Part shown: positions 1 through 64,000 of the stretch, piece after piece
How positions within the stretch are numbered: position 1 is the stretch's first letter
Layout of the letters: every line of letters starts with the position of its first letter
NCBI GenBank assembly: GCA_026770705.1
Contig: JANJGN010000015.1
Coordinates: 35,588,001 to 35,652,000 of the forward strand
Direction of reading: 5' to 3'
Source of the DNA: Isurus oxyrinchus
Lineage: Eukaryota
Length of the DNA stretch: 64,000 nt
Notes under the pieces: model-generated
Told to the model about the DNA's origin: nothing
The model's database searches: none
What the model saw: only the letters and a program-made list of their open reading frames with translations
Translations under genes and position numbers: made by a program

Positions 1-284
1 TTGGTCAATATCCCTCCCATCCCTCCCATTTATTATTTTTTTTGAAGGACACTTCTCCCAGCTGCTCTGTCGAGGTTGTATTTCTCTATACTGCTTCACC
101 AAGTGTAATAAATATCCAGGAACAATCAGTTTTCCAATTCCAGCAAAAGAAATCTGAGAAAATACCAACTCTCCTAAAGCTGCTAATAAGTGCCTGGAGT
201 CCTTTCGATATCGTCCATCTTAATCAAATTAAAAAGGAAGCAGAAAATGAATTAGCCTCTATAGCTATACCTACTATAATTTTC

Positions 285-363
285 ATCAAGGGCAATTGGG
301 GATGGGCAACAAATGCTGGCCTTGCCACCGATGCCCACATCCCATGAAAGAATGAAAAAAAAA
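285..363 (+). mobile_element. 3' tail of tRNA-SINE / partner LINE family (same tail as element at 45765-46962)
   Basis: aagggcaattggggatgggcaacaaatgctggccttgccaccgatgcccacatcccatgaaagaatg followed by poly-A; matches reverse complement of 45765-45810. Confidence 0.75.
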
Positions 364-1654
364 CAAATGCCTTATTCGATTTACAGAAAGTTGAGGTAAG
401 TTAAAGAATTACTCCAGCCTATGGTTCTTTGGTGGTTTTACTCTTAAGCTTCCTTTGCCAAATGATAGTCACAGAATAACAACGGGTTTAAAAGTTTTGG
501 AAAGGATTTTTTAACTGCCTGTGTTCCTGAATGTTGTAGTGCTCTGCGAAGAGCTCCTGTTTATAATGTTTTACATGGAGAATCCCTCAGTGACTGGTGG
601 ATGACTCACTAGGGTACTTGATAAGGTTTTCCTCCATAGTCTTTCACTAGGGAATTTTCACAGGAGGTGCACAAGGAGTGCAGCCGATGGTCACGTTGGC
701 ACTTGGTAAAGGGTGACTTTCAAAATTATTTAGATAGTATTGGAAATCCCAATGATGTAATAATTTTTAAACATTACCAAGGATGAGGATTTATCAACCG
801 AACCAAAATTATCTCGGGCCTCAACGGATACCGGCTGGATGAGTTTCTGACCACATTGCTGGTGCAGGGTGGAGGGGATCTTTCCCACTGAGAGTGTATA
901 TTGGAAATTCAGGTGGGCACCGGCTGTGGCTTTCTGGCGGAATTTTCAAAATGTGGTCACAGTTCCCTGCTGGCAGTGGAAAGTTAGAAAATTACTCCCA
1001 AAAAATTTCTAAGGGGCTAACTGGGTCCTGTCATGTTCATTTTTAGATGCTAAATGGCCAACTACAATTCAAAGATGGGGTCCATGATGCAGGCACACTC
1101 TTCCAATGGGAAGTGCACAGGACAGCATCTTGGTAAATGGGTTGATGTTCACACACCGAACAAACTACTAGCAGCAGGCAGATGGTGATGTCAATCAGTC
1201 TGTAATTTTGATCTGACATCAGCATTGCCATTTTCAAATGCCATCCTTCAGCCAGCACTTTGTCTTAGTTATTTCTCAGTGCATTGTCCGTGTTTCAACA
1301 CTTTGTCTTAATCTTGCACAGCTGAATACAATGTTAAATGGAACAAGGGGCATGCCTCCCCACCCCTTCCTGTCCCCACCCACACCACCACCAGCGCGAC
1401 TTAAAGGGTTCATGAACTACTCACAGGTCAGTTGCTAGATTCGTTACCTGGTTGCTGGTGCAATTGTGTATATTTTTAGAGGTTCCCTATACTTGGCTAA
1501 AGTTTGAGAACTCAACAGGATTGGTTGGTCTTGCAATATATTTTTGTCATATAAAACACTTTGTCAAAATAGGTTGTTTCCAGACTTAGGAAGACCTGGT
1601 AGGGGTTCTTCTGGGATTTGAACATGACTGGGAGAATGAAGAGAGACCACTCAG

Positions 1655-1850
1655 AGCAGAACAATCCTGGAGTTTGCAGGTAGTGTGTGAGATCCTTATG
1701 TGACGAGAACTATCAATAAGATTGAAACAATCTAAAGACGTGTGAATCAGTACGAGAAATACACCAGTGTCACATCTTGGATCAAAGATTTGGAATGGGA
1801 ATCATTACAGCAAAAAGGGGGAGAAAAATAGACTATCCATGTTGTCTACA
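1655..1850 (+). mobile_element. Old CR1/L2-group LINE ORF2 C-terminal fragment
   Basis: Decayed translation ILEFAGSV*DPY..INKIETI*RR..TSVTSWIKDLEWESLQQ resembles the LEYxxxVWDPY...SVTxMLxDLxWESL region of LINE ORF2. Confidence 0.55.
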
Positions 1851-1854
1851 TTTC

Positions 1855-2066
1855 CCTGGAATTCACTGCCTGGTTTGGTGGTGAAGGCAGAAACTCTCAA
1901 CTCATTTAAAATGTACCTGTATCTGCACTTGAAGTGCTGTAACCTGTGAGGCTACTTACCTGGTGTTGAAAGCTGGAGTTAGAATGGGTGGCTAGATTTT
2001 TCATTTTCCTTTTTGGCCAGCATAAACACTGTGGGCTGAATGGCCTCCTGTGCTGTAACTTTTCTA
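1855..2066 (+). mobile_element. CR1 LINE 3' end
   Basis: WNSLPGLVVKAETLNSFKMYL C-terminal motif, then CR1-type 3' UTR gggctgaatggcctcctgtgctgtaac. Confidence 0.85.
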
Positions 2067-2329
2067 AGGGTCTGTGTTCTATACAATATGGAATGGACTG
2101 GTGGGAATCAACAGAAACTAATACCTGGTGCCCTCTAGGAGTGACAAAACACAAGGTAGTCATCCACACAAACTACAAAGACCATTTGTTTCCAAGAGAG
2201 TGTATCAACAATCTTTCTTCCTAAAGACAATCCTATATAACTGTTGGTGGAATTCAGAGATTAGTCTGTGATGCCAACACAACTGAAACAGAAGAAGCAG
2301 GATGGCTCTGAGCAAGAGGGCAAATCCAC

Positions 2330-3110
2330 CGAGAGTCTTCAAGGAGCAATTCTCTGATCTGAATTTCAACACCAACAAATATTTGAGATGTTGTTGCTTC
2401 ACAATTGCAATTTGCCAACGGCTGCAGCCATAACTGCAGCCTCGAAGCAGGGCAAGGACAGCATTGCCTGTGTTGGTTACGAATGGATTAACTTTTATCT
2501 GATTCTTTACAGGCTGCTGCCAGAATTTTAAGTAACATCTCACAGTTTGCAGTGCACTGCTGTATAGGGGGTGTCACTGAGGCTCTCTGTACCAAGAGAA
2601 ATGTATTAATCCCATTTCTTTTCACCAGAGACAAGCATGAGGAGTGAGCATGAGGGTTGCATGGATTGAAGGCTTCTGTCTGGTACAGGAAGCCACTGAC
2701 CATAAGCCCATTTCTGTGCATGCTCATCATCCAAAATCAACCACAATTCATCAACAGGAAGTGATTCCATTCCCTCAATGTATAGCTGGTGTGTCACCAC
2801 AGGCAGCACACCATGGAGGTGAATGCTCAATATCCTGGCAGAAGCCACAATTCCTTCATTCAGAGACGGTCCTTTGTGCCAGCACGTTTGAAACACCGTG
2901 GTAAGTCAAAGGCTGGCTGCTGGGCGCCAAGAGTTATTCTTTCTTGGTATGGCTCGCAACTCCAGACAGGAATCCTTGCACATGTATGTGCACAGCAGGC
3001 CGACTGATTTATAAGGCTCCATGCTGCCACATGGAACATTTTAGAGCACAACCGTTAGTGTTGTCATGCAAGGGTTCCACTGACTGCACTGAAGGAGCTT
3101 TAGAACTATC
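2330..3110 (+). pseudogene. PIF/Harbinger (HARBI1-like) DDE transposase remnant
   Basis: Frameshifted blocks ISQFAVHCCIGGVTEAL, IEGFCLVQEATDHKPI (from IAGFPxVQGAIDCTHV), VCHHRQHTMEVNAQYPGRSHNSFI, GWLLGAKSY..WLATP. Confidence 0.8.
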
Positions 3111-3257
3111 AGCTGAGCAGCTATCAAGATTTGTGGTAGTAGGCTACTAGTGTGAAACCTTACCTTCCAACAACGTTATTCATTCCCCCTGCGCTGGATC
3201 CTGTGTACTTTGTGCTCAATGTCTCCTTTCCTCTATCCTAGCCTCTAAAGTCCACAC

Positions 3258-4081
3258 AGGATTGATTTTATGAGTCGTCATATTCCCTGCCCCTGCTACT
3301 CAATCCCCCGACCACAAAGTCAGCTGGGAGTCTGCCCTACGATAAAGTTGGCTGCCCCACAGCCATTTTACACTGGGCAGGCATTAATTGGCTCAGGCCA
3401 AGACTTCTGCCCCCACCTGGGGAGCAAGTCCCACCTTAGCAATCTTTTAATCAATCAGTCAAAGATCAATCAATCTGATTGGCCAGCACCTCTGTTGTCC
3501 TAGCAGCACCAGGCTCAGGCAGTGGCCACTGGGGAACTGCACTCAGTACTCAAAGAAGAGGTCATGGAGGCTGGACTTCAGGTAAGTCCGTGGTATTGTT
3601 GGGGCCAGGCTGGCAAGCCCCAGTGAGGGTGGTGGGGGTTGGGGGGGGGTGGGGGGGGGGGGGGTGGGGGGAGGTGGCGGGGGTGGGGGGGTGAGGGAGT
3701 TGGAGGTTTGAGAGGCCAGGAAAGAGGATTAAAGGTGGGGTGAAGGGAGACCCCTAAAGGTGGTTCACGCCCACCATTCCTGACACCAGCTTGTGCAGTA
3801 ACTGTTGTCAGGGCTACCAGCTTGGCATGAGCATCCCTCTGCTGTGGGTAAAATAGCAGCGGGGGAGGGATAAGGCACTCAATGTCCATTACTTGGCCAC
3901 TTAAGGGCCTCAATAGGCCAAAGATTGGGCAGGCTGCCCAACAGCACTGTTACCTTCTATAAAATTGGAGACAAGTCAGGGGCAGAAGAGAAGGCAGTGG
4001 GCAGGCCATGCAATGCATCCTATGAGCATCCCTTCCCTTGCATTCAGACTCAATGGCTGGGGAGAGTAAAATTTTCAGACC
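3258..4081. mobile_element. Harbinger-type non-autonomous element (MITE-like) with internal G-rich tract
   Basis: Ends ggattgatttta / gtaaaattttcagacc resemble the GGGNNGAATTTT TIRs of other Harbinger copies here; interior similar to 5471-6050; no coding motif. Confidence 0.5.
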
Positions 4082-4229
4082 ACAGTGTCAGTGTCAGAGC
4101 TAATGGCTGCGAGTTCAAGATCAAGTGACTGTTCCTCTTCAACTTCACTGCCTTCTTCCTCTTCCGCCTCTGACTGTGCAAGTTCCAGTTCCTGAGCACT
4201 TGAAATGAAAGAGGCACAAGGAGTGGCCA

Positions 4230-4510
4230 TAGTGATCAGGGAGAGGAGAAAGGAAGGAGTGTGTGCTTATGCCATCTGCAACCTGTGAGCCAGAAGAGAA
4301 AACTGTGGGATGAGGGAGAAGTGGGAAAACAGAACGAGTGTGAGGTTTGCAGACACCCTCATCATCAAACCCATCAGGCAGTGACGATGGCCTCAGCAAT
4401 GCTCCTTTTCAATGATGGTCAGTTCTGTCTCCTCGATGGGGATTAAAACATGTAGACATACTTGGCCTCCTCCAGTTCTTTCCTGCTCCCTGTTGTTATG
4501 CGCAGGTGAA
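4230..4510 (-). pseudogene. Harbinger Myb/SANT accessory gene, exon 2 remnant
   Basis: Minus strand AHNNREQERTGGGQVCLHVLIPIEETELTII, homologous to KLAHNSRERSQTRGG at 60733. Confidence 0.65.
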
Positions 4511-6199
4511 AACTGAGTGGAAAGAGGGAGTTAAGTCTTTGCACAGCTAATTTAACGACACCTTGTTCCAGTCAGACTGGGATAACTCGGATTAAAATTA
4601 CTCTGTGGGAACACTGGCAGAAAGAGGTGACAGAGAACCTGAAAGAAAATGTTAAATGTCAAGAAGTGTCTATAAGCTGATATGAATTTTAAAACACTGG
4701 CAGACTATGTGCAGTGGTTAGCTGGCATACACTCAGACTGTGGGTGATTGTAGTAACTGATTCTGTGCCCCCAGCTGCAAAATGTCCTTCCTCAAAAGTC
4801 TGAAGCAGTAGCAGGTGTAATAAACAGGACCCCATTTACCCACAGATTCACTGAGTCTGCTTTCAGCAACTCCTTCACTCTCATAACAAACTCCAATATG
4901 AAATAAACATTCCCATACTGGATAGCAGCAAGCTCTGAACCAAGAGTTATTTAGGAGTTCAATGAACAAGTAAACATGGCACAACTAAGGTCGGATAATT
5001 TCTCAGGAAAAACCCATATCATGTTCAGACCTGTTCCTTGTGAACAAATTGTGGGAACATCTAGCTTTGTATGCTATATTTGCTCATGGAACAAACTTAG
5101 ATAAGACACATTTTAAAATCCATTCTATTTAAAGCAATAATTTTGCCAATATAGTTGTTAAGTCACAAATATTTTAATGTTTTGTTTCATAGTAAGAATG
5201 TTAGAAGTGCTCATTCACAGCCATCGCTTGGACCTCACAAGCTCATATGGCCTTATTTGTCCCATTGTGTCAGTCACAGATATCGCTGATAATTTCCTTG
5301 TGTTATTCTCCGCCCACATCACTCTTGCCCCTTTCTAACCCCACTTCCTACTCTGTCCACCCCTGACGAAGCTCTCTCTCAAGTAAGAAACAACTGCACT
5401 TCCAAATTCTCAGTCTTCAGCTAGATGATGAATTACGTCCACCTTTGATGCCCCAGTCCCCGTTAAAACCAGGGGTGGAATCTTGTGGAGGTAACACGGG
5501 TGTCAGAGACCGGCTGGAGAGCCAGTGAGAGTTTCACATTGCTTCTTTCTGAGAGGGTCGCCCCCACCCACCCACCCTCCCCGACATCATTGGGAGATAA
5601 AAGGCTGGCCTTTCTCCTGGATCAGTGATCCTGGGGGCAGAAGTCCTGCCTGCTCAGTGCTGCCAACCAAACAGAGGCAGACAGCTCTTTACTCAACAGA
5701 GCCACCAGGAAGACAGTGGCTTTGGCGGGACTGCACCTGCCAAGGCCCCGGAGCGAGGAGGGATCCAGGCACAGGTGAGTGATGAAGGGAGGAGGATCAA
5801 AGGGTGGGGTGCTGTGGGAGAATGGTGGGGGAAAGGGATTCGGCAGCGAGGGCATGAGGATGGCTCTCAGCAACTCCCTTATCCCGATGCTCAGTGTCTT
5901 GATCAGGCACTGAATGCCTTTGAACGAGGGGCCCCAACAGGAGCTGGCTTGCAAACACATCAGGGCTTGCTCGTCATGCTCCCTGCATGGCAAGCCCCTG
6001 TCACCCCACTCCACCCGTCCTCCCCTCCACCGTTGCTGGATTAATACCAACAGTAGGATGAAGTCATTATGTGGTGTGGCAGGTACTGAAGGACTTGATC
6101 TGAACTTCTAGACTTCTGCACAAACCATTTGCTGTCAGACATGAGTGCAAGAGGAGGCATTGCCCTTGGAATACAGTGCGTCTGGGAGAATGAACAGAG

Positions 6200-7260
6200 G
6201 TCAGAAAAAGCAGGACATGCTGCTAGAAGGAGGAGGAGGCGGGGGTGAGGGGGGGGGTGCGTGTGGGGAAGGGCTGTCAGCTGAAGACCATATCCACCCA
6301 GGGTGTTCAGGGAGCAAATCTCCTATGTAAAGCTCAATGGCAAGCAATGTTTGAGACACCTGCACTTCAGTAAGGATGTTGTCACTGAAATCTGCCATCT
6401 ATTGCAGCCACAACTCTAACCTCAGAGCAGGGCAAGGATTGTGAAGGTAACCATGGTGAAGAACTTCTATGGGTTGGACTCATCCTAGGCCGGCACTGGA
6501 GATTTGTGCAATATCTCATAGTTTGCCCTCCACTGTTGTGAAAGGGAGATCAGTGGTGCTCCTTATTCAAAAAGAGCTGAATACATTTTATTCTCTTGCC
6601 AGAGAGAAGCATGTGGAGTGAGCACACAACTTGGCTAAGATTGCAGGCTTCCTCATGGGGTGGAATGCTCTTGAATGCAGCACCTCCCTCTGTGGCTATC
6701 CCATGTCAACTCACCTTATACCTTAACTGAAGGGGATGCCATGCCCTCAATGTCCAAATGATGCCTGACCATTGGTAGAAAATAATGCAGGTCAATGCCC
6801 AGTATCATGGCAGCAGTGTTGATATCTTCATTCTGTGACAATGTGTTGTGCCAGCTGCATTTGAGCCAGCATGGCAAACAGAGGGTGGCTACTGGTTGAC
6901 AGGAGCTATCAGCTGACCCACCATATGGCTCATGATTCCCGTGTGTAACCACGTGAGCAGTCTACATCCAGTGAAACTGTATTGTGCATGAGTACAGCAG
7001 ACCATTGGCAATGTGAAATAAGGCTTCTGTTGCCTCTGTAGGAGCCCTGCTGTGCTCAGCAGATTGGGTATCAAGGATGGTGCTGGTCTGCTATATGCTG
7101 CACAATAACCTTGCCATCATGTGGGCATAACCCTTGCCACCTGGCATATGACGAGCAGCTGAGGAGCAGGAGAAGAATGAGGAAGAGAGGAGGCAACATA
7201 GGCAGCCACATTCTGTCTGGGTAGTCCGTGATGAACTCATCCAAGTGCAATACCAATAAC
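6200..7260 (+). pseudogene. Harbinger transposase remnant
   Basis: RPYPPRVFREQISYVKLNGKQCLRHLHFSKDVVTEICHLLQPQL*, MQVNAQYHGSSVDIFIL, WLLVDRSY, VCYMLHN; many stops and frameshifts. Confidence 0.85.
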
Positions 7261-7419
7261 TACAAACCCAACTCTCCATTCACCGACTCCTCAGCTTCCC
7301 TCTGTCATTGACCATTACAGTGTCTGCTTGGTCACACCCACCACAAAATAAACATTCCAAACTAAATTTATTAATCAAATCATTCCTAATGGCATACAAA
7401 AGGCAACTAACCACCCTTG

Positions 7420-8955
7420 TACATTCACTTAGAGTCTTCCTTGCAGATACCTTTACCTGTCCTAGCACCCTTATGCAGTGCTAACCCAGCGGCTGCAATA
7501 TGGCTGGTGGAAAGCTCCTCATCACTGGGGGAGGCTGCAGATGACCTTGGAGGCTCATCTCCAGGCAGCTCTGAGGTCCCAGCTGTCCATATCTTGGCAT
7601 GTGTGGCAGCAGATTGCACTGGCTGACTGATAGACGACATTAAGAGTATTGGTGGAGTGGCAGCGGTGGCAGGATGAATGCTGTAAACCTGAGAGAGAAC
7701 AGCAGCCTCGTGCTCCATGGAGGCACTGCCACTCACTTGGGGTGGCTTATCAGCAATCCTAGTCCTCTGCTGGAAGACAGACTGTTGGACAGCTATGAGG
7801 GCCTGCAAGCCCCTTTGAGTCCTGGTAGCGCAGTAAAGGTGGCAGCAGTCCAAGCCAAGTGGCAGAAAGCTGAGCTTGCATAGGAGAAGTCAGAGTTTCC
7901 ACTGCAGCACTCAGAAATTGGGTGGTTTCTGTTTGTGCTGCAATGGAAACTGACACTTCAGATGTCAGATGTTGCACCATGTTCAGGTCTGCAAGTGTTC
8001 TTGTGGAGTTGGACACCACTTCCGTGTTGTAAAGATGGGCATGAGCTCTACCCGACGCCCTGTGTCAACTTGGTGCTGGTCTCCCCTGTGCCCATTGACA
8101 TTCTGGCAGGCCTGCCAGTGCACTAAGCAGTTCATGTGCATTCCCATCAGCGTTCTTCTGTAATTTGCACCATTAAAGTGCTCATCAATGTCCTCTGCAG
8201 CCGAATCCTTATTTGGAAACAGGAGTTATTTGCTTGCAACATTTGGAGCTTCTAAATCAGAAGAGTGTGGGATGAGATGGAAGTGGGATATGAGAAGGAG
8301 GGTTAAGGATGAGGATGCTATCATCTATTTTTCAGTTCTGTCACTGGCCATGGCTACAGTAATGGTCATTCCAATGATAGTGAACAACGTTTTCCTCATC
8401 AGGATAAGGACATGCAGCCACACCTGTCCCCTGCTGGTGAGTTTTTGCTGCTTCTAGTTGTGCACCATCTTGTCCTGTAAAGGAACGGGAAGTGTGTCAG
8501 TGAGTTAGATGCAACCTGGCTGATGTAGCTGTCAAAGCTGAATAGTTGGCAGTTTGTGCAAGCTGTGTGATGTGGGTGTCAGGCTTGCAGTAGTGTTACA
8601 TGTGGGGCAGGGGAGATGAAGCTACGAATGTTAGATGTGAACCCTGGTTGATAACGATTGTTCTTAGATGAGTGATGGGGGTGTGGTGAATTGAGCAGTG
8701 AGTGAGGCTGGTGGTGCAGTTGAAGATGCACTCACTGACCTTGACCATTCACAAGGTCATTAAACTCCTTGTGGCATGGCATTCAGATCGTTGGCACTGG
8801 ACTCCTGGCATTGACTGTCACAAATATCTGGTCCCAGTACCTTCTGAGAATTTACCTGGATGGCCTTCAGGGCACAGCACTCCACTGTACCTCCTTGACA
8901 TCAGTGCTGCATTGGGAAATCTTTGAGCTGGGGCTCTTGCTTTCTGTGCCATTCT
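7420..8955 (-). pseudogene. Harbinger Myb/SANT-like accessory gene remnant (3 exons)
   Basis: Exon 1 MAQKARAPAQRFPNAAL..WDQIFVTVNARS..CHKEFNDL then GTCAGT donor near 8739; exon 2 DKMVHN*KQQKLTSRGQ near 8330-8474; low-complexity exon 3. Confidence 0.75.
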
Positions 8956-9284
8956 TGTGTTGAATGACTTCCAGCATCTGCTTCAGCCACAATCCACCTT
9001 TAAGAGATGCAGGCTGGCTTTGAGTAGTGCAACTACCTATAATTGCTGCTAGCCTCTCAAAGTTTGGGCCTCCTATTGAGGCCTGCAGCCTCTCAACAGC
9101 GCAGTTAGTGCTGGCTGCATGCAACGATCATTTAAGTGATCAGGCAGCATGAAGCTGTTATGCTGCCTGCCTCAGAAGCAACAGACATGGGTACATACCA
9201 CTTCATGATCCTCATGCCTGCTTTCAAGGGGCATTGAATTTAACCCCCATCATTTCTTGTAGCAGAACAGTTGTTACTCAGAGA

Positions 9285-9822
9285 GAACAAATTTCAGGTG
9301 ATTCACAAAACAAGCAAAGATGACATGAGAAACATTGCTTTATACTGAGTTGTTATGATCTGGAATGCACTGCCTGAAGAGCGATGGAAGCAGACTCAAT
9401 GGTGACATTCAAAAGAATAAGACAAATATTTGAAGGGAAAGAATTTACAAGGCTATGGATGTTCTGTATGGATAATGATATAAAGATACCAATCACTCAC
9501 ACGGGATTGTGTAAACATGTTGTGGGTTTATTTATTTAGGTCAGGCATCTAAGAGCAGCTATACAAAGGTAGAAATCTTGAAGACATCAGCAGCAGAGCT
9601 GTGTGTGCTATGCTCTGCTCACAGGCCAAAGTGAAATTGAGACTGAATCATATGACACACTTCCCTTCTAATGATGGCATGCTGCTATCCCTTAAAGGTA
9701 TATTACAGCAATGGGGAAAGAGCAGGGCTTGGATTAATCTACCAAAGAGCCAGCACAGGCACAAAAAACCGAACAGCCTCCTTCTGTTCTCCCCCGTTCT
9801 ATAATTCTATACGATTCTACGG
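9285..9822 (+). mobile_element. CR1 LINE 3' fragment interrupted by a solo LTR
   Basis: atctggaatgcactgcctgaa (IWNALPE); ggctatgg continues as atggggaaagagcaggg across the LTR; ttctat-type tail near 9797-9820. Confidence 0.75.
9460..9710 (-). mobile_element. Solo LTR (~250 bp)
   Basis: TG..CA termini, 5-bp flanks atgga/atggg, AATAAA on minus strand, homologous to 9998-10273. Confidence 0.7.
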
Positions 9823-9997
9823 ATGGGCATTTACTGTAATTTCCACTCATGGGATAGCCAATTTAAATTTCCAGGCCAAAAAAATTCTGTAAAAATTTTC
9901 CTGGATTGCTGAAGAGAATTAAATAAAAAAATTCCGGAATAGTGACACTGCCAAGATTAATGTTAATAAAACAATTTTCACCCACCTTTGTGACACC

Positions 9998-10273
9998 TGT
10001 CATGTTATCATAATGATATAATACCTTGGGCTTATTTACTGTACAAGACACAAGGCACCAATCATTCATAAGGGATTGGGTACACACGTTGTGGGTTCAT
10101 TTATTAAGAATAGGCTCAGAAGAACGATTGTACATAGGTATAAACCTTGAAGACATCAGAGTTGTGTGTGTCTGTGCTCTGCTCAAAGCAAAAGTGAAAC
10201 TAAGACTGGATCACATGACACATTTCCCTTCTAGTGATGTCATGCTGGTATCCCTTAAAGGCACATTATAACA
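9998..10273 (-). mobile_element. Solo LTR of the same family, with Penelope inserted at its edge
   Basis: tgtcatg..tataaca termini; flanks acacc (9993-9997) / acatc (11243-11247); shared core aaagtgaaa.t.agactg.atca.atgacaca.ttcccttcta.tgatg.catgctg.tatcccttaaagg. Confidence 0.7.
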
Positions 10274-10274
10274 A

Positions 10275-11230
10275 AACAAAAACAGAATTACCTGGAAAAA
10301 CTCAGCAGGTCTGGCAGCATCGGCAGAGAAGAAAAAAGTTGACGTTTCGAGTCGTCATGACCCTTCGACAGAACTTGAGTGAGTCCAAGAAAGGGATGAA
10401 ATATAAGCTGGTTTAAGGTGTGTTGGTGGGGGGAGAGAGAGAGAAGTGGAGGGGGTTGGTGTGGTTGTAGGGACAAACAAGCAGTAATAGAAGCAGATCA
10501 TCAAAAGATGGCCTAAACAACAGAACAAAAGAACACATAGGTGTTAAAGTTGGTGATATTATCTAAACGAATGTGCTAATTAAGAATGGATGGTAGGGCA
10601 CTCAAGGTATAGCTCTAGTGGGGGTGGGGGGAGCATAAAAGATTTAAAAATATTTAAAAATAATGGAAATAGGTGGGAAAAGAAAAGTATATAATTTATT
10701 GGAAAAAACAAAAGGAAGGGGGAAACAGAAAGGGGGTGGGGATGGAAGAGGGATCTCAAGACCTAAAGTTGTTGAATTCAATATTCAGTCCGGAAGGCTG
10801 TAAAGTGCCTAGTCGGAAGATGAGGTGTTGTTCCTCTAGTTTGCTTTGGGCTTCACTGGAACAATGCAGCAAGGATAGACATGTGGGCAAGAGAGCAGGG
10901 TGGAGTGTTAAAATGGCAAGCGACAGGGAGGTTTGGGTCATTCTTGCGGACAGACTGCTGGTGTTCTGTAAAGCGGTCGCCCAGTTTACGTTTGGTCTCT
11001 CCAATGTAGAGGAGACCACATTGGGAGCAACGAATGCAGTAGACTAAGTTGGGGGAAATGCAAGTGAAATGCTGCTTCACTTGAAAGGAGTGTTTGGGCC
11101 CTTGGACAGTGGGGAGAGAGGAAGTGAACGGGCAGGTGTTGCATGCTGATGCTGCCAGACCTGCTGAGTTTTTCCAGGTAATTCTGTTTTTGTTTTGGAT
11201 TTCCAGCATCCGCAGTTTTTTTGTTTTTAT
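10275..11230 (-). mobile_element. Penelope-like retroelement, 5'-truncated, with inverted terminal segment
   Basis: Minus-strand CNTCPF..NLVYCIRCSQCGLLYIGETKRKLGDRFTEH (GIY-YIG); 11144-11230 is an inverted copy of the 3' end; 13-bp TSD cacattataacaa at 10262-10274 and 11231-11243. Confidence 0.92.
10336..10376 (-). ncRNA. Minimal type I hammerhead ribozyme motif (Penelope pLTR)
   Basis: Minus strand aagtt CTGTCGA a gggtc atgac gactc GAAA c GTC aactt: stem I aagtt/aactt, stem II gggtc/gactc. Confidence 0.75.
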
Positions 11231-11564
11231 CACATTATAACAACATCCATGCCTACACCATGAACAATCAACCCCATTTGAGTCAAAACCTTAAAACACT
11301 TCTATTGTCCCCACATTTGATTTTTCTATCACTCTAATAGCCAGTCCTATCCTTCACTGTTCAGTGTCTTTACTTCCACCCTTCACAAGTGGCAATACAT
11401 TTAGGATTCCATGGTCCACACCTCCGTATCCAATCCTCCTGATCCTCACTCTTGCCAAGTGATTTTAGTCCTGTGGTTTGCAGCAATGTTTTCATTTATA
11501 ATTTTAAATCTCCCCATAAATTTAGCCCACTCTACCTCAGTAATTTCACCTAGTAACACAAATT

Positions 11565-11682
11565 TTATTAATTGAATTTAAATTCTAGCAGCTGTAGTGG
11601 GGGGATTTGTACCCATGTACCCAGAGCATTAACGCTGGGCCTCTAGATTATCAGTCCAGTGACATTACCACTATGCCACCAT
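11565..11682 (-). mobile_element. tRNA-derived SINE head fragment (family of 36099-36412)
   Basis: Minus strand ggtggcatagtggtaatgtcactggac..gggtacaaatcccc with A-box and degenerate B-box. Confidence 0.75.
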
Positions 11683-12234
11683 CTTCAATGGGCAATGTTG
11701 GTTAGAGAAAGAAGTACACAGCTTCCAAATTTTTTTGATGAAGGTCGGCTTAACAAGGCGACACCTGGAATACGTCTTTGCATTCACCTTTTAATTCTGT
11801 CACACCTGGTTACTCCATGTTACTAGTATCCTCCACTCCATCATACTTCTTTCAGCCTTTATACCTTTTCTGCATAGGACTCACTCTACAAATCTCCCTG
11901 TCTTGCCTACAAGACTCTCTTCAAAACTTTCCTTTTCAACTGACTTTCGAATCTCTGACTCCAACTTTTCCCTCCTCTCCTTCTGTTCAGATCCATTGGG
12001 TGAGATTTTAATTCATTCAAAACCCATCCAATTACACAGAGTTGAAATCAGGTCCCTTGTTTTCCCTCCACTCTGTGAAGCAGTGTGAGTTGTCTTTCTG
12101 TGCATGAGAGGTTTGATGATGTGACCTGTTATTATTCTATAAGAAATATTTTCAGGTTTCCAGCATCCCAAAAAATACAACTTCCATACAATCTGTCATC
12201 TCCAGATGTACCTTACATCTTCAATACTAAAGAA

Positions 12235-12530
12235 AGATGCATATTGATTTATATAGCAACTTTTATGACCTCAGAAAATTCCAAAGCACTTTAAAACCAA
12301 CTTTTGAAGTGTAGTGACATATTGGAAACATGACAACCAACTGCACACAGCAAGTTCCCACAAACAGCAACGAATTAAACAATCAGACCATCTATTGTGT
12401 TTTGGTGTTGGTTGAGGGATAAATATTAACCAGGGCACTGGGTGAACTCCCCTTCTCTTTGAATAATGCCATGGGAACCTTTACATCTATCTGACAGGGC
12501 AAGCTGGGCCTCGATTGAACACGCTGCACT
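12235..12530 (-). mobile_element. Deu-domain SINE (SacSINE1/AmnSINE1-like) remnant
   Basis: Reverse complement of 19090-19420: gtaaaggttcccatggcattattcaaagagaaggggagttc..atatttatccctcaaccaacacc; L2-like tail. Confidence 0.75.
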
Positions 12531-13667
12531 AAGACAAACTTTTTTGTCACAAAATTGTTAAGTCACGCAAGTGGCCTCATTTTAAATGGTCCCCATCTTC
12601 ACTTTTTGAATTAATTTATCTTTAATTTTAGAAAACTGAGATTTTGCAGGAAGTGGCCTTGTTCTAATTCATTACATGAAGTGACTGTTCCTCCTTCAAA
12701 CTTTGCCCGATATGGCATATGACACAGTCTACGCTATTCCAAGTTGCATTTGTCTGTGATTTCAGTAAGCGTCTGTGCACCCCTGCTACATCAAAGCCTC
12801 CAACTCACACTAACAAGCTAGCCATTGTCTTTTTTAATTAAAGTTTTACCACGGATCAATTTTATTTATGCAAAAGAGGAGAACACAGCAAGGATTCTTC
12901 CAAGGATCAGAGAAACACAGGAAATGTAAGCAAAAAAATAGGTTCTAAATTGCAGCTTCCATTGTTTGGCAGACAAAACACACAGTGCAATGAAGCTTAA
13001 AATATTAATTGGCCAATTAATTGACTATATGCAATTAGGTCTCACTTCCTGTTAATCTACCAGGATTGAAGTCAGTCATGTCTTTCTACACCAACAATGA
13101 TGACATTTGGATGGAACTTTTGGGCATTGATGCTTTCTCAAGCTAGGAGGGCTTTGGTTGTGACCTATTCATGGCCCTTCATTAAAAGGATCCTGATGTT
13201 AGTGAATTTGTTTCTTGGTAGCTGATTAATTCTCAAGAGAATATGTTTATTTTAAAATTGTTTAGTAAGACTAAGGTATTTTATTCTGCTGATTATAACA
13301 ATAGGTGACCTAACATTATGCAAACCCAACTGTGTTAAAATTCTCACAGAATAACAACATTTTGTCTTATCTAAATTTAGATACAAGTCTTTTCGTTGCA
13401 TTTCAGGAGAATGTATTGGGGCTTAATTGGATGGCCCTAGAAAACAGATGAGGAGATCACAATGCATGATTACCCCACATCCATTCAGTGTCAGGCAGCA
13501 TGGCATCCCTTCCCATTATAATGATTTCTGCATGCAATCGATGCTAACCATGCTGTTCAGTGGGGACTCAAATATTGTTACCACTGCTTAAAGTTATCTC
13601 TTAAAGGAAAAGTGCATTATGACTGACCTTAGGGAATAGTTCTGTGCAACAATCAACAATGGCTGAC

Positions 13668-14700
13668 CATGGGAGAGAGAACACTGCAAGGTTTTGGATG
13701 CTACAGTGGAGGATTTGGTGGAAGATGTAGAAAGGAGTGAGGTCCTTTTTTTGTATGGTAGGGAGGAGGGATTCCAGAGACATACTGAGAGGCAATGAGA
13801 GCAGAAAGTTGCGGAGGTCAATGCACACATTTAGCCTCAAGGACCTGGATGCACTGGCGCAAGAAGTTTAATGACCTCACATGAGTAGTCAAAGTCAGTG
13901 AATGCAACTTTAAATCCTATCAGCAGCTCAGCCATTTCTTGATTTTTCACATCCCCAACATTGACCTACCAACGATCTTTAGCAATCAGGACTCAAACCT
14001 AGCAGTTTTCTTCACCATATCCTCACACACTTAGCACTGCCACAAACCTCACAGATGGCACACACTACCAGCTATTCAATCATGACAGGCATATCACCCA
14101 AACAAATTGCATAACATCCATTAGCGCACTTCCCTCCCTCTTGCAAGAGAAGGTGGCACACAGTCAGAGGTAGCAGGGATGAACCAGATGGGGAGAGATG
14201 CGCCTGCATGTTCTAAGCTCCATGGAGGAGGTGCTCGTCGTTGCTGATGGGGTGGCCATCACTCGATTTCACAATTGCAGCCATAAACTCAGGTACTGAT
14301 ACGAAACATATTGTGGAGGAGAGCAAAGGCATAGGATCTGCCCATGGTAAGATACCGGGCACATGTTGCTGCAGCCAGGGCAGGAGGAATGAAAGCAAAG
14401 GTGCCACCTCAACAGAGGGCAAGGTCACACACATTCTGCTGGAAAGGACTCAGATGAAAACTTTGGTGGGCCAGGTTACTGATGATGGGTGAGCACAATG
14501 AAATGTTTGATGTATGGGAAAGCCTGCCAGAAAGCCTGTGGCAATGCCAAGGAACATGGAGGAGTCCAGCATCAACTTGGCACAGGACTTTGCACAGAAT
14601 TTGAAGCCCACCCTTTCCAGAATGGAACTGGAGGGCAATCCTTTCAACACACTCCTCTTGCAGCATCTGATGGTCCAAGATATTTGGAGTATAATTCATT
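13668..14700 (+). pseudogene. Harbinger Myb/SANT accessory gene remnant
   Basis: DATVEDLVEDVERSEVLF..VAEVNAH..RTWMHWRKKFNDLT*VVK then GTCAGT; exon 2 EKVAHSQR..MRLHVLSSMEE near 14147. Confidence 0.75.
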
Positions 14701-15355
14701 AGTATGGGGCCAGCAAGAACATTGCCACTTGGGGTAAATCCTCCGTCCCGGCCTGCACCTGGAAAGTGTGTTAGTCACACCCGTTTGACACATCAGATGT
14801 CCATTCAGGGTCAAGAGCGGGAACATTAGGCTTATTGAGTTTCTGGACTTGGCCTTCTCAATGCCTGATACGAGTCAAATTAAAAACCAACTGAAATGGC
14901 AGAGACTTGATGTAACCAAGTCATCTCCATTTCCTTGATGGTTCTGACAGTCCCCCTATCAAGTAAGAAAAAGACGCTGGTAAAACCCTCACAGTATCCT
15001 CGATTATTCGAGGGTCACCAAACCAAGGCTTATGACATGATTTTTATACGGGGCTGAGGGCAGAGGCAGGCCCCAAGTCTGAAACAGATTGAACCCCACA
15101 CTGTTGACGTTATCCTGAATTCTGAGTTTGTGTAATATTTCTAAGGCAAAGGTAGATAGACTCTTGAGAAACGAGGGAGGCAAAGATTATCAGGGGTAGG
15201 AGGAATGTGGAGTTGAGGTAGCAATCAGATCAGCCATGATCTTATTGAATGGTGGAGCAGGCTCGAGGAGACGAATGGCTGACTCCTGCTCATAATTCAT
15301 ACTTTTGTATGAACCGCAGGCTAGCTTTCTAGTCGACTGAGCTAATTGCCCCCCT
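14700..15355 (-). mobile_element. tRNA-headed SINE-like element of a further family, split by a CR1 fragment
   Basis: Minus strand gggggcaattagctcagtc (A-box) ... gtggggttcaatc (B-box) separated by the CR1 insert; body boundary uncertain. Confidence 0.5.
15122..15312 (+). mobile_element. CR1 3' end
   Basis: ttctaaggcaaaggtagatagactcttg..agatcagccatgatcttattgaatggtggagcaggctcgagg..ctcctgctc, same tail as 31290-31385. Confidence 0.85.
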
Positions 15356-16714
15356 CATGGAATATCTGGGTCAAAGTATTGACAAAATTGCAATCTGATA
15401 GCAAAAAATTTCTCTTCATATAAATGAGCTTGATTTTTTTGGTTTTATCCTATTGAATAAACAGGAAATCCCCATGATCAAGCATGAGTGTCCATTGTTT
15501 AATAGGCATCATCTTTGGCAAACTCTCCCATTGCTGCTACATTCTTTGCCTTGTCTTAGTAGTACACCCTTACCACACTTAAAAACCGTTAACATGTTTT
15601 AAAGAAAAGGTTCATTTGCTTCTACTTGTATAGATTGAAGGGCATAGTATTTTTGAAGATAGCCTGTTCTCTGTTTGAAAAGAATAGTTTGCATTTTAAA
15701 ATAATGGGGATAACTTGTATAATGTGGTGTCAGTGTGGGGGTCTTTTCCTTTGAGGAGCTATTCAATGAATAGTAAAAAGGGATTGCTAAAACTAATTAG
15801 ACAAGAAGGAGCTGAGTGAGGCATATGCTCTCCCATGAATAATTTCATAAGATTGGGAAACAAATGTGTTTTGGAAAGTTCCCATGATTGTTCCATTCTC
15901 ATAATGAATCCCAAGAGAGTTAGTGGATGCCATAGGGCCAAAATTAATTAAACAAATTAACTAATAGAGGGCATTTCTTCCACACATTTCAATGTTGGCA
16001 TATTGTTATGGGAAAGTAAGTCCCTGAGCCAGCTTTGAACAGTCCACCTGTTGTTGAGGATCTCAGCTGAGGATTTTCAATGTTGCTGCTATTTCAGCTG
16101 GAATTCTCCTTTAATTAAGCTGATTTGTAGATATGTCTAACTGTGGGAAATTAGGTCTGGGGATTTCTGGATCTACCGCCAAAGCCAGGTCATCGTCAAG
16201 TTCTAGTAATAAAAAAATGAAAACTGTTTTAAGAATGAGGAAAAAGAAGTTATAACATTTTATTTTTTGAAACAATGGGGATTGAGTTCTGCCAAAAACG
16301 TCCAGCAGTTCCCCTCAGCCCCTCTAATACCAGTATCTCTTTTGTTTATTGTAAGCCCTGTGGGAACTGAAAATGTTGATGTTGCTAATCAGAAATTACT
16401 GTGAATTTTACTAGTTTGGCATAGGGCAGTTAATTGGCATACTGCTCCTTGGATCACTCGCTTTTCAAGGAATCACTGCTAAGACACTGACTTATTCTCC
16501 AGAAACGTTACAAATGTCAGATGGATTCTTCCTTTAAAGAGACCATCTGCCAAAAATGAGTACAGGAAGAATATTGAACAAATATTGCCAGAAGAGCCAA
16601 TAATGCTTCTATAACTCTTACACTGTATCAAGAGACTGTGGCTAATTGCTGTGGATTTTGAGAAGCATACTCTACTCTGACTGATATCAGAAAGCCATTT
16701 CAGAAGTAACTGGC

Positions 16715-17347
16715 GTTAAATCTCAATTTTAAAATTCTTATCATTGTTTTCAATTCCCTCAATGGCCACAATACTTTCCTACTTCTGTATCCCCCTCTAG
16801 CCTATAACCCTCCACAATACCTGTGCTCCTCCAATTCTAGCCTCTTTAGTATTCCTGATCTTAATTTCTCCACCATTGGCTGCTATGTCTTCAACTAACG
16901 AGGCCCTAAGTATTAATCTCTAGCAAACATTAACAATGTAATTGACAAATGTCCTGTCAATTACATTCTTACAAGTTAAGCGAAACATGTGATGGGTATT
17001 AATTGCCTTTGAGCACATATAAACAGGGGATAGCTGGGATACTGGGCGTGTGGGATGAGAGCTGTAAGACTGAATAAGAAAATAAACTCTCTCAATAAAG
17101 AAAGCTCTGTGTCTTGGTTTTGGTTTCAGCAACCAGGTTGGGTCCTGTTAACAGTAAGCTTTGGAATTCCTTCCCTAACGGCCTCTGCCTCTTTCCTTAA
17201 AATCTACCCCTTTGACTAAGCTTTTTGTTATCTGACCCAATATCTTCTTCTCTGGCTCAGCGTTAAATTGCATTTGATATCACTCCTGTGAAGTGCCCTG
17301 AAATGTTTCAATCAATTAAAGATGCTATATAAATGAAAGTTGTTGTT
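16715..17347 (+). mobile_element. L2 LINE 3' fragment interrupted by a solo LTR
   Basis: aattttaaaattcttatcattgttttcaattccctcaatggc (FKILIIVFNSLNG); ggccctaag..ctttggaattccttccct (GPKLWNSFP); tail aaagatgctatataaatgaaagttgttgtt. Confidence 0.75.
16911..17153 (+). mobile_element. Solo LTR (243 bp)
   Basis: tatta..taaca termini (TG decayed to TA), 5-bp flanks ctaag/gtaag, TATA-like atataaa and AATAAA inside; splits the L2 cleanly. Confidence 0.65.
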
Positions 17348-17964
17348 CTTGTCCTTGTTATAACTTGTCCTCTTTCACACTTGTTCACATTCAGGCATGG
17401 ACACAAGTACATAAATATCATACACAGTATATTTGAAGAGATATCTTGGAGTTAGTATTTCCTTTTCTGTCATTGTAGGCCTGGAGAGCAACTTGCCTGT
17501 GGTGGCAGTAGTTCAGAACAAGACAGTGCCCTGCATTCCTTTCACAACTAGCAAATCAGAGAACATGGTGAGTAGCACCAGCTGAGTCATAATACACAGG
17601 TAAGGAGGATAAAGTAGTGAGGCTGGAGGAGGAACAAGAATCTGCTGTTCAGGGGGGTCACATGCCTTCCAACAGTGCCCTCCTGTGCTTTAGGATGGGC
17701 AGCAGTGCTGTGAAACTGGGCATTAGTTTCATGCCTCAGTTGTTATTCAGTGAGAAAATGGATGAAAATGCTTACCCTGCAGATCTATGTGCGTCTGCCA
17801 TGTGGGCAGCATGTGAGCTATTCTCTAGATGAGACAAGTTGAGGCCTTGGTACCAGGGTTAGTATATAAGTTGGCTGCAAGTCTCCTTGTAGCTGTCCAT
17901 ATCACTCTACAATGACTCAAAGCTTGAAGAGATAGTTGGCCTCAATCATTATCTGGTAAGAAAG

Positions 17965-18380
17965 AAGTTACATTTACATAGCACCTTATAATGTCCTCAG
18001 GGCAACACAAAGCACTTGGCAACAAGCTAATAACTTATGAAGTGGAGTTACTGTTCAAATATGGATAAATGTGGGAGACAAATGTGCACAACAAACAGAA
18101 AACGAATGACCTATGTCTGTTTTGGTGATGTTGGTTGAAGAGGGAATGCTGGTAAGGACACTGAGAGAACTCTCTTTATCTTTGAATGTGCCATGGGATT
18201 AAATATATCCACCAAAATAGATATGGAACTTTATTTTAATGCCACATCTGAAAGTTAACACCTGATTTAGCACTGTCTCAGCATTACATTGGGGTTTCAA
18301 CGAATATGTGTTGAAATCCAAGGGTGAGGCTGGAATTCACGACCCATCTGCTCAGAGGCAAGTAAGCCAAGCTGAGAGGT
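17965..18380 (-). mobile_element. Deu-domain SINE remnant
   Basis: Starts ttacatttacatagcacctt (tail on minus strand), tttggtgatgttggttgaag..gtgccatgggat; colinear with reverse complement of 18955-19425. Confidence 0.65.
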
Positions 18381-18954
18381 AGTTGCACCAAGGCCTGATG
18401 ATAGGGAATATTGGGAGGTGTTGGCAGCCCATGACTGGTGCTAACTGATCTACCTGGCATCTCTTTCCCATTGTGCTACCTCAGTGATGGAATACCTGGA
18501 GCACTTTTAAAAGCAACCTCCCTCACTGGTTATCTCTTAGCTAAACCAACATAGCTTGCCATTGGATGCCTTTTTATGTTTGAGAGATGACAGAGGGTTC
18601 ATTGGCACACTCAACTACATTTCCCTTGCCATAGATCACAGTGAAGGAAATGAGGAGTAGCTTTGAGAAAGTCTGAATAGTTTCAGCACTAAAATGTAAA
18701 AGAAAATCACTAAATAAACAGTTGAGTTGTAAAGTTAGTGAATTGTTCTTTTGGTTAAGGCAAATTCTGTTCATGAGAGAGGAGCTAGCATTGCTGAATG
18801 GACATACCATGCAGCACTCATTTTAAATGAATGTTGAGTATCGACACCAAAGTATAGGAAAACATTAAGGAACTATGAGGCAATTTGCATAATTTCCAGG
18901 ACCATAATGAATCTTGCCTGGTAATGTTAGCCTTCAGCACTAGAGCCACTGTCT

Positions 18955-19425
18955 GCCAGCCATGGTTCAATGCTAGCACTCTCACCTCAGAATCAGAAGG
19001 TTTTGGAGGTTAATAACCCCATTCCAGAGACTTGAGCACAAAGTCTAGGTTGGTACCCAATGCAGTAAAGAGGTATCATCATTTGGGTGAAATGTTAAAC
19101 CGAGGTCCCATCTGTCATCTCAGGGAGACGTAAAAGATCCCATAGCACTTTCAAAGAAGAGCAGGGGATTTCTCCACAGCATCCCAGCTAATATTTATCC
19201 CTCATCCAATATTATTAACGCAGATTATCTGGTCATTATTATAGTACTGTTTTTGTAGATCTTGCTGTTTGCAAAATACCATGTACCATTTTTATTACAT
19301 TACCACAGTGACTCCACATCAAAGGTACTTAATTATTTATTAAACATTTGGGACATCCTGAGGTGGTGGTAATTATTTATTAAACATTTGGGACACCTTA
19401 AGAGGTGCTATGAAATTAAAAGCAC
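18955..19425 (+). mobile_element. Deu-domain SINE (SacSINE1-like), near full-length
   Basis: tRNA-like head, then gttaaaccgaggtcccatctg..gacgtaaaagatcccatagcac..gaagagcagggg..atatttatccctc..cagattatctggtcatt core; L2-like tail with a 26-bp local duplication. Confidence 0.8.
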
Positions 19426-20354
19426 TTTGTTTCTTTCCCACTTCCACAACAGATTATGATCTACTGTACGCAATGGCCACACAGTGAGTCTCAATGCCCA
19501 TTAACACAAGGCATCAGGGCCAGGGGCACACAGGGTAACAGTCAGCTGGAATCTCTGGCACATTTATATGCAGCTGTGTGCTGCTATCACTTTCTTTACA
19601 AAAAAAAGACTGAGGCTCTCATATTCCACAGTGATTTTATCAGGTTCCCACTGTAGCTCCAGCTGAAAACAGCTGTTAATGTCATTTCCCCGAGGATTGC
19701 ACCATCGCTGGGTGGAATTACAGTGAGAGACTGCTTAGAACTCCCTATGGAATTTCAAGGGACTGAATGACTGATTTTTAAACAATATTACATATATATG
19801 TGTACATTACAAAATCTAAGACTGTGGGAGTATCAATAAGCTATAAATTAGGCTTTATAATAAGCTCACATTGTTGCAAGAAGTGGAAAGAGGCTGTGTG
19901 CAGACTGACGAGACATGTTTATTGCCTGTCAGCAGAAAAATGTTTTATCCTGGAAATAGCAACGTCTTAAAGCAATCATTTAAACTCACACATTACACAG
20001 CAGAACTTTTTCCAGCATTCTTTCTTAAATGGATCACATTTTCAAATAAAATACGGCAGCAGATTATTTACGAAAATTCAAATATTTATACTGGCTGGAT
20101 CCTGACTTGGTTTGGGATCACTCAAATCTTTGTAGTAATACACAATAGCCTTAGACTTACACCATGCTGTCTACACCACTCTCCCTAAGCTTAGGCGAGG
20201 GGTAATATCACGCATGCATATTCATTTCATACACTGAAGGCACGTATCAGGAATTCAGATGTGCAAATAAATGGGACTTTCATCAATTCATTTTAACAGA
20301 CAGGATACACTTTGAGGCCTGTTGACCTCCTTGGCCAAACTCCTGACACCCACT

Positions 20355-20750
20355 TTTCTTTTCTGAAAATATACTTTTTAAAAAAATATCTAAAAGAACA
20401 TTCCAAAACATTTCAAAATGATCATTATGAAAAATCCAATAATATTCAACTTTTCTCCATAGAGCATTTTGCATTCTGAGATTCCCCAGTATAATTGCAG
20501 TATAAACCCTGAGCCCTACTTTTATTTTTTTGCAAAATTATACTTTATTCATGAAATATTTGAAAGAACATTACAAAACTTTTCAAAATGACCATCACAG
20601 AAATTGCAATAATATTCAAGTTTTCTACCACGATCATGTTGCTGCCCACTGAGGTGCTTCAATACCATAAAAGGAACATTGCCCACATTTCAAAATGGTC
20701 ATTACAGAAAGTGCAATGATTTTCAAGTTTTCTACCGAGATCTTGTTGTA
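20355..20750 (-). repeat. Three diverged direct repeat units, probably L1/Tx1-type 3' UTR ends
   Basis: Unit aagaacatt..aaaac.tttcaaaatg..catt..agaaa.tgcaat.at.ttcaagttttct occurs three times; minus strand ends aataaagtataattttgcaaaaaaa. Confidence 0.55.
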
Positions 20751-21100
20751 CCTTGAGCCCAAGACAGATTCAGGTCGGACCTAAGTTAGGGAACTGTCGA
20801 TTTTGCCTTTCATTGATTTCAGTACGAAAATCCCTGACCCTTTAGGTCAGTGTGCTTCAAATTCCACATTGAGCCATTGAGGGCGGTGATGGTGAGAAAA
20901 GAGGTTACAGGTTAGATTTTAAGATTGAATTCATCCAACAGTGTGCACATAGAACGTTGTGTTTTGAAGCTTTGAAGCTTACATGTACAGGTTTGATGTC
21001 GGTATAATTGTTAAATGAATTTAAAGGAGAATCTAACCAGCCCTACTCATTTACAACCTAATGATGGTAGAATAAATATATTTCTCAACACTGATACCTT

Positions 21101-21227
21101 GGCCGGAATTTGCCAGCCCCTCATGCCAATGGGATCTTCTGGTCCTGCCCATGTGAATGGAGATTTCAATGGCTCGCCAGCCCCAACACAGGGGAACCCA
21201 CCATGAGGGACATGGAAGATTCCAACC
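21101..21227. mobile_element. Short Harbinger-type MITE
   Basis: TIR-like ends ggccggaattt / agattccaacc around a 127-bp GC-rich island. Confidence 0.5.
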
Positions 21228-21734
21228 ATTCTGTTGTAGTGATTGATTTGAGGGACATGGTCTTTACCTGAAACCTTTCATTTGTTTGTTAGACAAGAGG
21301 ACTAGGCAATGCAAAACACTTTTGTGTTGCTAACATAATTACATTGGTTTCCTTGCATACAGCACCATTATGATGGTAAATAAAACATAGTTGGTTGTCT
21401 GTGCTGCCATCACACCCATCAATTCAGTATTGTCTCTGTTATTCTGTGCATTGGGTTGGGTTAAGTGGCAAATGAGAAAAGAAGGGTTGAGGCAATGAAT
21501 GAATATTCAGACTTTGAAGTTAGCATTAAAGCATTAGGGTGGGGCTAGTAGATGGTCTGTGAGATGATGCTCTGTCTGTCAACAAAGGTTAACCCAACAC
21601 CATGAAAATGCAAACAAAACTCTTGGATTAACTTCCAGAAGAACATTCAGCAGAGAAGTAATGTTAAACTTATACAGTGCTGTGGTTAGACCACACAGGG
21701 TATCATGCACAATTCCAGCCTCCATATGAAGGCA

Positions 21735-21961
21735 TAAAAACAAAAAAACTGTGGATGCTGGAAATCCAAAACAAAAACAGAATTACCTGGAAAAACTCAG
21801 CAGGTCTGGCAGCATTGGCGGAGAAGAAAAGAGTTGACGTTTCGAGTCCTCATGACCCTTCGACAGACCTAGGGTCATGAGGACTCGAAACGTCAACTCT
21901 TTTCTTCTCCGCTGATGCTGCCAGACCTGCTGAGTTTTTCCAGGTAATTCTGTTTTTGTTT
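21735..21961. mobile_element. Palindromic miniature Penelope insertion (two head-to-head pLTR ends)
   Basis: Arms 21768-21859 and 21871-21962 are reverse complements with 2 mismatches; 14-bp TSD tccatatgaaggca at 21721-21734 and 21962-21975. Confidence 0.93.
21832..21870 (-). ncRNA. Minimal hammerhead ribozyme motif
   Basis: Minus strand aggt CTGTCGA a gggtc atgag gactc GAAA c GTC aact; stem I has one mismatch. Confidence 0.65.
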
Positions 21962-22144
21962 TCCATATGAAGGCACTAGGGAATAAAGATTTACAAGGAT
22001 AATATAAGAACTGAGAGGTTACAACTATCTAGAAAGACTGCACAGACTTGGCTCTTTTCTCTAGAAGAAAGAAGACTGTGGGGTGACCTGACAGAGATCT
22101 TTACAATCATGAAGGGGTTTGATAGGGTAGACAACAGAAGAAAT

Positions 22145-22315
22145 TTTGCATTTAATGTGATAAAACATCCCAAGGCCATTCACAGGAGCAATTATCAAAC
22201 AAAATTTGACCGAACCACTTAATGGAGATAAATGGAGAGGCAAACAAAAACTCAAAGTAGTAGGGTTAAGGTGATTCTTAAAGAAGGGGAGAGGGATGGA
22301 GAGGCAGAGAGATGT
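22145..22315 (-). mobile_element. L2 LINE 3' end
   Basis: ttgcatttaatgtgataaaacatcccaaggccattcacaggagc..aaatttgac is the reverse complement of the tail at 17260-17345. Confidence 0.65.
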
Positions 22316-22363
22316 GGCCATATGCCCTCACTTAACTTTACTCTTCCTGGAACCTGTCAGTGA

Positions 22364-23345
22364 TTAACGTATTATGGGAATGCCTCCCACGTCTTCCTTC
22401 CTCCATGACGTGATCATGCTCATACTGACCTCAGCAGCCTCCTGAGGCTCCTCAGCCTCCAGATCTTCATCCTCCAATGAGCTGTCATCCTCCTCCAGTT
22501 CATCCTCAGGGAGGGGGTCACCTCTTTGCGTAGCCAGATTGTGAAGGGCACAACACACTGCGATGATGCGGGAAACCCTGTCAGGAGTGTATTGTAGTGA
22601 GTTACCTGCACGGCCCAAGCATTTGAAATGCATCTTCAGAAGTCCTTTGGTCTGCTTTATAAAGGGAGTGTGTGAAGCTGTGAGCAGTGTTGTACCTCTC
22701 CTTGGAACGACTCTGAGGGTGATGCACTGGTGTCATCAGCCAGCGTTTCACTGAGTGCCCCTTACCCCCAAACAGCCATCCCTGCAGACATAATGGCCCC
22801 TCAAAGATCTCAGGCTCTTGGGAGTGACTCAGGATGTAGGAGTCATGGTAACTCCCAGGGTACCATGCACATATGTGCAGTATGTGCTTCCAGTGATCAT
22901 ACACCAGTTGTACATTAAGGGAATAATAGCCCTTGCGGTTTATCAACATTAGGGCCTGCTGCCATGGAGGCCCTATAGCCACATGGGTGCAGTCTATTGC
23001 ACCCAGCACTCCAGGGAAGCCTGAGGTGGCGGCGAAGCCAGTGAATCTTGCTGTCTATCTTTGTCCATAGCAAACCTGACATAACGATGTGGGCCTTCCT
23101 GTAAAGGATATTTGTGACCTCCTTTATGCATCAATGTGTTATGGGCTGAAAGATGCCGCTCAGGTCCCCTGTTGATCCTTGGAAAGAACCAGAGGTCAAG
23201 AAATTGAGTTCTGTGGTCACCTTCAAAGCCACTGGCAAGGGATACCCTCCATTTGGAAACTGTAAGGATCCATAGTTTTTCCTGCCCTAAGATGTGAACA
23301 TGCCTAGGGATCTCCTCCTCCCATGCGTGTCTTGTCATCTGCCAT
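22364..23345 (-). pseudogene. Harbinger DDE transposase remnant
   Basis: LGAIDCTHVAI..INRKGYYSLNVQLVYDH..YPGSYHDSYIL..GWLFGGKG..WLMTP; FKCLGRAGNSLQYTPDRVSRIIAVCCALHNLA; acidic tail; frameshifted. Confidence 0.93.
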
Positions 23346-23749
23346 TACCACTGAAGAGACAACCCATGCCCCTAGATTATCAGTGCTGACGAGCTGCCCT
23401 CACTCAATGGTATTCCATGAGGAAGGAGGGTTCAAAACTCTTACATCACACACTTCAAAAGAAGATTTAAATACGTCTCCCTGGCATCACACAAGGGTGC
23501 GGAGACTAGTTTAACTGAAGTTGACATCACAGGAATATGAATCTCACAGTGGGACATTCACATTGAGTGGGAAAAAGGCTAAACATCGAAATAGGATGAT
23601 TCCAATGTAACAAATTCGCAACGCCTTCAGTTGTCCAGTTCACATAACCATCAAATGTACTCCCCAAAATTCAATTTCTTTAGTTATAGCACACCAGTGA
23701 CCCAAAAGTGACATCAATGTATCTTAACTTTCCTAACTCTAGTGCTACG

Positions 23750-25388
23750 CCTGGATGCAGCCCCGACATCCGCAGCAGAGGTAGAGGCAGCCTGCTGACT
23801 ACTACGTCCTGATGTCTGTGATCACCTTGGCGGACGTCCTCTGGTGGCTGGAGGTTTGAAGGGTCTCGGCCTGGTAAGGGGCAGAAGCACCCTTGGTGGC
23901 CTGAGAAGCTGTAGTGGATGGGGTCACAGGCAGAAGGGGCTGTGACCGGTTGCACACCCTTGGAGTGTCGTGAGAGGAGACCCCCGGGGTGTCTGGCTGA
24001 CGCTCATCCTCCCTGTGGGTGCCCGAGGGCCCCGCCCTGACTCCTGCAGGAGATGGTGCACCCAGAGGGAGGTCAAGGTGCCTCATCGCCATGTCGCCTA
24101 CATCCTGATGGTGCCCACCAGGGTGTGTGGCCATGGAGTGAGGGCCATGCACAAATCCAGCAAAACCTATTGGATCAAGGTCTCCATGGTGGATGCCAGC
24201 CTTCCCATGGTGACCTCGAGGTGCTTGCATGTCGGAGCCATGACATCAGACAGAACGCGGACAAACTCCTCCATCGTTCACTCTAGTCTGAATAACTGCT
24301 GAATCTCTGCCTGTTGTTCCATCGCCTGTTGTTGCATTTCCAGCATTGAGTGGCAGCCGCTTCCAGAGGTTCATCTGACTCAGGCTGAGCAGGTGGCTGG
24401 TCTCCAGCAGCCCCCCAAGTGTTGGAGATCTGGGCTGTCCCAGCCTCTGACTGTCAGTAAAGTGCTCCCCAGAAAGTGAGCCCAAGCCTAATCTACAGCT
24501 GTGTCCCCACCAACGTGTGTGTCTCTGAGCTGGTGGAGGGTGCGTGTGAGTGTCGGGGCGGTTCTTCCAGGGCTTCTTGTTCGGACCTGGCCTCAGGGTT
24601 TGGACTGCTGCTCGGGTGCCTTGTGGCCCTCAAACTGCTGGTGCCTAGAAAATAGAAAATAGAGTTTCAGTTAATGAGCATGAGCTGGATAAGACTTCAT
24701 GTGACTCATTGTGAATGTCAGGATTTGATGAAGTGTTGGAGCTGAGATCCACACTGGGGGTTGACCTCCCCTTCCCCACAGGAATGATCCCTGTCCTCCC
24801 CAGCCAGCTGGGCTGCAGCCTCCTCAAACTCAGTGAGGGCGATGATATCGGCTGTCCCTCCCCCAGTCTGCGCTCTCTCGCTCCTGTTGTGCACCAGCTT
24901 GGCCTGTTTGAAGAAGAAAGAAAGGTGTGTGATGAGAAGGGATGGAGCTGATGTTGGGTGAAATGCATATCCCTGTGTGTGGAGTTCCCACCCCAGAAGG
25001 GCCAGAGGATGGAGTGTGAGCAATGTGATGGATGGGAAGGTGGTGATGTGAAAGTCTTGATGAGAGAGTGAGTATTGATATGTGTCCCCCACTAATGGTT
25101 GTGTGAGATCCCTGAAGAGAGTCACCATGACTTACCCTGGCAGAGTGGATGAGATCATTCATCTTCTTGCTGCATTGCATGGCATTTTGGGCGCCAGCCA
25201 CGCTGACCTGCTCTGCGATGGCTTCCCAGGCCGGAGACATATGTAAAGGCTGCTGTGCTTCCTGGAGCCGTCCCTGGGATACAGCTCATGCCTGTGCACC
25301 CAAACTCCTCTGAATATGGCCTGGAGGGCCTGGTGGGTGCTGCCTTCTTCTTGAGGCTTTTGGCCGCCTTCTTGTGGCTGGAAGACAT
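23750..25388 (-). pseudogene. Harbinger Myb/SANT accessory gene remnant (3 exons)
   Basis: Exon 1 MSSSHKKAAKSLKKKAAP..PAWEAIAEQVS..QCSKKMNDLIHSAR then GTAAGT at 25135; exon 2 AKLVHNRSERAQTGGGTADIIALTEFEE. Confidence 0.85.
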
Positions 25389-25734
25389 CTCTGCATGTGT
25401 CCTGAAGACAGGTGGGCTGGAGAGAGTGAGATGTATGTGTTGGGATGATGTTTAAGTGTGATGCCCGGACCTTCGACCACCCTCCCCAACACCCGCCCAC
25501 CACCCCACAACCAGCTGACGGCAGGGCAGAAGAATCAGCTCCCGATACTTGCCTGATACTTGCCTGTGCATAATTAATGATCTTCCAAGTGCGGAATCAG
25601 GCACGAGTTCCCACCATTCCTGCCAGTGGGGTGGGTGCCACATAAATCTCCTGCCACTGCACTTAGTCTCATAAATGGAGAATTCCACCCCTTGTTTCTA
25701 AAGCTTCCCCAATCGTCTGGCTTACCAGTAGTCT

Positions 25735-25905
25735 TTGCAGCACTGTCCATCTTTTCCTACTTAAGTCGATACTCATATGGACTATGACAACTGGATCCTT
25801 CTCCTCCCAGCCCAAGTCCCTCTGCATCTCCCGAGTGAGATGTCTTTAACCCTGACACCGGGTGGGCAACACAGCCTTTTGGGGTCTTACTTGCGGCTTT
25901 GCTTG
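25735..25905 (-). mobile_element. CR1 ORF1 (SGNH esterase-like) fragment
   Basis: Minus strand KRLCCPPGVRVKDIS..DLGWEEKDPVVIVH resembles CR1 ORF1 CCLPGARVKDI..PVVVVHVGTND. Confidence 0.6.
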
Positions 25906-25934
25906 TTTATGGGGTAAATTGAGATTAGTTAGGA

Positions 25935-26010
25935 GGAAGCTCTTGTGGATCATTAACACTGGCACAGACCTGTTGGGCTGAGTGGCCTGTTGCTGTGCTG
26001 TAAATTCTAA
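25935..26010 (+). mobile_element. CR1 3' tail
   Basis: ggcacagacctgttgggctgagtggcctgttgctgtgctgtaaattcta. Confidence 0.75.
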
Positions 26011-26492
26011 GGGCTGAATTTTTCTTTTGGGGGATGCACACATGCCTGACCCGCTCGAACGTGAAATAATGTGTGATGATGTCAGCTGAGCATGCCGATG
26101 GAGACGGAGGCGCACCCGCCATTAATTAAGAGGCCAGTTAAGGCCCTTGATACACCAATTGTCTTCGACTTTACGTAAACCCTGTGAATTTTCAGCCATC
26201 GCACAGGAAAAATGGGCAGTCCACCATCAGCTAAAGCTCATCCATGGGCGGGATGAGAGGGGTCAGTGGCACTGTCAATGTGAGTAGTGAGGGGCTTTGG
26301 ATCAAACTTGCTGCTGGTTGCTGTCCTGGTGAACAGGACAGCTTCATCTTGCTTCAGAGCTGCTCTGAGGTTGTTCAGATTCTGAGCATTTCTAGGCTTC
26401 ATTTCAGGACTCATTGTTGTCTTTCAGGCCCCCGGAGCATTTAGACTACGTGGACCCTCCCAGATATCAGACAGTTTTCCATTACCCTGGTA

Positions 26493-27703
26493 ATGGGGAT
26501 TGTAGCCTCCGCTGGAGGCACCTCCTCTGTGAAGGAAGAGACAGGCAGAAGGGAGAGGAGGCCATGTGTCTCTATTCAGCCTCGAGGAGAGGCGCAGGCT
26601 CAAGGAGGGCAGGATCAACAGAAAGTCCAAGGCGGAAGGGGCCACAGAAGACGCCACTCTCCCTCTGCCAGGTTTTCCAGTAGTGATGCAGCTACCTCAA
26701 TATGTCTGAGGTGCAATGCCAAAGAGGGCTCCATCTCTCAAGGGAGACAGTGATCTCCATTTGTCAGATGATTGGGCCTGACATCAGCTTCGACTGTGTG
26801 TGTGGACACCCGATGCCAGTGGCTCTGAAGGTCACAGTGGGCCTCAACTTCTATGTTTCCTGCTCTTTCCAGGGCTTGGTGGGTGATCTTTGTGGAGTCT
26901 CCCAATCAGCTGTTCACACTTGTGTCAAGCTGGTGACAGGAGCTCTGTTCAGGCATGCATTGACTTTCCTTCATTAATGTACGGACGAGGCCAGTCAGGC
27001 TGAGTGAGCCAAAGGCTTCACAGCGATTGCTGGCTTCCCCTGCATCCGGGGTGCAATCGCCTGCTCACATGTGGCCACTAAGGCGCCAGCAGGTGAGCCC
27101 GATGCCTTTGTCAACAGGAAGGGCTCCCACTCCATGAAGCTAGTGTGTGATCACAGGATGCAGATTCTGCAAGTCTGTGCAAGGTAGCCAGGCAGCTCCC
27201 ACAATGCTTACATCCTGAGACACTCCCAGGTGCCAAGGCTCTTCAGTGCTTCAGCCCAGCTGGATGGATGGCTGCTGGGTGACAAGGGCTATCTCCTCAA
27301 AAGGTGGCTTACGACTCCTCTCCGCCACCCAAGAACAGAGGCCAAGCAGCAGTACAACAGTAGTCACGCCTCCACAAGGGCTGTAGGAAAGAGAACCATT
27401 GGTCTTCTCAAGATGCGCTTCCGATGCCTGGACTGCTCAGGGGGAGCACTGCAGTACCCACCAGACCATGTCTCATTGATAGTGGTTGCATGCTGCCTTC
27501 TCCACAATCTGGCACTGGCAAGGTGGGACACAGCTGAGGAAGAGGATCCTGACGCAGCTGCACAGGCAACAGATGATGAGTCCATTAGTGAGTCCGAGGG
27601 TGAGCACTCTCAGGAGAACGCTGAGGGTATAGACACTGACCTGGGTAACCTCTAAGGAGGCAGGGATGCTCAGGATGCTTTCATCCAACCGTCCTTCAGC
27701 TAG
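26493..27703 (+). pseudogene. Harbinger DDE transposase, almost full length, inactivated
   Basis: [101 protein letters not shown]; in-frame stops; catalytic D residues changed (IAC, HNA). Confidence 0.93.
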
Positions 27704-28044
27704 GATATCAAATAAGAACCACCACCACATGTCAGGGGGTCGCAGCCTCCACACTCGATCCCTGAAAGGACCATTTCCTTGGCCAACAACATACACTCTG
27801 TGCTTTTGCAATAAAGTTTCAGGAGACACACGTCCATCATTAAATTATGGCTTACCCTGCACTAACAGAACAAACAGAGGCCATTAGCACAATTTAACAC
27901 CTTATTTAACTGTGAATGTGAAACAGAGCTGAAATTAACATTAACTGGTGTTTTTAATCACACCATGAAAAAAAACTAACCAAAATGGGGAAACAAAATA
28001 ACATCAGTGATAAGTCCGTCTTATGCTTAAGATGTTTTACATTT

Positions 28045-29880
28045 ACATTTGCGGATGCTACGTCTAGGTTCTCCCCCCTTGCTGTCCCCGGCATTAGAGC
28101 CAGCCTGCTGACTCGGCTGTCTTGTTGGCCTTGATGACCTTGGTGGTCGTCCTCTGGCTCGTGGAGCCTGTGAAGACCCCACCTGGGAGGGAGCAGCCAT
28201 GGTCACTGGCAGAGGGTCAGAGGAGCTGCTGCCGTCATCCAGGGACGACAGGCAGCTCGTGCGCCAACGTGAGGTTGCATTGGACCTCCCTGCTCATCAT
28301 TGATGACCGGGCAACTAGCTGGGATACTTGATGCCCAATCCATCTCCCATACTGACCAGCTGAAGTCATTGCCAGTGTGTGGGCTTGCAGGTCCAAGCAC
28401 ATCCCCTGGGACCCTTGATTGAGTCCCTGAAGCAGCCTCTCCATGAGAGCTGCCACTCTCTCCATGGAGGAGGCAGTGCTCGGCCATGAGGGTCAACGCA
28501 GTGGTCATGCTCCACAGGTACTCCTCCACAATGGAGACCATGGCATGTATTCCCTCATGTATCTCTGCCAGATCTTCCCGCACACTCTGCTGGACTTTCA
28601 GCATCTGCTAACTATCATCAGCTATCAACTGAGCATTGTGCTGGCCCCCAGCAGTCCTCTGACTGCCGGTGTCCTGGGCACTCTCTGCCTCTGCTTGCAC
28701 CTCCAGCAAGTATGACGTGCCCTCACCAATGTGCACTGAGGTACTAGACGGTGATCTTATGCCCACCGAGGTGCTGGCATCTGCGCTGGTGCCTGCTTAA
28801 CAGAGAGGGTGTGACACATGTGCGTGCTCAGCATGGTGGCCCTCAGGGGTCAGGGTGGACCTTTAGACTCCTCATTGTGACCACCTGCTGGTGAGCCTAA
28901 AAGGGACAAGAAGAACACGTCATTAGTTTAAGTCATGACACTGTCACTGTACATGCTAGGCACCCTGGTGAGACAATGGAGGTCTGCTTCATAGTGCCCT
29001 CATCTTTCCATTATTAATGGAGACTCCAGATTTGAGGCTCCCATCAATATCGAGACGACATTAGAATGATTACAATAGCCGACAGTCTAACCTCAGTGCT
29101 GCACTCTTACCTTCATCTGGCACTCCAACCTCATTGCTGCCGCTTGACCGAGGTGCATGGCACCTCTCGAGCTCCAGGTCCTCCTGCTCTTAACGCGTGA
29201 GGATTAGGAGGTGTGGGGATCCCCCACCAGTCTGCAACCTGTTAATATTGTTACGGGATGTCATCTCCTGAAATGACAGAGGAGCATTGATTAGTCCACT
29301 CTCTACCTGCAGCGCCACTGTAGCCGGGCCAACCCCACCTGATGAACAGAACTCATCCAAATCGTGACCCTGGAGCCGCAAGGCACTCAGTTCAAGCAGC
29401 CAGGGCTCACCCTCTTGGCCAGCTCCTGCCTCATTGACATTTGCCACTCACACTCTAACACCTCTGAGGTCCATGGTGGGATGGCCAGCTCTTAAATTTC
29501 CTGCAAAGTGACCCATGCCAGCGCGGTACTCACCCTTCCCGATTGCAGGACATCTTTGAAGCTTCCAGCACTACACCCATGTGCACCTCACCATATTGTG
29601 GCTGCTCACCCTGCGTGACACCTCCTTCCAGACCTTTTTGGCGAAGTGTGGGGGCCTCCTCCTCCCATCTCTGGGGCAAGGGTTTCCCTCCTGGCTGCAA
29701 CCTCCTCCAGGAGGGCTGCGAGGCTCTCGTCTGAGGAACGCGGGGCCGACTGCCCCATCGGACTGCCCTCCCGCCTGCTGTGTCCAAACGCAAAGCGATC
29801 CATCTTCACTTCCGCATCCTTCCGTGGCAGCCTCCCAGGGCTGCCGTGGCCGATTTTGAATCGGCCGCTGGGTCGTCACT
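28045..29880 (-). pseudogene. Harbinger Myb/SANT accessory gene remnant (3 exons)
   Basis: APRSSDESLAALLEEVAARRETL..RRRPPHFAKKVWKEVSRRVSSHNMVRCTWV..FKDVLQSGR then GTGAGT near 29533; exon 2 EMTSRNNINRLQTGGG; exon 3 coiled-coil-like QQSVREDLAEIHEG. Confidence 0.85.
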
Positions 29881-31029
29881 GGACCCGGCAGACATCATGT
29901 CCCTGCCCTCGCCCGCCCCTTCTCATTGATTCCCCAGCCATCTTTCATGCTGGGCAGGCCTTAATCAGCCCGCCTGCCTGAAACCGCGGTGCACTGCCAA
30001 TCCCGGTCAGCTTCCAGAACACCGCCGCCCGCCCTTGCTGAGCCTTCATGCCAAGGGTAAAATTCTGCCTTCGGTAATGTTATACAATCTTGCTATGTGC
30101 TTTCAACAGTTTGCATCTCAGTCTGGGTGTTGCAAAACTGAGCCAGAGGAATAATGATAAAAAAACTCCATGTGTTTCAAGCTTTTTTGTTTTACTAGCG
30201 TAAATGAACGATACCATGGTAAGACAAATAAAGTTTCCAACACACTTTCATACAAGTTCTGACAGTAGAGTAACAGCAGCTTGGAAGAACTTCTCAGTCT
30301 TAAGTTCTTATACAAATCTGTGTCAAGTAGAATCTTTTCTAGGAGTTTTCATCAGGCAGCTAGATTAATAACTACAGGCACAGACTGACTGAAACTAAGA
30401 AGCTTAAAAACTCAGAGCTAGAGCTTGTGGTGATGTGTATCGTTGACAACCCAGAAGGGAAAAACAGTTAAATCTGGGAAGTAAAAGTATGGGCACAAAC
30501 TGTTCTTCCTTCTGTTCTGATCAGTACTCTTATTTTCCAGTTTTTACTGTTTTTTCCTTCTGGAAATTCATTGTAATCAATAATTACGCATCAAGATATT
30601 AGATATTTGTAAAACTTGCGCGCCAATTACTAAACAAAAGCAAGGTCACAAACTACGTAGCACAAATTTCTTTTGAGCATTTGATTCCACATGGACCTGA
30701 AAGGGTAACAAAAGAATCTCTACAGCATATTAATAGTTGGTATTATAGTATATCAGACCATAGTTATTAAGGACAAAAAGTACAGAAATGTTGCAACCAG
30801 CCTCCAATATTAAGCTGTTTCTCATGTTGTGACTGGAGCAGTTTTGTCACCTAAATATTAAGATTTAAACACGACTGAAAGGAAACTTGAAGCAGTTTTA
30901 AATTTTGCAACATAGAACAATCCACACAACTCTTCCTACTAAGAGTCAAAATCGATTGCTGCCGCAACCAATCAACAAAAATAACCTGTGGTGATCGTGT
31001 TGTTCATGTTGTTGTGTTGTTATGCTGCA

Positions 31030-31385
31030 AAGATAAATGTTGAGAAGATGTTTCCACTAGTGGGGGAACCTTGAACAAGGGGACATAGTTACAGAATAAG
31101 GGACACTCATTTAAAACTGAGATGCGAAGGAATTTCTTCTCTCAGAGGGTAGTGAATGTCTGGAATTCTCCACCCCAGAGAGTTGTGGGGGCTAGAGCAC
31201 TAAAAGTATTTAAAGAGGAGGTAGATAGATTTTTGAAGTATCAGGGAGTCGACGGCTATGAGGAGGTGGCACGACAGAGGAGTTGAGGCCTGGGGCAGAT
31301 CAGCCATGATCATATTGAATGGCGGGGCAGGCTTGAGGGGCCAAATAGCCTACTCCTGCTCCTATTTCTTATGTTCTTATGTAAG
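31030..31385 (+). mobile_element. CR1 3' end
   Basis: EKMFPLVGE..GHSYRIR..EMRRNFFSQRVVNVWNSPPQRVVG; tail cctatttcttatgttcttatg. Confidence 0.9.
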
Positions 31386-32526
31386 CAGCTGGGCTTAATT
31401 TCTAACTCATTTGTTTCATTTTTCAAAACAATTTGTTGAGTAATATTCATGAATTCTTTGACGTTTATTCTGTGTTTTCTCATTAATCCCATGTTCATTT
31501 ATCTAGGCTTGTTGAGTATCCTGCTAAATTTCTGTATGACAGGGATCCATTGATGTGAAAGGAAAGGGCTGAGATAGCAATATGTTTAAGAAAGGCACTA
31601 AGAGACCATAGGAAGACACAGTGGGTACACGACTGGTGTCCAAAAGATGGACAAAACTGCAGCTCATTTAACATTGACTGACATCGCATGGTATTAATGG
31701 AGCAGTAAGGGCAAATTTTAATTGTTATGTTTAACATAATACACTCCTTCACGAATGATATAGTTTTGTGATGGACATTTAACAATCTGATTTGGGATTC
31801 AGAATGACTCATCTAAAACATTCCTCACAGATGTCACCATAAATAAGTTGAAGGGAAACAGCAAAATCTCCAGTAACATCTTCTCCCTCCTATTATTGCG
31901 CTCCACAAATAGAAAACACTTTTAACATTTTGAGTGATAAATATCAGGAAGGAGAGATTTTATTTGGTGTTCTCTTACTTAACACCCATTGGCCTTTACT
32001 AGGCACATTTTTATGGTGACAATGAAAACTCAGTAGGCTGCAGGAATGACACCAGATTCTACAGCCCCATGGCACCACACACTGGGTGTTCCAGCAAACT
32101 GCAACACCCACCGCACTTGCGCTTGTGAATGAGAGCAGCCTTAACAGGACAATTTGCAGGATTAGCAAGTTGACAACATGAAGGAATGAATCAGTTTTAT
32201 TTCGGCAAGGGGAGAGGAAGACTGGTTTCATAAAGCAACGTTATTGGAGACAGGAAGAAATAGGGTGCCAACTGAAAAGGTTTTGTGCACAATTTTAAAA
32301 GAACTTAAGCAGGAATGAATCTCCGCCAGAGCTGATCAGGAAGCAAACATTCTCAGATGCTGGAAATGTGAAAGAAAAGTGGAAAATGCTGAAAACACTC
32401 AGCAGGCCAGGAAACAGCTTGGGGAGGCTTTCTCTGAACTGCAAGAAGTTACAGATATGCACCATTGAAAAAAGAACATAAACCAAAGGGAGACCAGAGA
32501 AGAAGTGGACTAGTACAGCACAGACT

Positions 32527-33480
32527 TCCCTTCCCTTCCTTGACCTCTCTGTCTCAATCTCTGGTGATAGACTGTCCACCAATATCCACTACAAACCCAC
32601 CGACTCCCACAGCTACCTCGACTACAGCTCCTCACACCCCGCTTCCTGTAAGGACTCCATCCCATTCTCCCAGTTCCTTCGCCTTCGTCGCATCTGTTCC
32701 GATGATGCTACCTTCAAAAACGGTTCCTCTGACATGTCCTCCTTCTTCCTTAACCGAGGTTTTCCACCCACGGTCGTTGACAGGGCCCTCAACCGTGTCC
32801 GGCCCATCTCCCGCGCATCCGCCCTCACGCCTTCTCCTCCCTCCCAGAAACATGATAGGGTCCCCCTTGTCCTCACTTATCACCCCACCAGCCTCCGCAT
32901 TCAAAGGATCATCCTCCGCCATTTCCGCCAACTCCAGCATGATGCCACCACCAAACACATCTTCCCTTCACCCCCCTTATCGGCATTCCGTAGAGATCGC
33001 TCCCTCCGGGACACCCTGGTCCACTCCTCCATCACCCCCTACTCCTCAACCCCCTCCTATGGCACCACCCCATGCCCACGCAAAAGATGTAACACCTGCC
33101 CCTTCACTTCCTCTCTCCTCACCGTCCAAGGGCCCAAACATTCCTTTCAAGTGAAGCAGCATTTCACTTGCATTTCCCCCAACTTAGTCTACTGCATTCG
33201 TTGCTCCCAATGTGGTCTCCTCTACATTGGAGAGACCAAACGTAAACTGGGCGACCGCTTTGCAGAACACCTGCGGTCTGTCCGCAAGAATGACCCAAAC
33301 CTCCCTGTGGCTTGCCATTTTAACACTCCACCCTGCTCTCTTGCCCACATGTCTGTCCTTGGCTTACTGCATTGTTCCAGTGAAGCCCAACGCAAACTGG
33401 AGGAACAACACCTCATCTTCCGACTAGGCACCTTACAGCCTTCCGGTCTGAATATTGAATTCAATAACTTTAGGTCGTGA
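32527..33480 (+). CDS. Penelope polyprotein C-terminal part: end of RT, thumb/linker, GIY-YIG endonuclease (317 uninterrupted codons, no native start)
   Basis: SLPFLDLSV..YKPTDSHSYLDYSSSHP..SIPFSQFLRLRRICS, CPRKRCNTC, NLVYCIRC..LYIGET..RFAEH, EQHLIFRLGTLQPSGLN. Confidence 0.92.
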   Translation, partial: SLPFLDLSVSISGDRLSTNIHYKPTDSHSYLDYSSSHPASCKDSIPFSQFLRLRRICSDDATFKNGSSDMSSFFLNRGFPPTVVDRALNRVRPISRASALTPSPPSQKHDRVPLVLTYHPTSLRIQRIILRHFRQLQHDATTKHIFPSPPLSAFRRDRSLRDTLVHSSITPYSSTPSYGTTPCPRKRCNTCPFTSSLLTVQGPKHSFQVKQHFTCISPNLVYCIRCSQCGLLYIGETKRKLGDRFAEHLRSVRKNDPNLPVACHFNTPPCSLAHMSVLGLLHCSSEAQRKLEEQHLIFRLGTLQPSGLNIEFNNFRS

Positions 33481-33877
33481 GCTCCCTCCCCCATCCCCAC
33501 CCCCTTTCTGTTTCCCCCTTTTTTCCCCCTTTTTTTCCCTATAAATTTTATAGATTTTTCTTTTCCCACCTATTTCCATTATTTTTAAATATTTTAAAAT
33601 CCTTTATGCTCCCCCCACCCCCACTAGAGCTGTACCTTGAGTGCCCTACCATCCATTCTTAATTAGCACATTCGTTTAGATAATATCACCAACTTTAACT
33701 TTAACACCTATGTGTTCTTTTGTACCATTGTTACTGACATCTTTTGATGATCTGCTTCTATCACTGCTTGTTTGTCTACACAAGCACCTCTGTCTCTCTC
33801 TCTCTCTCCTTCCCCCCCCCCCCCCCCCACACACCTTAAACCAGCTTATATTTCAACTCTTTCCTGGACTCGAAATC

Positions 33878-33918
33878 AAGTTCTGTCGAAGGGTCATGAG
33901 GACTCGAAACGTCAACTC
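33878..33918 (+). ncRNA. Minimal type I hammerhead ribozyme motif
   Basis: agtt CTGTCGA a gggtc atgag gactc GAAA c GTC aact; predicted cleavage after C33913; helix III reduced to palindromic ACGT. Confidence 0.78.
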
Positions 33919-34017
33919 TTTTCTCCTCCGCCGATGCTGCCAGACCTACTGAGTTTTTCCAGGTAATTCTGTTTTTGTTTTAGATTTCCAGCATCCGCAG
34001 TTTTCTTTGTTTTCAAC

Positions 34018-34375
34018 AGAAGAAGGTTGTTTGGCTCATTGAATCCTCTTTTGAAGAGGGATACAGTTACTCCCACTCTCCTGATCTTTTCCGATATCCT
34101 CGCAATTTTTTTTACTTCAATTATTTATCCCATTCTCTTTTGACAGCAGCTGTTGAATCCTTATCCATCATCCCTATCCAGCAGAGCATTCCAAATGCTA
34201 ACCAATTATTGTGTAAAAAAAAACTTTTTCTTGTGTTGTCCCTGGTTTGTTGTGCCAATCACCTTAAATCTGTGCCCTCTGGCCCTTAAGTCATTAGAAA
34301 CAGCTCCTCTTTACTCTATCTAAACCTTTCATGATTTTAAACAACTCTATCAAATGTCCTGTTAGCTTTCTCTGC
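34018..34375 (-). mobile_element. Old CR1 3' fragment (host of the Penelope)
   Basis: agagcattccaaat (IWNAL on minus), accttaaatctgtgccctctgg, ctatctaaacctttcatgattttaaac; tail resumes at 32470-32505. Confidence 0.7.
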
Positions 34376-34399
34376 TTTCCCTCCCCTTTCGTTTGTCGT

Positions 34400-34530
34400 T
34401 TACCTTTTTCAATGTCGTTCATCTATAAACTCTTCTTGTCCTAATGAAGCATCCACATCTGAAATCTTCATTCCTCTGTTGCCTCCACTGATGCTCACTA
34501 ACCTGCCAAGTGGTTCCAACATCTTCTGTC
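34400..34530 (+). mobile_element. Highly decayed Penelope pLTR remnant of an older family
   Basis: ctaatgaagcatccacatctgaaatcttca..ctccactgatgctcactaacctgccaagtggttccaacat parallels the hammerhead plus downstream pLTR. Confidence 0.5.
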
Positions 34531-34644
34531 ATTGGAGTGATGTACAGCAAACTCCATCATACGTTAATGTGTGGAGTGACCTAATTGTTTTATTATTCAG
34601 AAATCAAAAAGAAAGACCATGGCCCATAATGCAGGACACCATCA

Positions 34645-36035
34645 TGTATTAGAAACTAGAGATAGTTTAGATAAGTTATATTTGTATTTGTAGGCATTAT
34701 GAATGAGTTTTAGATTTAACTAGTCTAGTTTATGTTTCTGTTTTTGTGGGATAAGAAAGGGAGGAACTTGAGTTTTAGTTTCATTTTAAAAGTTTCCTGC
34801 AAATATGTGGATTTGTTTATATGCCTGCATTTTTAATAAGGTTTTACAACCCTTGAAGTGGTTTAGGAAGTTAAAACAAAGTAAAAAACTGGGCTGTTAC
34901 CTAGCAACCGGTGCCCACAGTCACAGAGAAACAGAAAGCAGTTTGAGTTCAGTGATGAGGCTGCTCTAAGATGAAGGAACCAGTTTAAGTTTCTCTCTAG
35001 ATGGATCTACTAGCAAATTGCTGAGGAAAATAAGTCTAAGAATCTTAGATGAGTTGCTCTAAAGTTAAAGCAACAGTGAATGTTAAGTGAGTTCAAGGGA
35101 GATACCAAGTTGTCAGCAGTCTAATGGGAGAGAAAGCTGCCGGGAGCAGGTCCTAAAGGAAAAAGAGATAGGTCCCAAGAAGCCCTTTAAGTTACGTCAA
35201 AGGACTAGGACAGTGGAAGTGAAAGCAAGGAGTAGACAGATAAGCTCCGAATTACAGAGAGGAAGCCGAAGGAAGCAGACTCAAGGCAATGTTGGCTTGG
35301 GAGATGCCAGAAGATCTGAGGAGACAGCCAAAGGCTGGTGACTCCTCAATATAGACATGTGATGCAGTGGTGTTCTATTGGCATAGCAGAGTATCTGAGA
35401 GAGAGTGCATGGAAGATGATGCTTGGATGCACGTGGCGATCCAAGGGAGAAGAACATTGGAAGGAGAGTTTGAAATCCTAGAGGTGGACCTTTGTGGTAG
35501 GCGTCCAAGAGAAAGAACTGTTTTGGAGAAGATTCCAAAGCGAGTTCTTTGAGGGTGGAGATTGGAAACCCCTGTGTGAAAGAAGGAGTTCATTAAGACC
35601 GATTGACTCATGGTGTGACAAGCGTTTGGGGAGAGTTGATGAGTGATCGATAACATCTGTTTGGGGTGGCATCCGTCAGTTGGTTTCACAATGTGTTATA
35701 CCTGACCACAGGTCGCCTATTGGTTTTCATGGGCTGTGTACTTTCTATGAACAATAGAAATTAAGATAGGTTTTGTAACTTGTGTTATCTTTACAAATCT
35801 GTTTATATCTGTAAAGGTATAATTGTGAGTGAAGGAGTATAGTAATATAGTTCATCTTTTCTTGTTTAATAAATGCTTCATTCTTTTGTTAAAAGTTCAT
35901 CAGCTGACTCCTATGACTCTGTTCAGTAGCCGCCCTCCATGTTTCGAAACAAAGGATAAAAGTTAGGATCTATCAAGCCGGGTTCCACCCTGGGATCTGA
36001 CTTGTCCAGCAGTAACATCAGCTGGGATCATAACA
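34645..36035 (+). mobile_element. Long solo LTR-like element (~1.4 kb)
   Basis: Ends ctgggatcataaca; AATAAA near 35868 followed by U5-like sequence; purine-rich interior, no ORF; left boundary and TSD uncertain. Confidence 0.55.
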
Positions 36036-36098
36036 CAAGGTACAGGAATGTAAAACAGAGGAGGGAAATCAGACGATAGTAATATTATAATAATATTG

Positions 36099-36412
36099 GA
36101 GGGGTATGGTGGTGTAGTGGTAATATCACTGGATCCAGAGGCCCAGGCTAATGCTCTGGGGATACGTGTTCAAACCCCACCATGGCAGCTGGTGGAACTT
36201 AATTTGAATTAGTAAATCTGTAATTGAAAGCTGGTCTCAGCAGTGGTGACCATGAAACTATTATCAATTGTTGTAAAAACTTGTCTGGTTCACTCATATC
36301 CTTTAGGAAGGAAATCTGCTGTCCCTACCTGGTCTGGCCTGCATGTGTCTCCAGACCCACAGCAACATGGTTAACTCTTAACAATCTGAAATCACCTAAA
36401 AAACCACTCAGT
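36099..36412 (+). mobile_element. tRNA-derived SINE (head plus body, tail missing)
   Basis: A-box tggtgtagtgg, B-box gttcaaacccc, body ctggttcactcatatcctttaggaaggaaatctg..ccagacccacagcaa..ccactcagt. Confidence 0.85.
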
Positions 36413-36661
36413 GCCCCCCATGCCAAGCTATGGTAGTTCCATGCTCATTCACCCACTATGCACTTATACACAACCTACTATTGTGATAGCAGGTTGTGTA
36501 AAAAAACCTTTAAAAAAAAGTCATTTTTTCATTATTTTCCAATGTTAAAAAACGTCATTTTACTACAGTACAAAAAAATGCCAATCATCCAGAGCCTTTA
36601 AAGCATCAATATCAGAAAATACAAGCACTTGAAATCACATAACGTTGTATAATTAAACATT

Positions 36662-37152
36662 GGGTGGAATGTTCATTTCTGGATCTGAGTCCCATGGCGG
36701 GAGGGTAAGAATGAGAAGTGTTTCCAACCATGGAGACCAGTGGGAATTCATGCTGTATGGCACGGTGCTGGCCTAATTAAGTATGCAGTTGGGGGTTTCC
36801 CAACGGTTTGCACGGTGAGGTGGGCTGGACGGCGCGCCATCATTTCTGGGTTCTATATTTAAAAGATGGCCAGACATAAACTCACCCACCATTGTAGGAG
36901 AAGATCCACCTCCTGGAAGCTCCTGAAGCCAGAAAATCCACTTTGCAGATGCTCCACCCACTAACTACTGCAAGTGGTGCTCCAGGGTCCATGGTCACTA
37001 GAGGCCTCCATGTTCCAATCTCTGCAAGCTGCCCCAGGCCTTCTTCCAGGTGAGTCCTGACATGTCCATGCCACATTTATATGTATATATTCTGGACCTG
37101 CTTGAATCCCGCTAGCGGAGTGGGTGATTAGACCATGGGGACAATTCCAGCC
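36662..37152. mobile_element. Harbinger-type non-autonomous element
   Basis: TIR-like gggtggaatgtt / acaattccagcc. Confidence 0.5.
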
Positions 37153-38129
37153 AGGCTTTCATCTGCATCCCACAAATGGGATGCAAAACAGTTTCACGCC
37201 AGTCTCTGGTGGGAATAGCGACCCAACATGATGAGCGGAACCACATGTTCCTATTGTTATTCTACACTGGCAAGACACCCATTTTTCATCTCCCAACACA
37301 TTGTCCCCGCTTCCCACCATTAAACTCACCACTGGGATTAGGGTGGGGGGGGGTTCTGGAAAATTCTGACCACTGGGAAATTGATAGCAGAGATCAAAGA
37401 GCCTGGGCAGTTGATAAAGCAATATTTGCTCTGGGGCTCAGATGTTTCCACAAGGCTAATGGATTTGTGGGCTCTCAGCCAAGCCTCATTATGTATGCTT
37501 AGCTGAGAGCCCAGAAATCCATTACTCTTATCGAAACACCTGAGTATTAAAGATGTTGATGTATTGATAGCGCAAATAAAGCGATTGAGAAGACAGCCAA
37601 CATTGGTGGGAGGCTATAAGTATGCTAAGTTATTTCAAAGTGTACAGTGGCAGACTCTGTCAAAGGCTTTGGAGATATTCAGAGGACAAAGAAAGCACTC
37701 ATCAAAGCAACCAAGAGCAGGGTTCCATTGGTACGTAACAACAATATGGGAGAAACCCAGCCTGACAGGATGCAGAGAGTTCGAGGGATTTATAGAAAAT
37801 GAGTTGGTTGGCAGGCTTGTGGCAGTTCTTCCTCACCTTCCTGCCCAGCATGCAAGCTGGTGGGGGGTGGTGGGCGGGTACCCCCAAAGATGTGCAGGGG
37901 TACTTCTCACCCACCCCTCCAGATGATCTCAGGTAAGGATTGCACAGTGATTGCCTGGGAAGTGCAAACTTTCTCTGAGCAATTGCCCTGGATTGGGAAC
38001 CATCTGAAACTGTGATTTAAATCACAAACTTCAGTTGGTTCTAACTTTCTTACATCAATAGTTACCAGAAAAAGTTAGGAGAATTAAAACCCCTCTAGCT
38101 TCTGGGTAGATATTGTACAGACACATACC

Positions 38130-38730
38130 AACTAACTCCCCCACCCCTCACCACCCTCACAGCCCCAAACCACCAGTGGACTATTCCCCTACCCCAGTGC
38201 ACCACCTGCCCCCCACCCCCCAAAAAAAGACTCCCTCCTCCACGGGACTCCCCCACAAGATTTCTCCACCACCCCCCCCCCCCCCCCCCCACCCGCCAAG
38301 GTACTTCACCCAACACCCGATAACCGCTCCAGGCCTGGCCCGACCCAACCCCGCCCCCCCCAATCCTCCCCAAGGCCCGTTCTGACCCAATCTGACTCCA
38401 CTTCCCCCCAAAGACCTGATCCAGCCTGAAATGACCCGACTGCCGCCCCCACCCCCCAAGACACAAACTGACACCCACCCCCAACCCCAGGACCCAGCAT
38501 AACCCCCCCCCAAAGTCCCAACCTGACACAGCCCGACCCCCACCCCACACCCCAAGACCGGACATGACCTCCTGCCACCCAAAAGGCCCAATCTGACCTG
38601 ACACTCCCTCCTACCCCCCAAGGCTCGGCCATCCCAACCCCTATCCCCCAAGACCCAACACAAACCGCCCACCTGCTTCCCCGCCCCCAATCCCAACATG
38701 ACCCAGCAACCGCCCCCCACCTAATCCTAC
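38130..38730. repeat. C-rich degenerate tandem array (G-rich on minus strand)
   Basis: Recurrent ccccaagaccc..a(a/t)ctgacc units of about 35-40 bp with many C4-C20 runs. Confidence 0.75.
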
Positions 38731-38954
38731 CTCCTTATCTTGTACACTTACCTTGTTAAAGACCTTTAGACCTGCCTGGATCTTTACTTGGTTTACAGCA
38801 ACTGGTAGAAAGGGGGTGTGGCTTACTTTCCTTCGACTCTACAGCCCTTGTCGCTAGGTCCAGGGGACGCGCTGTACTGCCCAGATCTCACGGGGCCTGA
38901 GTCAGGAGGTCGGGTGAGATAAGATCAGCTAGATGTCAAGGTAAGAACTTTCAA

Positions 38955-39090
38955 GCAGAGTGACAATCTGATTCAATTCCCACTCCATTGGAAGTAACGA
39001 CCCATAGTTCCAAGTCAGGATGATATGTGGCTTGGAGGGAAACTTGCACTTGGCGGTGTTCCCATGCATCAGCACTTTCCTTGTTCTTCT
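38955..39090 (-). mobile_element. LINE 3' region fragment (family of 51680-52213)
   Basis: ttccaagtcaggatgatatgtggcttggagggaaacttgcacttggcggtgttcccatgcatc..ccttgttcttct, continuing the sequence that ends at 52213. Confidence 0.6.
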
Positions 39091-39112
39091 CATAGAGCCA
39101 AATAGAGTCGTA

Positions 39113-39790
39113 GGGCAGAATCTTCTGCTTGGCGAGCAGGGGAGCAGGGCCTGCTTGCCGACGTGTGAAATGACGCGGAGTGACGTGTGGCTTGTGTCCC
39201 GACGTCACCCCACATCATTTCGATTTTCAGTTTGGCGCACGCGCAGCCGGCTGAACTGTCAAAGGCCTATTAAGGCCATTAAAAACAATAATTAACATGA
39301 TTAATGGACCTTAAGGTTGGCGGGCTGGCCGGGAACCCAGGCGGGCTTCGGAAAAAACATGAAACCTCATCCATGGGTGGGATGTGGTTTCGTGAGGATA
39401 TTAAAATTTTTATTAAATGTTTAAATAAAAGAAATTGATATGTCCCAGCTCATGTGACAGTGGTACATGAGTAGATATTTCAGTCACTTTTTCCCCCTTC
39501 TTTACTGAAACTTTTAAACCTGATCCGATCTCCCTGAGGCGGCACTTTGCCTCAGGATGATGTGCGCTCTTTCGCACACATGCACGAGAAAGCACACTCG
39601 TGACTCAGGAAATCCCACCCCGCCAGCACAGAGAGCACATAGCTCTTCCTGCCGCACGTCACACTGGGTGGGCCTTAATTGGCCCGCACAAGTAAAATGG
39701 CTGCGCGATCCGACTCAGGGCACTGACCGGGAGCCCACCTGCTCGCGCCTGCTCCTGCACAACCCCCCTGACAGGGGGAAGATCCTGCGC
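39113..39790. mobile_element. Harbinger-type MITE (678 bp) inserted in a CR1 tail
   Basis: TIRs gggcagaatctt / aagatcctgcgc; atagagtc-type CR1 tail repeats on both sides; CpG-rich ends, AT-rich centre. Confidence 0.75.
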
Positions 39791-41262
39791 ATAGAGTTAT
39801 ACAGCACGGAAACAGGCCGTTTGGCCCATCATGCCAGCCATCAAGCACCTATCTATTCTAATCCCATTTTCCAGGGCTTGGTCCATAGTCCTGTATGCTG
39901 TGGTGTTTCAAATGCTCATCTAAATACATCTTAAATGTTGTGAAGGTTCCTGCTTTGATCACGCCCTCAGGCAGGGAGTTCCAGATTCCAACCACCCTCT
40001 GGGTGAAAAGTATTTTCCTTAAATCCCCTCTAAACCTCCTGCCCATTACCTTAAATCTATATCCCCTGATTATTGACACTCCCGTTAAAGGGAAATGCTT
40101 CTTCCTACCTACCCTATCTAAGTCCCTCATAATTTTGTATGCCTCTATCACGTCCCCCCTTAGCCTTCTCTGCTCTAAGGAAAACAACCCTAGCCTATCC
40201 AGTCTCTCTTCATAGCTGAAACGCTCCAGCCCAGACAATATCCTGGTGAATCTCCTCTGCACCCTCTCTACTGCAATCACATCCTTCCTATGGCATGGCG
40301 ACCAGAACTGCACACAGTACCTCCTGCTGTGGCCTAACTAGCATTTTATAGAGCTCCATCATAATCTCCCTGCTCTTATATTCTATGTCTTGGATAATAA
40401 AGGCAAGCATCCCATATGCCTTCTTAACCACCTTATCTACCTGTGCTGCTGCCTTCAGGGATCTATGGACATGTACACCAAAGTCCCTCTGACCTTCTGT
40501 ACTTCCTAAGGACCTACTATTTATTGTGTATTCCCTTGCCATATTTGTCCTCCCAAATGCATCACCTCACACTACTCAGGATTAAATTCCATTTGCCACT
40601 GCTCTGTCCATCTTACCAGCCTATCTATATCGTCCTGCAATCAAAGGCTTTCCTCCTCACTATTCACAACACCACCAATTTTCATGTCGTCTGTGAACTT
40701 ACTGATCATACCTCCTACATTCATGTCTAAATCATTAATGTACATTACAAACAGCAAGGATCCCAGCACCGATCCTTGTGGTACACCACTCATCACAGGT
40801 TTCCAATCGCAAAAACAACCTTTGACCATCACCCTCTGACTCCGGCTACCAAGCCAATTTTGGATTCAATTTGCCAAATTGCCCTGGATCCCTTAGACGC
40901 TTACCTTCTTGACCACTCCCTCATGCAGGACCTTGTCAAAAGCCTTACTAAAGTCCATGTAGACTACATCAACTACACTATCCTCATCTACATAACTACT
41001 CACCTCCTCAAAATATTCAGTCCAATTTGTTAGACATGATCTCCCCCTGACAAAGCCATGCTGACTATCCCTGATTAATCGTTGCCTCTCCAAGTGGAGA
41101 TTAATCATGTCCCTCAGAATTTTTTCCAATAGTTTCCCTACCAATGATGTTAGACTCACTGGCCTGTAATCACCTGGTTTATCCCTGCTACCCTTCTTGA
41201 ATAATGGTGCCACATGCACTGACTTCCAGTCCTCTAGCACATCTCCTGTGGCCAGAGAAGAT
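39791..41262 (-). mobile_element. CR1 LINE, 5'-truncated (RT domain to 3' tail)
   Basis: DWKSVHVAPLFKKG..YRPVSLTS, YMDFSKAFDKV, SGVPQGSVLG, SKFTDDMK, QFWSP..WNSLPE. Confidence 0.95.
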
Positions 41263-41269
41263 TTTCTCC

Positions 41270-41365
41270 CTTCTAGGAGGCAGAGGTCATGGGTTCGGAA
41301 GGTGCTGTCGAAGGAGCCTTGGCGAAATGTTGCATTGCATCTTGTGGATGGTGCACACTGCTGTA
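41270..41365 (-). mobile_element. LINE fragment (family of 51680-52213)
   Basis: Reverse complement of 52105-52203: cagcagtgtgcaccatccacaagatgc..gccaaggctcctt.gacagcaccttcc. Confidence 0.75.
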
Positions 41366-44300
41366 TATTATCTATAGGAGGAGAAGCATTAACAGCCAGA
41401 CATTGTCAGGAATCCCTATCATGTCCAGCTAGTTTCTTTATTCCTAACTGCAATACTTACATTGGCCAAGCATTTGTCACCTGTTATATGGGTGTGTTAA
41501 CAGAGGTGTTTTTGCATTTTAATCATCTAAGGAAAAAGGACATGGGGCTGAATATCTGTGGGGATGCATTTTGGCTTAATTGCTTAGATGTCTCCTCCTG
41601 GGACCTCAGCAGCTGAGCCTGCAAAATGTAGCTTGGTTAGCAGAGGTCCATCAATTTGCCTGGTTTATTCAACTCCCTGCACATCTAGATGTGTACCTCT
41701 GACACCTTCTTCACTTCATAGCCTCAATTTGCAGCAAAACTATGCAGGTCTGGGGGAAAGAGTTGGAAGAGAATGAGGGCAACGATTCTCCTCAGATTCT
41801 CCAAGCACATTTAAGAACTTTGATTTGTCATCAGTGGCCGTGTTTGTAAGATAGCCACACTTAAACTATGTATTAAAAAACATCAACATTTCTTCAATGA
41901 TCTAAGCCAAGGTCCAGGTCTAAACCCTCACATGGGGTCCACATGGGCCCATTCCAACTGCCTAACCTCCCTCCTACTAATGGACAGGTTGGGGGCACAG
42001 GAACTTCCAGCATTTAGAGTCCTCGCTCCAAACAGCATGCTTTTTCATTTTGCTAGTCTTGTAAGAAGAGGGCACAGGTTCCACCCCTTAAAAAGCCTCT
42101 AAACTACCAAAAATAGGCTTTGGCCAAAACTGGATACCAAATTAATTTCTGTTAGCCCAGGAGAGTGCTGGAAGGACCATGGAGTATTGGCAGCTTTTTG
42201 CTTACAGTCTAACATTAACTGTGTTGTAAGGAGTTTTCTGACAGCTACTATGAATATTTGCTGCAGTTAACATTAAAATATGTGCTGTTCACTTTGCATC
42301 CTCCCTAATTTGTTAAATTTACTCGTTAGATTCTGCCGATATCTCTGCTGAGCAGTGACCAATTTTAGCCTCTAATTAATTGGCAGAGAGCAATGGTGGA
42401 ACCCAGGCTGTTTAGGCCTCTCATTCTATTCTCTTTCCATGTGGAGGAAACAGCTTATCTCCATTTGGTGCCTCCCTTTGATGGTCATTTGAGACTGGTA
42501 ATTCTTTCTGCTGGTTGGGGAGGGGACACCGGACAAGGAAACATCCTGTTGCCTGTCAGTTTTGCATGTCAGTGACACAGAGGGCATAACATAAGAGAGC
42601 TATTCCCGACGTTTTATTATTAAATAATTACTTCCATTTTGCATGTGCTTTGAAGCCATTCAGTACTTTGTCTTCATTTTGTTTCACACGCAAGAAAGAG
42701 GAAAGTTTTCCTGACTTTGCAGCTTTCAGCTGGCTCCTGTTGAAGGCTTAATCCAGGAAAGCTGCCCCAGTACAAATGAGTCTTTAAGGTGGGCGAAGGA
42801 AGTGCAATTCCTTCCGAAGCTTTGGGAGCATTGCTCCCTGTGGCATCATCAGTCACGGCAGGGAGTAGGCCCAGCACAGTGCCAGGTACGTCCAGCAGCC
42901 TGCCAGAGAAAACAAAAACATTTCTGGGCACAAGTTCATCGTAATCTCAAGGGGCAACCTGCCAAAGTGGGGTCAAATATCAGGTCAGCAGCAGAGTGAA
43001 AGACAATGGCCGCAGCTACCACAACATTATGTCTGTTTTCTCACTGAGGGAGTTTTTTTTTCCAAAATTTCACATTTAGTCCATTTAGATTTCTGTTGTG
43101 AATGCAGCCTCCATGATTTATCTACCAGTTAAGTATGTATACTATCCCACCCAATTACAGTTGTGGTTATTGTATAAAACAAGATTCCTTTGAAATGGTC
43201 ATGGGGAACTGAGTCAGCGCAGCTGATCGCACTTTTCTTTCAGATTTCTTTCCCCACACTTTTATAATCCCTGCCTGACTCTCATTCATCAGTGGAATCA
43301 GTAGAACAGCAGGTATTATAAAGGGCAGGTGAGGCAGTGAAGCCTCCCCTATATGGTCTGCTGCTAAACCCATCCTTGCTTCCAACCAGACTTATCAAAT
43401 CTTCCACATTTGACATAACATTGACTCATTTTAAAACAGTGAGCTGTTTTGACATCCTCTGCTGTTAGAAAACTAATCACAGCTCCATTTATTTAGATGG
43501 GTTTGAGCATCTTCCATCTGCTTCACCATTTACCCAATGCTGACTACTCTGCTTACAGTTGTCAGATTATTTCTGATTTACCTACCATAAATTCCTAATG
43601 CTAACCAGTGAGTGAGGTGTCTAGATCATACTGGCCTACCACTGCCTTTCAGTCACTGTTTCTGAAGAGTTTAAACGGTGTCATCTTCATACAGATCTCA
43701 GGTGCAAATGGTATCTTTTATCATACTACTACAGCTAAGGCAAAGCTTAACGCATCTAACACAGAGGTTTACATCTGGATGGAGAACTATCACTCACTGT
43801 ACTCCATTCCCCCCATTAATATTTTTTACATTAACTTGACATTATAAATATCTGAGAATATCCTCATGGAAATCACCACAAGCCTATTTTTTTAATTGCA
43901 TGTGGCAAGAAATATAATGGGCCAAATCTTCCGAGGAGTGGCAGTCATGATTGGATTTACTCCTATTTACTTACCCTGCACTGTTCCAGTGGCTTAAGAT
44001 TTTTGTAGCACTTGGCAATGCTAACGACATAACTAAATGAGTGAATTGGTTATGCTGGACAAGGTCATGAGCAACACACAATTTCTAAACTACTGTGCCC
44101 TCTGTTTATATTCCTTCTCCAGGTACCGTGCCCCTAGGAGAGCAATGGTGACCATGGACTTCCATTGTATTGGCCCATGATTATGCTTGGCAAAGTACTG
44201 CAGAGATTTGTTGTTGCCTTCTGCAGTATGGCTGACCAGGAAACTCTCCTGCTCTTACTGCCTGCCATATTGGAAGGATCTACAGGCTGATAATCAACCT

Positions 44301-46505
44301 GTTTGGCCACATTATGTGACCATCAAATCCTGGAGCTGATTTGAATCCAGGGCTTCTAGCCAAGAGGTAGGGATACGCCAAGAATTTAAAAACCTTATTT
44401 CAAGTTTTACAACTTTAGATATGTGCGGAGTCATTATTAGCACATATATCAACACACACATGCATATACTATACCTATATCTATGTGGTGCACACTTGCA
44501 GCCCACATGAATTAATTATGTATTGAGAGTCGATCAGTTGCTGATTTTTCACCGGGTCAATTTTTATTTTCCATTTACTTGGAAGATATTGCCAACCTTA
44601 ATTTCAAAGCAAATAAAAATTTCAATGAGTCTGGGTAACAAGTCTTGAAAACGAGTTTGAACTTCTGTGAACTTCTGTGGAAAGGAGATTGAGTGTGGTG
44701 AAAACATCAGCTGTTAATTCAAAGTGCTGACATAGACCAATTTCATTCCCTTATATACCTTCTGTACAGCGAAGTCAGCACTGTACTGTAATTGTTGGTA
44801 TACAAATTCATAGGCTACACCAGATCCTTCACAATTATAAATAATAAAACTGAAGAGCACAAACAGATAAGATAGATGCCAAATACAGAAGTATTAGTGT
44901 TAATAATAAAATAAAAATATCAAAGTTCAGTGCCGTTGCTACATTAGATTCATGGCAATATATGGCAATACTTTGCATTGAATTGTCTCCACCACATTTT
45001 GTCCGCTTTGTTCCTTAAAATGAATGTGTGTTTTGTACATGTGAAAAAACAAAAGAAAGCATTTCATTGAGAGCCAGACTTCAGCTAATTTGTCCACACA
45101 GATTTGAAGGCTGACCCCTAATTATGGGTCTCAGTGTAAATTTCATAGAAATGACCAGACTAACATTTCAAATGGAATCAGATGTTGCCCGTTCAAGGGT
45201 TAAATGCAGCATGATTGGATTGACTAGTTGGAACTTAATCATGGGCCTAAGACAATGCAGACTGCCCCACTCCCTTCCTCAAGGATGCAATGTGAGTAAT
45301 GGTGCTTTGAATCACTCCAAAACATTCATCAGACAGAGGAAGGACAAAGAGTCAATCAGAAGGAGTTGAGGGAGGTCAAATTGGCAAACATGAAACAAAT
45401 ATTTTGATCCCAAAGCACAGATCAGATAAAGAAAGTACCATTTGTTTCCTTAAATTGATAGTTATCATTTGCAAGGACAGCATTGGCCTGGTCAGTGTAC
45501 ACTCATGTAAGGAAGTATTGTTCAAAACACACAGTTCACAGCACCACCTCTATATGCATGATATTTGATTACGCAAAGTTGACTTACTGCATATATGCCA
45601 GAAAGATCTGGCAGCCAAGGACCAACGCAAAATATTAGTAAACATTCGTTTCTTTGATTGTATTCTCTAACCCTTCACCCTTAGTAGAATTCACTTTTGA
45701 CCACTAAACATCTATCACATAATACAACTGAATATTGATAAGTGGAAAACTTGGATTTAAACAAAAAATATTCTTTCACTAAATGTGGGCATCCCTAATT
45801 ACCCATGAGAAGGTTGTGGTGAGCCATTTTCTTGAATCACTGCAGTCCATCTGCTGCAGGTACACTCACAGTGCTGTTGGGGTGTCTGCCACACATTTCT
45901 TCCAAGTGGTATTTGACATGGAGGAGTACTGATCAGATGAAGTGGTGGTAATCAGCAGGAGGTTTCTTGGCCCATGCTTGACCTGTTGCTATGAGACTTT
46001 ATGGGGTCCAGAGTCAATGATTCTTGACTGATACCACTGTGCCGCCATCTCTGCTGGGTCTGTCCTGCAGGTAGGACAGGACATGCCCAGGGATGGTGAT
46101 AATGGTATCTGGGTCATTGCTGTAAAGTATGATTCAGTGAGTATGACTATACCAGGCTGTTGCTTGACTAATCTGTGGGACAGCTCTCCCAATTTTAGCA
46201 TAAATACCCAGATATTTGTAAAGAGGACTTTGCAGAGTAGACAAGGCTGGATGTGCCATTGTCATTTCCAGTGCTTAGGTCAATGCTAGGTGATCCATCT
46301 GGTTGTATTCCTTTTCAACTTATCTGTAGCAGTCTGGTAGAACTGAGTGGCTTGCTAGTCTATTTCAGAGGACAGGTGAGAGTTAACCACATTTCTGTGG
46401 GTCTGGAGTCACATGTAGGTCAGACCAGGTAAGGACACCAGATTTCCTTCTCTAAAGGACATTATGAACCAGATGGGTTTTTACAATTAATGATGGTTTC
46501 TTGGC

Positions 46506-46607
46506 TTCATCAGCAACTGTCCCTCGATTCGAGGATAACTTCTGTTCAAGGTCTTTATGTGACTGAACAGGTTGATTCTTGGCCCATTGATCTTTGGGGC
46601 CTAAATG
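46506..46607 (-). mobile_element. Short RTE-like 3' fragment nested in the element above
   Basis: 8-bp TSD ttcttggc (46498-46505, 46608-46615); gtccctcgattcgaggataactt resembles RTE 3' ends; family call tentative. Confidence 0.55.
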
Positions 46608-46685
46608 TTCTTGGCACCATTACTGGAACTAGCTTTCAATTCCAAAATTTTATTAATTAAATTTAAATTCCACTAGTTGCCATGG

Positions 46686-46879
46686 GAACAGAAGACTTAG
46701 GAGCAGGAGTAGGCCATTTGGCCCTTCAAGCCTGCTCTGCCATTCAATACGATCTTCGGCTGACCTGGTTGTGGTCTCAGCTCCACCTTCCTATCTGCCA
46801 CCCCCATAACACTTGACTCCCTTGTCTATCAAAAATCTAACTAACTCAGCCTTGAATAAATTTAAATGGCCAGCCTTCA
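46686..46879 (-). mobile_element. CR1 3' end nested in the SINE head
   Basis: aggagcaggagtaggccatttggcccttcaagcctgctctgccattcaa; atgg repeated on both sides. Confidence 0.85.
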
Positions 46880-49856
46880 ATGGCGGCATTTGAACCCAAG
46901 TCTCCAGGGTATTAGGCTAGGCTAGTAGTCCTGTGATATTACCACTAAGCCACCACCTCCCCTTAGATGAAGTTTTTTCTAGTGGGAGTGATACATAAGA
47001 GGTTTATGCTTAAATTGGGATTGAGCTGGTGGTGATTTAAAAGAGTTAAAAACAGATTTGGTCTTAACAAATAACAGCTGCTTAATTGCAAAATGATCAG
47101 TCTTGTTTCTTTTTTATATTTATTATATTTATTACATAACGTATCTAGGAATGATTGTTTGCCATTCATTTTCATCGTGCTGTTCTGCTACAGATTATAG
47201 GGCTATGTAGTAGAATATTGCATGAGTAATTATATATAGATTATCAAACATTTTTCTCTGAGATGCAGCCTGAATCGGTCCAGTTTCAACAGATTTGCTC
47301 AAGCCCACATTGCAAGTTAATCCATTTGCTCTGAAAAAACAATATCCTTTCATCGCTAGCTGTTTTGGATGCAAAATGTCTTCAAATGTAGTCTTACAGT
47401 AATACTCGGCTATTACTAAATTTGAACACTGCGTCAATGTCCAAGGTTAAAAGGGATCCTGATTCAGTGGCATTTCACATGAGAATAAAAATGACACAAA
47501 ATGGCACCTTGGTGCAATATTAATTCCTGTACTGAGGTTAAGGTTCTATCAGAACTAGGGAATGACAACACCTGGCTCGCACGTAATGTTGTCAACTTTA
47601 ATTGAACCTGCAGTTGTTGCCACATGACTTTGTGCTTCCAACTGCACCCTTCAGAGAAAAAAACAATTCGGACCAGTGCTCTTATTTTCCAGTTTTTACT
47701 GCTAATCCATTTTAAGGTATTCAAGACCAGTTCGGACCAGAGTTCTTATTTACTGATTTTTCACTCTGGGTGCCATTGGTCAACGGACACCTCCATTCCT
47801 GCAGTGCCCCACCTAACCACACTAATTGGAAAATGATCAGAACCTTCACTGTCTGATTGGACAATTCTTAACTGTCAGTCTTTTGTTGCCATGCTCAATA
47901 TCGTTGTAACTGATAAACAAAAGAGTTCAGAGAAAATTTGGAAAACGCTATTTTTAATGCCACTATGATTTTTCTCCTGGGCTTCTCACAGCAATTCCTT
48001 GCTGATTAATCTTTAATTTGTGAAAAATCCAAGGCAATGCCAAAATGTTGCCGACTCTACTCACATGTGAATCCTGAACCCGAGAAACTCAATTCTTACT
48101 TGCTGCTTTCTTCTGTCTAAAATCCTGTGGCCCAAGTGTTTGAAAGGGCTGTTCTTGATTGATGAATAAATCCTAACTTAGAACACCAAGGTGTGATAGT
48201 ACCTGCAAATTGCAAGATAATCTCATTAAAGGGAACGTAGATTTAAACATGATATGTGACTCTTTAGACAGACATGATGCACAGATAAAGCCCCTTGAAT
48301 AGAAAGGAAAATTGTACCCCCTTGATCTATACCGTACCATACTTGATATTAATGTACTTAATGCTGCAATTGGGTAAAATATGAAAGATTATTTCTATCT
48401 ACAATATATCATCTCCGTCATGATGTGCCGAGAAAAACACAAGCAGAGCACTCAGTAGTAAAGAATGAAACAAATTGAGTTGTGATTAAGGGCTGTGCTA
48501 TGTTTGCCAAAATTACTTATCTGAAATATTGCATGTCTAAGCTTTCAATGATATAATGCAAAATGTTTCTGGTAATTTGAATGGGGGCTGAAAAGCTCAA
48601 ATACAAATCGTCCAGGATCCTTTTTTCTCTAGAACTTATTAAAAGCAGATTACTTCATTATCCTTTTCTGATTGCCTTCAGGCTAAGTACTGTGCTGTTT
48701 GTCCAGTCCTCAAGCAGTGATGTTTTGCAAATAAATAGTGTTGGAAAGGATTTGATTCCTTTGTGGACAGTATATTCATTAAAGTGCTAGTGTGATGAAA
48801 GGACAGAGATCACTGGTTGGAGACAAAACCAGAAGCATTATTGCTGGTGGAGCTGCCTGCTCAATGTACTCTGGGTATTTGACATCTCACTGATCTCTCC
48901 CCTTTGTAACGACCTTTATACATCAAAAGCTGTGTGGAATTTACTGATAAGTTTGCTCAGCTAAGCACCAGAGAAGAATTTGTGTGTACCCGTGGGGTCT
49001 AGGGATATTATTATTAGAGGAGATTAATGGAAGATTACACTGTGTTGGTGTGCACTTTTATAAGTTGGCCTTGGCTCTCTGTACTACAGCTGCAAATTAA
49101 TATTTGTTGCATGCTTGCATGTAAAATTCTGGGTAAATGCAGGTATTTGCCCAGATCGAATATTTTATTGATACTAAGTTTCACGTGCTTTTTGCATTAG
49201 TCCAGGCTCCAGAGTTTAATTTCCAGTGATGAATTGGTGATAGACACTCGTTTGCTCTCTTCGCCCTCAGCAGGGCCATCTCCAACTTTTTGGTCTTATT
49301 TTTCCACAGCTGGGCATGAGGATTCCGTTCACGCATGTTTGCAACTTGCCTTTTAAGGAAAGGACAGTTGGTGTTGACTGTGTGCTTTACTGTAAATAAA
49401 ACTAATACACAATTTTGCTCCTGATTGAATCCGCTGTTGGTTTCCGTTGGGCTGCTCGCTGATGCTGATTGCAGCATTCGCAGTTATCCTCGAGAGGTTA
49501 GAGATGATTCAGCCATTATGATAGTGACACTCATCATTGGATTTAGGGGAGCTGCCATAGGAAACTGCAATGAGGAATTGTGGCCACCTCAGTGTGTAAA
49601 GGTAAACAGTAGCTCATTCGGTAATAGTTAAGGTGAAGGAGAGAGCCTAAGTGAAGGTAAGGATGAGACATTGAATAAAAAGTAAATAGGTAGTAAATAA
49701 AAAAATTGTATCAGCATTTATAAATGATGGTGGAAGTGTTGCAGGCAAGTCAGTGTGTATTGGTGGTCCTAAGCCTGGATAAATGGGGAGGGTTAGTAGC
49801 AGGAAGGGCATCTGGGTGTAAAACCTTCTGCCAAATCAAAAAATTATGGTTGATAT

Positions 49857-51085
49857 TGTCATATAAGAGTCAATTCCAACTGTGTGATATGCTAAAGAGA
49901 CACAGCATACATCATCACAGGAAGTGATGCAATATCTCATGATCTTGCTCCCCCTTGTTGAACCTTATGGCAATATGAAGCCACTGAAGGATGTTTCTCA
50001 ATGAAGGTGAAGTCTTCCTTATCTCAGCAGACTCTGTGACTATTCAGTGTTAGCATAATGAGACCAAGAATATTATATGGTGGCAGCAAGTGAAAGAACA
50101 GCTTTGAGCAGGTTGCAGATCACAATCAGGCAGAAGTGTAGCTGAATGGACACCAAACATTTGCCAGATATCGCACCATGCCAGACTTTATGGTGAAGCC
50201 AAGTGGCAAGTAGGTCAGTATGCTGTTATACATGTTGGGTGACTGTGCAGATGCTATGCTAGTCAGGCAAGAGATTGACGAAGAAAAAGCCACATACAAA
50301 GAAATAATAAAAACACTTGATGCCTACTTAAACCTGAAAACGGATACCATTGTTGAGTGAGCTCAATTTAACAAGCATACCCAATGACCAGGGGAAAGGA
50401 TTGATACATTTATGAATGATCTGTATAGTACTTGCAGAGAACTGTGAATATGACAGCTTAAAAGATGAACTAATCAGGGACAGAATTGTTGTCAGAGTCT
50501 TGGACGAAGCATTGCAGTCAGTGGATGATTTAACCTTAACAAAGGCAATTCAGCTGAACTGACAAGCTGAGGTCAGGAAGCAAAGTTGATTGGTGATTTG
50601 GGGCGACAGCGAGAACCATATCCCAAAAACAACTGACTCAGTGGAGCATTTTAAATTTAAAAGCAGCAAAGTGGCCGTACAAAAGCAGGGGAGGTAGGAA
50701 GAGTGTCCATCAACATCTGCCTCCCCAGCCAATTGTTATCGGTATGGCAGGAAAAAACACAGGCAAGAAAATGGTCCCTCCCAAGAGGCCGAATGCCACT
50801 TTTGCAGAAAGAGAGGTCACTTCCAGGCTATAAGCTACAGCAAGAAGCCTTTGCAGAATAAGCCAAAAGAAAAGCCTTTGAAAGGTGGCAGCATTCATGA
50901 AGTAGAAGATATCAAGGTTATTGAGATCCCTTTCCTTGGAGAGACCCAGGAACCAAGTGCAAGCTACCAGGGTGCTGATATCCTGATAGGAGGAAACAAG
51001 ACATGCTTTAAGTTAGACACAGGTGCAGCACTTTCAGTTCTTTCTGATGCTGAACCGTGGTTGAAGAAATGTTTTCTTCAGTATC
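49857..51085 (+). mobile_element. Gypsy/Ty3 LTR retrotransposon remnant: 5' LTR, PBS, gag and protease
   Basis: PBS-like tggtggcagc near 50079; VSMLLYMLGDCAD..PGERIDTFMNDLY..LAENCEYDSLKDELIRDRIVV..LTLTKAI; knuckle ECHFCRKRGHFQ; protease FKLDTGAALSV. Confidence 0.88.
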
Positions 51086-51099
51086 ATGTATAAAACTAA

Positions 51100-51675
51100 A
51101 CGTGACAAGGCTTGCCCCTTTTTCCCCTCCTTGGTTGATCATAACAGGACTTCAAGTAATTTATAAACATGAAAGTATTTACTCAATGTCTGTGCTTAAC
51201 CATTTACAGTTGATTGCAAAGACACTAGCCTAGCAGGCTTTCTTGAGTTTAGAACAAAGAGGGGCTATTTTTTAGAGTTAAAAACACACCCAGGTAAAGA
51301 TATAAAAATATTTAAGAAGGTAAAGCCCACAACGTTCACCACATACATCACACCACCATACCCATAAACACAATCCTACAGAATTACAAGTTATAGAGTA
51401 GGTAAAACTTTCTTAGCCAAATTAAAGTTCAATGCATAAGGAAAAGAAAAGAGAGGTCACTGTTTGTGATTCCTTTGCTGCTATCTGTGGCTGTGGAAGA
51501 ATTTTTCCACGATAGTCTTGAATTTTCAGGAGTTGAAGCCTATGTAAACTGTATTTTCTGGGGTCAGTCACCTTTTTTAAATGTCAACCATCTTTTCCAG
51601 AAGTTGATGATTTTGGCACCTGAAGTTCCTTTTGATGGAAATTCTCTATCTGTGCTGGATTTCAAACTGTGATAG
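51100..51675 (-). mobile_element. LTR-like fragment
   Basis: Composition and layout resemble the minus-strand LTR at 58849-60667; cuts off the Gypsy pol; termini not confirmed. Confidence 0.4.
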
Positions 51676-51679
51676 TGAT

Positions 51680-52213
51680 AGACATACACTTGGGCTGACA
51701 GTAAGTGGCAAGTAACATTCATGCCACACAAGTGCCAGGTAATAACCATCTGCAACAAGAGAGAATCTAACAATTGCGCCTTGACATTCAGTGGCATTAC
51801 CATTGCTGAATCCTGGGGTCAACCATTGACCAGGAACTGAACTGGATTAGCCATGCAAATAATGTGACTACAAGAGCAGGTCAGAGGCTAGGAATCCTGC
51901 GGTGAGTAACTCACCTCCTGACTCCCCAAAGACTGTCTACCAACTACAAGGCACAAGTCAGGAGTGTGATGGAATACTCTCCACCTGCCTGGATAAGTAC
52001 AGCTCCCACAACACTCCAAGAAGCTTGACACCATCCAGGACAAAGCAGCCCACTGATTGGCACCCCATCCAGAAACATTCACTCCCTCCACCACTGACAC
52101 ACAGAAGCAGCAGTGTGTACCATCTACAAGATGCATTGCAGGAACTCGCCAAGGCTCCTTAGACAGCACCTTCCAAACCCACGACCCCTATCACCTAGAA
52201 GGACAAGGGCAAC
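51680..52213 (+). mobile_element. CR1/L2-group LINE ORF2 3' fragment (likely the family of the tRNA-headed LINE)
   Basis: KWQVTFMPHKCQ..TIDQELNWISH..RAGQRLGILR..YKAQVRSVMEYSPPAW..KLDTIQDKAA. Confidence 0.88.
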
Positions 52214-52386
52214 CCAGCCATCCTGCCATTTCACATTTAATTGACAGCTTCAAGTGGTTTCGAACTCTTTGGGCAGAGTCGTCCCAGATTTGTACAAAGT
52301 GCGGTAGCAGGCAGGAAAGAAGTCATTTTACCAGTCGGCCGCAATGGCAGGTTTTCATGCCAAACCATCCCATTCCTAGCGCATTA

Positions 52387-54333
52387 CATAGAAACATATA
52401 AAATGGGAGCAGGAGTAGGCCATTCGGCCCTTCAAGCCTGCTCCACCATTCATTCTGATCATGGCTGATCATCCAACTCAATAGCCTGCTCCCAATTTCT
52501 CCCCATATCCTTTGATCCCTTTCACCCCAAGAGCAAAATCTAACTCCTTCTTGAAAACATACAATGTTTTGGCCTCAACTGTGGAAGCAAATTCCACAGG
52601 CTCACCACTCTGTGGGTGAAGAAATTTCTCCTCATCTCAGTCCTAAATGGTCTACCCAGTATCCTCAGACTGTGACCCCCAGTTCTGGACTCCACCACCA
52701 TCGGGGACATCCTTCTTGTATCTACCCTGTCAAGTCCTGTTAGAATTTTATAGGTTTTTATAAGATCCCTTTCTTTCTTCTGAACTCCTTTGCTGAATTC
52801 TAAACTGCTCCCAATCCTCAGGTCTGTTGTTTTTTCTGGCTAATTTGTATGCCTCTTCCTTGGATCTAATACCATCTCTAATTTCCATTGGAAGCCAAGG
52901 TTTGGCCACTTTCTTGTTTTACTTGTGCACCAGACAGGAATAAACAATTGTTGCAGTTCACCCATGTGCTCTTTGAATGTTTGCCATTGCCAATCCACCA
53001 TTATCCCTTTAAGTAATGTTTCCTAATCCATTATAGCCAACTTGCGCCTCATACCATTGTAGTTTCCTTTATTAAGATTCAGGACCCTAGTCTCAGAATC
53101 AACTACGTCACTCTCCATCTTGATGAAGAATTCTAGCATATTATGGTTGCTCATCCCCAAGGGGCCTCGCACAACCAGATTGCCAATTATTCCTTTCCCA
53201 ATATAGAGTACCCAGTCTAGGATGGCCTGTTCTCTAGTTGGTTCCTCAACGTATTGGTCCAGAAAACCATCCCGTCTACACTTCAGGAATTCCTCCTCTG
53301 TGGTATTGTTACTAATTTGATTTGCCCAATTTATATGCAGATTAAAGTCACACACAATTACAAATGTTCCTTTATTGCATGCGTCTCTAATTTCCTGTTA
53401 ATGCCATTCCCAACATCACCACTACAGTTTGGGGGTCTATATACAACCACCGCTAACCTTTTTTGCTCCTTAGTGTTTCTCAGCTCTACCCATACAGATT
53501 CCACATCGTTGGAGCTAATATCTTTCCTCACTATGGCATTAATTTCCTCTTTAACCAGCAATGCAACTCCATCGCCTTTTCCTTTTTGTCTGTCCTTCTC
53601 AAACACTGAATAACCCTGGATGTTCAGTTCCCATCCCTGGTCACCCTGCAGCCATGTCTTCATAATCTAGACTATATCACACCTGTTTACAACTATTTGC
53701 ACAGTTAATTCATCCACTTTATTGCAAATGCTCCTCGCGTTAAGGCACAAAGCCTTAAGCTTGTATTTTTAACATTACTTGTCCCGTTCCCACTATTTTT
53801 CACTGAGTCCCTGTTTGATTCTTGGCCTTGATTTCTCTGCCTCTCACTTTTCTTATTCCCCTTTCTGTTTTTTGTTCCTGTCCTTGATTCCCCTCTTCCG
53901 CTGACTCCTTGCATAGGTTCCCAACCCTCTGCCATTTTAGTTAATACCCTCCCCAACCACTTTAGCAAATATTCCCCCGAGGACATCAGTCCTGGTTTTG
54001 TCCAGGTGTAACCTGTCCAGTTTGTACTGGTCCCACCTCCCCCCAGAACCGGTCCCAATGTCCCAGGAATCGGAAATCCTCCCCCTCACACCATCTCCTC
54101 AGCCATGTATGCATCCGATATGTCCTGCTATTTCTACTCTGACAGCATGTGGCACTGATAGTCATCCTGAGATCACTACCTTTGAGGTCCAACTTTTCAA
54201 CTTACTTCCTGACTCCCTATATTCTGCTTTTAGGACCTCATCCCTTTTTTTACCTATGTCATTTGTACCAATGTGTACCAGGACCACTGGCTGTTCACCT
54301 CCCCCTTCAGAGTGTCCTGTAGCCGCTCTGAGA
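52387..54333 (-). mobile_element. CR1 LINE with large internal deletion
   Basis: 3' tail catagaaacat; jump near 52785 from ORF2 end to endonuclease (TWLQGDQGWELNIQGY, VVYRPPN, DFNLHINW, EQAILDWV); ORF1 esterase WLRRWCEGEDFRFLGHW. Confidence 0.92.
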
Positions 54334-55178
54334 CAGAATCACACAGTGCAGAAGAGGCCCTTCAGCCCATTGAGTCTGCACCAACACGTGGGAAACACCT
54401 GACCTACCTACCTAATCCCATTTACCAGCACTTGGCCCATAACCTTGAATGTGATGACGTACCAAGTGCTCATCCAGGTACTTTTTAAAGGATGTGAGGC
54501 ACCCCTCCTGCATCACCCTCCCTGGCAGCGCATTCCAGTCTGTCACCACCCTCTGGGTAAAAAAGTTTTTCCTCACATCTCCCCTAAACCTCCTGCCCCT
54601 TACCTTGAACTTGTGTCCCCTCGTGACTGACCCTTCAATGAAGGGGAACAGCTGTTCCCTATCCACCTTGTCCATGCCCCTCATAATCTTGTACACCTCG
54701 ATCAGGTCGCCCCTCAGTCTTCTCTGCTCCAACAAAAACAACCCAAGTCTATCCAATCTCTCTTCATAACTTAAATGTTTCATCCCAGGCAACATCCTGG
54801 TGAATCTCCTCTGCACCCCCTCCAGTGCAATCACATCCTTCCTATAATGTGGCGACCAGAACTGCATACAGTACTCCAGCTGTGGCCTCACCAATGTTCT
54901 ATACAACTCCTTCATGACCTCCGTACTTTTGTAACCTATGCCTCGATTAATAAAGGCACATGTTCCATATGCCTTTTTCACCATCCCACTTACATGCCTC
55001 TCCACCTTCAGAGATCTATGGACACACACACTAAGGTCCCTTTGTTCCTAAGAACTTCCTAGTGCCATGCAATTCATTGAATACTTCCTTGTCAAATTAC
55101 TCCTTCCAAAGTGTATCACCTCACACTTTTCAGGGTTAAATTCCATCTGCCACTTATCTGCCCATTTGACCATCCCGT

Positions 55179-56426
55179 CTATATCTTCCTGTAGTCCAAG
55201 ACACTCAACCTCACTGTTAACCACCCGGCCAATGTTTGTGTCATCTGAAAACTTACTAATCCTACCCACATATCCACTAATCCCACATAGTCATCAATGT
55301 CGTTTATATAAATGACGAATAATAGGGGATCCAGCACAGATCCCTGTGGTACACCACTGGACACTGACTTCCAGTCACTAAAGCATCCTTCTGTCATCAC
55401 TCTCTGTCTCCTACAACTAAGCCAATTTTCAATCCACCTTATCAAATTACCCTGTATCCCATGCGTATTTGCCTTCCTTATCAGCCTCCCATGTGGGATC
55501 TTGTCACAGGCTTTGTTGAAATCCATATAAATTACATCAACTGCACGACCCTCATCTACACACCTGGTCACCTCCTCAAAAAATTCAATCAAATTTGTTA
55601 GACATGACCTCCCTCTGACCAAGCCGTGCTGACTATCCCTGATCAAACCTTGCCTCTCCAAGTAGAGATAGATTCTCTCTTTGAGAATTTTCTCCAATAG
55701 TTTCCCTACCACTGAAGTGAGACTCACTGGTCTGTCGTTCCTTGGCTTATCTCTACAACTTTTCTTAAATAGAGGAACCACATTAGCTGTTCTCCAGTCC
55801 TCTGGCACCTCCCCCATGGCCAGAGAGGAATTAAAAATTTGGGTCAGAGCCCCTGCGTTCTCGTCCCTTGCCTCCCTCAGCAGTCTGGGACACAAATCAT
55901 CCGGACCTGGAGATTTGTCCACTTTTAAGCCTGCCAACACCTCCAATACCTTGTCACTCCCTATATCAATTTGCTCAAGAACCTCACAGTCTCTCTCCCC
56001 GAGTTCCATACCTTCATCCTCATTCTCTTGGGTGAAGACGGATGTGAAGCATTTGTTCAACACTCTACTGATGTCCTCTGGCTCCACCCATAGATTGCCC
56101 CCTTGGTCCCTAATGGGCCCTACTCTTTCCCTGGTTACCCTCTTCCCTTTGATATACTTATAGAATATCTTGGTATTTTCCCTACTTTTACCAGCCTGAG
56201 CTTTCTCATATCCCCTCTTTGCTCTCCTAATTGCTTTCTTAAGCTCCACCCTGCGCTGTCTGGACTCCACTAATTCCTCCGCTGATTGGCTCCCCTTGTA
56301 CCTGCTAAAAGCCTCTCTTTTCCTTCTCATCGTATCCTGAATATCTCTGGTCATCAATGGTTCTCTAGGCTTGTTACTCCTTCCTATCACCCTAGAGGGA
56401 ACATGTTGAGCCTGTACCCTCCCCAT
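55179..56426 (-). pseudogene. CR1 ORF2 reverse transcriptase, longest open segment (415 aa)
   Basis: KSPGPDDLCPRLL, DWRTANVVPLFKK, SQHGLVRGRSCLTNL, YMDFNKACDKI, SGVPQGSVLDPLLFVIYIND; frameshift before FSDD. Confidence 0.92.
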
Positions 56427-57329
56427 TTCCTACTTTAACGCTCCCCACTGCTCTTCTGTATGTTTCTTCCCACAAGTAGCTGTGCCCAGTCTACCTTGGC
56501 CTGATCCTGCCTTATTTTATTAAAATCCGCTGTCCCGCAATCCAAAACATTTTTTTGCAACTTGTCTATTTCTTTGTCCATAACAAGCTTAAATAGTACC
56601 ATGTTGTGGTCGCTATCACTAAAAAGCTCCCCCACCACCACCTCAGCCACCGGTCTGGGTTAATTCCCCAGAATTAAGTCCAGCAATGCACCGTCCCTTG
56701 TTGGACCCTCTACATATTCTCCTGTACACATTTCAAGAAATCCACTCCATCCAAGCCTTTAACACTATGTCTATCCCAATTAATGTTGGGAAAGTTGAAA
56801 TCACCTAATATAATTACCCTATTGTTATTGTTTTTACCTCCACAAATTGTGCACATATTTGCTCCTCAATTTCCCGCTGACTATCAGGGGGTCTATAATA
56901 AACACCTAATAATGTGGCTGCCCCATTTTTATTCCTAAGCTCTACCCACAAAGCTTCATTCGATGCCCCCTCCAAGATATCATCTCTCCTTACTGCAGTA
57001 ACTGACTCCTTAACTAATAATGCAATGCGTCCTCCTCTTTTACTCCCACCCCTGTATCGCCTGAAGATTCTGTAACCCAGAATATTGAGCTGCCAATCCT
57101 GCTCCTCCCCCTGTAATGGTTACTATATCACAAATCCACCTGTTAATCCTCACCTTTGATTCATCCGTTTTACCTGTAATACTCCAGGCATTAAAGAGGC
57201 CATCCAGCCTTGCCTTACTCCTTTGAAACCTAATGCAGCTGTGGTCCCTCTGACTTGATTGTTTTACTATATTATGATGTGTCCCTATTCTGCTTACATT
57301 CTGTGTCCCCTCCCCCTGCCGAATTAATT

Positions 57330-57926
57330 TAAACTCCTCCCAAGAGCAGTAGCAAACCTGCCCTCAAGGATGTTAGTCCCGCTCTGATTCACTTGTACAG
57401 GTCCCACCTTCCCCAGAAATGGTCTCAGTGATCCAGGAATCTAAAACCTTCCCTCCTGTGCCAACTCTTAAGTCACGTATTCATCTGCGCTATTCTCCTA
57501 TTTCTGTGCTCGCTAACACGTGGCACTGGGAGTAATCCAGAGATTACAACTCGAGAGGTCCTGCTTTTCAGTTTACTGCCTAATTTCCTGAATTCATGAT
57601 GAAGGACCTCATCCCTCTTTCTACCTATGTCATTGGTACCAACATGTACCATAGTCCTCTTGCTCTGCCTGGTGGTCACCCATTCTCTTTCTGCCTGTGG
57701 ACACTTAGCCTGCGGTGTGACCACCTCTCTAAATGCGCTATCCATGACACTCTCTGCCTCGTGGATGCTCCACAGTGTCCCCAGCTGCTGCTCCAGCTCT
57801 GAAACCCAGGCTTCCAGGAGCTGCAGCTGGAGACACTTCATGCACACACGTTGGTCCCAGGCACTGGAAATGTTCCCGGCTTCCCACATAGAAGGAGCAC
57901 ACCACTGCTTTGAGCTCTCCTGCCAT
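57330..57926 (-). pseudogene. CR1 ORF1 remnant (zinc finger/leucine zipper plus esterase)
   Basis: MAGELKAVVCS.., MWEAG..CMKC, VHVGTNDIGRKR, VVISGLLPVPR. Confidence 0.88.
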
Positions 57927-58848
57927 GACTTACCCCATTAAATTAAATTAAACCTTTTGGAAGATACTTAATATCAAATAATATCAATTACTCTAGGGCC
58001 CTTCTTCCCCACTCCTCGTTGTTACAGAGTATAGCCCTTACAAACGATGAACCACAAAATAAGATCTTAAAAACTATAAGCAATAAAAATAGTAAATACT
58101 TACCTGACTGTACTCATGGTTCTCAAAGGATCACCTCGTTCCCGCCTCACTGAACTCCCTCATTCACCAAACTCCAACTTAAGCACTCCACTGCAGCCCA
58201 AAGCAGCACTCCAGTGTAGACAAAGCACTGTAAGATGGCCTGTTTTTATACTCTCTGAATCTCGCCTCTGAAAGCCTATTTAATACATTCACAGGAAACA
58301 CTCCAGATCACCAGTAGGCAGGCTTGGATTTGCCCACCCAGCCATGACCTCAGTGCTTCCTCGCTCCAGGCACCATATTTAAAGTGCTTGCCTACTTCAT
58401 GTCTACAGACCAGGAATGCTCCAGGTGACAGATGGCCCCGAAAGCAAAGAAGACGACAGCTCCCAAATGTAGTGACACCTCTCTGAGGTGCCTGCTGGAT
58501 GCAGTGGAAGGCAACCATGATGTTCTCTAGCCCTGCTCTGGCCGCAGGAGGTCCACGAGAGTCACCAATCTGACCTGGAAGGTGGTGGCAGTGGTGCATA
58601 GTGCACCGCAGCACAGTGGAGGTCAGCCATCCAGTGCAGGAAGAGGATGAATGGTCTCATCCATTCCGCCAGGGTAAGTCAACCGCCTCATCACTCTCAA
58701 CTCGCATACTAAAACCCATCACACATCCACAGGGATCTCATACCTCAAGAGACAACACCACTAACTCTCATACACACTCTCACATCTTCATCAGACTCAT
58801 ATCCTCTGGAGCTCATGTCCTCATCCTGTCCATGTCTCTGTTCACCAC

Positions 58849-60667
58849 TGTTGTGGCACAGCTGATGGTAAATGCTGAGCTGCTCAAATCCCAGAGGGAA
58901 ACTTGACACAGCTGCCATAACTGTTTGCATATTGTACTTTATTTTGAGATGTGTGCCTTGAATTCAGTAGTAATAAGCCCACGAGTCTTTGAGATTTTTG
59001 CAAAACTAAATTAAACATTTATTAATAGAAAAGAAAGGTTTTTAGGCACATTAATCAGCCTAAAAATTACTCCTATAATAACTCCATTAATCTGACCAGT
59101 TACACCTGTGTGAAGGCAACAGTAAAAAACAAATAAATTTCAACAGACCCAGGCAAAGCACACAAAACCCTGGACAAGGATATTCATAATGAGTTTTCTT
59201 AGCTTTGATTCCTATAGAAAGTGACCTTGAGGCTGGAGGCTTTTCACACTTGTTAGATCATAGAATTCCTTCTTTCCTTACACATAACCTCATCAAAGAC
59301 GCAGGTTTGTGCATTCCACCTCAAAAACCGTGAAGCCAAATGCCAGCTTAAAGTAACCTGGTGTGGAGCAACACTGATGCATTGCGAGCACTCTATCTAC
59401 TTAGGAGTCACCCTTGACAGGTGCCTCACCTTCAAGAACCATATCGAAAAGACAAAGGCAAAAGTGAGCGCACAAAACAACATCCTGAATAAGCTAACAC
59501 AAAATGGGGAGCAAGCTCGAAAACATTGCAAACCAGTGCACTTACTCTTTGCTATTCCACTGCCTGCCCTGCATGGGAAAGATCTACTCATGCTAAGATG
59601 GGTACTATTCTGAACGCAAGCTGTTGACTTATCACAGGTTGTTTAAAACCAACAAACAACAACAGCCTATATATCCTGGCGGGTATCACTCCCCCTGATA
59701 TAAGAAGAACTGTAGCCAGCAAGAAAGAGCGCCTCCGTCAAACATCAGATGAGAGGCACCCTCTACATGGTCATATACCTACACCCAGCTGCCTAAAGTC
59801 AAGGAAGATCTTCATGACCAGTGTTGTTCCATTACAATCAACCCCATCTGAAGTCCGCATTGCCTTGTGGAAAGACCGGCTCACCAGTCTCGAACAACCC
59901 CCAGTGATGGAAATTCTACCGGATGAACACCTTCCACCAGGAGCTAATTGCAACTGGGCAACCTGGAAGTGCCTTAACAGACTTAGGACTGGTGTAGGTC
60001 ATTCAAAGGTGTCACTAAGCAAATGTGGATATACAACCAGCCCGACAACTTGTGAATGTGGAACTGAGCCACAGACTGTGCAACATCTCCTGAAATGCCT
60101 ATCACTAGAGGAACCCTGCACTGTTGCAGATCTTGCCGAATTCAACAAGGCACAAAAATGTGTCCAGTTCTGGCTGGGCCATGTATAGACTGTCCGTGAG
60201 CACGATAAGAGGAAGAACCTCATCTCCTTTAAACACATTTCTCCCTTTTTAATGTAAATCCCATTGTTCCAATATGTCTTTGCAACTTTACTTTTTCCAT
60301 AATATAAATCTTTCATTGTGCTTATGTTATAAGTAATCTTTGGGAAAACTAAACACACTGTTTGGCTTAGCCTCTGTTGGCTAGGTGTAACATCTTACCA
60401 TCTCTTTGAAATTCATGACTCTGGTTTATCTAAAAATGCAAATGTTCTTCACACCTCACATTCTAAAACTTCAACCACATTTACAATATTTAGCATTTTA
60501 AACCTAGCTTCTCTTTTGATAGCTCAAAAGTTTCAGACTGGATGCCTGCAATTCACTTAAAACTCCCACATACAGAACCTCACACAGAGAATCTAATCCA
60601 AACCCCACTATTAACCTATCTTTACAATAAATGACAATATTGTGAGCATTATTATACTTTCATGGCA
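58849..60667 (-). mobile_element. Solo LTR in intron 1 of the Myb gene
   Basis: tgttgtgg..catggca termini with 4-bp TSD ccac (58845-58848, 60668-60671); AATAAA on minus strand near 59018. Confidence 0.72.
59295..60215 (+). mobile_element. Vingi (Ingi-related) LINE, 5'-truncated
   Basis: KTQVCAFHLKNREAK..YLGVTLDRCLTFKNHI; LPPGANCNWATWKCLNRLRTGVG..CECGTEPQTVQHLLKC zinc knuckle; gaa-type tail; TSD aacctcatc (59286-59294, 60216-60224). Confidence 0.85.
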
Positions 60668-62439
60668 CCACACAAACATTCCATGCAGTGCCATGTGTCC
60701 TGCTTACACTCTCTCTATCTGTTTTCATGCAGAAGCTGGCTCACAACAGCAGGGAGAGGTCCCAGACCAGGGGTGGTGTGGCCCACATTAGGCCCCTCAC
60801 TCATTTTGAGGAGTGTGCCATTGCGCTGACTGGTGAAGGCGTGGACCGTGCCTGTGGCGATGGTGATGTCAGCAGCGAATACCCACGTGAGGATCCTGCA
60901 CCATATCATCCCTCTCTCAGCACAGCTGTGAGTGCTCTCTCTCCTGCTTTTGACTCTGCTGCCATGCACTAATTATCTCTACTTTGGTTCACAGGGAACT
61001 CTGCCAAGCGACCGACATCCTCAGCCAGCCAGTCCCTCAGCTCCATCCACATCCTCACCTCCAGCCAAGAGGACATCTCCTCCATTGAAGAGCTGGAAAT
61101 AAGCAGCCTGGAAGACACATCACAGTGCTTATCCCCACCCTGCACCAGCACGGAGACACACACCTGAGTGGGACTAGATCTAGAGCAGGCTTGGGTTCAG
61201 AGTCTGGTGGTCACCCCACAGGCACTTGTCCGCAACAGGAGGAGGCAGGTTCAACCTTGCTCCCTGGCACACAGAGGACTGCTGGGGAAGACCATCTGTG
61301 AGGTCCGAGTCAGATGATGAGCTTCTGGATTCGGCCTTACAACTTATTGTGGAGAGTCAGCAGAAAGCGGGGGGATCATCACGCAGAGCTTTTGGAAGCC
61401 CTCAGCAGAGTGGCACAGACTCAGAGGAATGTGTCCACCTGCTCTCTGATTAAGTGGTGCCCACATGTGTGCGTATGGAGGTCTCCATGGGGAGGATGGC
61501 GGATACCATGAAGAGCATGGTCCAGCAGAATGCGGTGATGCATGCAGACCTGCACTCCATCGCTGTAGTCATGGGTGACCTCCTACAGTGGCAATGCGAA
61601 AGAGAAACAGGGCACTTCGATATCCCTCTAGTTGCTCCTTCCCTTCAAGGAGACAGGCTGGGGTCCTTGGGCACCTGAAGGGAGGAACAGCAGCTGGACA
61701 CCCCTGGACCATCCACTCAGGAATCCCAGAGGTTGTCTGCTCCCTCTGAACCCCCTTTGCCTGTGATACCCTCAATCTCAACCTCTGTCACCACAGAGGG
61801 AGCAGCTGGCCCACAGCAGAACAGCCAAAGTAAGCCGGGGCCCTCAAGGCCTTGGCTCTCCAGAGGACACACGCGGAAGTCATCAGAGGCAACCATTGCA
61901 CAGGCTGTCTCCACCCTTTTGTGGATGTCAGGGCAGCACCTAGAAGAAGTGATAGACCTAGAAAGGTAAAGAAATTCTGAGCACAAGTGGTTGCATGGGT
62001 GAACACATTTTGTCACTTTATAATCTGAAAATATATTCACTTTCACTGAATAATGTGTAATGTTGTCTTTCAGCTTCATTGACAAGCTTCATGAGTGCTC
62101 CCACTGCATCCTGCACCCCACCACTACCCCCCACCCAACCAATAGTTCAGCTGCACGCAGCCAGACCATGGGTGATTTTGGAGGGAGAAGTGTGTGTGTG
62201 TGGCAGGACCTTTCAGAGCCTCATACAAACACTCTCCCACACACGCAGAGCTTTCATCTATCACACTCATCTCACTATCCGGAGCATTTTCAATGCTGCC
62301 TGCTGGAGTTCTCTTTTGGAAGTACCACCCACTGATCACACTCCCATGCAGCACTGTGCTCGTCCAACATGAGGCTCCGCCCACTTACAATTTTGACGCA
62401 ATGGTCATGGTCAGATTTATGCTCAACTCCCTTCCTCCA

Positions 62440-63035
62440 GTTACCCATGTCCTTTCCCCCATCGTTGTTGATCCCCTGGCATCACCTTCCACCTCCCCAC
62501 TATCAACTACTAACCTGAACCCTTATTTTTCCAGGGTGTCCAAGTGAATGTGCACATTCCCTACCTCCCTGAGAATCCCACCCCCATCCACATTGACCTC
62601 CGCAACCCCGTCCTTCCCACCCTCAGGCTTTGTGTCTGCCTCCGAGTCCCCATCAACCACCCTCATTGTCCCTTCTACTGTTACCAACGCATCCTCACCC
62701 TCACACCCTTCCAGCTCCCTCTAGCCCTCTCACATTCACCATTCCCTCCTACCAAGCCCACCCTCATTTCGCTCCCCAGAAGGCAGACATTGACTCCGAA
62801 GATCCCTCCCTTGCACGTTCACCTGGAAATCCCCCATCCCCTACTCCTGCCTCCATCTTTACCCCTCCTTCCCCCGGACATTTCCCTTCCTTTTGATTCC
62901 TTTGCCCCTCTGAATTCAGTCCTCTCAAACACCTTTCTCCCTCTATACTCTTCCCTCCCTCCAAACTCCTTGCTCTGAATCCCTTCCCCCCTCAAACTCC
63001 TTCCCTTACAACTTCCTCTCCCATTACACCTTCCA
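62440..63035. repeat. Pyrimidine-rich low-complexity tract
   Basis: Strong C/T strand skew over ~600 bp, no recognisable motif. Confidence 0.55.
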
Positions 63036-63709
63036 ACCCCTCCAATCTATCCTCATAGCTACAGTTCTTGATCCCTAGAATTATTCTTGTGAATTTCCTC
63101 TGTACTATCTCCAATGTCTTCACATCCTTCCTCAAGTGTGGCGCTTGGAACTGGACGCAGTACTCCAAATGAGGCCTAACTAGTGTTTTATACAAGTTCA
63201 ACATGACCTCCTTATTCTTGTACTCAATGCCCCTATTAATAAAGCCTAAGCTATATGCATTATTAACTGCTCTCTCAACATGCCCTGCCATCTTCAAAGC
63301 TCTATGTACGTTCACACTGAGGTTCCTCTCTTCCTGTACCTCCTTTAGAGTTTCTTCCTTTACTTTATACTTTCACCATATTCTTCTTGCCAAAATGGAT
63401 CACCTCACACTTCTCTGCATTGAACTTCATCTGCCACTTGTCTGTCCAATCCAGCAACATGTCTTTGTCCTTTTGAAGTTCAAGACTATCCCCATCACAG
63501 TTGACAACATTTCCAATCTTCGTATCATCTGCAAATTTTGAAATCATGCCCTACACACCATAGCCTAGGTCATTAATATATATGAGGAAGAGCAAGGGTC
63601 CCAACACTGACCCCTGGTGAACTTCACTACAAGCCTTTCTCCAATCTGAAAAATAACCATTTATCACTATTCTCTGTTTCCTGTCACTCAGCCAATTTCT
63701 TATCCACAT
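63035..63709 (-). mobile_element. CR1 ORF2 fragment
   Basis: ISKFADDTKIG..WTDKWQMKFNAEKCEVIHFG; LYKTLVRPHLEYCVQF. Confidence 0.92.
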
Positions 63710-64000
63710 TGTAAAGAACATATTTTTATATTTTGGACTGTGGCTTTAAGATTGGACTGTGGCTATAAAAGCTACCTTGGCTGCAGCTTAAAAGAGATGT
63801 TCAATGGAGCAGGAAGAAGGAAATCTACAATGTTGCTATCCTGGAACAATGTGTGCCAGGTTGGACAGAATGGTGCTGGAGAGGAGACCTGGTTTAAGAG
63901 GGAACTGCCGAGTGATGGCATTTTGATTGACTCCTGACCAAGTGGACAGGGTCTGTGTGAGGATAGTGTGATGGATCAGCTCCTAGCCTGAAAAGAGGAA
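63710..64000 (+). mobile_element. Probable LTR start interrupting the CR1 (runs off window)
   Basis: CR1 homology stops abruptly at tgtaaaga; repeated ttggactgtggct and tataaaa follow. Confidence 0.45.

Follow-up and report, generated by a model that had tools for sequence, protein, structure and literature searches.

The 227-bp insert at positions 21735-21961 is real but ordinary. It is the stump of a very abundant Penelope-like element, in which two short 5'-truncated element ends are joined head to head, and it is the smallest form of a Penelope insertion layout already published (PMC8557442 and PMC3846280). The insert was likely dead on arrival. It was analysed together with two related copies, here called copy B and copy C, in a window of 64,000 nucleotides, by which is meant the whole stretch of DNA presented. 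These repeats may resemble shark DNA.

The inverted arms at 21768-21859 and 21871-21962, originally put at about 92 bp, are 92 nt each and 98% complementary, with a spacer of 11 nt (21860-21870) that contains the head-to-head junction; the final 3 nt of this spacer may be filler or, if one substitution at 21868 is allowed, element sequence. The two arm mismatches (21816/21914 and 21817/21913) fall in a single CpG that, with copy B as reference, was changed from C to T once in each arm, which agrees with the claim of two CpG-type mismatches, one per arm. The insert had been described as a palindrome of 227 bp; this length is correct, but the palindrome is limited to 21768-21962, and an extension of 33-34 bp (21735-21767/8), referred to below as the tail, is found on the left side only. 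This minus-strand tail matches the end of copy B and the short arm of copy C. The insert is asymmetric, with a left arm of 136 bp including the tail (21735-21870, element sense on the minus strand, 94.8% to copy B 33879-34013) and a right arm of 91 bp without the tail (21871-21961, plus strand, aligning to copy B 33890-33981). As had been noted, there is no coding sequence, in that no stop-to-stop frame of at least 150 aa overlaps the insert. The predicted fold of the insert has an energy of -186.4 kcal/mol (z = -25.6), values that are typical of any long inverted repeat. The arms differ from each other at 2/92 positions, compared to 1.7-1.8 expected from the flank divergence of 1.9-2.0% to the sister organism B (see below), and the age of the insert appears to be about that of the split from this organism.

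The direct repeat at 21721-21734 and 21962-21975 is 14 bp long and perfect, as first reported, and the chance of a 14-mer repeat within 5 nt of each boundary is about 4.5e-7 if equal base use is assumed. Old CR1 fragments on the plus strand were found to the left (21649-21734) and, as a continuation, to the right (21962-22160) of the insert by alignment to younger CR1 copies. The two flanks, aligned separately, converged on one position of CR1, with z values of 4.3 (left flank) and 12.8 (right flank) against CR1a, and of 5.9 (left flank) and a non-significant -0.2 (right flank) against CR1c. The best reading of the 14-mer is therefore a target-site duplication, made by an insertion into an old CR1 as originally proposed. 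The younger CR1-type copies that served as host-repeat references are located at 39847-41264, 54402-56429 and 63041-63710, one of them with an RVT_1 match (E = 4.2e-19). No empty site of the insert was seen among the 15 contig joints listed of 490 (see below), where one of low depth could be hidden.

Copy B (32482-34013, plus strand) is a 5'-truncated coding copy whose element part begins near 32520 (an approximate position) and which ends at 34013 with the same tail as the insert. Its open frame (32482-33480, 332 aa) contains a GIY-YIG domain according to Pfam (E = 2.3e-4, 21.8 bits, slightly under the cutoff of 22.6) and has an Atlas score of 0.97 to GIY-YIG/HTH_animal clusters; a CxxC between GIY and YIG and two later His motifs correspond to the CCHH motif of the endonuclease. 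A CX4CxxC linker is present at residue 198. In PMC8557442 a CX2-5CxxC linker between the reverse transcriptase (RT) and the endonuclease (EN) is described for Neptune and Nematis and as absent from Penelope/Poseidon. Judged from its sequence, the family of the insert thus appears to have a linker of the Neptune/Nematis type, a feature that by itself does not separate Neptune from Nematis. The domain search gave no RT match in copy B, as expected if the copy is truncated below the RT core, and copy B has no convincing target duplication (best 8 bp) and no clear young inverted arm. An older relative of the element end, about 72% identical with the tail included, lies inverted just upstream (32340-32430), and the insertion of copy B may have been into an older member of the family or next to one.

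The insert arms match the end of copy B at 89/92 nt and, over the same 92 nt, differ from copy B at 3 and from copy C at 4 positions. This supports the proposed Penelope origin with an element end at either side of the insert, and by the features tested these ends would belong to an endonuclease-positive (EN+) Penelope-like element with a GIY-YIG domain.

Copy C (10262-11243) is flanked by a 13-bp duplication (10262-10274 and 11231-11243) and has the same inverted, one-tailed layout as the insert with a different junction, being composed of a tail-less arm of 872 bp (10273-11144, minus strand) and a tailed arm of 86 bp (11145-11230, plus strand). The two arms are non-nested: one includes coding sequence and lacks the tail, and the other carries the tail and lacks coding sequence. 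Since neither contains the other, they cannot have arisen by copying of one arm from the other, which supports that at least some insertions need two separately templated syntheses, as judged from this single case (n = 1). An inverted copy, a one-sided tail and a target duplication occur together in two of the three young copies in the window, the insert and copy C, and copy B has the tail only. Two 79%-identical copies of a repeat of about 220 bp were found at 9488-9711 and 10057-10274. Copy C lies where the latter of these ends. In the former, the duplicated target of copy C is matched once, as in a paralogous empty site.

The original prediction also held that both ends carry hammerheads and that the arms join at the ribozyme. 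The usual hammerhead core consensus has an A at core position 6. All three copies in the window that keep the first core strand (33883-33913 in copy B, 10341-10371 in copy C and 21836-21866 in the insert) have a U at this position, and we therefore regard the U as a family trait; no occurrence of this variant was found in the literature searched. A scan of the window with a relaxed minimal-hammerhead descriptor, in which core position 6 was left free and the minimal-motif traits followed PMC4209133, gave two matches, one each in copies B and C (stem II of 5 bp, stem I of 4-5 bp), and none in the 227-bp insert. By this descriptor the family has a minimal type I hammerhead in its terminal repeat. 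The claim of two hammerhead-bearing ends goes too far for the insert, whose arms hold remnants but in neither case a complete motif (0/2). The left arm has a candidate minimal hammerhead-like remnant at 21836-21866 (minus strand) with the core, a 5-bp stem II, GAAA and the GUC triplet, in which the junction has broken stem I. In the right arm, which begins only at stem II, the first core strand is missing, so that 21871-21894 contains only the part from stem II to the GUC triplet. The arms join at the 5' edge of the motif and not at the predicted cut site, which the left and right arm pass by 35 and 24 nt, and both templates were probably uncleaved RNA because the arms extend beyond this site.

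Folding the motif within a hairpin transcript of the insert would cost 37.8 kcal/mol, and isolated motif segments folded no better than shuffled sequences (z = 0.05 to 1.1). No Rfam model matched at gathering score anywhere in the window, and no hammerhead was among the seven E-value matches around the insert. Those to microRNA and plastid models, being below gathering score, were rejected as generic hairpin matches.

Two short and older inverted repeats, at 30451-30563 and 37437-37544 (arms of 39 and 48 nt, 85%), gave no convincing alignment to the Penelope-like family (z at most 3.5), and part of the former recurs at 47667-47701. Decayed DDE_Tnp_4 transposase fragments are present at 22602-23054 and 27188-27655.

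Parts of the stretch were found in 20 of the 24 public sequencing runs listed, which come from two organisms. Four of the 24 were compared, as contigs only: X1 from organism A, which may be the very sample that the window comes from, and X5, X6 and X9 from organism B and three studies. No RNA run is among the listed holders of the stretch, which has no bearing on expression. The summed contig depth was 1-20 million on the arms compared to about 8-20 on the unique left flank, a ratio of 3e5 to 2e6 times that is not a copy number and that marks the family of the insert as very abundant. Loose contig ends with unrelated flanks were found at 21734, the tailed end, in 399, 244, 331 and 280 contigs of the four runs. 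Among the 24 of 2179 rows listed, loose ends at 21767/8 occurred in all four runs and those at 21962 in three of the four. Both end points of the insert are family-wide. Further piles of loose ends with higher agreement at 21743 and 21906 suggest sister subfamilies that differ in the tail and in the motif region, the pile at 21743, a third one beside those above, looking like a subfamily with another tail. The repeat at 22300-22500 was multi-copy in all four runs. A degenerate family motif had no matches in viral contigs and none in metagenome contigs.

The four runs contained 490 joints, of which 15 were listed; one row with arms given as on opposite strands was set aside and the remaining 14 head-to-head rows were examined. 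The arm offsets in these 14 joints were 5-55 nt: five were near-symmetric (5-10 nt, four of them seen in X1 only), one was 21 nt and eight were 48-55 nt, the last eight each occurring in two to four runs. This clustering is partly due to ascertainment, since the reference cannot show arms that continue for more than 40 nt beyond 21870. For 7/8 of the joints with offsets of 48-55 nt one arm ends at the motif 5' edge, as does the left arm of the insert, and the other near the stop of the short arm of copy C; a microhomology of 3-4 nt connects these two stops. A junction 3 nt shorter than that of the insert, at the same place, was found in each of the four runs (28, 8, 1 and 18 contigs; 1.67, 0.30, 0.06 and 0.99% of the depth), and the letter marking the insert's own junction (21868) made up at most 3.8, 0.8, 2.6 and 2.2% of the depth, in contigs too short to give flanks.

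Both junctions of the insert with its flanks were reproduced by contigs of X1 (left junction, 21200-21758, 24 letters into the insert; right junction, 21942-22208, 20 letters, 0 differences). Flank contigs of organism B enter the tail in X6 (to 21756, 22 letters) and X5 (to 21739, 5 letters), and the one in X9 stops short. Given that an empty site would read differently where these contigs enter the tail, the insert is likely common to organism B. These entries of 5-24 letters are under the 31-letter bar used for bridging. The 32 contig pieces listed, out of about 203,000, include none that covers the stretch from end to end, and likewise none listed spans the whole insert.

We think it rather probable that the insert was made in one integration event, with both nicked target strands priming reverse transcription on uncleaved RNA, and such priming from both target nicks, which the original prediction had named as one of two routes, is the best reading of the insert. 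The element endonuclease would nick the two strands 14 nt apart, and each target 3' end would prime cDNA at one of two internal start sites on uncleaved RNA, with either two separate RNAs as templates or a single RNA that supplies both of its terminal repeats. The cDNAs would stop early, after about 135 and 91 nt, and end-joining repair would link them. In the insert the left arm starts at the tailed end of the family and the right arm at the end point 33-34 nt further in, and both arms, having passed the predicted ribozyme cut site, stop at the motif 5' edge. According to PMC11167929, both strands are nicked and extended by a purified Poseidon protein, a predicted dimer that begins copying at two internal sites, one at each boundary of the tail, and needs no ribozyme cleavage; this biochemistry is that of a Poseidon element, whereas the family of the insert has a linker of the Neptune/Nematis type. 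Priming from both nicks is supported by copy C, which shows the same end pairing with non-nested arms (one other copy, n = 1), and by end points that are family-wide with junctions that vary among the listed joints. The origin of inverted one-tailed Penelope-like insertions is called undefined in PMC8557442. An abundant family with polymorphic sites inside the arms (such as 21780 and 21783) is suited to a genomic test of two templates against copying from one cDNA.

That latter route, the fold-back of a single cDNA, is missing from the original prediction, as is the one-sided tail, a known signature of Penelope-like families. A tail-primed cDNA would stall at the motif 5' edge, fold on a short inverted match and copy itself to the inner end point, at which it would either be cut or become linked to the other end of the target. 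We consider this less likely, though it deserves serious consideration, since the right arm of the insert is nested wholly in the left one with the arm stops 8-11 nt apart, as a fold-back would give, and this counts against priming from both nicks. The same is true of the 3-nt-shorter junction, which has the fold-back geometry and recurs in four runs, but its share varies 16-fold among the three runs of organism B, and four of the five near-symmetric joints listed occur in X1 only. Joints of this kind could also be library chimeras formed at inverted repeats (PMC10908179). The family sequence at the motif edge can form a mini-hairpin of 3 bp, which is marginal (-0.1 kcal/mol, z = 0.37). Arkhipova et al. 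interpret such junction palindromes as the result of self-priming (PMC3846280), but a fold-back cannot yield copy C, and it requires an extra step to end the copy exactly at the inner end point of the family. Loss of the middle of a longer inverted insertion by a later deletion would leave a similar structure. Longer inverted insertions exist, as shown by copy C, and deletions at microhomologies are reported for Penelope copies in PMC3846280; the insert junction, however, is without microhomology and many further short head-to-head joints lie within the same 200 bp, which makes this origin very improbable.

The second route of the original prediction was that the 227-bp palindrome is itself transcribed and re-inserted whole as a non-autonomous, retrozyme-like unit. 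This claim is not supported by the data, and we hold it to be quite improbable, given the lack of a complete motif, the opposite instead of tandem orientation, the penalty of 37.8 kcal/mol and the varied junctions in the family. An equally doubtful variant is that a subset of mini-palindromes with the junction at the motif 5' edge is re-inserted by the Penelope enzyme from two inward-facing start sites, as a MITE-like hairpin-RNA retroelement with hundreds of copies. For a mobile unit speaks that the 3-nt-shorter junction reaches 119-687 times the flank depth in three runs, that joints from 21865-7 to 21912-8 recur in two to four runs and that one contig of organism B crosses the insert centre (89 nt, 8 differences, one gap); non-autonomous Penelope derivatives are also reported (PMC8557442 and bioRxiv 10.64898/2026.07.22.740005). 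The recurrent joints lie, however, on microhomologies of 3-4 nt, so that their independent origin suffices as an explanation, and the marker letter at 21868 makes up at most 0.8-3.8% of the depth, a bound that still permits 52-1427 flank units. The animal retrozymes reported in the latter source are, moreover, tandem direct repeats. An assembly fold-back artefact, finally, is extremely improbable. In its favour are the lack of a listed contig across the entire insert and flank contigs that end below the bridging bar. Against it, the CR1 flanks are unique and continuous and bear a 14-bp duplication, the tail is one-sided, each arm has one CpG change, X1 contigs carry both junctions (with X1 possibly the window's own sample) and contigs of organism B lead out of the flank into the tail.

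The insert can be compared with several known systems. Animal non-LTR retrozymes, defined as tandem direct repeats in which two or more units follow one another and every unit has a complete hammerhead (bioRxiv 10.64898/2026.07.22.740005), are like the insert short, non-coding, Penelope-derived and hammerhead-related. Unlike them, the insert is one inverted pair with no complete motif in either arm, and it was rejected as a non-LTR retrozyme on this definition. An ancient palindromic vertebrate Penelope remnant, considered as a precedent, was not confirmed by a literature search, and no such mini-palindromes in this animal group appeared in the titles and abstract openings of the papers listed. 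Paired minimal hammerheads on opposite strands, 100-700 bp apart, have been described in Schistosoma mansoni (Cervera and de la Pena 2014, PMC4209133). The insert resembles these in having two motif-bearing ends on opposite strands, and copies B and C share with the S. mansoni motifs the bulged base before stem II, the G-C closing pair and the palindromic stem III positions; the differences are that the join of the insert cuts both motifs and that the family has U at core position 6.

As in Poseidon_Ac (PAc; Frangieh et al. 2024, PMC11167929), the family has, downstream of the motif, two end points separated by the length of the tail, and copies that cross the cut site. The end points of the family lie 67 and about 100 nt beyond the cut, compared to 85-92 nt for one PAc site. 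PAc is of the Poseidon clade, whereas the insert's family, known here from its sequence, has the CX2-5CxxC linker of Neptune/Nematis. The closest correspondence is with the typical EN+ Penelope-like layout, an inverted 5'-truncated copy with a one-sided tail of 30-40 bp (Craig et al. 2021, PMC8557442 Fig. 2), of which Pen2a_Av, with an inverted layout, a 31-bp tail and a 9-bp duplication, is one example (Arkhipova et al. 2013, PMC3846280). The insert differs from such canonical insertions in that its arms are reduced to 91 and 136 bp and contain no coding sequence, and its duplication of 14 bp, like that of 13 bp in copy C, is longer than the 8-10 bp of the A. vaga examples. It shares with them the head-to-head inverted ends, the tail of 33-34 bp at one end, the short duplication and the motif located inside the terminal repeat.

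What the first reader, a model, noticed from the sequence alone, without database searches (positions are those of the whole stretch)
33878..33918. Family-fixed non-canonical hammerhead core CUGUCGA in a young Penelope family
Seen: all three copies with the 5' core (33883-33889 plus, 10365-10371 minus, 21860-21866 minus) read CUGUCGA-A instead of CUGANGA. Stem I, stem II (GGGUC/GACUC), GAAA and the GUC site are intact, and helix III is reduced to the palindrome ACGU. The decayed older remnant at 34441 (ctaatga) looks derived from a canonical CUGAUGA. Established: minimal type I hammerheads of Penelope-like elements are proposed to act as dimers, and A6 is a conserved core base. Inference: this A6U variant spread with a recently active element, so it either still cleaves or the motif works as a non-catalytic recognition/dimerisation signal.
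Basis: partly seen in the sequence, partly recalled or inferred. Interest (0 to 1): 0.7.

Follow-up and report, generated by a model that had tools for sequence, protein, structure and literature searches.

The report
Penelope hammerhead with altered core base
A very common Penelope-like jumping gene in a likely shark genome carries a small hammerhead ribozyme motif with U where these motifs normally have A (core position 6); the change dominates the family in two organisms and likely weakens self-cutting without having stopped the element's spread.

Summary
All 3 window copies that keep the 5' core read CUGUCGA-A. In contigs of two organisms (61,598 and 51,348 laid) no other letter is listed at that position, while letters private to the window copy show at 93-98%. 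U6 is therefore the family majority; a minority of about 10% could be missed. The motif is otherwise a standard minimal type I hammerhead at the 3' end of a Penelope-like element with a Neptune-type linker. Both motifs found in 7 related invertebrate loci have A6, one with compensatory stems, so U6 is likely derived. Corrections: stem I is broken in the 21.8 kb copy, the extra A is normal, and the family is only moderately young. Best reading (0.5): a weakened ribozyme that spread because cleavage is not needed for copying. Published A6 changes lower activity, and a lizard element inserts in vitro without cleavage. Nothing here tests cleavage. My searches found no A6U in print, but two key papers were unavailable. 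This scan had noted shark Penelope hammerheads on other DNA, none listed with this core. New variant of a known kind; interest 0.4.

The parts
32482..33480 (+). 5'-truncated Penelope-like ORF, 332 codons without a stop: C-terminal part of the RT region, CX4CXXC linker (33073-33099) and GIY-YIG endonuclease with CCHH residues
   Evidence: Pfam GIY-YIG E=2.3e-4, 21.8 bits, just under the 22.6 cut-off; 106 longer homologs, most carrying RT Pfam PF00078
33481..33878 (+). 3' untranslated part between the stop codon and the hammerhead motif
   Evidence: shared with the 10.3 kb copy, 30 mismatches in 368 columns
33879..33882 (+). stem I, 5' strand (AGUU), pairs with 33914-33917
33883..33889 (+). 5' core C3 U4 G5 U6 C7 G8 A9; T33886 is the non-canonical position 6
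   Evidence: no other letter listed at 33886 in X1 or X9
33890..33905 (+). extra A (33890), stem II GGGUC/GACUC with a 5-nt loop
   Evidence: stem II probability 0.73 in the 46-nt monomer, about 0 in longer contexts
33906..33917 (+). 3' core G12 A13 A14 A15.1, palindromic ACGU in place of helix III, predicted cleavage site after C33913, stem I 3' strand
   Evidence: self-duplex of this piece -3.1 kcal/mol
33918..34004 (+). 3' terminal segment and tail of the element
   Evidence: depth falls off and loose ends cluster at 34001-34004
10273..11144 (-). second 5'-truncated copy (endonuclease part, UTR, complete motif with CUGUCGA at 10371-10365)
   Evidence: 90% identical over 895 columns
11145..11227 (+). 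inverted tail-only partner of the second copy; 13-nt target duplication 10262-10274 / 11231-11243
21737..21870 (-). third copy, motif plus tail only, CUGUCGA at 21866-21860, stem I mismatched
21871..21962 (+). inverted partner of the third copy, starting at the extra A; 14-nt target duplication 21721-21734 / 21962-21975
34441..34550 (+). older decayed relative: CTAATGA-A core (A at position 6), broken stem II, homologous tail
   Evidence: tail match E=0.008; register read

Best explanation
This is the minimal hammerhead motif at the 3' end of a high-copy Penelope-like retrotransposon, carrying U instead of A at core position 6, a change that likely arose once in a founder and likely leaves a weakened, protein- and dimer-dependent ribozyme whose cutting is probably not needed for copying. 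Shown: the motif, its place 400 nt after the RT-endonuclease ORF, U6 as family majority in two organisms, A6 in relatives. Inferred mechanism: reverse transcription starts in the tail downstream of the motif and has to read through C33913 to copy the core and the ORF, so inserted copies come from templates uncut (or rejoined) at that site; a damped core then costs little and can hitchhike with a successful master. Inferred modifier: with A6 the 5' core pairs perfectly with CGUCA into an inactive hairpin that hides the ACGU dimer palindrome; U6 loosens that hairpin by about 4 kcal/mol, which would offset part of the loss.
For: 3 of 3 window copies with the core have U6. No row at 33886 in X1 or X9 at the 2% threshold, with positive controls 33925 (93/98%) and 33948 (98/98%). 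All other core letters are canonical in the 3 copies. 2 of 2 motifs found in 7 related loci have A6; L029 differs from the window core only at position 6 and shows compensatory pairs in stem I (C-G vs U-A) and stem II (C-G vs U-A). Literature: single mutants in the CUGA turn show low activity (PMC9901934 passage); natural A6C cleaves at under 0.1 per min (PMC3088659) and depends strongly on the metal ion (PMC7151607 Table 1); a lizard Penelope hammerhead cleaves only with protein, its catalytic mutants still insert in vitro, and no RNA-seq reads end at the site (PMC11167929). The 3 full-motif copies and the 21871-21962 partner all run through C17, and depth shows no step there. Folds: natural A6 motif L029 -12.3, window U6 motifs -7.8 and -8.4; in-silico A6 control -11.8.
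Against: No cleavage data for A6U were found or produced; the published rates are for A6C in other scaffolds. The rest of the core has stayed intact, which fits continued selection for full activity as well. The motif folds no better than shuffles (z -0.44 to 1.37 across 5 folds) and stem II is not predicted in longer contexts. Contigs cannot show RNA ends and no RNA run was laid. Only 2 of 7 related loci gave a motif, both from distant invertebrate hosts, so the ancestral state rests on few cases plus the literature, whose descriptor forces CUGANGA.
Confidence: 0.5

Rival explanations
1. The U6 motif is fully competent in vivo: element protein, dimer formation through ACGU, or metal ions make up for the lost A6 contacts, helped by the looser self-paired hairpin.
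For: All other core letters, both stems and the GUC site are kept; U6 persists across subfamilies that differ upstream (A33875C 45% in X1, 98% in X9); A6C is rescued by Mn2+ and by high Mg2+; the lizard motif is protein-assisted; hairpin loosened by about 4 kcal/mol.
Against: No double mutant rescued CUGA-turn changes other than the C3-G8 swap in one type III hammerhead; canonical minimal motifs already cleave poorly.
Confidence: 0.2
2. The motif no longer cleaves but is kept as a fold that the element protein recognises or that sets RNA processing, translation or dimerisation.
For: Insertion in vitro does not need cleavage. In one search the CpG changes at G8 (33888) and C11.1 (33905) are not listed in either organism while G12>A is at 9.8/9.3%, the pattern expected if fold but not chemistry were kept.
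Against: Most copies are truncated and should decay neutrally, so G12>A at the CpG background rate says nothing about selection, and the two missing rows may be contig simplification. The lizard study maps the RT start to a stem-loop downstream of the hammerhead, not to the hammerhead.
Confidence: 0.15
3. The motif is a dead, functionless relic in this lineage: one inactivating change in a founder, carried passively, with too little time for further decay.
For: Naiad elements lack canonical hammerheads and still reach very high copy numbers (PMC8557442 passages); copies differ by only about 4% in the ORF.
Against: Subfamily-level changes have built up around the motif and at the free position N7 (26/35%) but none is listed above the CpG level at constrained core or stem II positions; natural position-6 variants keep some activity.
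Confidence: 0.15

Closest known systems
Minimal type I hammerheads (min-HHR) of metazoan Penelope-like elements (Cervera and De la Pena 2014, PMC4209133)
   Same: Short helix I, extra base between positions 9 and 10.1, G10.1-C11.1 pair, no helix III with palindromic 15.2-16.2, place in the terminal repeat, many dispersed single copies. The Acropora digitifera row of Fig. S3 has nearly the same layout.
   Different: Position 6 is U. All 56 rows of Fig. S3 read A6, but the descriptor requires cuganga, so a U6 family would be missed by it. No cartilaginous fish is among the 56 rows.
Bcep176 A6C hammerhead (Perreault 2011, PMC3088659; Naghdi 2020, PMC7151607)
   Same: Natural pyrimidine at core position 6.
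   Different: C rather than U; a phage intergenic motif rather than a high-copy retroelement family; its activity has been measured (low with Mg2+, better with Mn2+).
PAc (Poseidon) hammerhead of Anolis carolinensis (Frangieh 2024, PMC11167929)
   Same: Hammerhead in the terminal repeat of an endonuclease-bearing Penelope-like element, upstream of the tail where reverse transcription starts.
   Different: Different clade (no Neptune-type linker expected, from PMC8557442 passages); activity shown and protein-assisted; its position-6 letter was not seen in the passages read.
U3-A8 core variant of Cercyon elements (PMC4209133)
   Same: A family-wide departure from CUGANGA in a Penelope hammerhead.
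   Different: U3-A8 is a compensatory swap of a base pair; A6U has no visible compensation.

Membership tests
PLE minimal hammerhead (min-HHR) | 5' core CUGANGA | tested here: not met
   CUGUCGA in 3 of 3 copies; descriptor text. Filed as a variant, not as a canonical member.
PLE minimal hammerhead (min-HHR) | Helix I of 3-7 bp closing the motif (type I) | tested here: met
   4 bp at 33.9 kb, 5 bp at 10.3 kb; mismatched in the 21.8 kb copy (2 of 3)
PLE minimal hammerhead (min-HHR) | Helix II opened by G10.1-C11.1, extra base after A9 | tested here: met
PLE minimal hammerhead (min-HHR) | GAAANNUH with palindromic 15.2-16.2 and no helix III | tested here: met
   GAAA-CG-UC in 4 of 4 copies that hold the 3' core
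PLE minimal hammerhead (min-HHR) | Covariation of stems across related families | tested here: met
   One compensatory pair each in stems I and II between L029 and the window motif, read; a single informative relative. Within window copies none.
PLE minimal hammerhead (min-HHR) | Self-cleavage (weak, as dimer or with protein) | not testable with these tools
   needs an in vitro assay or raw RNA reads
Endonuclease-bearing Penelope-like element | Single ORF with RT and C-terminal GIY-YIG endonuclease (CCHH) | tested here: met
   GIY-YIG match just under Pfam cut-off, CCHH residues nearly invariant, homologs with RT at up to 62% identity; the RT core itself is cut off in the window copy
Endonuclease-bearing Penelope-like element | 5'-truncated copies with an inverted partner and target duplication | tested here: met
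   2 of 3 insertions, 13- and 14-nt duplications; only an 8-nt candidate for the 33.9 kb copy
Endonuclease-bearing Penelope-like element | Two direct terminal repeats flanking a full ORF | tested here: inconclusive
Neptune/Nematis clades | CX2-5CXXC linker between RT and endonuclease | tested here: met
   CPRKRCNTC, residues 198-206 of P0001; definition from PMC8557442 passages
Neptune/Nematis clades | Placement by RT phylogeny | not tested
   no tree was built and no named reference elements were at hand
Non-LTR retrozyme | Head-to-tail repeats with a hammerhead in each unit | tested here: not met
   copies in the window are dispersed singles or inverted pairs

The most novel reading that the evidence does not exclude
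A ribozyme that has changed jobs: in this shark-type lineage the hammerhead lost its chemistry through A6U yet is still selected as a folded recognition element (C3-G8 pair and stem II protected, general base G12 free to decay), and the family amplified to very high copy number in two organisms in that state. It would be a natural case separating the fold from the catalysis of Penelope hammerheads.
Probability: 0.15. Interest if true: 0.7.

Novelty: new variant of a known kind. Interest (0 to 1): 0.4.

Why it matters
What Penelope hammerheads do in vivo is an open question. A successful family with an uncompensated change at a conserved core base is a natural experiment: one U6-versus-A6 assay, with and without the element protein, would tell whether cleavage was dispensable during a large amplification or whether the core tolerates more than in vitro scans suggest. 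It also shows that CUGANGA-based searches miss a whole abundant family. The system itself is a known kind.

Tried and rejected
No whole genome is held, so copies could not be counted on an assembly. Rfam gave no hammerhead family among 10 matches up to E=5; minimal motifs are evidently not covered. A pattern scan of viral contigs found 0; protein scans of viral contigs found no relative. The metagenome scan with the tail motif gave 22 loci, 0 of 22 with similarity beyond the pattern or an upstream hammerhead: chance. Runs X21 and X22 (organisms C, D) gave 4 and 0 reads, none over the core: no test. 5 of 7 related loci (L023, L024, L026-L028) gave no motif. Pair counts on window copies showed no covariation; the copies are too alike and that alignment included decayed and partial rows. 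CTGTCGA at 41305 lies in another repeat and lacks stem I: rejected. An alternative register without the extra A gives no G8-A9 and was rejected. A coding constraint on position 6 was rejected as unlikely: it lies upstream of both ATGs (33896, 33934), which open frames of only 18 and 10 codons. Summed depth was not used as a copy number. Literature: searches showed no listed paper on A6U or CUGUCGA in a Penelope hammerhead (titles, counts and abstract starts only for most); the supplement search of PMC3088659 was uninformative because the control word CUGACGA also gave 0 and its Fig. S7 was unreadable as text.

Full report
Observation. The sequence at 33879-33917 reads AGTT CTGTCGA A GGGTC ATGAG GACTC GAAA CG TC AACT. 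This is a type I minimal hammerhead layout with U at core position 6 (T33886). The same core is at 10371-10365 and 21866-21860 on the minus strand, so 3 of 3 copies with a 5' core carry it. A descriptor with position 6 left free hits two of them and nothing in 15 Markov sequences of the same length. The third fails because its stem I strand reads AGGU at an inversion junction. Rfam lists no hammerhead family here.

Context. The motif lies about 400 nt after a 332-codon open frame (32482-33480) with a GIY-YIG match just under the Pfam cut-off, a CX4CXXC linker and CCHH residues. Its 106 longer homologs mostly carry an RT domain; the closest named ones are from sharks (62% identity over 54% of the query, Chiloscyllium), so the host is likely a cartilaginous fish (inference). 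Two of three insertions have an inverted 5'-truncated partner and 13- or 14-nt target duplications, as described for Penelope-like elements (PMC8557442, passages). The two long copies differ at 16 of 389 ORF columns, 30 of 368 UTR columns and 1 of 39 motif columns; 3 of 20 CpG sites have decayed. The family is moderately young, not demonstrably active now.

Is U6 family-wide? I laid 4 of the 24 listed runs on 33836-34013 at 80% likeness and a 2% threshold. X1 (organism A, possibly the source sample) gave 61,598 contigs and X9 (organism B) 51,348; X21 and X22 gave 4 and 0 reads and are no test. No other letter is listed at 33886 in either run. Letters private to the window copy appear as expected (33925 C>T 93/98%, 33948 A>G 98/98%), so an A6 majority would have shown. 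Limits: the tool warns that a missing row is no proof, that contigs drop rare variants and that some differences in X1 were not counted. Of 12 CpG-type changes at 6 CpG sites, 10 are listed (mostly 7-15%; C7>T 26/35%), while G8>A and C11.1>T are missing in both runs. A missing row can therefore hide a minority of about 10%, or those two positions are really protected; I cannot tell which. G12>A, which would remove the general base, stands at 9.8/9.3%, the CpG background expected of dead copies. Upstream subfamily markers differ between the organisms (A33875C 45 vs 98%), which suggests that amplification went on in more than one subfamily with U6 unchanged (inference).

Ancestral state. A genome-contig scan returned 7 related loci at 45-53% protein identity, apparently animal host DNA inside bacterial assemblies. 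Two of the 7 hold a motif and both have A6: L029 (CTGACGA, 116 nt after the match) and L025 (CTGAAGA). L029 differs from the window core only at position 6 and has one compensatory pair in each stem. The decayed remnant at 34441 also has A there. All 56 rows of Fig. S3 of PMC4209133 read A6, but the descriptor forces it. U6 is likely derived.

What the change should do. PMC9901934 (passages) reports low activity for single and double mutants of the CUGA turn apart from the C3-G8 swap. PMC3088659 (section 8 read whole) reports natural A6C at under 0.1 per min. PMC7151607 (passages and Table 1) gives an A6C mutant 3.6e-6 per min against 0.30 for wild type at 0.3 mM Mg2+, rising to 0.067 at 1 mM Mg2+ and 0.18 at 0.3 mM Mn2+. 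None gave an A6U value in what I read. PMC4209133 (main text parts 1-2 of 4 and the whole supplement PDF) finds no monomer cleavage and low dimer cleavage for canonical minimal motifs. PMC11167929 (passages and the second half of the main text) shows a Penelope hammerhead that cleaves only with protein, catalytic mutants that still insert, uncut RNA as the main template, and RT starting downstream at the tail.

Mechanism. To copy the core and the ORF, RT must pass C33913 from the tail, so inserted copies come from RNA uncut or rejoined at that site (inference). All four window copies that hold the 3' core run through it, and depth has no step there. A damped core at this end costs little, and a founder change can ride with a successful master. 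Folding adds a possible offset. The natural A6 motif L029 folds into a long hairpin in which the 5' core pairs with CGUCA and hides the ACGU palindrome (-12.3 kcal/mol); the U6 motifs reach -7.8 and -8.4 and an in-silico A6 control -11.8. This is a prediction only. The motifs fold no better than shuffles and stem II is not predicted in longer contexts. I put 0.5 on a weakened, dispensable ribozyme, 0.2 on full activity with help, 0.15 on a non-catalytic signal and 0.15 on a passive relic.

Known or new. Minimal hammerheads in Penelope-like elements are known, as are a family-wide U3-A8 variant and natural A6C. Seven searches listed no paper on A6U or CUGUCGA in such an element, and the PMC8557442 supplement has no such word. 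Lunse et al. 2017 (recalled, not held) and Brill et al. 2024 (seen only as a reference, not held) could hold a U6 variant; supplements of the bioRxiv preprint 10.64898/2026.07.22.740005 (part 1 of 5 and passages read) are closed and may bear on shark motifs. PMC7229834, PMC6155905, PMC12192606 and PMC11014351 were read as passages only and added nothing on position 6 beyond A6C. Earlier notes of this scan describe shark Penelope hammerheads on other DNA as ordinary; none matched this sequence or the word CUGUCGA.

Verdict. A real, family-wide core variant of a known motif. It fails the CUGANGA test and so is filed as a variant. It is a good natural test case for whether Penelope hammerheads need to cut, but the loss or damping of cleavage is not very surprising given the published in vitro result. 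Interest 0.4.

Noticed in passing
window 33888 and 33905: CpG changes G8>A and C11.1>T are not listed in either organism while their partners (33887 C>T 26/35%, 33906 G>A 10/9%) and all other CpG sites are; no row at all lies in 33888-33905. Either protection of the C3-G8 pair and stem II, or an artefact of contig simplification.
   Followed up: partly
window 33866-33875 and 33900-33909: GGACTCGAAA occurs twice in the 33.9 kb copy; the upstream copy pairs with the stem I strand in predicted folds. The 10.3 kb copy has a shorter variant here, and the two forms differ in share between organisms A and B.
   Followed up: partly
window 21767-21962: Near-perfect 92-nt inverted repeat with an 11-nt spacer, formed by a motif-plus-tail copy and its inverted partner; the copy starts at the 5' edge of stem I and the partner at the extra A.
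   Followed up: partly
window 32354-32420 (-): Decayed tail of an older related family just upstream of the 33.9 kb copy (E=1.5e-4); no recognisable core.
   Followed up: partly
window 33963-33992: A GT...pyrimidine tract...CAG stretch of about 29 nt in the tail looks like splice signals; related families read CATTTTC instead of GTAATTC here (loose ends).
   Followed up: no
L023-L029: Two bacterial metagenome-assembled genomes hold contigs with Penelope-like ORFs (six in one of them), most likely animal host DNA left in the bins.
   Followed up: no
window 22364-23054 and 26687-27655: Frames that resemble DDE transposase remnants of the PIF/Harbinger kind (label recalled, not tested); CR1-like LINE fragments at about 39.9-41.4 kb, 54.4-56.4 kb and 63 kb (label recalled, not tested).
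   Followed up: no
window 37437-37544: 48-nt inverted repeat, 85% complementary, 12-nt spacer.
   Followed up: no

Follow-up and report, generated by a model that had tools for sequence, protein, structure and literature searches.

The minus-strand segment at 45765-46962 is a decayed copy, shortened by an internal deletion, of a Zenon LINE of elasmobranchs (sharks and rays). Both here and in other sharks and rays, a tRNA-like head, a body of about 230 nt, a linker and an AP-endonuclease (APE) frame form one unit. A first-pass annotation of the window (the whole 64,000-nucleotide stretch of Isurus oxyrinchus DNA that was analysed) had reported that a tRNA head runs into an endonuclease frame at this place, and this arrangement is confirmed as real. 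The best explanation, which we consider slightly more probable than its opposite, is that a single-ORF Zenon LINE, about 3.3 kb at full length, carries a tRNA-like head that likely drives Pol III transcription of the whole element. The placement of the LINE in Zenon is taken from PMC13343379.

Anatomy of the copy and its relatives in the window

When two nested inserts are removed, the minus strand reads head, body, linker, APE start, deletion and tail, in the order that had been claimed. From the 5' end of the element, the features are as follows.

46880..46962, minus: tRNA-like head with A and B boxes, 5' end of the Zenon LINE; the same head opens 7/7 elasmobranch Zenon consensuses
46686..46879, minus: insert 1, canonical CR1 LINE 3' end; its end matches the CR1-1_CM tail
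46608..46685, minus: first part of the body, 78% to 36180-36256
46506..46607, minus: insert 2, a repeat with an 8-bp GCCAAGAA duplication
46341..46505, minus: second part of the body, 79% to 36250-36412
46232..46340, minus: linker, multi-copy; an A-rich tract followed by a stretch that is basic and shares the frame of the endonuclease
45897..46231, minus: AP-endonuclease N-terminal part, with a frameshift and small deletions
45795..45882, minus: probable C-terminus of the single ORF, multi-copy; the frame stop overlaps the tail
45765..45809, minus: 3' tail that has lost 29 internal bases and whose A-rich end is decayed

The A box lies at 46952-46942 (-), 10 nt from the 5' end of the element, and a B-box-like word, one base off the consensus, lies at 46895-46887 (-). 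With the inserts removed by script, the 314 nt of head and body (46962-46341) aligned to 36097-36412 with 245 of 305 columns identical, which bears out the match of about 300 bp reported earlier. The second part of the body is likely the LINE 5' UTR. The linker, previously put at about 120 bp, measures 109 bp (46340-46232). Only about 430 nt precede the endonuclease in this copy, and the reported lack of an ORF1 therefore holds, but it is already a known Zenon trait (PMC13343379). No TSD was visible in the flanks of the whole element.

Both inserts had been described as TSD-flanked, which is true of insert 2 with its 8-bp duplication (8-mers were shared by 61 of 20000 random pairs) but not of insert 1 (46879-46686), which shows just a 4-bp CCAT duplication. 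An 11-bp TSD considered for insert 1 was rejected because the 11-bp repeat lies within the CR1 piece. Summed contig depth was 800-6000 on insert 2 versus 13-90 in its flanks.

The endonuclease part translates as KVLFTNIW..LGELSHRLVKQQPGIVILTESY and, after the frameshift, DR..GGTVV, so that the APE N-terminus claimed before (from TNIW onwards) can be read on the minus strand; on a homologue, P0001, the Pfam domain Exo_endo_phos gave a weak match (E 0.091). The piece at 45795-45882 is likely what follows an internal deletion of about 2.4 kb, within which the RT was lost. The tail aligned to 280-365 at 32 of 39 bases with a 29-base internal gap, and none of 1000 shuffles did as well, in agreement with the reported sharing of a tail with 285-363. 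The poly-A is present in that tail copy and decayed in the present one. Five further pieces of the family lie in the window.

36099..36412, plus: head and body without a tail, ending at the body/linker junction (alignment to 46962-46341)
11560..11684, minus: 3' truncated head copy with the best-preserved tRNA-like arms (window comparison)
285..363, plus: tail-only copy with a poly-A end (tail alignment)
51680..52213, plus: RT end and C-terminal region, same family (whale-shark gene models)
41270..41365, minus: short C-terminal-region fragment, same family, inside a CR1 copy; 85% to 52108-52202

The copy at 36099 had been called a SINE; it does match head and body, but it lacks a tail and stops at the body/linker junction. 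The assignment of the two RT fragments to the same family was correct, as they are 85% identical to each other and are linked to APE through whale-shark gene models. Models P0025, P0027 and P0026 match 51691-51992 at 63-75%, and APE and RT occur together in P0005 (RVT_1, E 1.9e-12), P0024 and P0032. Because whale-shark models match the RT piece and hold both domains, the RT pieces can be tied to the APE of the 45765-46962 copy. Identity between the family RT and the CR1 copies of the window is just 20-36%.

The head-endonuclease junction in sharks and rays

Three lines of evidence establish the junction as a feature of the family. Contigs of other copies cover it in two organisms (93 and 99 contigs), with a differing letter at 46340, and the joint 46200-46341 is present in 3 and 5 contigs (two organisms). 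In 10 of 14 whale-shark gene models, the N-terminus extends into the linker or body (0/300 shuffles). All seven published elasmobranch Zenon consensuses (2.9-3.3 kb, no ORF1) open with the head, as judged by eye from their first 400 nt, the part covered by the comparison; the hagfish and coelacanth Zenons are without it (3/3). Both visual comparison and an exact motif search match the head, body, junction and linker of our copy to the elasmobranch consensuses. Thus, the junction did not prove to be unique to this locus, nor did full-length copies prove to have another 5' UTR and an ORF1. The longest single insertions measured 3299, 3299 and 3322 against consensuses of 3288, 3293 and 3314, respectively. 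Intact ORFs numbered 0/2313, 1/1419 and 3/612, and present activity is doubtful because they are so rare.

The wider interpretation in the first-pass annotation stands as regards the family-wide head-to-APE arrangement, a full-length LINE that starts with the head, and a single ORF. Its further proposals, that Pol III transcribes the element and that internal deletion turned the short element into a complete SINE, are putative; no short copy with head, body and tail and without coding sequence was found in the window or among the 15 of 914 joints listed. For the 46-aa APE piece, a word-index protein search gave no match and HMMER gave four matches. The HMMER match P0003 was dropped as an unrelated, repeat-rich protein, and a head-like match in P0013 was judged too weak (10/300 shuffles as good; one of five regions tested). 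Scans of metagenomes, viral sequences and genome contigs returned no loci with flanks, a PDB sequence search returned no match, and the Atlas matches, all below 0.8 and to RT/EEP clusters, are a lead only.

We considered whether the adjacency arose here by chance and the consensuses are chimeras, extended at the 5' end into abundant SINE copies. The consensuses were indeed extended automatically from RT seeds, and no single contig spans head to endonuclease. However, head, body, linker and APE follow one another in this genomic copy as they do in the consensuses, the junction is crossed by contigs of other copies and by whale-shark gene models, and single insertions reach full length; this reading is largely refuted, and we regard it as very improbable. 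It is hardly less improbable that the LINE inserts site-specifically behind the body of a pre-existing SINE, with head and body as target DNA. The junction lies at a fixed point, at which the 36099 copy stops, and an A-rich tract follows it, but in the 45765-46962 copy a single tail is followed by unique flank, not by a second SINE end. In addition, the internal-deletion derivative retains head and tail as one unit, and the longest insertions equal the consensus length, head included. We give almost no credence to a third reading, in which SacSINE1, a known SINE with a Deu domain, makes up the 5' part and is fused to an L2. What suggested it was a resemblance to SacSINE1, which is a tRNA-headed shark SINE (PMC5499810). 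The published Deu domain is unlike the body, the Deu motif hits repeats at 19133 and 12466, neither of which aligns to the body (164-298/300 shuffles as good), and the LINE is Zenon, not L2. The Deu/SacSINE1 label was rejected because the Deu domain was not found in the body; UCON3 and Meta domains, unlike the body by eye, were also rejected.

Promoter-like features and possible transcription of the element

Box position and conservation suggest that head-bearing Zenons may be transcribed by Pol III. By eye, 7/7 elasmobranch consensuses have the A box 5-10 nt from their 5' end and 6/7 have a canonical B box; the sequence between the boxes has diverged among the seven, and the boxes are kept. 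The B-box strings of the elasmobranch Zenons are absent from all other rows of about 1000 consensus starts (first 400 nt only). In the window, an A box is present in 3/3 heads and an exact B box in 1/3, the head at 46880-46962 being one base off. The Rfam tRNA model matched one of the three window heads, at 11622-11678, weakly (16.2 bits, E 0.43, below the cut-off of 29), and gave no match on the 46880-46962 or 36099 head; ARAGORN found no tRNA. The head fold is arm-like, but with a z of 0.07. Within the first 400 nt, runs of four T were seen by eye in 0/7 elasmobranch rows versus 3/3 other Zenons. In 1206 nt of coding pieces, the family has one T4+ run, which lies at the tail edge, versus 1.84 expected; the difference is not significant. 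An unrelated LINE piece has none in 932 nt, and CR1 pieces have 14 sense runs in 4804 nt, with 2 in 63000-63700. The head is unnecessary for the loss of ORF1, because headless Zenons are also without it.

A serious alternative, although on balance an unlikely one, is that the head is fixed in the LINE but the full-length RNA is made by Pol II, from a body promoter or by read-through, while the boxes are kept via 5'-end exchange with a Pol III-driven short partner. LINEs in general are transcribed by Pol II (PMC5786205), and the coding pieces show no significant depletion of T4+ runs. Summed contig depth peaks at a roughly tenfold higher level over the body than over the endonuclease, a pattern that a predominance of short copies with the head would produce. 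However, the 5' end falls at the expected Pol III start in all seven consensuses, from five species, and lineage-specific heads still retain both boxes, which argues against this alternative.

We propose that a template switch to an RNA with a tRNA head may have given the element its own head on the elasmobranch stem; gain on the shark/ray stem is probable because hagfish and coelacanth Zenons are without a head. Pol III would start about 5-10 nt before the A box, where the element begins, and every full-length copy would therefore carry its own promoter. In the weakest step, translation of the uncapped RNA would proceed without an in-frame AUG, and the resulting protein would copy its own RNA via the tail. 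RNAs made by Pol III are uncapped and usually poorly translated. In the L1 system, ORF2p is sufficient for the retrotransposition of Pol III RNAs (PMC2666806). Internal deletions would yield non-autonomous derivatives with head and tail, such as 45765-46962, and their extreme form would be a SINE. We put at somewhat below even the full reading, namely an autonomous coding LINE with an end-to-end Pol III transcript from a captured tRNA head, translated without a cap or in-frame AUG, persisting since the shark/ray split and giving SINEs by simple internal deletion.

Relation to known elements

The elasmobranch Zenons CarCar_Zenon-1, RhiTyp_Zenon-1, ScyCan_Zenon-1, SquAca_Zenon-1/2/3 and HypSab_Zenon-1 (Stuart et al. 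2026, PMC13343379) are of the same family as the 45765-46962 copy and share its head, body, junction and linker (first 400 nt). The family has a single ORF with APE and RT, no ORF1, and a poly-A tail (PMC13343379); unlike the consensuses, our copy has lost about 2.4 kb and has two inserts. The text of PMC13343379 makes no mention of tRNA, a promoter, Pol III or a head, and the head on elasmobranch Zenon appears to be unremarked in the literature searched. In the lepidopteran Zenon Persaeus SIDE (Wang et al. 2019, PMC6740152), a deletion likewise keeps the 5' UTR, ORF start, ORF end and tail, but Persaeus neither resembles a tRNA nor contains a Pol III promoter. A tRNA head, a LINE 5' part and a LINE tail are also combined in the bipartite SINEs that derive from RTE and Vingi LINEs (Bov-tA type; Kojima 2018, PMC5786205). 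There, however, the head is added to a non-coding deletion product and the donors found are only RTE and Vingi, whereas here a coding Zenon carries it. SacSINE1 and other Deu-SINEs have a tRNA-type head in shark DNA too (PMC5499810), but their Deu domain is absent from 45765-46962. Bivalve and butterfly SINEs (PMC11481361, PMC6685494) likewise have a Zenon partner. In all of these SINEs, only the tail is described as shared with the LINE; the supplementary bivalve SINE sequences gave no match in motif searches.

The elasmobranch Zenon sequences are already public. In the textbook division, LINEs are coding and transcribed by Pol II, SINEs are non-coding and transcribed by Pol III, and the two have only a tail in common. 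A fixed tRNA head on a major vertebrate LINE family breaks this division. It also offers a direct route for the origin of SINE bodies, in which the body is a LINE 5' region, from a clade outside RTE and Vingi, and it makes testable a 3.3-kb Pol III RNA as a natural mRNA. If the proposal is true, these elements would be a living bridge between LINE and SINE.

Architecture of the focal copy

Direct reading of the minus strand of the focal copy (46962-45765), a worn and internally deleted Zenon LINE, confirmed the order of head, body and AP-endonuclease (APE) start proposed in the first-pass annotation. The head carries an A box beginning 10 nt from the 5' end, at 46952, and a B-box-like word at 46895 that differs from the consensus by one base. 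Two inserts interrupt this part:

46879-46686: insert 1, a CR1 3' end, with a 4-bp duplication only
46607-46506: insert 2, 102 bp, with an 8-bp duplication

Both had been described as nested inserts flanked by target-site duplications. This description holds for insert 2, for which a shared 8-mer at the ends arose in 61 of 20,000 random pairs, but insert 1 shows only its 4 bp. Insert 2 was multi-copy in two organisms; no second copy was found in the window. With both inserts removed, the head and body (314 nt) were identical to 36097-36412 in 245 of 305 columns, so that the body is indeed that of the copy at 36099, except that the latter lacks a tail. A 109-nt linker and a frameshifted APE start follow, after which approximately 2.4 kb are absent relative to the 3.3-kb consensus length. 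The tail, as had been noticed, recurs in the 285-363 region: it shares 32 of 39 aligned bases with 280-365, apart from an internal gap of 29 bases, and 0 of 1000 shuffles scored as well. The accessible part of PMC6740152 describes the same deletion pattern for the Persaeus SIDE, although Persaeus has no tRNA head there.

Canonical CR1 copies lie elsewhere in the window, at 39847-41264, 53023-57937 and 62992-63710, one of them with upstream remains that we take to be esterase-like. The frames at 32482-33480 (+) and 10273-11230, 90% alike over 895 nt, are presumably Penelope-like with a GIY-YIG-type ending, and arms of ~90 nt related to them form an inverted repeat at 21737-21962. The fragments at 22364-25596 and 27014-27655 resemble a PIF/Harbinger transposase and a Myb-like partner frame, and 59257-60188 (+) is the C-terminal part of another, presumably RTE/Vingi-like, non-LTR element.

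The head-APE junction in other copies and species

We compared the focal copy with the Zenon consensuses of Stuart et al. (Supplementary Table 2, PMC13343379), in which the first 400 nt of each are visible. All seven elasmobranch Zenon rows (five species, 2886-3314 nt) open with the focal head, body, junction and linker, so the full-length LINE starts with the tRNA-like head, as had been supposed. Two hagfish rows and one coelacanth row, the latter low-confidence and mostly in lower case, start without it, and, among the first 400 nt of ~1000 rows, the B-box strings searched for matched no row outside the seven. The longest single insertions reach the consensus length (3299/3288, 3299/3293 and 3322/3314), which argues against a consensus stitched by automatic extension. 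Intact ORFs are rare (0/2313, 1/1419, 3/612, 1/294, 0/59 and 0/396 in six of the seven consensuses). Judged by its sequence, the focal element is a member of elasmobranch Zenon, a family already published together with its absence of ORF1 (PMC13343379).

Contigs from two organisms (X1 and X5), placed on the focal region at 80% likeness, gave a summed depth, which does not equal copy number, of ~10,000-36,000 across the linker versus 13-91 in the flanks. At the first linker base, 93 (X1) and 99 (X5) contigs carry another letter and therefore derive from other copies; three and five contigs, respectively, connect 46200 with 46341 across a segment that does not align. Among the pieces listed for these organisms, none spanned head to endonuclease singly.

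Protein searches scored 8000 candidates and recovered 32 homologues. EukProt gene models make up 28 of these, and the 20 looked up were all from whale shark. Sixteen of the 32 homologues lack the endonuclease start and two the N-terminal extension, leaving 14 usable N-termini, of which eight match the translated linker and two the translated body (0/300 shuffles), with no firm match for four; this sample is tilted toward linker-bearing homologues because the search profile contained linker-bearing rows. P0002 and P0006 read through the body/linker junction. The joint is thus not confined to the focal locus, being seen in contigs, gene models and consensuses. The RT pieces of the window are linked to the focal APE by P0005, P0024 and P0032, gene models that encode APE together with RT, and by P0025-P0027, in which RT is combined with the 51691-51992 region. 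Head, body, linker and APE-RT frame form one unit conserved across sharks and rays.

The fragments 41270-41365 and 51680-52213 terminate within ~10 nt of one family position, and the former interrupts a CR1 RT frame. Four whale-shark gene models (P0008, P0018, P0016 and P0019) fuse host-gene exons (e.g. PF06534) to this endonuclease, and these are probably annotation artefacts of intronic copies.

Transcription and translation of the headed element

The head may act as an internal promoter for RNA polymerase III (Pol III). We lean towards Pol III transcription of the element because its 5' end coincides with the expected Pol III start site and because the two boxes are retained even as the spacer between them changes. 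By eye, all seven elasmobranch rows place the A box 5-10 nt from their first base, and six have a canonical B box. Transcription by Pol II, with the head as a passenger, seems to us less probable, if a serious rival. By eye, T4 runs are absent from the first 400 nt of all seven elasmobranch rows versus present in all three headless ones. The 1206 nt of family coding pieces hold one T4+ run, at the tail edge, versus 1.84 expected, a difference that is not significant; CR1 controls hold 14 in 4804 nt, and the LINE piece at 59257-60188 (+) none in 932 nt. In the L1 system, Pol III RNAs need only ORF2p to retrotranspose (PMC2666806), so an element lacking ORF1 would be well served by such an RNA. 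However, headless Zenons also have no ORF1.

Translation is the weakest step of the proposed mechanism. No in-frame ATG occurs between body and endonuclease in the focal copy (46366-46232 (-)), and initiation by stop read-through, re-initiation, frameshift or a non-AUG start is possible. By eye, ATG-GCC-TAG-CAA stands at the end of the body in the consensuses and shares the endonuclease frame in three of five species; their linker holds an out-of-frame ATG.

Origin of the head and relation to known elements

The Rfam tRNA model matched the sister head at 11622-11678 weakly, with 16.2 bits (E 0.43, cut-off 29), covering the A box, D arm and anticodon arm; it did not match the other two window heads, and ARAGORN found no tRNA. 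The head folds into tRNA-like arms, no more stable than shuffles. A tRNA origin is plausible, if weakly shown.

We also considered whether the body is a Deu domain, as in SacSINE1 (Deu defined from the accessible parts of PMC4824008 and PMC3234267). The Deu sequence printed in the available part of Kojima 2020 (PMC7245038) differs from it. One of two Deu motifs matches the window at 19133 and 12466; these copies align to each other (0/300 shuffles as good) but not to the body, linker or 36099 copy (108-298/300), which indicates real Deu SINEs unrelated to the focal element. They are two decayed copies, ~19050-19350 (+) and 12408-12521 (-), SacSINE1-like by the Deu motif.

In the accessible parts of these sources, SacSINE1 shares only its tail with L2-2_CM (PMC5499810; also PMC2746220, PMC3747384), Zenon-tailed SINEs occur in bivalves and butterflies (PMC11481361, PMC6685494), LINE 5' parts in SINE bodies are found only for RTE and Vingi, with the origin of conserved SINE bodies called unknown (Kojima 2018, PMC5786205), and a whale-shark preprint (10.1101/443036) names CR1-Zenon once without structure. 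The text of PMC13343379 mentions no tRNA, promoter, Pol III or head, though the deposited consensuses do show the head sequence. The open-access literature that we searched held no account of an autonomous LINE with a tRNA head.

No complete short SINE was found in the window (besides the focal deletion copy, it holds two heads lacking a tail and a tail on its own) or among the 15 contig joints listed of 914 from the two organisms. An A-rich tract of species-dependent length lies ~20 nt into the linker (~46330-46310 (-)); it may represent the remnant of a former poly-A end, at the point where a head-bearing RNA became joined to the LINE. The body may have come with the head as a ready SINE, or may be the LINE's own 5' UTR. 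The arrangement of a tRNA-like head on the Zenon LINE is real and family-wide, and the elasmobranch lineage probably acquired this head on its stem.
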